From contig JALCCK010000048.1 of NCBI GenBank assembly GCA_022640795.1, positions 1-21,927 on the forward strand: DNA of 21,927 bases, written 5' to 3'. Positions 1 to 21,927 of this stretch are shown here, in pieces. The notes under the pieces are model-generated. The model was not told the origin of the DNA, searched no databases, and worked only from the letters and a program-made list of their open reading frames with translations. A program made the position numbers and the translations under genes. Positions within the stretch are counted from its first letter, which is position 1; every line of letters begins with the position of its first letter. This DNA is from Treponema sp. GTDB lineage: Bacteria > Spirochaetota > Spirochaetia > Treponematales > Treponemataceae.

Positions 1-217
1 TTACCTTCTGCTGACTGTGACTTCCATGATTTATAGGCGTTGATAGGCCATGAACAACCGAAAGCACACAGCATTATTGATTCAAATAGTTCTACCATAA
101 TTTTAGCCTCCGACAGGTAGTATAGTTATGCAGTATGCTAGTATTTTTATCTGATAATGTATAATATATTATTTATATCGATTCGATAATATTAATGTTA
201 TATAACGGAACAGAGGT

Positions 218-1090
218 ATGGAATTACAGCAGTTCAGGTATTTTTTAACGGTAGCCCGGCTTGAGCATATGACACGTGCTGCCGAATCTCTTCATATTGC
301 TCAGCCGGCATTAAGCCAGTGTATACGACGGCTGGAAGAAGAACTGGGCGTCTCTTTATTCGACCGGATTGGCCGTACTATACGGTTGAATGAAAACGGG
401 AAACTGCTGCAGAAGCGGCTTATCCCGATTATGACGGCCGTTGATGCGATCGTAAAGGAATTTTCTTCTGACAGTTTTCATACGGTACGTCCGGTGCGGC
501 TGAATATTTCTTCCGGAACAATACTTATGACACAGGTTCTTATAGAATACCAGAAAACGCATCCGGAAATACCCTTTAAACTTTTGCAGAACGTCGGTCC
601 TGAAAGCTGCGATATTTCTATTTCTACTATTCCGCACACGGAAACGATCCATGCCGGTGATATCGTTCTTGATGAGGAAATCTTTATTGCAGTCCCGAAA
701 ACATCCGTTTTTGCAACCCGGGTTTCGTTGCGGCTTGACGAGCTGATTGGAGAACCGTTTATCGCTTTTTCAGGCTCAAAACCGCTTCGGACTGTTTGCG
801 ACCAGCTGTGCGATTCTGTCGGCATGATCCCCGACGTGGTTTTTGAAAGTGACAGTCCCCAGATGGTACGTACGCTTATTGAAGCCGGCATGGGTGTCGG
901 TTTCTGGCCTGCCTATTCGTGGGGAAAATTTGTCAGTGAAAAGGCTGTCCTGATACCGGTCGGCAGTCCGCTATGCCGCCGGCAGCTTGTTGTTCATCTC
1001 GGCAGAGATGCGGAAAATTCAAAACCGTGCCGGGAGTTTTATCGTTTTATCCTGGACTATCTGAATAAAATCCGGTACGACAACGGATAG
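218..1090 (+). CDS. LysR-family transcriptional regulator (N-terminal HTH, C-terminal substrate-binding domain)
   Basis: The N-terminus MELQQFRYFLTVARLEHMTRAAESLHIAQPALSQCIRRLEEELGVSLFDR is the canonical LysR HTH signature. Length is 290 aa. An AGAGG RBS lies 5 nt upstream of the ATG at 218. Confidence 0.9.
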   Translation: MELQQFRYFLTVARLEHMTRAAESLHIAQPALSQCIRRLEEELGVSLFDRIGRTIRLNENGKLLQKRLIPIMTAVDAIVKEFSSDSFHTVRPVRLNISSGTILMTQVLIEYQKTHPEIPFKLLQNVGPESCDISISTIPHTETIHAGDIVLDEEIFIAVPKTSVFATRVSLRLDELIGEPFIAFSGSKPLRTVCDQLCDSVGMIPDVVFESDSPQMVRTLIEAGMGVGFWPAYSWGKFVSEKAVLIPVGSPLCRRQLVVHLGRDAENSKPCREFYRFILDYLNKIRYDNG

Positions 1091-1151
1091 CAGCTTCTCC
1101 GCCTTTCTGCCGACAATTGACAGTTTTACTAAAAACCTATAGACCATTTTT

Positions 1152-2534
1152 ATGGACCCATCGAGTTTAAAAAAGAATTGCCGGACGGTACCTGGTTCCG
1201 TTACGGATATGACTGAAGGATCTCCCGGCAGGCATATCCTTTTTTTTGCTGTTCCGCTTGTTTTGGGAAATCTGTTCCAGCAGTTGTATTCTATGGTAGA
1301 TGCGGTTATCGTCGGCCGGTATCTTGGTCCGCCGGCACTTGCTGCAGTCGGAGCAACCGGCCCTCTGAATTTTTTTGTACTCGGCTTTGTGTTCGGTCTT
1401 ACATCGGGATATGCGGTCATCGTTTCGCAGGAATTCGGTTCCGGAAATATGGAACGGATGCGTCATTCCGTCGCCGAGAATATAAAATTGAACGCGATAT
1501 CTGCGTTAATTTTTACTGTGATTTCTCTTTCGACTGCCGGCAGGGTACTTTCACTGATGAATACTCCGGAACAGATTATCGGTAATTCGTCCGTATATAT
1601 AACGATCCTGTTTACCGGTATTACGCCGGTCATCGTGTATAACGGAGCGGCATGCATCATGAAAGCGCTGGGAGATGGAAAAACACCGCTCTATTTTCTG
1701 ATTCTTTCTTCCTTTATGAATATTGCGCTGGATATTTTCTTTATCAAAACAGCAGGTTGGGGGATTGCCGGCGCTGCGTGGGCGACGGTTATTTCGCAGG
1801 CGTTTTCGGGAATTGCGGCTGTTGTCTACATAGGAAGAAAATTTCCGCTGCTGCGTATGAAAAGAACTGATTTCCGGTTTGATCCGGCCTATGCGGTACG
1901 GCATATTGCTATCGGCCTTCCGATGGCGCTGCAGTTTTCGATTACTGCCGTCGGTGTTGTAGTGATGCAGGCTGCGCTCAACAGATTCGGCGAAATAATT
2001 ATTGCCGGCTTTTCCGCAGCACAGAAAATTGAAAATCTGCTCATGTCTGTTCCCGCATCCATCGGTCAGGCAATGGCGACCTATTCCGGCCAGAATATGG
2101 GAGCCGGAAACATAGACCGTATAAGAAAAGGAACGTATACAACGGTATATGCATCTATCGTTCTGGCTGCTCTTGCAACGGTATTTGCCTATCTGTGCAG
2201 CGAACCGATACTATGGCTTTTTCTTGACGGAAAAACAGTGGAAAACAATACCGTAGTGGCACGGGCTGTCGAATACATGAAATTTTCATCGATATTCTAT
2301 ATTCCGCTTTTTCTTATCTTTGTCTACCGGAATTCTCTGCAGGGCATGGGAAAAACCTTTATGCCGATGATGGGTGGTGTCATGGAACTTACGGCACGAG
2401 GTTTCGCTTCGCTCTTTTTCGTCATTCCGTTCGGATACTTCGGAGCGTATGCGGCAAATCCGCTTTCGTGGACTGCTGCGTGCCTGCTGTTGATGGTCTC
2501 CTTTTCTGTTATCATGCATCGGTATCCGAAATAG
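1152..2534 (+). CDS. MATE-family multidrug/oligosaccharidyl-lipid efflux transporter
   Basis: 460 aa, polytopic and hydrophobic. The N-terminal motif FFAVPLVLGNLFQQLYSMVDAVIVGRYLGPPALAAVG is typical of NorM/DinF MATE proteins. There is no clear RBS at 1152, so the true start may be the internal Met at 1209 (MTEGSPGRHILFF). Confidence 0.85.
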   Translation: MDPSSLKKNCRTVPGSVTDMTEGSPGRHILFFAVPLVLGNLFQQLYSMVDAVIVGRYLGPPALAAVGATGPLNFFVLGFVFGLTSGYAVIVSQEFGSGNMERMRHSVAENIKLNAISALIFTVISLSTAGRVLSLMNTPEQIIGNSSVYITILFTGITPVIVYNGAACIMKALGDGKTPLYFLILSSFMNIALDIFFIKTAGWGIAGAAWATVISQAFSGIAAVVYIGRKFPLLRMKRTDFRFDPAYAVRHIAIGLPMALQFSITAVGVVVMQAALNRFGEIIIAGFSAAQKIENLLMSVPASIGQAMATYSGQNMGAGNIDRIRKGTYTTVYASIVLAALATVFAYLCSEPILWLFLDGKTVENNTVVARAVEYMKFSSIFYIPLFLIFVYRNSLQGMGKTFMPMMGGVMELTARGFASLFFVIPFGYFGAYAANPLSWTAACLLLMVSFSVIMHRYPK

Positions 2535-2774
2535 AAAGATGTACGACGTTACGTACAGCCTCGTTTTTATTCATGCTGTATGACGGTATTCATTCTATCT
2601 GCCATTTGTGAAAATGTACAGGCATTTCAGAGACGGACAACTGAATACGAGGCAAAACGATGATTTATCTATCCTGATTTCTGATAATCCGCAGTCAAAA
2701 AATATTAAAAAATACTGTAGATATTAAAAAATACTTGCAAAATATTAATCTTAGCTGTAGAGTGTACAGTAATA

Positions 2775-3275
2775 ATGAATTATACCAACTATTTTTCAAT
2801 AGTTTTAAAACGTTTTGAACGTTATTACACGGTTACTCCGAATGTTTCGTATGGAGGTATTCTCTTTGATAGTGATGCAGTATTTTCTGTGCATGAAGAT
2901 CAAACGGTTCTTTTTAAAGAAAATGTGATGGACTATTCCAACAGTATCGAACATTGTCTGTTTAAATATGAGCCGGAACTTTCTGTTGACGGAGTACGGT
3001 CGATAGTTGAAAACTTTCCGGTATTCAGCAGAGAACTTACGAACCCTTCACGGTATCATAAATGTACCGTCATCAAGGTTATTCTGGTGACGGACGGCTT
3101 TACATCCCCGCAGGATGAACAGTTCTGTACCCGAATGACAAAAAAATTTTATTTTTCGAAAGTTCATGCATTTTATCTGCACGGATGGACGGAAGGATAT
3201 CTTTATATAGAAGATATCAGTCATAATAACGAATATAAAAACCGAAGGGCGGGAAAATCGTCTTACAGGATATAA
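2775..3275 (+). CDS. Hypothetical protein (166 aa) in a low-GC islet; no recognisable domain
   Basis: A single long ORF sits in an AT-rich segment (2535-3345) flanked by approximately 48% GC genes. An upstream -35/-10-like pair is present (ttgcaa 2737-2742 / tagagt about 17 nt later). No signal peptide or known motif was recognised. Confidence 0.4.
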   Translation: MNYTNYFSIVLKRFERYYTVTPNVSYGGILFDSDAVFSVHEDQTVLFKENVMDYSNSIEHCLFKYEPELSVDGVRSIVENFPVFSRELTNPSRYHKCTVIKVILVTDGFTSPQDEQFCTRMTKKFYFSKVHAFYLHGWTEGYLYIEDISHNNEYKNRRAGKSSYRI

Positions 3276-3345
3276 AAAACAGTATGCATTTTGAAGGCGG
3301 CGTGTGCAAAACTGCCCTATGTTGAGATAAAGAGGAGATATAAAA

Positions 3346-5025
3346 ATGAACTCGCTTGTTTTACTGATTGGAGGAATAATTATATTCCTTGTTGCTTTTT
3401 TTACGTATGGCTCCTGGCTGGCAAAGAAATGGAGATTAAACAACGATAATGTGACACCGGCTCATAGACTGGAAGACGGACAGGATTATGTTCCGTCCGA
3501 TAAAGCCGTCATATTCGGTCATCATTTTTCTTCAATTGCCGGTGCCGGTCCTATTACCGGTCCTATTCTTGCCGCAGGATTCGGATGGCTTCCTGCCTAT
3601 TTGTGGATAGTTCTCGGTAGTATTTTTATGGGCGGCGTACATGATTTCGGTTCTCTGGTTGCTTCGCTCAGAAATGACGGAAAGAGTATCGGTGAAATCA
3701 TAAAAAAGAATATTTCACCCAAGACCAAAGTTATTTTCAACTGGTACGCATGGCTTACGCTTGCGCTCGTCGTTGCGGCGTTTACGGATATTTGTGCAAA
3801 AACATTTGCCTATAATCCTGCCGGCGGGTCGCTGGTCGGTGCTCAGGCAGGTACTGCTTCTGTTCTGTTTATTATACTTGCTTTCGTATTTGGATTCTTC
3901 CGCAATCGACTGAAAGCCGGTCTCGGCATTTCAACGCTGCTGGGTGTTATTTTCCTGTGCGGTGCGATTGCCCTCGGATATTTCTTTCCGGTAATAAAAC
4001 TGAGTGTAAACGGATGGCGAGTTGCACTGATTATATATATTGTTTTAGCCTCTGTTCTTCCGGTGTGGCTGTTGCTGCAGCCGCGGGATTATCTCTGTTC
4101 ATTTCTTTTGTACGGAATGCTTGCAGGTGCTGTTCTCGGGATTTTTATCAAACATCCGGCTATTACACTTGCTCCGGTGACATCGTTCACGGTGAAAGGT
4201 CAGACGCTGTTTCCGTATGTATTTATTACAATTGCCTGCGGGGCGATTTCAGGATTTCATTCACTTGTCAGTTCCGGTACAACGTCGAAACAGCTTAACA
4301 AAGAACGTCCTGATGCAAAAATTATCGGTTATGGTTCAATGCTTCTCGAGGGGTTCATGGCTATTGTAGCACTTATCGCTGTCGGCTATATAGCGACGGG
4401 TACGGGATCCGGATTGAAAGGCACACCGGTAGAAATTTTTGCAAACGGCGTATCATGGTTTATGACAGGTTTCGGATTAAATCCCCGGCTTGGTAAAGTC
4501 TTTATCACGCTTGCTTTTTCAGCATTTGCGTTGACCAGTCTCGATACGGCGACTCGTATCGGACGGTATACGATGCAGGAACTCGGTGCGGGAACAGCGA
4601 ACGAAGACGGTTCACAGAAAACGGGAATACTTGCTGCAGTCGGCCGTTTTTGTGCAAACCGCTATGTAGCGACACTGCTCACGGTCGGCCTTGGCGTCGT
4701 AATGCTGGTTGCAGGATATGCAAAGATATGGCCGATTTTCGGTTCGGCAAACCAGCTGCTTGCTGCGCTTGCCCTGCTTGCAATAACTGCCTGGAATTTG
4801 AAAGAAGGCAGACGTTCATGGGAAACCATTATACCGCTTGTTTTCATGTTTGCGGTTACGCTGACCGCTCTTTTCCTTATTATCAGGAAAAATCTTTCCG
4901 GTGCGGAAGGGGCATACGTACCGCTTGCAATAATCGGTATATTCCTTGCAGTTCTTGCAGTTGCACAATTAATAGAAGCGATTGTCGTATTCGGGAAAGA
5001 GAAAAAGAACGCGGTAACGCAGTAA
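3346..5025 (+). CDS. cstA: Carbon starvation protein A family transporter (CstA; peptide/pyruvate transporter)
   Basis: 559 aa polytopic membrane protein. The motifs HHFSSIAGAGPITGPILAAGFGWLPAYLWIVLGSIFMGGVHDF and GSANQLLAALAL are hallmark CstA sequences. A strong RBS aaagaggagatataaaaATG is present. Confidence 0.9.
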   Translation: MNSLVLLIGGIIIFLVAFFTYGSWLAKKWRLNNDNVTPAHRLEDGQDYVPSDKAVIFGHHFSSIAGAGPITGPILAAGFGWLPAYLWIVLGSIFMGGVHDFGSLVASLRNDGKSIGEIIKKNISPKTKVIFNWYAWLTLALVVAAFTDICAKTFAYNPAGGSLVGAQAGTASVLFIILAFVFGFFRNRLKAGLGISTLLGVIFLCGAIALGYFFPVIKLSVNGWRVALIIYIVLASVLPVWLLLQPRDYLCSFLLYGMLAGAVLGIFIKHPAITLAPVTSFTVKGQTLFPYVFITIACGAISGFHSLVSSGTTSKQLNKERPDAKIIGYGSMLLEGFMAIVALIAVGYIATGTGSGLKGTPVEIFANGVSWFMTGFGLNPRLGKVFITLAFSAFALTSLDTATRIGRYTMQELGAGTANEDGSQKTGILAAVGRFCANRYVATLLTVGLGVVMLVAGYAKIWPIFGSANQLLAALALLAITAWNLKEGRRSWETIIPLVFMFAVTLTALFLIIRKNLSGAEGAYVPLAIIGIFLAVLAVAQLIEAIVVFGKEKKNAVTQ

Positions 5026-5371
5026 TGGTACTGTAATATAATCACAAAATTTTTTGCTCCCTGTTTTCATCCCACGGTTTATTTTTCATTATAGGCCGCG
5101 GGATGTTTTAAATGTCCGGAAATCGGGATTATTCTTTTTCAAAACCAGTCTGTTTTTTTAAAAAAAACAGTCGTAGAATTTTCATATACTGTTCCTTCTC
5201 TATCCGGTATATGGCCTTGCTTTTTGAAGTAGCCGGATGTATAGTAAAATAATTATATTGAAATAGTCAGGCACTTTCAAAATCGGATGAGGTTTGAAAG
5301 AAAAATTTTTATATAGTCAGTGAGTAACTGCCTGAAAACTGCTCCTGATTTTATTATACGAGGAGGTATAT

Positions 5372-5749
5372 ATGCCGTCTTTTGCGGACCCCTTTGCAGG
5401 GAATGTAAACCGAAAAATGACAAAGGAAGAACTGATTCAGGCTGTTCGTCTGGATATCGCCGGAGAACTGGAAGCTATCTATCTGTATGATTCACATGTA
5501 CAGGCAACCGACAACGAAGCTGCGAAAGCCGTTATTTCCGATATCCGCGACGAAGAAAAGGCGCATGTCGGAGAATTGATGACGCTTCTGCGGACTCTTG
5601 ATCCGAAAGAGGCTGATTTCTTTCTTTCCGGAGAGGGAGAAGTAAAGGAACTTCTCGAAAAACTTGATACGAAACCGGAGACACCCGGCGCGGAACCGGA
5701 AAATTTGTTGAATGGCAATTCTCCGACCGTCGGCAGTCTGCGCGATTAA
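5372..5749 (+). CDS. Encapsulated ferritin-like protein (EncFtn/Flp cargo) with C-terminal cargo-loading peptide
   Basis: 125 aa. The ferritin-like core contains AGELEAIYLYDSH...DIRDEEKAHVGEL, matching the EncFtn Glu/Glu/ExxH metal-site pattern. A long E/K/P-rich linker follows, then the C-terminal TVGSLRD, which matches the family-1 encapsulin targeting-peptide consensus (S/T-x-GSL-K/R). It lies directly upstream of the shell gene, with a strong RBS gaggaggtatatATG. Confidence 0.8.
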   Translation: MPSFADPFAGNVNRKMTKEELIQAVRLDIAGELEAIYLYDSHVQATDNEAAKAVISDIRDEEKAHVGELMTLLRTLDPKEADFFLSGEGEVKELLEKLDTKPETPGAEPENLLNGNSPTVGSLRD

Positions 5750-5787
5750 CCATATATCGATTAGCTATTTTTATAGAGAGGTGTGTT

Positions 5788-6603
5788 ATGAGCTATTTAT
5801 CAAGAGAAAATGTAGATTTGCCCGACGGGGTATGGACGAAAATAGATGCTGCTGTCGTGGAAACTGCACGGCGGCTGCTTACCGGCCGGCGTTTTCTTCC
5901 TGTTTACGGACCACTTGGAATAGGTACTGAAAGTATACCGGTAGATACAGCCGGGGCGCCGGAAGAAATTTCAAAGGATGGCCTCACGGTGACCAAAGGA
6001 AGAGTTTTTAGGGAGATTCCTCTTATTTACAACGACTTTCAGCTTCTGTCACGGGATTTGGAATATTCTGTAAAAACAGGGCAGCCCGCGTCTTTCACTT
6101 CCGTTATGTCTGCTGCCGAACTTTGTGCAATAAATGAAGATAAAATGATCTATTTCGGTAGTACAGCTTTGGGGTACGAAGGATTACTGACAGCGAAGGG
6201 TTCGCAGAAAATTTCAAGAAAAGACTGGAAGACCGGTGAGAATGCTTTTTCAGATGTGGCTTCCGGTATAGAACTTCTGGCTGAAAAAAATTTATACGGT
6301 CCGTATGCACTGATTCTAAGTCCTGATCTTGCTGTGGAATTAGAGCGGCTGCAACCGTCGACCGGACTTTTAGAGATAGACCGTGTGGGTAAACTGGTAA
6401 ACAAACACATATATGTTGCTCCGGTGCTTGGAAAGAAAAAAGCACTGCTGGTTTCCGCTGATGCCGGCAGCATGGATCTTGTTATCGGCCAGGATATGAT
6501 AACGGCCTATCTGGAACAGAAAGATTTGAATCATTATTTCAGAATTCTTGAAACGATTTTGCTTCGGATAAAGCGGAAAGAAGCGATTGTTGTTTTTGAA
6601 TAG
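5788..6603 (+). CDS. Family 1 encapsulin nanocompartment shell protein (HK97 fold; linocin M18-like)
   Basis: 271 aa. The N-terminus YLSRENVDLPDGVWTKIDAAVVETARRLLTGRRFLPVYGPLGIG aligns closely with the T. maritima encapsulin N-terminus ([42 protein letters not shown]). The C-terminal segments GPYALILSPDL and LVIGQDM...ILETILLRIK also fit. RBS is agagagg. Confidence 0.9.
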   Translation: MSYLSRENVDLPDGVWTKIDAAVVETARRLLTGRRFLPVYGPLGIGTESIPVDTAGAPEEISKDGLTVTKGRVFREIPLIYNDFQLLSRDLEYSVKTGQPASFTSVMSAAELCAINEDKMIYFGSTALGYEGLLTAKGSQKISRKDWKTGENAFSDVASGIELLAEKNLYGPYALILSPDLAVELERLQPSTGLLEIDRVGKLVNKHIYVAPVLGKKKALLVSADAGSMDLVIGQDMITAYLEQKDLNHYFRILETILLRIKRKEAIVVFE

Positions 6604-6667
6604 AGTGAGGCACTTTTAAAAGTCAGACGAGTTTTGGAAGTGCAAATTTACGGTAGATTTTGTAAAG

Positions 6668-6700
6668 CCAATTGCGAAAGTTAACAGACTTTTGCAATTG
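6668..6700. promoter_or_regulatory. Dyad-symmetric element (gCCAATTGCGAAAG-N8-CTTTTGCAATTGac) upstream of rubrerythrin; candidate operator or RNA hairpin
   Basis: The arms 6668-6680 and 6689-6700 are reverse complements at 12/14 positions, and each arm contains a CAATTG palindrome. The element lies about 55 nt upstream of the rubrerythrin start. Confidence 0.3.
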
Positions 6701-6754
6701 ACTCAGAATATTATTTTACTTAGTTATTATTTTTTTTCCTTGTGGAGGTTAAAA

Positions 6755-7309
6755 ATGGCTGTTAAGAATGCAATGACTGACAGTTTTCTCCATTCTGCTT
6801 ACAGTGGAGAAAGTATGGCCCATATGCGATATCTGATTTGGGGTGATATTGCTGAAAAGGAAGGTTTTCCCAATATAGCCCGCCTGTTTAAAGCTATCGC
6901 TTTTGCCGAAAGCATACATGCCGGTAATCATTTCAGAGAAATCGACGGCGCTACCGCTGATGCGCTGGTCCCTGCGAACGGTGTTTTCGGAGTCGGAAAA
7001 ACGGCAGAGAATCTTCAGGGTGCTATTGACGGAGAACTTTTCGAGGTTCATCAGATGTATCCTGTTTATTTGAATACTGCAGAATTCCAGCATGAAGCAG
7101 GGGCAAAGCGGTCTTTTCATGCTGCTCTTGAAGTTGAAAAGATACATGCGGATCTTTTCGGTCGAGCTCTGGCTGCAGTGAAGGACGGACATGATATGGA
7201 ACTGCAGTCGATTTATATTTGTCCTGTCTGCGGACACACAGTACTGGATGTCCCTCCTGAAAAATGTCCGATTTGCGGAACTGAACGCGAAAAATATATA
7301 AAATTCTGA
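6755..7309 (+). CDS. rbr: Rubrerythrin (ferritin-like diiron domain plus C-terminal rubredoxin-like CxxC...CxxC domain)
   Basis: The protein contains ...YSGESMAHMRYLIWGDIAEKEGF...AESIHAGNHF...GELFEVHQMYP...ALEVEKIHADLF... and the C-terminal CPVCGH...CPICG motif. The start was chosen at the MAVKNAMTD Met at 6755 because a GGAGG RBS lies 6 nt upstream. The track ORF's extra 21 hydrophobic codons from 6692 have no RBS. Confidence 0.9.
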   Translation: MAVKNAMTDSFLHSAYSGESMAHMRYLIWGDIAEKEGFPNIARLFKAIAFAESIHAGNHFREIDGATADALVPANGVFGVGKTAENLQGAIDGELFEVHQMYPVYLNTAEFQHEAGAKRSFHAALEVEKIHADLFGRALAAVKDGHDMELQSIYICPVCGHTVLDVPPEKCPICGTEREKYIKF

Positions 7310-7359
7310 TCTGAATACTTTTTCTTTGCAGCGGGTATTTTAAAATTACCGTCGCAGAA

Positions 7360-7399
7360 GCCTTCCCTGAGCATGCAGATGTCATGGGGAGGCTTTTTT
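7360..7399 (+). terminator. Putative intrinsic terminator after rubrerythrin
   Basis: An approximately 8-bp stem GCCTTCCC / GGGGAGGC (with one G-U pair) flanks an 18-nt loop and is followed by TTTTTT (7394-7399). It begins 50 nt after the rbr stop codon. Confidence 0.4.
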
Positions 7400-7613
7400 A
7401 TCACTGCACATTGAGAGTGACTGTTACTATGTACAAAAATGTCGTTTCCGGTTAAAACCACCCACAAATATGTAGTAATTTTTTTATAGAACGTGATTCA
7501 TCATTCTTCCCTATTTTTTTATCAGTCGCCGGCAGAGACTTTTTTTGCTTGTTTTTGCGGCAATAACAGATATTTTCTCCTTAATTTAATCAGACTGTTT
7601 CTCTTTTTTCTGA

Positions 7614-8546
<933 letters not shown>

Positions 8547-8578
8547 CAGACGGAGACTGCCGATATAAGGAGATACAA

Positions 8579-8962
8579 ATGCTGATTATGATTAAGGCAA
8601 TTATACGCCCCGAAAAAACAGATGCGGTTATGGCCAAACTGATGGCCGACGGATTTCCGGCTGTAACGAAAATGAATGTGGCCGGCCGTGGAAAGCAGCG
8701 TGGAATAAAGATCGGTGAAGTAACGTACGACGAAGTTCCGAAGACGATGCTCATGTTTGTTATTCATGAAGACGACAGGGATATCGTTCTGAACGATATT
8801 ATGGATACGGCGCGTACAAACGGAAAAGGTGCTTTTGGAGACGGAAAGATATTTATTTCGCCGGTTGATGAAATGTATACGGTAAGTTCCGGAGTAAAAG
8901 AGACCGGAGACGAGAAGCCGGTCGGGCCTGCCGCCGAGCTGCCCGCCGGAAGCGGGGCATAG
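8579..8962 (+). CDS. nifI1: PII-like nitrogenase regulatory protein NifI1
   Basis: 127 aa GlnB/PII fold: MIKAIIRPEK...VAGRGKQRG...GDGKIFISPVDEMYTVSSG. The nifH-proximal position is typical of group III (anaerobe) nif clusters. RBS is aaggag. Confidence 0.9.
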   Translation: MLIMIKAIIRPEKTDAVMAKLMADGFPAVTKMNVAGRGKQRGIKIGEVTYDEVPKTMLMFVIHEDDRDIVLNDIMDTARTNGKGAFGDGKIFISPVDEMYTVSSGVKETGDEKPVGPAAELPAGSGA

Positions 8963-8966
8963 TGTT

Positions 8967-9341
8967 ATGAAAGAGGTTATGGCCATTATCCGTATCGGAA
9001 AAGTGAATCAGACAAAGCGCGCACTTATAGATGCCGGCATAAGTTCCATGAACGCAAAAGAGTGTTTCGGTCGGGGAAAAGGATATATAGAAATCCGGCT
9101 GCTGGGACTTGAACAGCAGGAATATGAAGAGCACATGGATGATCCCGACAGCGGCAGCCATCTTATTCCAAAGCGGTTGATAAGCATTGTCGTCCCCGAT
9201 TCTCTCGTTTCCGTGGTAGTCGGGGCAATAGTGTCCGTAAACAAGACCGGTAAAAGCGGCGACGGGAAGATTTTTGTTATGCCGGTGATGGATTCCTACC
9301 GGATACGTTCCGGCGATCACGGTGATGAAACGCTGGATTAA
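8967..9341 (+). CDS. nifI2: PII-like nitrogenase regulatory protein NifI2
   Basis: 124 aa second PII paralog (MAIIRIGKV...GRGKGY...GDGKIFVMPVMDSYRIRSG) with an extended T-loop insertion characteristic of NifI2. Confidence 0.9.
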   Translation: MKEVMAIIRIGKVNQTKRALIDAGISSMNAKECFGRGKGYIEIRLLGLEQQEYEEHMDDPDSGSHLIPKRLISIVVPDSLVSVVVGAIVSVNKTGKSGDGKIFVMPVMDSYRIRSGDHGDETLD

Positions 9342-9363
9342 TTTTATGAAGGAGTTTGAGTAA

Positions 9364-11004
9364 ATGGATACTGCTGATTATATGACATATGATCCGGAGG
9401 ACTATAAAAAGACTGCGCTCGATTCGTATTCTTCAAAAGTTCTCAAGAAACGGAGCAGACAGATAGTCGTCAATAAAAGGGAACCTGATGATGTTGTCCC
9501 TGAAATACTGGCGAATACCAGAACTATACCCGGTATTCTCACCATGCGCGGCTGCTGTTATGCCGGATGCAAAGGCGTCGTTCTCGGACCGACCCGCGAT
9601 ATTCTTCAGGTGGTACACGGTGCTATCGGCTGCAGTTTTTATGCCTGGGGAACCAGACGCAACAAAACGCGGGCGGAAAAACCTGATGAACAGAATTTTA
9701 TGCCCTATATGTTCAGTACCGATCTGCAGGAAGATGAAATTGTATTCGGCGGTGAAAAAAAACTGAAAGCGGCGGTGGAAGAGGCGGTAAAGATATTTCA
9801 TCCGAAAGCTGTCGCTATATTTTCGACCTGCCCGGTCGGTCTTATCGGCGACGATGTGCACAAGGTCGCACGTGATATTGAAGCCGAATTTCCGGAAGTA
9901 AACTGTTTTGCTTTCAGTTGCGAAGGATACAAGGGAGTTTCCCAGTCTGCCGGACACCATATCGCCAACAATAAACTTTTTACCGACGTTATCGGCCAGG
10001 AAGAAAAACATCGTGAAGGTAAATATCGTTTCAACATACTCGGCGAATACAATATCGGCGGCGACGAATTCGAAATGGAACGGATTGCCGACAAAATGGG
10101 ACTGACCATTCAGTGTTCCATGAGCGGCAACAGTTCGTATGACGCGATGGCAAGCTGCCAGACGGCGGATTTGAATGTCGTTATGTGTCACCGTTCAATT
10201 AACTACGTGGCGGAAATGCTGGAAACAAAATACGGCATACCGTGGTTTAAGGTCGAATTTATCGGTGCGAAAGCGACAGCTACGACCTTCCGGAAGATTG
10301 CGGATTATTTTGATGATGAAGAACTCAAACAGCGGGTCGAATCCGTCATAGCTGAAGAAATGGTCGAAGTGGAAAAGGAACGGGTAAAGGCCTGCGAAGT
10401 CTGCAAAGGTAAAACGGTCGCGCTGTTTGTCGGCGGTTCCCGCGCGCATCATTATCAGAATCTGTTTAAGGAACTTGGTATGAATATCGTTGCAGCCGGA
10501 TATGAATTTGCGCATCGTGATGACTACGAAGGCCGGCGTGTTATTCCGAATATCGTTATCGATGCCGACGGCAGAAATATAGAGCAGCTGACTATTCATC
10601 CCGATGAACAGAAATACCGGCCCCGCAAAACCGAGTCGGAAATGAAGAAACTCCGTGCCGACGGTATCGATTTCGACAACTACCGGGGTATGATGAACGA
10701 TATGCCTTCAAAGACGCTGATAATCGACGATTTGAATCACCATGAACTGGAACTGCTCATTGATAAATATCATCCGGATATTATCGGTGCCGGTATAAAA
10801 GAAAAATATGTTGTACAGAAACACGGAATACCGATGAAACAGCTGCACAGTTATGATTATTCGGGACCGTATGCCGGATTTAAAGGAGCTGTCAATTTTT
10901 ATCGTGAAATTGCACGGCTTTTGCAGCAGACTCCGCCGAAGCTGTCGCAGGCTCCGTGGAAAAAGCATCCGGAACTTATCGGGACATTTAATTATACAGA
11001 ATAG
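9364..11004 (+). CDS. nifD: Nitrogenase MoFe protein alpha chain NifD
   Basis: 546 aa. P-cluster and FeMoco ligand contexts are present: RGCCYAGCKGV, HGAIGCSFYAWG, FSTCPVGLIGDD, VMCHRSINY (Cys275 equivalent) and QLHSYDYSGPY (His442 equivalent). No delta (G) subunit gene follows, which argues for a Mo type. RBS is aaggag. Confidence 0.95.
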   Translation: MDTADYMTYDPEDYKKTALDSYSSKVLKKRSRQIVVNKREPDDVVPEILANTRTIPGILTMRGCCYAGCKGVVLGPTRDILQVVHGAIGCSFYAWGTRRNKTRAEKPDEQNFMPYMFSTDLQEDEIVFGGEKKLKAAVEEAVKIFHPKAVAIFSTCPVGLIGDDVHKVARDIEAEFPEVNCFAFSCEGYKGVSQSAGHHIANNKLFTDVIGQEEKHREGKYRFNILGEYNIGGDEFEMERIADKMGLTIQCSMSGNSSYDAMASCQTADLNVVMCHRSINYVAEMLETKYGIPWFKVEFIGAKATATTFRKIADYFDDEELKQRVESVIAEEMVEVEKERVKACEVCKGKTVALFVGGSRAHHYQNLFKELGMNIVAAGYEFAHRDDYEGRRVIPNIVIDADGRNIEQLTIHPDEQKYRPRKTESEMKKLRADGIDFDNYRGMMNDMPSKTLIIDDLNHHELELLIDKYHPDIIGAGIKEKYVVQKHGIPMKQLHSYDYSGPYAGFKGAVNFYREIARLLQQTPPKLSQAPWKKHPELIGTFNYTE

Positions 11005-11030
11005 CAGATGCAAAATCAGAGGAGTAAAAA

Positions 11031-12407
11031 ATGCTGTTAAAACACACACCGCAGGAGATTGTCGAACGTAAAGCTCTTACGATAAATGCGGCTAAAACCT
11101 GCCAGCCGGTCGGAGCCATGTATGCTGCGCTGGGCGTACATAATTGTATGAGTCATAGTCACGGTTCTCAGGGATGCTGTGCTTACCACCGCAGTTCTCT
11201 TACCAGACATTACAATGATCCTATCATGGCAACAACCAGCTCGTTTTCGGAAGGGGCATCGGTATTCGGCGGGGCGTCAAATCTCAATGAAGCGATTCGA
11301 AATATATTCACCCTGTATGATCCCGATATTATCGCCGTCCATACGACCTGTCTGTCGGAAGTTATCGGTGACGATCTTGTCCAGATTATAAAAAACGCAT
11401 ACAAAGACGGCCGCATCCCGCAGGGAAAAATAGTACTGCATACCAATACACCTTCGTTCAAAGGCAGTCATGTTACCGGTTTTTCAAATATGACGACAAG
11501 TTTTATTTCCTACCTGACAAAGTCGACGGGAAAAAAGAATGATACGGTCAATATTATACCGTCGTTTATTGAGCCGAGCGATATGAGCGAGATTAAATAT
11601 ATTATGTCGGAGTTGGGTATTAAATATATTATGCTGCCGGATACTTCCGACGTCGTGAACGGTCCGATGGACGGAAAATTCCGTATGTATCCGAAAGGCG
11701 GAACGACGAAAGAACAGATAGCGGCTATGGGGGACAGCAAGCTTTCCGTCGGTCTCGGTGTTATCGGCGCATCCGACGCCCCGAAATTACTGAATTCAAA
11801 GTTCAAAATTCCGATGGAGATAGTTGATCTACCGATCGGACTTTCTGCAACGGATGCGTTCGTAAACCGGATGCACGTTCTGTGCGGTGCTCCCGTTCCG
11901 GAATCCATCGATCTTGAACGGGGACAACTGCTTGATGCCATGATGGATAAAAACCAGTATCTGAGCGGAAAAAAAGTTTCTATCGTCGGTGATCCCGACA
12001 TCGTGCTCGGTATGTGTCAGTTTTGCAAAGAAAACGATATGAATGTTATTCATGTTATCAGCGGTACGCCGACTCCGAAACACTGGGAAGACCGGCTTGC
12101 GGAAATCTGCGGACCCGGCACGTACATAAAAACGGGAGAAGGTGCCGATATGTTTCTGTTACACCAGCTGATAAAAAACGATAAACCGGATCTCCTGTTC
12201 GGAAATACGTATGCCAAAGAGATAGCACGGGACGAAGATATTCCGCTGATCCGGATCGGGTATCCTATTTACGATCGGTTCGGACAGCAGTATATGCCGG
12301 TTATGGGATATCGGGGCGGTATGCGGTTATTCTGCAGAGTGCTCGATGCAATCCTCGACCGGCAGGACAGGGACTGCAATGATGAGGAATTTGAATTCAT
12401 AATGTAA
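11031..12407 (+). CDS. nifK: Nitrogenase MoFe protein beta chain NifK
   Basis: 458 aa. Contains AKTCQPVGAMYAALGVHNCMSHSHGSQGCCAYHRS and TTCLSEVIGDD, which are NifK P-cluster ligand motifs. RBS is gaggag. Confidence 0.95.
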   Translation: MLLKHTPQEIVERKALTINAAKTCQPVGAMYAALGVHNCMSHSHGSQGCCAYHRSSLTRHYNDPIMATTSSFSEGASVFGGASNLNEAIRNIFTLYDPDIIAVHTTCLSEVIGDDLVQIIKNAYKDGRIPQGKIVLHTNTPSFKGSHVTGFSNMTTSFISYLTKSTGKKNDTVNIIPSFIEPSDMSEIKYIMSELGIKYIMLPDTSDVVNGPMDGKFRMYPKGGTTKEQIAAMGDSKLSVGLGVIGASDAPKLLNSKFKIPMEIVDLPIGLSATDAFVNRMHVLCGAPVPESIDLERGQLLDAMMDKNQYLSGKKVSIVGDPDIVLGMCQFCKENDMNVIHVISGTPTPKHWEDRLAEICGPGTYIKTGEGADMFLLHQLIKNDKPDLLFGNTYAKEIARDEDIPLIRIGYPIYDRFGQQYMPVMGYRGGMRLFCRVLDAILDRQDRDCNDEEFEFIM

Positions 12408-12417
12408 ATAAAACGGG

Positions 12418-12459
12418 AGCCGGTACTGCCGCTCTGATTGCGGGCGGCCGGCGTTTTTA
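12418..12459 (+). terminator. Putative GC-rich hairpin plus U-tract (partial terminator/attenuator) between nifK and nifE
   Basis: gccggtactgccgctctgattgcgggcggccggc can form nested GC stems (gccgg/ccggc outer, ccgc/gcgg inner) and is followed by gttttta. It sits in the 70-nt nifK-nifE gap. Confidence 0.3.
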
Positions 12460-12477
12460 TAAAAAACAGAGGTTGTC

Positions 12478-13884
12478 ATGTTTGAAGTTTTGGAAGCCAG
12501 AAAAAAACAGGTATTTGTCAACGGCAGGGATTCGTTTGAAGTTTCCTGCGATAAGGCAAGTACTGCAGGTTCCGTAAGTCAGCGTGCCTGCGTATTCTGC
12601 GGTTCACGGGTAGTACTGTATCCTATTGCGGACGCGCTGCACCTTATTCACGGACCCATCGGATGTGCCGCTTACACCTGGGACTTACGCGGTTCCATGT
12701 CGAGCGGCCGGGAACTGCACCGCATGTGTTTTTCTACGGATCTCCGTGAGAACGATGTTATCTACGGCGGAGAAAAAAAACTGTATGCCGCGCTTACGGA
12801 ACTTATCGACAACTATAAACCGGCGGCGGCGTTCGTCTACGGAACCTGTATCGTCGGTCTTATCGGTGATGATATGGATGCCGTCTGCCGCCGCGTTTCA
12901 AAAGAGAAAGAGATTCCGGTGCTGCCGGTTCATTCGGAAGGATTTAAAGGAACGAAAAAGGACGGGTATCGTGCAGCCTGCGAGGCGCTGTTCACACTGA
13001 CCGGAACAGATAACGAAACACCCGTATCAAAAAACAGTATCAATATCCTCGGAGATTTTAATCTTGCCGGAGAGACATGGCTGATCGGGGATTATTATAA
13101 ACGGATGGGCGTTCAGGTCGTCGCAGCGATTACCGGCGATGGCCGTATCGAACAGATACGGCGGTGTCATCGTGCGTCGCTGAACGTCGTTCAGTGCAGC
13201 GGTTCCACGCTCACGCTTGCCAAAATGATGGAAGAAAAATACGGTATTCCGTATATCCGCGTATCGTATTTCGGAGTGGAGGACATGTCCCAGGCACTGT
13301 ACGATGTGGCGGACCGGCTCGGAGATCCCGGACTGATGAAGCGGGCGAAGGAAATCGTACATCACGACGTTTCAGCATTGCTCAAGGACCTTGCACCGTA
13401 TAAAAAAGCACTGCAGGGAAAAAAAGCTGCCGCTTATGTCGGCGGATCATTTAAAGCGTTTTCACTGGTAAAGGCGCTCCGCCATCTCGGTATGGAAATG
13501 GTCGTCGTTGGGTCTCAGACCGGAACAAAAGAAGACTATGAATATCTGAAAGAAATTACCGCTCCGGGAACTGTTATCCTCGACGATACGAATCCGCTTG
13601 AACTGTCTAAATTTATTCTTGAAAAAGGTGCAGAACTGCTTATCGGCGGCGTAAAAGAACGGCCGATTGCCTATAAGATGGGCATCGGGTTCTGTGATCA
13701 TAATCATGAACGCAAAGAACCGCTTGCCTGCTACGAAGGCATGCTTAATTTTGCAAAGGAAGTTTACAGTTCCGTTATGAGTCCGGTATGGAAATATTCT
13801 CCTGCCCGCATTCGTGCCGGAAAACTGAAGGATAGTGCGGAATTATTCGAAGACGCTCCGGTACCGTCTGCGGACCGGAAATAA
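12478..13884 (+). CDS. nifE: Nitrogenase FeMo-cofactor biosynthesis scaffold NifE
   Basis: 468 aa NifD paralog. Contains ACVFCGSRVVLYPIADALHLIHGPIGCAAYTWD and GTCIVGLIGDD, and lacks the NifD-specific P-cluster pair. Confidence 0.9.
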   Translation: MFEVLEARKKQVFVNGRDSFEVSCDKASTAGSVSQRACVFCGSRVVLYPIADALHLIHGPIGCAAYTWDLRGSMSSGRELHRMCFSTDLRENDVIYGGEKKLYAALTELIDNYKPAAAFVYGTCIVGLIGDDMDAVCRRVSKEKEIPVLPVHSEGFKGTKKDGYRAACEALFTLTGTDNETPVSKNSINILGDFNLAGETWLIGDYYKRMGVQVVAAITGDGRIEQIRRCHRASLNVVQCSGSTLTLAKMMEEKYGIPYIRVSYFGVEDMSQALYDVADRLGDPGLMKRAKEIVHHDVSALLKDLAPYKKALQGKKAAAYVGGSFKAFSLVKALRHLGMEMVVVGSQTGTKEDYEYLKEITAPGTVILDDTNPLELSKFILEKGAELLIGGVKERPIAYKMGIGFCDHNHERKEPLACYEGMLNFAKEVYSSVMSPVWKYSPARIRAGKLKDSAELFEDAPVPSADRK

Positions 13885-13899
13885 AGTGGGAGAGTCAGT

Positions 13900-15297
13900 A
13901 TGGACTATAACGGAAGAAAAACAGCGGCGGTTCCGGTTAAAAATTTTGTTTCGACCCGGAATGCCTGTAAACTTTGTGCCCCGCTCGGAGCCAGTATTGC
14001 CTATCGCGGAATCGAAGGCTGTATTCCGCTGATACACGGATCACAGGGGTGTTCGACATATATCCGCCGGTATACGATCAGCCATTTTCGTGAACCGATC
14101 GACATCGCTTCGTCGAATTTTACCGAGTCGACCGCCATTTTCGGCGGCCGCGAAAATCTCTCGACGGCACTGAATAATATTACCCGGCAGTATAAACCTG
14201 AAGCGATCGGCATTACCTCAACGTGTCTGTCCGAGACAATCGGTGAAAATGTTCCGCTGTATCTCGGTGAATATATCTGTGAACGTGAAAAAGAACGGGC
14301 AAAGAATCCGGATATACGGGCCCCTGCTATTTTCTATGCATCGACGCCGTCGTATAAAGGAACTCACATTACCGGATTTCATGCGGCGCTCTATGCGGCC
14401 GTTACAGGGCTGGTCCGTCCGGAACTGCTTTCCGATCCGGAACGTTCCGACCGTATAAATATTATTTCCGGATTCGTTTCCGCGGAAGATCTGCGGGAAG
14501 TTCATGAAATACTGCGGGATTACGATGTTCCGTATACGCTGCTTCCCGATTATTCAAAGACGCTCGACGGTGATTCATGGGAAGTCTATGAAAAACTGCC
14601 GTCCGGCGGTACAAAGATTTCCGCCATACAGGCGATGGGGAAGGCCTGCGGTTCGGTCTATCTCGGAAAAGCCGTTGCGCGGGACAACAATGCCGGACTC
14701 TGGCTGCAGGAGAACTGCGGTGTTCTGCTTCATCAGGTGCTGCTTCCCGTCGGCATTGAGAATACCGACGCATTTTTTGCAGCGCTGAATGCGGTGACCG
14801 GCAGGGAAACTCCGGAAAGATGGCGGTATACGCGGGGGCGCCTCGTCGACGCGTATATCGACGGACACAAATACTGCTACGGTAAACGTGCGATCGTATA
14901 CGGCGATGAAGATTTCGTACTTTCCGTCTGCAGTTTTCTCGGAGAGATCGGCATCATTCCCGTACTTGCGGCGACCGGTGCGAAAGCGCTGGTGGAAGAA
15001 TCGGGTACGGATCAGGAGCTGACGGTTTTGAGCGAAGATACGGATTTTACGACGATGCTTGAAACGGCAAAGGATCTGAGTCCTGATATCGTTATCGGAA
15101 ACAGCAAAGGATTTTATTTATCGCGTAATCTCGGAATTCCGCTTGTGCGGTGCAGTTTCCCGATTCATGACCGGATCGGCGGGCAGCGCATACTCACACT
15201 TGGATACCGCGGTACCCTGAATCTGTTCGACCGGGTATGCAACGCACTCATGCAGGTAAAACAGGAAAAAGCAGGAAAAGGATGGAGCTATGTATAG
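13900..15297 (+). CDS. nifN: Nitrogenase FeMo-cofactor biosynthesis scaffold NifN
   Basis: 465 aa NifK paralog (ACKLCAPLGASIAYRGIEGCIPLIHGSQGCSTY). Its stop overlaps the nifB start by 8 nt. Confidence 0.85.
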   Translation: MDYNGRKTAAVPVKNFVSTRNACKLCAPLGASIAYRGIEGCIPLIHGSQGCSTYIRRYTISHFREPIDIASSNFTESTAIFGGRENLSTALNNITRQYKPEAIGITSTCLSETIGENVPLYLGEYICEREKERAKNPDIRAPAIFYASTPSYKGTHITGFHAALYAAVTGLVRPELLSDPERSDRINIISGFVSAEDLREVHEILRDYDVPYTLLPDYSKTLDGDSWEVYEKLPSGGTKISAIQAMGKACGSVYLGKAVARDNNAGLWLQENCGVLLHQVLLPVGIENTDAFFAALNAVTGRETPERWRYTRGRLVDAYIDGHKYCYGKRAIVYGDEDFVLSVCSFLGEIGIIPVLAATGAKALVEESGTDQELTVLSEDTDFTTMLETAKDLSPDIVIGNSKGFYLSRNLGIPLVRCSFPIHDRIGGQRILTLGYRGTLNLFDRVCNALMQVKQEKAGKGWSYV

Positions 15298-16573
15298 TAC
15301 AGCAAAAGACAGTAAATTCGGAAATCATCCGTGTTTTAATGCAGCCGTCAGACATTCGACGGGCCGTATCCACCTGCCGGTGGCACCGGAATGCAATATT
15401 CAGTGCAATTTCTGTAACAGAAAGTACGACTGTGTCAATGAATCACGACCGGGCGTTACGAGTTCGATGCTGACGCCGGATCAGGCCGTATCGTACCTCG
15501 ATAAGGTGCTTGAAATAGTTCCCGCCATCAGTGTCGTCGGTATTGCCGGGCCGGGAGATCCGTTCGCGACACCGGAGGAAACGCTCGCAACGCTTGAAGC
15601 GGTCGGGAAAAAATATCCCGGAAAACTGCTCTGCCTTGCGTCGAACGGACTGAATGTTGCTCCGTATGTCGACCGTATAGCGAAACTCAACGTGTCGCAC
15701 ATGACTATTACGGTTAACGCGGTCGATCCCGGAATCGGAGCGCAGATATACGGGTGGATCAGATCCGGCCCTCACGTGAGCCGCGGTGCAGAGGGAGCCC
15801 GCGTTCTGCTTGAAAAGCAGACGGAAACGATCCGCGCCCTGCATGAAGCCGGTATTCTGGTCAAAATAAACACCGTCGTTATCCCCGGAATAAACGATCA
15901 TCACGTTGCGGCGATCGCCGGATACTGTAAAAAGCTCGGTGCCGATATTCAGAATTGTATTCCGATGATGCATGTTGAAGGTTCAGCTTTTGAAAACCGG
16001 GAGGGTCCCGAAGAAAAACAGATGCTCGAAATCAGGAAACAGAGCAGCCGGTATCTTGACCAGATGTGCCATTGCGCGCGCTGCAGGGCGGACGCGGTCG
16101 GACAAATCGGAGAAGAGAATAACGAGAAAATTGTAGAACTGCTTGCCACTGCATCACGTATCGGGCCGACAAAACAGCGTCCGTACGTTGCGGTTGCCAG
16201 TATGGAAGGTCTGCTGGTCAATCAGCATCTGGGAGAAGCGACGGAACTCTGGGTTTTCAAGCCGGGTGAAGATGATGATTCGGAACTTGTTTCCGCACGT
16301 GCAACTCCCGTTCCAGGCGGCGGTGACGACCGGTGGGAACAGCTGGCGGATGCATTCGGCGACTGCTTTGCGATTATCTGTGCCGGTTGCGGTAAAGCTC
16401 CGCTGCGGGTACTTGCGCAGCACAATCTGCCGGTCATCGTTATGGAAGGACTTATTGAGGAAGGAACAAAAGCGCTGTTTCGCGGTCAGTCCGTTCCGAA
16501 ATTATATATGCGGCCGGCGGGCGTCTGCAGTCTCGGAAAAAGCTGCGGCGGCAGCGGAACCGGCTGCGACTGA
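15290..16573 (+). CDS. nifB: FeMo-cofactor biosynthesis radical-SAM protein NifB with C-terminal NifX/NafY-like domain
   Basis: HPCFNAAVRHSTGRIHLPVAPECNIQCNFCNRKYDCVNESRPGVTS is the NifB radical-SAM CxxxCxxC signature. The C-terminal approximately 120 aa (VAVASMEGLLVNQHLGEATELWVF...) resembles the dinitrogenase FeMo-cofactor-binding (NifX-like) domain. Confidence 0.95.
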   Translation: MYSTAKDSKFGNHPCFNAAVRHSTGRIHLPVAPECNIQCNFCNRKYDCVNESRPGVTSSMLTPDQAVSYLDKVLEIVPAISVVGIAGPGDPFATPEETLATLEAVGKKYPGKLLCLASNGLNVAPYVDRIAKLNVSHMTITVNAVDPGIGAQIYGWIRSGPHVSRGAEGARVLLEKQTETIRALHEAGILVKINTVVIPGINDHHVAAIAGYCKKLGADIQNCIPMMHVEGSAFENREGPEEKQMLEIRKQSSRYLDQMCHCARCRADAVGQIGEENNEKIVELLATASRIGPTKQRPYVAVASMEGLLVNQHLGEATELWVFKPGEDDDSELVSARATPVPGGGDDRWEQLADAFGDCFAIICAGCGKAPLRVLAQHNLPVIVMEGLIEEGTKALFRGQSVPKLYMRPAGVCSLGKSCGGSGTGCD

Positions 16574-16617
16574 ACTTTGAAATGAGCCGCTTTGCTGCGC
16601 GGCTGGGGAGAAAACTG

Positions 16618-16923
16618 ATGAAAAAACCGGCACATCACGTGTTTGTCTGCGGATCTTTCCGTGTTAACGGAGCGCCGCAGGGTACCTGTAATAAACTGGG
16701 ATCCATGAATCTCATGCAGTATTTTGAAGAAGAAATAGGAGACCGCGGTATTGATGCGGCCGTGTCGGGCACCAGCTGTCTCAAACTGTGCGACCGCGGA
16801 CCTGCCGTTATCGTATATCCGGAAAACTGGTGGTACGGACATATCGACAGCGAAGATGCCGTCGATGCTGTCCTCGATTCAATAGAAAAAGGCGTTCCCG
16901 ATCCGGATCATCTGCTTGCATAA
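16618..16923 (+). CDS. Thioredoxin-like [2Fe-2S] ferredoxin (homolog of the C. pasteurianum 2Fe-2S Fd / Azotobacter FeS-I family)
   Basis: MKKPAHHVFVCGSFRVNGAPQGTCNK...SGTSCLKLCDRGPAVIVYPENWWYGHI closely parallels the Cp 2Fe-2S Fd (HHIFVC...GFC...[22 protein letters not shown]), with the same four Cys spacing (C11, C24, C56, C60). The start was taken at 16618, which has a GGGGAGAAAA RBS; the track ORF begins at 16582. Confidence 0.85.
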   Translation: MKKPAHHVFVCGSFRVNGAPQGTCNKLGSMNLMQYFEEEIGDRGIDAAVSGTSCLKLCDRGPAVIVYPENWWYGHIDSEDAVDAVLDSIEKGVPDPDHLLA

Positions 16924-16949
16924 ATTTGTTAAACGCCGGAATCGATTTT

Positions 16950-18014
16950 CTAGTTTTTAAGAAAAAAAAGTTCCGCTGCAGGAAGGCAGAGCCGCTGCGG
17001 TTTTCCGTTTTTATTTTCGGGATGCTGCAGAACGTTCCCGCTGTCGACGGAAATTTCACGGTCCAGCGGAACAGTACCGTTTTCAGAGAAGAGATATTCC
17101 GATACACTGAACGGAGAATTCCGGTATTCCGCCGCTTTGAACGTGAAGCAGTTTTCTGTTTCGTCCGGTAATGGTGGTCTGATATAATGCGCACGGATTC
17201 CGATATATTCGGTATCGGCGGGTATCGGCCGGTGAACGGAAAGTGATAGTCCCCAGTCCTTTACGAATATCGTATGATCGTCCGTTTTTTCAAATGATGC
17301 GATATTTTTACAGCCGGTCAGTTTTGCTGCCGTTATGTTTTGCGGATTTGCAAAGATTTCCGAACTGGAACCGGCTCTGCAGATTTTTCCTTTTGAGAGA
17401 ATCTGCAGGTTCTTACAAATTCTGTATACTTCATCCCTGTTGTGAGAAACGAACAGCAGTGTTCCCTTAAAGTCGGCAAGCAGATCCATGGTACTCTGTT
17501 CGACCTGCTGCTTAAGAAAGGCATCAAGTGCTGAAAATGGTTCATCCAGCATGACAATATCCGGTTGCAGGACCATCATGCGGGCGAGTGCTGCCCGCTG
17601 CTGCTGTCCTCCGCTCAGTTCCGCGGGTTTTCTGTCGGCAAGCGCCGCAATACCGAAATGTTCAAGTATTTCGGCAGTTCTTTTTTTTCGTTCGGCTTTT
17701 TGAAATTTATGCAGTACAATACTGATATTTTGAGCAATTGTCATTGTCGGGAAAAGTGCATAATTCTGAAAAAGAAATCCGCAGTGCCGGTTCCTCGGTT
17801 TTGTATTGATGCGCCGCTCGGAATCGAATACGGTACGACCGTTTATGATGATGTATCCGCTGTCGGGCGTTTCAATTCCCGCAATACACTTGAGTGTCAT
17901 GCTTTTTCCGCAGCCGGACGCACCGAGCAGTCCGACCGGTATATTGTCTGCTGTGAATGAAACATCGAGCGTGAATTCTGCGAGCTGTTTTTTTATGGAT
18001 AGTTCTATACTCAT
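16950..18014 (-). CDS. modC: Molybdate ABC transporter ATP-binding protein ModC (with C-terminal TOBE/Mop domain)
   Basis: Walker A GASGCGKSMTLKCIAGIE, the LSGGQQQRAALAR signature, Walker B MLDEPFSALD, and an approximately 120-aa C-terminal extension typical of ModC. The ATGA overlap with the modB stop indicates coupling. Confidence 0.85.
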   Translation of the reverse strand: MSIELSIKKQLAEFTLDVSFTADNIPVGLLGASGCGKSMTLKCIAGIETPDSGYIIINGRTVFDSERRINTKPRNRHCGFLFQNYALFPTMTIAQNISIVLHKFQKAERKKRTAEILEHFGIAALADRKPAELSGGQQQRAALARMMVLQPDIVMLDEPFSALDAFLKQQVEQSTMDLLADFKGTLLFVSHNRDEVYRICKNLQILSKGKICRAGSSSEIFANPQNITAAKLTGCKNIASFEKTDDHTIFVKDWGLSLSVHRPIPADTEYIGIRAHYIRPPLPDETENCFTFKAAEYRNSPFSVSEYLFSENGTVPLDREISVDSGNVLQHPENKNGKPQRLCLPAAELFFLKN

Positions 18015-18682
18015 ATTCCTGTTTTTTTCCGCTGTTTACCGCTGCCCGCAAAGTTCATCCCGATAATGGTACAGAATGATATTCCGACGATTATAATGAC
18101 CCAGAGCAGCGCTCTTCCCATATTGTCACTGTACGCTGCTGTCCAGATTGCGATCGGAATTGTTTCCGTTCTGCCTGGTATATCACCGGCCAGCATAAGC
18201 GTTGCGCCGAATTCTCCGAGTGCACGGGCGAAGGCCAGAATTGTTCCTGCTATAATACCCGGTAAAGAAACCGGAATCATTATTTTTGCAAAAATAAGTC
18301 CCTCTTTGAGGCCCAGCGTTCTGGCTGCGTTGAGAATGGATGTATCGATCTGCTCGAAGGCGGCTCTGACGGTACGGTACATCAGCGGAAATGCTACGAC
18401 GGATGCGGCTACGACGGTTCCCTTCCAGTCGAAAATTATTTTTATACCGACGCTGTTCAGCAGCCGCCCGACGGGGCTGCGGGTTCCGAATATGCAGAGC
18501 AGAAAAAATCCGAGTACAGTCGGCGGCAGAACAAGCGGCAGTGTGCAGAGTGCATCGAGCAATGCCCGTGATCTTCCTTTCAGTTTTACAACGCCCCAGG
18601 CGACAAGCGTTCCGGTAACAACCGCAAAAACGGTTGCCAGAAATGAGGCCTTCAGAGAAATGAAAAGTGGGGACCAGTCCAT
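18011..18682 (-). CDS. modB: Molybdate ABC transporter permease ModB
   Basis: 223 aa, 5-6 TM. The EAA-like loop ...LGLKEGLIFAKIMIPVSLPGIIAG is typical of ModB/CysT-type permeases. Its start overlaps the modA stop (TAATG). Confidence 0.85.
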   Translation of the reverse strand: MDWSPLFISLKASFLATVFAVVTGTLVAWGVVKLKGRSRALLDALCTLPLVLPPTVLGFFLLCIFGTRSPVGRLLNSVGIKIIFDWKGTVVAASVVAFPLMYRTVRAAFEQIDTSILNAARTLGLKEGLIFAKIMIPVSLPGIIAGTILAFARALGEFGATLMLAGDIPGRTETIPIAIWTAAYSDNMGRALLWVIIIVGISFCTIIGMNFAGSGKQRKKTGI

Positions 18683-19479
18683 TATTTTACGCTTATAAAT
18701 CCGTACTTGGTGAAAATATCCAGTGCATCTGAGCTTTCAAGGAATGCAAGAAAATCTTTTGCAGCCTGTTCATGCTCCGTCGTCTTTACGATGGCAGCAG
18801 GGTATACGATAGGACGGTGCGATCCGTCGGGTGCAGTGGCAACTACCGTAACGCTGTCGGAAATCGCGGCATCGGTAGAATAGACAGCTCCCGCCTGCAC
18901 ATTGCCCTGTTCAACATACGAAAGGACCTGTCTGACGTCTTTTCCGAATACCAGTTTTCCCCCGGATTCTATATTGCCATAGATTCCGAGACTGGTGAAC
19001 ACTTCTTTTGCATAGGAACCGGCCGGAACGCTTGACGGTTCGCCGATCGCCGCCTGGGTGACTTTGTCGCTGTCGACATCGTTAAAAGACGCTATTCCCG
19101 CTGTACTTCCTTTCGGCACGATCAGTACCACTTCGTTTTTCAGGAGATCCGTTTTTGTATCGTTCATGATGAGATCCTCATCCATGAGTGCGGTCATATG
19201 TTTTTCGGAGGCAGAAAAGAACAGATCGGCAGGAGCGCCCTGTTCGATTTGTTTACGCAGTGCACCTGACGATGCGTAGGTCGGCGTTACCTTTACTGCA
19301 GGATGATTCGTTCCGTACAGCGTAATGCATTCGTTCATAGCATTGGTAAGACTCGCCGCCGCCGCGATAATGATTTCCTGTTTCGGTTCGGTTTGTTTGT
19401 TTGCATCTTTACTGCCGCCGGCAAAAAGACCTGCCGCGAATCCGATACTAATTGCTATTGCCGTAATTTTTTTTAACAT
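18682..19479 (-). CDS. modA: Molybdate ABC transporter periplasmic substrate-binding protein ModA
   Basis: N-terminal signal peptide MLKKITAIAISIGFAAGLFAGGS, followed by ...IIIAAAASLTNAM...YASSGAL..QIEQGAPADLFFSA, typical of ModA. The start is at the MLKK Met (19479) with a GGAGG RBS; the track start at 19506 lacks an RBS. Confidence 0.85.
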   Translation of the reverse strand: MLKKITAIAISIGFAAGLFAGGSKDANKQTEPKQEIIIAAAASLTNAMNECITLYGTNHPAVKVTPTYASSGALRKQIEQGAPADLFFSASEKHMTALMDEDLIMNDTKTDLLKNEVVLIVPKGSTAGIASFNDVDSDKVTQAAIGEPSSVPAGSYAKEVFTSLGIYGNIESGGKLVFGKDVRQVLSYVEQGNVQAGAVYSTDAAISDSVTVVATAPDGSHRPIVYPAAIVKTTEHEQAAKDFLAFLESSDALDIFTKYGFISVK

Positions 19480-19505
19480 AGAATACCTCCTGTGGTTTCT
19501 ATACA

Positions 19506-19534
19506 AGGTTACACTACTGAATATCAGAGGTCAA
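19506..19534 (-). promoter_or_regulatory. Candidate sigma-70-type promoter for modABC (minus strand: TTGACC-17nt-TAACCT)
   Basis: Reading the minus strand: TTGACC (plus 19529-19534), a 17-nt spacer, then TAACCT (plus 19506-19511), about 30 nt upstream of the modA ATG. The resulting 5' UTR is short. Confidence 0.3.
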
Positions 19535-19598
19535 CTACATTTTTGTAGGATTCGATAAATATTTTTTTTGTATTTTTATTCATGAATAAAATAAAGTC

Positions 19599-19647
19599 GT
19601 GCATAAATATAAAATATGTTGACAGGGTGAACGTTTATGCACATACT
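19599..19647 (+). promoter_or_regulatory. Candidate promoter (TTGACA 19619-19624, CATACT 19642-19647) bracketed by a 9-bp inverted repeat GTGCATAAA / TTTATGCAC
   Basis: A perfect 9-bp inverted repeat at 19599-19607 and 19634-19642 flanks a consensus -35 hexamer. It lies in the divergent modA / ORF137-nifV intergenic region. Confidence 0.3.
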
Positions 19648-19664
19648 TTTTAGCGAGGTATGCC

Positions 19665-20078
19665 ATGAATAACGATATAACAGAACAGGCAATTGAAGAC
19701 TGGGATAAAATGTACGAGGCGGGCAAACAGTATCGGGCTACCGCACATAAAGCCGTAGACCGTCCTGCCGTTTTTACTCCGTCGATTATCCGTAATGTTG
19801 CAGCTATGGGAATAGAATCCTATTTCATGGCTTTTTTTATGTATCAGGGAATCCTGCCGCGCAATCATACGATGCAGGATTTACTTGCTGATGCAAAAAA
19901 ACTGTTTTCAGTTGACCCTGAACTGGAGCATATACTGCTTAAAATAGACGACCAGATGCAGCTCTGTTCTCTTGAGAATTTTAAATTGACTGATGCGGTT
20001 TCTGAAGACATCCCGGAATTCCTCAAGGCTGTCGACATGGTTGCCGCCATTGCCGGCAGTGAGATTGGTAATGCCTGA
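19665..20078 (+). CDS. Hypothetical protein, 137 aa, predicted all-alpha, no recognised domain; translationally coupled to nifV
   Basis: ORF with a GAGGT RBS 5 nt upstream. Its stop TGA (20076-20078) overlaps the nifV ATG (20071) by 8 nt. No motif was recognised with confidence; a weak HEPN-like impression is not supported by an Rx4-6H motif. Confidence 0.5.
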   Translation: MNNDITEQAIEDWDKMYEAGKQYRATAHKAVDRPAVFTPSIIRNVAAMGIESYFMAFFMYQGILPRNHTMQDLLADAKKLFSVDPELEHILLKIDDQMQLCSLENFKLTDAVSEDIPEFLKAVDMVAAIAGSEIGNA

Positions 20079-21660
20079 CAGGGGGCTGCGGCGGATCCGC
20101 GTATTTGACACAACTTTGCGGGACGGCGATCAAACGGCAGGCTTTGCTTTTTCTTCGGCATCCCAGAAGGAATCGCTTGCTGATCTGATCGATTCCTATG
20201 GTGTCGACTGTATTGAGGCCGGTTTTCCGTGTGCGTCTCCGATGGAATTTGAGAGTTGTTCCCGTATTGCCGCTAACCACCTGCATGCCGAAATCGCCGT
20301 TATGACACGCTGCAGGGAAGCCGACATAGATAAAACCGTAGCCGTTTTTCGTGGAATGAAGGAACCGAAAAGTGTGCTGCATCTTTCGCTTCCGGTAAGT
20401 TCCGTCCAGATGGAATATAAACTGGAACTGGAACCGGCTGCGATGCAGGCGCTCATGATAAAATGCATACGCCGTGCAACGGGCTACGTTCAAACTGTTG
20501 AAATGGGGTTCGAAGATGCGTCCAGAGCCGATCCTGAATTTCTCTCTGAATGCTGCCGGCTGGCGATCCAGAGCGGTGCACGCATTATAAATATAGCCGA
20601 TACCACCGGCAGTTTACTGCCGGATCAGACGGCGGCGCTGGTCCGTTTTCTTTCTGATGCAGCCCCTGAATTTTCATCGGGTGCCGCGGTCCTGAGCGTA
20701 CACTGTCATAACGATATGGGGCTTGCGCTCGCGTCCGCACTTGCTGCAGTAGAAGCCGGTGCCGGTCAGCTCGAAGTTACCGCAGCGGGCATCGGCGAAC
20801 GGTGCGGTAATGTTCCGCTGGAGCAGCTTGCCTATGTTCTGGACGAATATAGCGGACGGTTCGGAATACGGACAAATCTTCGCCCGGAGCGAACAGCGGC
20901 TGTCTGCAGGACGCTGTTTACGTTTCTGGGTACCGGACTGTCTCCTTTTCGGCCGGTAACAGGCTGGAACACGGATTCTCATGCGTCCGGAATGCATCAG
21001 CAGGGAATTCGTGCAAATGCGGATACGTATATTGTTCATACTGCTGAAAAATACGGTATGGTACACCGCCGGTTCATTCTGAGCAGGCATTCGGGGACCT
21101 CCGGACTGCGTACTGTTGCGGAACAATTGTTTTCAGCCTGTCCCGGGTTGCAGCGTTTTCTGACTTCCCGGACGGCAGCCGCCGCCCTGCTAGAATCAGT
21201 AAAATCGGCCGGCGCGGACTGCAGTGCGGTCGGTATTACGGAATTGTGTAAAATACTGTACGCGCAGCAGTTACTTGTAAAGCCGCCCTATGGCTGCAGC
21301 GGTCTGTCGGTAGAGAACAGCTTTGCCGGTCGGACACGAACTGCTGTCGTGCATATCGAAATTACGGACGGGACAGAAAACTGCCGGATCTTTGACCGCT
21401 CGGGAACGTCTGCCGAAGAATGCTGCAGGCAGATTGCCGTCAGTATTCTCGATAAACCGCTTGACGTCAAAACCGTCAGCTGGTCAGGTTACAGGGCAGC
21501 GGAAATCAGTTCGTCAGAAAAAGTATGCGTGTACATGGAAATACAGACATCCGCACATGCATATGCCGTTTCACGGAACGGAACTTTCAGGGAATTAGTT
21601 TATTTCGAATGTCTGCTGGATGTTGTTAATGCCGAACTCTCTTCAGCTGCTTCTTCCTGA
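20071..21660 (+). CDS. nifV: Homocitrate synthase NifV (LeuA/IPMS/HCS family) with long C-terminal LeuA-like domain
   Basis: IRVFDTTLRDGDQTAGF matches the DRE-TIM metallolyase N-terminal motif, and HCHNDMGLALASALAAVEAGAGQLEVTAAGIGERCGN matches the HxH...GIGERAGN motif. Context is a nif cluster. 529 aa from the internal Met at 20071; the track ORF start at 19993 overlaps the upstream gene and lacks an RBS. Confidence 0.8.
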   Translation: MPDRGLRRIRVFDTTLRDGDQTAGFAFSSASQKESLADLIDSYGVDCIEAGFPCASPMEFESCSRIAANHLHAEIAVMTRCREADIDKTVAVFRGMKEPKSVLHLSLPVSSVQMEYKLELEPAAMQALMIKCIRRATGYVQTVEMGFEDASRADPEFLSECCRLAIQSGARIINIADTTGSLLPDQTAALVRFLSDAAPEFSSGAAVLSVHCHNDMGLALASALAAVEAGAGQLEVTAAGIGERCGNVPLEQLAYVLDEYSGRFGIRTNLRPERTAAVCRTLFTFLGTGLSPFRPVTGWNTDSHASGMHQQGIRANADTYIVHTAEKYGMVHRRFILSRHSGTSGLRTVAEQLFSACPGLQRFLTSRTAAAALLESVKSAGADCSAVGITELCKILYAQQLLVKPPYGCSGLSVENSFAGRTRTAVVHIEITDGTENCRIFDRSGTSAEECCRQIAVSILDKPLDVKTVSWSGYRAAEISSSEKVCVYMEIQTSAHAYAVSRNGTFRELVYFECLLDVVNAELSSAASS

Positions 21661-21927
21661 CGGTAATTTGAACACGAATAACGCAGGGAACAGGCGGTAC
21701 AGACGGCAAGCGGATCTTCTCCTTCCGTCTGAAGTTCATACCAGATTTTGAGTTCGTGTACTTCCTGAGCCGCATCCTCATCCAGCGCGTTCATTGTCAT
21801 GTTCTGCAGTGCAGTCGTCGCCTCTCTGTTAGTAAATTTGAAACCTTCCTGTTCCGCACGGCACAACAGTTCCTGTCTGCTTTCACACCGATACAGATTT
21901 TTTCGTAGTTCCGGGTCGGTTCTGCAG
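21600..21927 (-). CDS. Partial (5'-truncated at window edge) hypothetical Cys-containing protein, convergent with nifV
   Basis: The open frame continues to the window end (…CRTDPELRKNLYRCESRQELLCRAEQEGFKF…PLAVCTACSLRYSC…). Its 3' end overlaps the nifV 3' end by 61 nt on the opposite strand. No family was recognised. Confidence 0.35.
   Translation of the reverse strand, partial: CRTDPELRKNLYRCESRQELLCRAEQEGFKFTNREATTALQNMTMNALDEDAAQEVHELKIWYELQTEGEDPLAVCTACSLRYSCSNYRQEEAAEESSALTTSSRHSK

Follow-up and report, generated by a model that had tools for sequence, protein, structure and literature searches.

An encapsulin system and a rubrerythrin gene upstream of nifH

The 21,927-nucleotide stretch of Treponema DNA analysed here (the window) carries a module of three + strand genes at positions 5372-7309, encoding an encapsulated ferritin-like cargo (EncFtn), an encapsulin shell protein and a rubrerythrin (Rbr), which judged by its sequence is a canonical family-1 (Flp/EncFtn-type) encapsulin system joined by a peroxide-defence accessory gene typical of anaerobes. 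The module lies beside the nitrogenase (nif) genes, and we consider it likely that this encapsulin iron store and its Rbr form a transcription unit of their own, which reached its present place through a lineage-specific rearrangement and is not part of the nif system.

EncFtn, a ferroxidase cargo of 125 aa (5372..5749, + strand; matches to NF058679 and PF22277), is preceded by the ribosome-binding site GAGGAGG at 5361-5367 and followed, after a gap of 38 bp, by the gene for the family-1 shell protein on the same + strand (5788..6603, 271 aa; matches to NF041155 and PF04454). The gene for the Rbr peroxidase comes next (6755..7309, + strand, 184 aa; matches to PF02915 and PF21349), and a 403-bp spacer that holds no credible gene separates it from nifH (7713..8546, + strand; TIGR01287, 456 bits), the first gene of a nifH-I1-I2-D-K-E-N-B series running through 16573. 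Coordinates, strands and profile scores all agree with the original prediction, which had placed EncFtn, shell and rbr at this position and directly against the regulatory region of nifH. Scans of the whole window for Rfam families and tRNAs returned no matches.

EncFtn carries a conserved ferroxidase site and targeting peptide

EncFtn scores above the cutoff of both cargo models, with 159.8 bits against the NCBIfam EncB_fam profile NF058679 (cutoff 90) and 29.1 bits against the Pfam EncFtn-like profile PF22277 (cutoff 27). The nearest solved structures are Myxococcus xanthus EncC (7s8t, E 2e-17) and Pyrococcus furiosus EncFtn (5n5e, E 4e-16), to both of which it aligns through the ferroxidase motifs; Rhodospirillum rubrum EncFtn (5da5, E 5e-5) is a more distant sequence relative. 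The ligands of the ferroxidase centre (Glu, Tyr and a Glu-x-x-His motif) are present, and E32, E34, Y39, E61, E62, H65 and E68 show 100% conservation across 81 homologues, which bears out the EncFtn metal-site pattern that had been proposed from the sequence of this one protein. For comparison, the decameric EncFtn of R. rubrum and Haliangium ochraceum has a C-terminal localisation sequence and a ferroxidase centre of the E32/Y39/E62/H65 type, these four being the reference residues of the R. rubrum protein (PMC5012862). The two-gene operons of these organisms have the same cargo-then-shell order as the window, but unlike the window no rubrerythrin accessory gene has been described for them.

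The tail of EncFtn (...NGNSPTVGSLRD) ends in TVGSLRD, residues 119-125 (5726..5746, + strand), which had been read as a family-1 cargo-loading peptide. This assignment is upheld by conservation: among the 81 distinct shell-adjacent EncFtn homologues, almost every one has T[VI]GSL at its C-terminus or close to it (T 98%, V 83%, G 100%, S 90% and L 96% by column), and TVGSL is the described family-1 targeting motif (PMC8346489); the ~25 residues ahead of it show no conservation. The cargo and shell genes make up a complete operon of EncFtn and family-1 shell, and the targeting-peptide motif is genuine.

The shell belongs to the EncA-like branch of family-1 encapsulins

Searches with both shell profiles gave scores far beyond their curated cutoffs, with 264.2 bits for the NCBIfam family-1 encapsulin equivalog NF041155 (cutoff 100) and 222.1 bits for PF04454 (cutoff 24.3), the latter matching residues 1-257 of the 271 aa. 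The closest solved shell is that of M. xanthus EncA (T=3; 4pt2/7s20, 191 bits, 37% identity over 262 aa), followed by that of Q. thermotolerans (T=4; 171 bits). For other close shell structures (9i8e, 9fy6, 9zw3 and others), a literature search by PDB code turned up papers on engineering only. The earlier statement that the protein aligns well with the Thermotoga maritima shell was overstated, as 3dkt gives only 52 bits (E 4e-13) compared with 191 bits for EncA. The shell belongs to an EncA/Q. thermotolerans-like branch, and its particle may therefore be larger than T=1. An AlphaFold2 model built from a 28-sequence alignment is of low confidence (mean pLDDT 55.5, pTM 0.45), and we infer the HK97-type fold of the protein from its homology to solved shells.

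The arrangement of the operon is likewise familiar. A cargo gene that immediately precedes the shell gene is a described family-1 architecture (PMC8346489), and was found here in all 80 of the species-representative relatives surveyed, each of which has EncFtn directly 5' of the shell. The T. maritima encapsulin (maritimacin; T=1, with an Flp cargo) also pairs a family-1 shell with an upstream ferritin-like cargo, even though the two shells are only distantly similar. The M. xanthus system, in which the family-1 EncA shell (T=3) is accompanied by EncB, EncC and EncD, supplies both the closest solved shell and, with EncC, the closest solved cargo, and shares with the window the ferroxidase motif and the logic of C-terminal targeting; it serves to sequester iron when cells are under oxidative stress (PMC11202242). 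It differs from the window, where a single cargo gene stands directly 5' of the shell, rbr follows the shell, and the host is an anaerobic spirochaete. With 2,383 family-1 encapsulin systems already catalogued (PMC8346489), the module adds one Flp/EncFtn family-1 operon from an uncultured Treponema and, as found, matters little.

The rubrerythrin is a probable free accessory protein

The rbr open reading frame can open at a TTG at 6692, and the ATG at 6755 is served by a GGAGG ribosome-binding site; the latter is very probably the real start, giving a length of 184 aa, which agrees with the homologues and with NCBI's annotation of the gene. The protein has the layout of a rubrerythrin, with an N-terminal di-iron four-helix domain (PF02915, 88.2 bits) and a C-terminal rubredoxin-like Cys4 domain of the CxxC...CxxC type (PF21349, 34.9 bits; CPVCG...CPICG). 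Neither terminus carries a GSL-type targeting motif, the N-terminus reading MAVKNAMT and the C-terminus ending in ...GTEREKYIKF straight after the Cys4 domain. This confirms the proposal of a non-targeted rubrerythrin after the shell gene and marks Rbr as an accessory protein and not a cargo.

The position of rbr recurs outside the window. Rbr orthologues with 67-80% identity are encoded 3' of the shell on the same strand in 20 of the 80 relatives, and also in the nearest Treponema relative, L009, which has EncFtn, shell and Rbr genes with an 80-bp spacer between shell and rbr and no nif. Desulfoferrodoxin directly follows the shell in 39/80, and a superoxide reductase and/or rubrerythrin gene lies 3' of the shell in 45/80 species of this clade of anaerobe encapsulins, which provides comparative-genomic support for a recently reported oxidative-stress partnership of Rbr and encapsulin. 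Flp-fusion encapsulins are also known often to share operons with rubrerythrins (PMC8346489).

Such a partnership could be physical. In P. furiosus, where EncFtn is fused to the encapsulin, oxidised Rbr tetramers assemble into tubules around the EncFtn-encapsulin particles under oxidative stress (OSIT-VLP; bioRxiv 10.1101/2025.03.19.643997), and a bacterial super-assembly of this kind, with Rbr as a structural partner of the nanocompartment, would be an extension of the preferred reading and not a strict rival to it. Among solved structures the window Rbr indeed matches P. furiosus rubrerythrin best (1nnq, E 2e-57, a full-length alignment), the cargo resembles the EncFtn domain of P. furiosus as well (5n5e), and rbr recurs after the shell as described above. 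However, compared with P. furiosus Rbr, that of the window carries an insertion of 14 residues, many relatives have superoxide reductase in place of Rbr or beside it, Rbr is missing from the locus of UBA1793, the nearest relative, and the tubules have been reported from one archaeon only, whereas the window is bacterial and has separate cargo and shell genes with rbr adjoining the latter. As simple co-regulation of two functions in iron and ROS defence would explain the gene linkage equally well, we regard a super-assembly as unlikely.

By analogy with characterised homologues, the preferred reading of an encapsulin iron store with a free Rbr would work as follows. EncFtn would assemble into ring-shaped ferroxidase oligomers, and its C-terminal TVGSL peptide would attach these to the inside of a shell that self-assembles from the HK97-fold protein. 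Pores in the shell would admit Fe(II), which would then be oxidised and deposited inside as an inert ferric mineral, removing Fenton-active iron, while the downstream rubrerythrin would act as a free, non-encapsulated peroxidase that reduces H2O2. Encapsulin and Rbr together would constitute a module for iron sequestration and ROS defence of a kind typical of anaerobes, at a place where relatives often also have superoxide reductase.

The module and nif have separate predicted transcription signals

The proposed transcription unit is framed by two hairpins. An inverted-repeat search found a terminator-like hairpin after cstA (5068..5105, + strand) with 15-nt arms (CATCCCACGGTTTAT / ATAGGCCGCGGGATG), which is the putative left boundary of the encapsulin unit. 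The putative right boundary of the encapsulin/rbr unit lies after rbr (7357..7399, + strand), where a hairpin of intrinsic-terminator type (AAGCCTTCCC...GGGGAGGCTT) precedes a T-run; a simple terminator scan missed this hairpin because of its 18-nt loop, and it was found by folding (dG -37.1 and z -3.2 for the 116 nt around it) and by the inverted-repeat search. Other nif clusters show no conservation of the part of the spacer in which it is located.

Between the two boundaries, the spacer separating shell and rbr is itself highly structured (6610..6703, + strand; dG -49.5 kcal/mol, z -5.7), with one hairpin at 6610-6643 and a second at 6666-6703 that is a palindrome with 16-nt arms (AGCCAATTGCGAAAGT / ACTTTTGCAATTGACT). 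These hairpins could be a processing signal, an attenuation signal or an operator, and the Treponema relative L009, whose spacer is 80 bp long, does not have them.

Beyond the right boundary, and outside the module, the spacer contains elements that belong to nif. A pair of ACA-N4-TGT palindromic sites (TACAAAAATGT and CACAAATATGTAG; 7432..7475, + strand) is conserved upstream of nifH and probably serves as an enhancer for a NifA-like activator. The pair is kept upstream of nifH in L092, L093 and L095 although the genes further upstream differ, L095 encodes a divergent GAF-sigma54-HTH activator, and the same palindrome recurs in the window at 19534-19547, between modA and nifV. Downstream of the pair lies the sigma-54 (-24/-12) promoter of nifH, TGGCATATAAGTTGCT (7626..7641, + strand), which is the sole exact match in the window; an alignment of four nifH upstream regions shows no variation in its TGGCA and TTGC cores. 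The conserved palindrome pair and the sigma-54 promoter define the true left boundary of this Treponema-type nif cluster.

Neither the palindromes nor a sigma-54 promoter was found upstream of EncFtn or rbr. When the regions 5' of EncFtn in 81 loci were scanned for Fur and PerR boxes, every match had 2-3 mismatches and lay in AT-rich DNA; the best one in the window was an unconvincing PerR-like site with 3 mismatches. Because there is a terminator after rbr, and because the nif enhancer-like sites and the sigma-54 promoter occur only before nifH, the module and nif are predicted to be separately transcribed and regulated. The encapsulin module would then be its own transcription unit between the hairpins after cstA and rbr, beside an independently regulated, sigma-54-dependent nif cluster.

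The encapsulin-nif adjacency is not conserved

The adjacency to nifH had led to the suggestion that the module is a dedicated iron reservoir and oxidative shield for nitrogenase. In such a model, the encapsulin and Rbr would have been recruited beside nifH so that iron supply and peroxide protection are coupled to nitrogen fixation. Several observations fit this idea: the module is immediately adjacent to nifH and co-directional with it, with no gene between them, and the arrangement is identical in all 9 contigs that carry this shell, at least two strain-level variants of this species (L001-L006; flanking proteins 94-100% identical) having kept it. Some transcripts may also read through beyond the rbr terminator. 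Nitrogenase is both iron-rich and oxidant-labile, which makes a benefit of proximity plausible, and the nearest precedent for the idea is Anabaena RbrA, a rubrerythrin peroxidase demonstrated to protect nitrogenase from H2O2 in heterocysts (PMC6616624). That system differs from the window, however, in having no encapsulin, an Rbr of an aerobic cyanobacterial lineage, FNR dependence and no comparable linkage to nifH.

We checked from both sides whether the encapsulin-rbr-nifH linkage is conserved, since missing synteny in relatives had been named beforehand as a reason to see the adjacency as incidental; on neither side is it conserved. On the encapsulin side, where 80 species-representative loci of ~21 kb each were surveyed and nif was counted within 10 kb, nif occurs at a single locus (1/80), and nif is also missing around the shell genes of the two closest relatives (Treponema sp., 70-71% shell identity). 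On the nif side, Enc, EncFtn, this Rbr and Dfx are all missing from the 84 nifH loci examined (0/84), 50 of which had >3 kb available upstream of nifH. Gene order is fully syntenic from nifH to nifV in the three closest nif clusters (NifD 88, 88 and 78%), but unrelated genes precede nifH there. A metagenome scan that lacked the window's own contigs contributed to this nif-side survey only.

The one encapsulin locus with nif nearby, L068 from a Bacillota MAG, has nifE, nifN-B, ferredoxin, nifV, modABC, EncFtn and Enc on one strand, an arrangement that differs from the window. It is a second, independent juxtaposition of nif/mod and encapsulin. However, its nearest shell relative, L091 (85% identity), has neither nif nor mod in its full 10-kb flanks. 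Folded in search of a terminator, the spacer between modC and EncFtn in L068 gives a weak hairpin (z -0.3). By a rough estimate, ~0.2 chance overlaps are expected among 80 loci of ~21 kb from anaerobes, many of them nitrogen-fixing, and a single encapsulin locus near nif is therefore not significant.

The linkage is thus missing in the nearest relatives of both partners, a terminator stands between rbr and nifH, and the module's own upstream regions lack the sigma-54 promoter and the nif enhancer motif, all of which speaks against a dedicated nitrogenase device; we rate it as quite improbable. We are just as doubtful that the module was recruited beside nitrogenase/molybdate genes in this Treponema lineage, and independently in L068, to buffer iron locally and keep oxidants away during nitrogenase biogenesis. 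The papers surveyed that mention both 'encapsulin' and 'nitrogenase' report no link between them. R. rubrum, for example, is also a diazotroph, and its EncFtn paper reports no nif linkage, with 'nitrogenase' appearing only in a reference title (PMC5012862). Were the link true, it would be a previously undescribed connection between nanocompartments and nitrogen fixation, tying nanocompartment iron storage to nitrogenase maturation, but the evidence argues against it. The position of the module at the nifH side is not an evolutionarily maintained linkage, and since it occurs in one Treponema lineage only, the adjacency looks like a chance, lineage-specific rearrangement.

Finally, the possibility that the shell gene is instead a prophage remnant encoding an HK97-type major capsid protein, a fold common to encapsulins and phage capsids (PMC8346489), is effectively refuted, as the match in that direction is a weak secondary one to the Pfam family Major_capside (PF09950, 22.4 bits, below the cutoff of 26.8), no terminase, portal, protease or other phage genes were found in the window, the encapsulin equivalog score exceeds its cutoff more than twofold, in every one of the 80 relatives the shell gene is directly preceded by a cargo gene that encodes a targeting peptide, and the nearest solved structures are all encapsulins.

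The encapsulin module and its gene products

Profile matches to EncFtn, the encapsulin shell (Enc) and rubrerythrin (Rbr) demonstrate that the three genes originally described are real and correctly placed. On the plus strand the window carries genes for a LysR regulator (218–1090), a MATE transporter (1152–2534), a DUF8052 protein (2775–3275), CstA (3346–5025), EncFtn (5372–5749), the family-1 shell (5788–6603) and Rbr (6755–7309), followed by nifH (7713–8546), then nifI1, nifI2, nifD, nifK, nifE, nifN and nifB (ending at 16573), a conserved 113-aa ORF (16582–16923) and a nifV-like homocitrate synthase (19993–21660); modCBA (16950–19506) lies on the minus strand. The proteins are identical to MCI1209607-615 from an NCBI MAG annotated as Treponema sp., and this gene arrangement is shared by nine metagenome contigs of that species. 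GC falls locally to 0.37 at 2501–3500 (flanks ∼0.45–0.47), a stretch that holds the DUF8052 gene and the spacer 5′ of it.

EncFtn matches NCBIfam EncB_fam with 159.8 bits (cutoff 90), and its nearest solved structures are M. xanthus EncC and the P. furiosus EncFtn domain. Across an alignment of 81 distinct homologues, all from shell-adjacent genes, the residues E32, E34, Y39, E61, E62, H65 and E68 are invariant, bearing out the predicted metal site and matching the ferroxidase-centre pattern of R. rubrum EncFtn (PMC5012862). The tail TVGSLRD, predicted to be a cargo-loading peptide, contains a T[VI]GSL motif that is C-terminal in nearly all of these homologues and is preceded by a non-conserved linker; the published family-1 targeting motif is TVGSL (PMC8346489). 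The shell is likewise an encapsulin by its HMM matches (family-1 equivalog, 264 bits, cutoff 100; PF04454, 222 bits). Its supposedly good alignment with the T. maritima encapsulin did not hold up, as the similarity is distant (52 bits), against 191 bits and 37% identity for M. xanthus EncA (T=3) and 171 bits for the Q. thermotolerans T=4 shell. Because the shell is nearer to EncA and the Q. thermotolerans protein than to that of T. maritima, the compartment may be larger than T=1; this size estimate comes from comparison of shell sequences, the AlphaFold model being too poor for use.

The third protein is indeed a rubrerythrin, combining the family's di-iron domain with a Cys4 domain of rubredoxin type. 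Translation most likely begins at ATG 6755, preceded by a GGAGG site; the resulting 184-aa product matches homologues and the NCBI call. TTG 6692 is a less likely start. Among solved structures, this Rbr is best matched by that of P. furiosus (E 2e-57), which according to a 2025 preprint makes oxidation-induced tubules around encapsulin particles. Relative to that protein (1nnq), residues ∼64–77 form a 14-residue insertion (DGATADALVPANGV...), and a similar segment is seen by eye at this position in the Rbr sequence of the Treponema relative L009. Family-1 Flp/EncFtn encapsulins are already well described, and the EncFtn-Enc-Rbr module is a further example of them.

Conserved neighbourhood of the shell

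We compared 80 species-representative loci encoding shell relatives (L012–L091), mostly from Clostridia and other Bacillota, with one Treponema and a few Caldisericota and Selenomonadaceae. EncFtn lies directly 5′ of the shell in every one (80/80). A rubrerythrin 67–80% identical to that of the window is encoded 3′ of the shell, in the same orientation, in 20 of the 80, being directly adjacent in six, ∼500 bp away in eight and ∼3.1 kb away in four. The ∼500-bp gaps hold a gene for a 124-aa desulfoferrodoxin-type superoxide reductase (for example L045, 10847–11221); such a gene is directly 3′ of the shell in 39/80 loci, often with rubrerythrin next, and one or both enzymes come right after the shell in 45/80. 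Closest to the window are two Treponema lineages whose shells are 70–71% identical; L009 has EncFtn-Enc-Rbr with an 80-bp shell-rbr spacer, the other EncFtn-Enc only. These locus counts and the two Treponema relatives indicate that the conserved unit is EncFtn and shell, with ROS-detoxifying enzymes of anaerobes as optional additions. This composition fits the accepted function, in which Fenton-active iron would be sequestered in combination with removal of peroxide and superoxide. In the literature examined, operon association with ROS enzymes appears only for archaeal Flp-fusion encapsulins, whose rubrerythrins are mentioned in the survey PMC8346489.

The window's own shell-rbr spacer (150 bp) is unusually structured, with two strong hairpins at 6610–6703 (dG –49.5, z –5.7), one of them a palindrome with 16-nt arms (AGCCAATTGCGAAAGT/ACTTTTGCAATTGACT) that is absent from the L009 spacer. 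The hairpins may function in processing or attenuation, or as an operator.

Proposed linkage to the nif genes

The original prediction suggested that the module might be a dedicated iron reservoir or oxidative-protection device for nitrogenase. This idea is biologically reasonable, since rubrerythrin protects nitrogenase in Anabaena heterocysts (PMC6616624); the linkage was not known to be described, and within the literature library searched no paper connects encapsulins with nitrogenase, or with Treponema. The comparative data argue against it from both sides. Neither of the two nearest shell relatives has nif nearby, the genes 3′ of the module there being for GDPD, MatE and transport. Synteny with the three nearest nif clusters (L092, L093 and L095) extends from nifH through nifV, with NifD 88%, 88% and 78% identical (the last being L095, annotated Treponema sp.), and their genes 5′ of nifH are unrelated to the module: isochorismatase and alginate lyase in one, NUDIX and a Na/H exchanger in another, and in L095 a divergent NifA-like GAF-sigma54-HTH activator (6478–7989, minus strand) with Nif11 and TOBE proteins. 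As the module sits at the position of the L095 activator, the activator must be encoded elsewhere in the window's lineage. A broader survey covered 84 nifH loci, 50 of them with >3 kb of upstream sequence; none has Enc, EncFtn, a window-type Rbr or superoxide reductase.

Among the 80 encapsulin loci, nif genes lie within 10 kb in one, the Bacillota MAG locus L068, where nifE, a nifN-B fusion, ferredoxin, a split nifV, modABC and then EncFtn-Enc share a single strand. L091, whose shell is nearest to that of L068 (85% identity), is without these nif and mod genes. By rough estimate, chance alone would give ∼0.2 overlaps of this kind in the sample, and the single case is therefore no evidence of selection. 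Overall, the original observation stands and its interpretation finds partial support. It seems very improbable that the adjacency reflects real functional recruitment, and a lineage-specific rearrangement is the best reading of it. In L068, nifN and nifB are apparently fused in one 890-aa ORF (1850–4522), and two ORFs (4929–6745) make up the homocitrate synthase, one with an HCS_D2 and the other with an HMGL domain.

Regulatory signals between rbr and nifH

The rbr-nifH spacer (403 bp) carries a stable hairpin and T-run 3′ of rbr (7357–7399). In an alignment of the spacer with the sequences 5′ of nifH in the three nif clusters L092, L093 and L095, this hairpin is not conserved, whereas a pair of ACA-N4-TGT palindromes (7432–7475; consensus ∼CTACAAAAATGTAG) and TGGCA-N6-TTGC at 7626–7641, the window's only exact sigma-54 –24/–12 match, are strongly conserved. 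The nif unit would therefore start at ∼7432, with transcription predicted to be driven by sigma-54 and a NifA-like activator. For the encapsulin unit the end appears to lie at ∼7399, and it has neither the nif palindrome nor the sigma-54 signal. In the window and all three clusters the palindromes lie ∼150–200 bp 5′ of the sigma-54 nifH promoter; the palindrome recurs once between modA and nifV (19534–19547) and is absent upstream of EncFtn and of rbr. A NifA-like activator of this clade probably binds at the palindromes, which differ from the classical NifA site TGT-N10-ACA. No convincing Fur or PerR box turned up 5′ of the encapsulin unit.

Two further ORFs accompany the nif genes. The 113-aa ORF 3′ of nifB has no Pfam match but is conserved in 31 of the sampled nif loci, where it follows nifB or nifK; its L068 homologue (39% identity) matches PF01257, the thioredoxin-like [2Fe-2S] ferredoxin family. 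An ORF of 137–152 aa without a Pfam family, just 5′ of and overlapping the nifV-like gene (window 19665–20078), is kept in the nearest nif clusters (L092 20283–20696; L095 20149–20607).

Follow-up and report, generated by a model that had tools for sequence, protein, structure and literature searches.

A HEPN-Fold Protein Family without the RNase Motif in nif Clusters of Anaerobic Bacteria, with a Treponema Member Overlapping a NifV-like Gene

ORF137 and Its Surroundings in the Treponema nif Region

The window analyzed in this work (the whole stretch of 21,927 nucleotides from Treponema sp.) carries on its forward strand a nif cluster, recognized through NCBIfam and organized as nifH-nifI1-nifI2-nifD-nifK-nifE-nifN-nifB plus a gene for a thioredoxin-like 2Fe-2S ferredoxin (7689-16923, the ferredoxin gene occupying 16582-16923). 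To this cluster also belongs ORF137 (19665-20078, forward strand, 137 aa), which was defined from the ORF listing and by direct reading of the sequence. Between the two lie, on the reverse strand and divergent from ORF137, the genes of a molybdate-type ABC transporter (16950-19506), i.e., those for the ATPase (16950-18014), the permease (18011-18682), and the SBP_bac_11 binding protein (18682-19506), identified by Pfam and synteny; genes of this type are, according to the synteny analysis, a conserved neighbor of ORF137 in Spirochaetota and Fibrobacterota. No NifO-like ORF was found in the window.

Downstream of ORF137 and on the same strand, a gene (20071-21660) codes for a NifV-like protein of 529 aa belonging to the homocitrate/isopropylmalate synthase family, with an HMGL-like domain at residues 9-261, an HCS_D2 domain at residues 296-353, and a C-terminal portion of about 170 aa without domain match. 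The ATG at 20071 opens the frame MPDRGLRRIRVFDTTLRDGDQ..., which is the one embedding the HMGL-like and HCS_D2 domains; the longer start at 19993 given in the ORF listing is unneeded, the relatives starting 7-12 residues before the DTTLRDGDQ motif. The protein scores under the NCBIfam cut-offs for both LeuA and NifV, so that its assignment as a homocitrate synthase rests on the context. The TGA of ORF137 (20076-20078) overlaps the ATG of the NifV-like gene (20071-20073), as read directly in the sequence, and the 8-nt stop/start overlap ATGCCTGA (20071-20078, forward strand) represents a signature of translational coupling.

ORF137 is a real gene, far beyond a chance ORF. It has 12 close homologs (E from 3e-76 to 2e-27) and, in the comparison with the nearest genes, pN (0.16-0.25) is far below a pS (0.73-0.85) at which synonymous sites are saturated, which argues for strong purifying selection and for the conservation of the protein in frame. 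A Shine-Dalgarno sequence, GAGG (19655-19658, forward strand), can be read 6 nt upstream of the start codon (ATG, 19665). Both this ribosome binding site and the 8-nt overlap had been pointed out in a first-pass annotation of the same DNA, and both are confirmed here. The plausible promoter that it also mentioned has a less firm status: the best match of the region, the sigma-70-like TTGACA-17-CATACT (19619-19647, forward strand; 10/12 consensus positions), lies within the 158 bp that separate the divergent modA and ORF137 (19507-19664), and the six sigma-70-like matches found are not a significant enrichment over the 2.6 +/- 1.9 expected from shuffles. Therefore, this promoter, recognized by its consensus match only, is a plausible candidate and not a proven one. 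Direct reading of positions 19507-19664 showed no GG-N10-GC sigma-54 element, and the Rfam scan of the window at the gathering score gave no match, either to a Moco riboswitch or to another RNA element between modA and ORF137.

Fold of ORF137 and Loss of the RNase Motif

The scans of ORF137 against Pfam (E <= 1) and NCBIfam (E <= 0.01) retrieved no significant match, the Pfam matches to 56B_RHH and ParE_toxin (E 0.15-0.23) being dismissed as noise. ORF137 is reminiscent of NifW, NifZ, NifT, NifX/NafY, Nif11, DUF269, and DUF683, which are small, encoded in nif clusters, and assumed to take part in the maturation of the cofactor or of the MoFe protein; none of these families, nor NifQ and NifO, matched ORF137 in Pfam or NCBIfam, and none is among the 25 Pfam families commonest among 150 members of the ORF137 family. 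This is in agreement with the previous statement that ORF137 belongs to no recognized nif accessory family. The same can be said of the statement that it is not a fragment of a split NifV (of the NifV-omega/alpha type): ORF137 has no HMGL, HCS_D2, or LeuA match, and the HMGL domain of the downstream gene is complete, starting from residue 9. The Paenibacillus nif "orf1", also considered as a possible relative, is DUF269 and is unrelated.

The profile and Foldseek searches revealed what the first-pass annotation had missed, that is, a HEPN fold in which the RNase motif has been replaced. The AF2 model of ORF137 (pLDDT 84, pTM 0.80) has five helices arranged as an up-down bundle, which can be superposed on HEPN domains of solved structure, and its top five Foldseek matches are all HEPN proteins; the HEPN domain of sacsin and kanamycin nucleotidyltransferase are among its structural neighbors. 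As for the sequences, PF05168 was matched by 49 of the 150 family members at E <= 1 (best E 7.4e-7), ORF137 itself having no HEPN match at this threshold, and the alignment of the family profile with a TT1696 fragment had an hhalign probability of 88.5% (E 2.7e-6). The sequence comparisons suggest that ORF137 is likely homologous to the PF05168 HEPN proteins, yet outside the current Pfam model. A PDB sequence search with a 13-sequence family profile returned nothing; from the one with the 150-sequence profile only the 1ufb alignment was used, the top matches (C-type lectin neck repeat, a designed helical protein, and DrrA) being coiled or of low complexity.

When compared with the single-domain PF05168 proteins (TT1696/1ufb, ST0689/1wol, AF0298/2hsb, and TM0613/1o3u), the family aligns with the Glu of helix 2 and with the "H-[ST]-x-x-D-L" at the start of helix 3, whereas the RYPDAH of TT1696 is replaced by C-S-x4-K/x. 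HMMER and hhalign agree in placing the "TRYPDAH" of TT1696 opposite "CSLENFK", with the Arg corresponding to S102 and the His to K107, and an R-x4-6-H in the C-terminal part was found in 20 of the 150 members, a number consistent with chance. ORF137 is a HEPN fold that has lost the Rx4-6H RNase motif, and we infer that it is no longer a ribonuclease. It also differs from the PF05168 proteins in lying under any Pfam threshold, in having no adjacent nucleotidyltransferase gene, and in its niche, represented by nif clusters.

The three most conserved residues of the family, all near-invariant, are E51 (149/150), C101 (146/150), and H68 (145/150), placed in helix 2, just before the counterpart of the motif Arg, and at the start of helix 3, respectively; residues 101-106 of the AF2 model have pLDDT < 50, so that C101 falls in a low-confidence loop. 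Together they may form one putative site, which might hold a small ligand, a metal, or a partner protein; E51 and H68 align to residues present also in the ordinary HEPN protein TT1696 and may be structural rather than functional. ORF137 would then be a small cytoplasmic HEPN-fold protein devoid of the RNase motif and endowed with a near-invariant Cys in the equivalent loop. HEPN domains are usually dimeric, and ORF137 is probably a dimer as well. A precedent for a HEPN domain acting as a binding/dimerization module rather than as an RNase is that of sacsin (3o10), which is non-catalytic, dimeric, and nucleotide-binding; however, sacsin is a eukaryotic protein with a multidomain chaperone context, and its HEPN domain shares 8% identity and no sequence similarity with ORF137.

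The HEPN fold, together with the weak ParE_toxin match (E 0.23), might also be read as the mark of an ordinary toxin or defense module, either a HEPN-MNT type II toxin-antitoxin or another RNase, located in the nif region by chance. This appears extremely improbable. Indeed, the Rx4-6H motif is missing family-wide, and the family has neither the RX4HXY nor the MNT antitoxin neighbor of the HEPN-MNT toxins (SO_3166/5yep, 7ae2, and 8xdj): no nucleotidyltransferase family, MNT (PF01909) included, was found among the clustered same-strand neighbors within 1.5 kb of the 120 loci described below, nor among the Pfam families ranking highest for the 137 neighbors of the 30 non-nif loci scanned. Moreover, PADLOC gave 0 matches for ORF137 and six relatives, and the nif synteny is stable over several phyla, unlike that of mobile toxin-antitoxin and defense genes; the HEPN-MNT identity was accordingly rejected. 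The family is a clear-cut case of a HEPN fold with no RNase motif and with a conserved Cys in a non-defense, non-RNA context, and automatic pipelines would label it "hypothetical" or, wrongly, toxin.

Distribution of the Family and Its Linkage to nif Genes

The exhaustive profile search assigned 252 representative clusters to the ORF137 family at E <= 1e-3, and the search with the 150-sequence alignment added just three further distant members. A hand-made degenerate DNA pattern run on species-representative genomes yielded 120 loci, all of which proved to be true members of the family. These loci belong to Desulfobacterota, Spirochaetota, Bacteroidota, Fibrobacterota, Kiritimatiellales, Nitrospirota, and others; all of them come from anaerobic lineages, and none is labeled cyanobacterial, Firmicutes, or archaeal. 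The family occurs, on the whole, in anaerobic Spirochaetota, Desulfobacterota, Bacteroidota, Fibrobacterota, Planctomycetota, and Verrucomicrobiota/Kiritimatiellia, plus a few others.

The context of each locus was taken as a fixed 8-kb slice, and the counts of nif genes are therefore lower bounds: nifH/D/K/E/N/B share the block with the family gene in at least 72 of the 120 species-level loci, and a nif-type gene of any kind does so in at least 89. A conserved co-localization with nifHDKENB across distant genomes was thus found, and the synteny around ORF137 is maintained in the Treponema loci L001-L007. The candidate nif accessory protein postulated by the first-pass annotation emerges from these data as well supported, and the best reading is that the family is a conserved component of Mo-nitrogenase clusters carrying nifI1/nifI2. 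The homologs keep the reading frame and lie for the most part near nif genes; in about one locus out of four, and for the distant member P0101, the short context contained no nif gene.

In these 31 loci out of 120, where no nif-type gene falls within the 8-kb block, the neighbors are heterogeneous; P0101 lies beside Rce1-like and SpoIID genes, and P0012 beside a NYN/CSD gene, also with no nif gene in its short context. One might then imagine a general housekeeping HEPN-like protein with no nif-specific function, its nif neighborhood being due to the shared ancestry of a few clades. We consider this quite improbable, since the linkage to nif genes recurs over several phyla in differing gene orders, which would not be expected from inheritance alone, and a fusion with a NifO-type domain exists (see below); in addition, several of the "non-nif" loci do carry NifA-like, NifX-like, Nif11-like, or molybdate-type genes, and the fixed slices underestimate the nif counts.

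No paper linking HEPN and nifV was retrieved from the literature nor, as far as titles and abstracts tell, any paper on a HEPN protein of nif clusters. The known nitrogenase accessory genes were collected mostly from aerobic/facultative Proteobacteria and cyanobacteria. To our knowledge, the compact nif clusters of anaerobes (Treponema, Desulfobulbales including the relatives of cable bacteria, Bacteroidota, and Fibrobacterota) have no recognizable NifQ, NifW, or NifZ. The unnamed family described here, which over 70 species-level genomes harbor in their nif clusters, is a concrete candidate for a missing step or for a regulator, and its gene is worth including when anaerobe-type clusters are transplanted in nitrogenase engineering.

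Pairing with NifV-like Genes and Possible Roles

Only 20 of the 120 blocks contain a NifV-like gene, and these blocks belong to several phyla and show three gene orders (HEPN-like gene then NifV, NifV then HEPN-like gene, and convergent); the NifV-like gene is the nearest labeled neighbor downstream of the family gene in 12 cases, upstream in two, and on the opposite strand in two. In Spirochaetota the stop/start overlap is kept in 12 independent loci, with lengths of 4, 8, 10, 14, or 23-26 nt, and the NifV-like proteins of these loci are 36-71% identical to that of the window; in Desulfobacterales the ORF137 homolog and the NifV-like gene are 60-95 nt apart. At locus L134 the family gene and a long HMGL-like gene are paired away from nif genes, and therefore a real pairing is favored in that clade. 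The arrangement of Desulfobulbales, the largest group, is of another type: the family gene is placed between nifB-fdx and nifEN, its neighbors are a GNAT acetyltransferase gene and a 2Fe-2S ferredoxin gene, both of which it follows, and a gene for a protein of about 100 aa without assigned family, and no adjacent NifV-like gene was seen in this arrangement. NifV cannot be the universal partner, because in this majority group nifV does not adjoin the family gene. The specific partnership with the homocitrate synthase that had been suggested for ORF137 is hence partly supported: the overlap in Spirochaetota and the L134 pair speak for it, whereas the 20 blocks out of 120 and the other neighbors found in Desulfobulbales and Planctomycetaceae speak against it.

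Other neighbors deal with molybdenum or with NifO. Genes of mod-type ABC transporters flank the family gene in Spirochaetota, Fibrobacterota, Verrucomicrobiota, and Marinilabiliaceae, and a SulP/STAS transporter gene does so at locus L045. In two representative clusters (P0116 and P0135) a NifO-type TIGR01616 domain is fused to the domain described here (126 bits vs. a cut-off of 109), and NifO-like genes adjoin the family gene in L050 and L119. NifO/DraB (TIGR01616) is an accessory protein of nif clusters, whose mechanism is not known and which is not universal among diazotrophs; it has been suggested that NifO partitions Mo towards FeMo-co, and in Rhodospirillum rubrum DraG is reported to be, apparently, under the regulation of a DraB homolog (PMC5249018). 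The ORF137 family resembles NifO/DraB in being of accessory type and associated with nif clusters; however, the fold of the latter is thioredoxin-like (ArsC/Spx), while ORF137 is a helical HEPN protein without a TIGR01616 match.

Because of the NifV-like neighbors, the conserved overlap, the L134 pair, the mod-type and SulP flanks, and the NifO fusions, it is conceivable that ORF137 acts in FeMo-cofactor assembly, at the molybdenum/homocitrate stage. We tentatively favor, without regarding it as established, a non-RNase binding/adaptor subunit that would work at this stage and, in Treponema, in physical contact with NifV. In the spirochaete lineage of the window, it would share one mRNA with the NifV-like synthase, the translation of the two genes being coupled through the stop/start overlap. 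A more detailed version, which we deem unlikely, depicts a new FeMo-cofactor maturation factor of the nifI1I2-type systems of anaerobes, in which molybdenum, homocitrate, or acetyl-CoA, bound by a dimer at its Cys-centered site, would be handed over between the Mod/NifO side and NifV/NifEN. If a maturation factor it were, the family would provide one missing part for the heterologous expression of compact anaerobic nif clusters and the first HEPN domain in metallocofactor biosynthesis.

A caveat comes from the Planctomycetaceae, where the upstream NifA-like regulators would fit a regulatory role equally well. In three loci of this group (L083, L094, and L106) a gene with the NifA architecture (GAF/sigma-54/HTH_8) lies immediately upstream on the same strand, and genes of this architecture occur within 8 kb in 16 loci, among which are L005 and L006 of close Treponema relatives. 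ORF137 might accordingly be a regulator or sensor, with the thiol of C101 working as a redox or metabolite switch on nif expression or nitrogenase activity, e.g., via a NifA-type activator, NifI1/I2, or a NifO/DraB-type protein, and with no part in cofactor assembly. The single near-invariant Cys in a flexible loop is in agreement with such a switch, as are the N-terminal Cys of the NifO/DraB-like ArsC-fold proteins fused or adjacent to the family and the apparent regulation of DraG by a DraB homolog (PMC5249018). However, the adjacency to NifA-like genes is a minority arrangement, no DNA-binding or known sensor domain was found with Pfam, and both the coupling to the biosynthetic NifV in Spirochaetota and the nifB-fdx/nifEN placement in Desulfobulbales look more like those of a maturation factor, so that a purely regulatory role seems somewhat unlikely.

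The two commonest enzyme neighbors of the family, GNAT (61/120 loci) and NifV-like (20/120), both use acetyl-CoA, and this suggests a further possibility, namely, that a putative site of Cys, His, and Glu, borne by a HEPN scaffold of nucleotide-binding type, binds CoA or carries acetyl for the neighboring NifV or GNAT. HEPN-type domains of sacsin and kanamycin nucleotidyltransferase bind nucleotides, both are structural neighbors of the ORF137 model, and the residues concerned (E51, H68, and C101) are the three that the family conserves most. Nonetheless, this idea is drawn from the neighbors alone, no likeness to the thiolase, NAT, or HMG-CoA-synthase folds was found, and E51 and H68 have their counterparts in the ordinary HEPN protein TT1696; we judge it improbable. 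Returning to the adaptor subunit that we favor, its site might be occupied by any of the small ligand, metal, or protein partners mentioned above.

A minor observation concerns the end of the window, where a small Nif11-like ORF (21600-21926, reverse strand), possibly cut there, is convergent with the NifV-like gene; its jackhmmer family was also found in the loci L005-L007, and in L005 and L006 the neighbors gave a weak match to PF07862 (Nif11).

A conserved gene within a Treponema nif region

The window represents the nif region of a Treponema-like spirochaete, in which ORF137 (19665-20078, +) precedes a NifV-like gene (HMGL-like/HCS_D2; 20071-21660, +). A LysR regulator, a MATE transporter and CstA are present, together with nifH, nifI1, nifI2, nifD, nifK, nifE, nifN, nifB and, after nifB, a thioredoxin-like 2Fe-2S ferredoxin (16582-16923; NF041612-like, at 77 bits below the cut-off), all from nifH onwards on the + strand, and with a molybdate-type ABC transporter on the - strand; a convergent Nif11-like small ORF (21600-21926, -) is probably cut by the window end. 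An iron-storage and oxidative-stress module heads the nif cluster: the genes for an EncFtn-like ferritin (5372-5749, +), a Linocin_M18 encapsulin shell protein (5788-6603, +) and rubrerythrin (6692-7309, +) occupy 5372-7309 (+), directly 5' of nifH (7689). Between the MATE and CstA genes sits a 166-aa ORF (2775-3275, +) with no match in Pfam or NCBIfam, and no Rfam family was found anywhere in the window.

The first-pass annotation described ORF137 as a 137-aa ORF with its own ribosome-binding site, a plausible promoter and a stop overlapping the start of nifV. The ORF is present in the ORF listing, a GAGG (19655-19658) lies 6 nt 5' of its ATG, and its TGA (20076-20078) overlaps by 8 nt (ATGCCTGA) the reading frame that opens at ATG 20071 with MPDRGLRRIRVFDTTLRDGDQ. 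The best promoter-like site of the region, TTGACA-17-CATACT (19619-19647), counts only as a plausible promoter, since matches of this kind are not significantly enriched. ORF137 is a real, conserved gene: there are 12 close full-length homologues (E 3e-76 to 2e-27), mostly from Treponema metagenome-assembled genomes (MAGs), and non-synonymous differences from the nearest genes amount to 0.16-0.25 per site, against saturated synonymous ones of 0.73-0.85. When 1.84 billion representatives were searched exhaustively by profile, 252 clusters matched at E <= 1e-3, 148 of them at E <= 1e-10; with few exceptions the proteins have 125-170 aa.

ORF137 has no match in Pfam, NCBIfam or PADLOC, and its family is covered above threshold neither in Pfam-A (newest models 2025) nor in NCBIfam release 20. 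Since, moreover, the naming sources call its members "hypothetical protein" and our literature search yielded none that connects HEPN and nifV (judging from titles and abstracts, the four papers that contain HEPN, nitrogenase and nif deal with other matters), the family combines a known fold with an active-site loop and a biological niche that are both new.

A HEPN-like protein with an altered RNase motif

In its AF2 model ORF137 has the HEPN fold, and it is probably homologous to PF05168 (HEPN), which matches weakly in 49 of 150 family members (best E 7.4e-7); minimal PF05168 HEPN proteins are the closest known ones. The family profile aligned with TT1696 at an hhalign probability of 88.5%, and in the hhalign and HMMER alignments alike E51 and H68 of the family correspond to the helix-2 Glu and the "GHSILDL" His of TT1696. 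The Rx4-6H motif is the defining mark of catalytic HEPN RNases. Its copy in TT1696, "TRYPDAH", lies opposite "CSLENFK" in the family, so that S102 takes the place of the Arg and K107 that of the His. No conserved R-x4-6-H was detected across the 150 members, the C-terminal occurrence (20/150) being at chance level. ORF137 has thus lost the RNase signature, and a Cys-containing loop stands in its place. A Glu/His/Cys set comprises the most conserved residues of the family (E51 in 149/150 members, C101 in 146/150, H68 in 145/150), whose motif reads F-T-P-x4-N-x3-M-x2-E-K ... L-P-x-N-H-T-x2-D-L ... D-x2-Q-x-I-C-S.

We suggest that ORF137 would serve for binding or as an adaptor rather than as an RNase and that, as other HEPN domains do, it probably forms dimers; the sacsin HEPN domain, which is non-catalytic, is the closest functional precedent. 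A toxin or defence function is essentially excluded by the absence of Rx4-6H, of an MNT partner among the neighbours scanned and of any PADLOC match, as well as by the stable synteny. The main rival to the adaptor role is a regulatory or redox-switch function, to which the single conserved Cys in a flexible loop would lend itself; in the model, C101 falls in the loop of lowest confidence.

Genomic niche of the family

The Treponema relatives share the order nifDKENB - fdx - modCBA(-) | ORF - NifV-like. For a wider sampling, one genome per GTDB species was scanned with a degenerate DNA pattern for N-x3-M-x2-E-x3-M-x11-N-H-T-x2-D; at least 120 loci were obtained, and hmmsearch assigned all 120 listed ones to the family. 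Judging by record titles, Desulfobulbales and other Desulfobacterota supply most of them; the others are from Spirochaetota, Bacteroidota (Marinilabiliaceae, Cyclobacteriaceae, Lutibacter), Fibrobacterota, Planctomycetota, Kiritimatiellales/Verrucomicrobiota, Nitrospirota and one Polyangia MAG. BLAST with the nif proteins of the window placed a core nif gene (H, D, K, E, N or B) in the same 8-kb block in 72/120 listed loci and any nif-type gene in 89/120, both lower bounds because fixed 8-kb blocks are arbitrary slices. The nif linkage is thus strong and phylogenetically broad, and the idea of a novel nif accessory protein, put forward from the sequence, holds well.

The arrangement differs among lineages: nifH-I1-I2-D-K, a NifB-like radical-SAM paralogue, a 2Fe-2S ferredoxin, a GNAT acetyltransferase, HEPN-like, a ~100-aa protein and nifENB in Desulfobulbales; divergent mod genes, HEPN-like and NifV-like in Spirochaetota and Fibrobacterota; nifENB - fdx - NifV - HEPN-like in Kiritimatiellales and one Spirochaetota MAG; NifX-like, Nif11-like, a ~100-aa protein and HEPN-like in Bacteroidota; and HEPN-like followed by NifV-like in some Desulfobacterales.

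Some neighbours deserve mention in their own right. The Desulfobulbales NifB-like paralogue (e.g., at L095:404-1549 and in L107, L027, L048 and L061) has ~380 aa, 29-33% identity to the window NifB and only a weak Radical_SAM match (4e-7); it is placed after nifK and before the ferredoxin, GNAT and HEPN-like genes, the bona fide nifB (50-60% identity) lying further 3', after nifEN. The ~100-aa family adjoins the HEPN-like gene in 45/120 listed loci (e.g., L048:4908-5210 and L015:6018-6320, numbered so that the HEPN-like gene is on the + strand), 3' of it in Desulfobulbales and 5' in Bacteroidota; it has no Pfam match, and neither the window nor the Treponema loci contain it. Another small family, of ~82 aa, occurs in 12 of the 120.

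Several of the 31 listed loci without a nif match in the block still carry nif-related genes: NifX-like and Nif11-like ones (L044, L071), a SulP/STAS transporter gene (L045) and, in Planctomycetaceae, a gene of NifA type; the other contexts are heterogeneous. The distant members P0101 and P0012 have unrelated neighbours on short contigs. In these Planctomycetaceae MAGs, without nif structural genes in the block, a GAF/sigma-54/HTH_8 gene of NifA architecture immediately precedes the HEPN-like gene and shares its strand (L083:705-2354, L094:1679-3316, L106:1458-3143), a neighbourhood that favours the regulatory alternative.

A few relatives are fused to, or adjoin, NifO-like proteins. Two representative clusters, P0116 (L008-L010) and P0135, both on contigs < 1.5 kb only, are fusions in which the "nitrogenase-associated protein" domain TIGR01616 precedes a C-terminal HEPN-like domain; P0116 scores 126 bits, above the cut-off of 109, and P0135, with part of the model covered, 80 bits. 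Standalone NifO-like genes adjoin the HEPN-like gene in L050 and L119. TIGR01616 represents NifO/DraB, which has been proposed to direct Mo towards FeMo-co (PMC5249018). The DraB-type fusion also speaks for the regulatory alternative. We nevertheless favour a binding or adaptor role in the maturation of nitrogenase; the recurring associations with NifV, mod/SulP and NifO would make the Mo/homocitrate stage the most plausible one.

The link to the NifV-like gene

The proposal that ORF137 is a partner of NifV is partly supported: the spirochaete clade, where overlaps of 4-26 nt are conserved, fits it, but it is not a family-wide rule. A NifV-like gene shares the block in 20/120 listed loci, in at least three relative orders and several phyla, and is the nearest labelled 3' gene in 12 of 120. 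The window and L005 have an overlap of 8 nt, L069 one of 10 nt and L006 one of 14 nt; it is shorter (4 nt) in L016, L055, L091, L124 and the P0016 contig and longer (23-26 nt) in L001, L035, L100 and L112. The overlap is kept although the NifV-like proteins are only 36-71% identical to that of the window; this putative translational coupling is conserved in one phylum, Spirochaetota. The two genes are 60-95 nt apart in Desulfobacterales, and no NifV-like gene was seen beside the HEPN-like one in the Desulfobulbales arrangement. In L134 (7216-9193) the HEPN-like gene and a 513-aa HMGL-like one form a pair whose neighbours are an ArsR-type regulator, a P-type ATPase and an ABC-3 metal transporter. 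The 7 kb 5' of the pair contain no nif gene; the HEPN-like and HMGL-like genes therefore travel together.

The two frequent enzyme neighbours, NifV and GNAT, both use acetyl-CoA, and for this reason a CoA/acetyl-handling role was also considered, which is speculative. The window NifV-like protein (529 aa) has HMGL and HCS_D2 domains and a C-terminal stretch of ~170 aa without a Pfam match; it is assigned as a homocitrate synthase from its context, because it reaches the NCBIfam cut-off neither of LeuA (310 vs 532 bits) nor of NifV (234 vs 463 bits). In spirochaetes and Fibrobacter every partner of the HEPN-like gene is such a long NifV-like protein, of about 500-540 aa.
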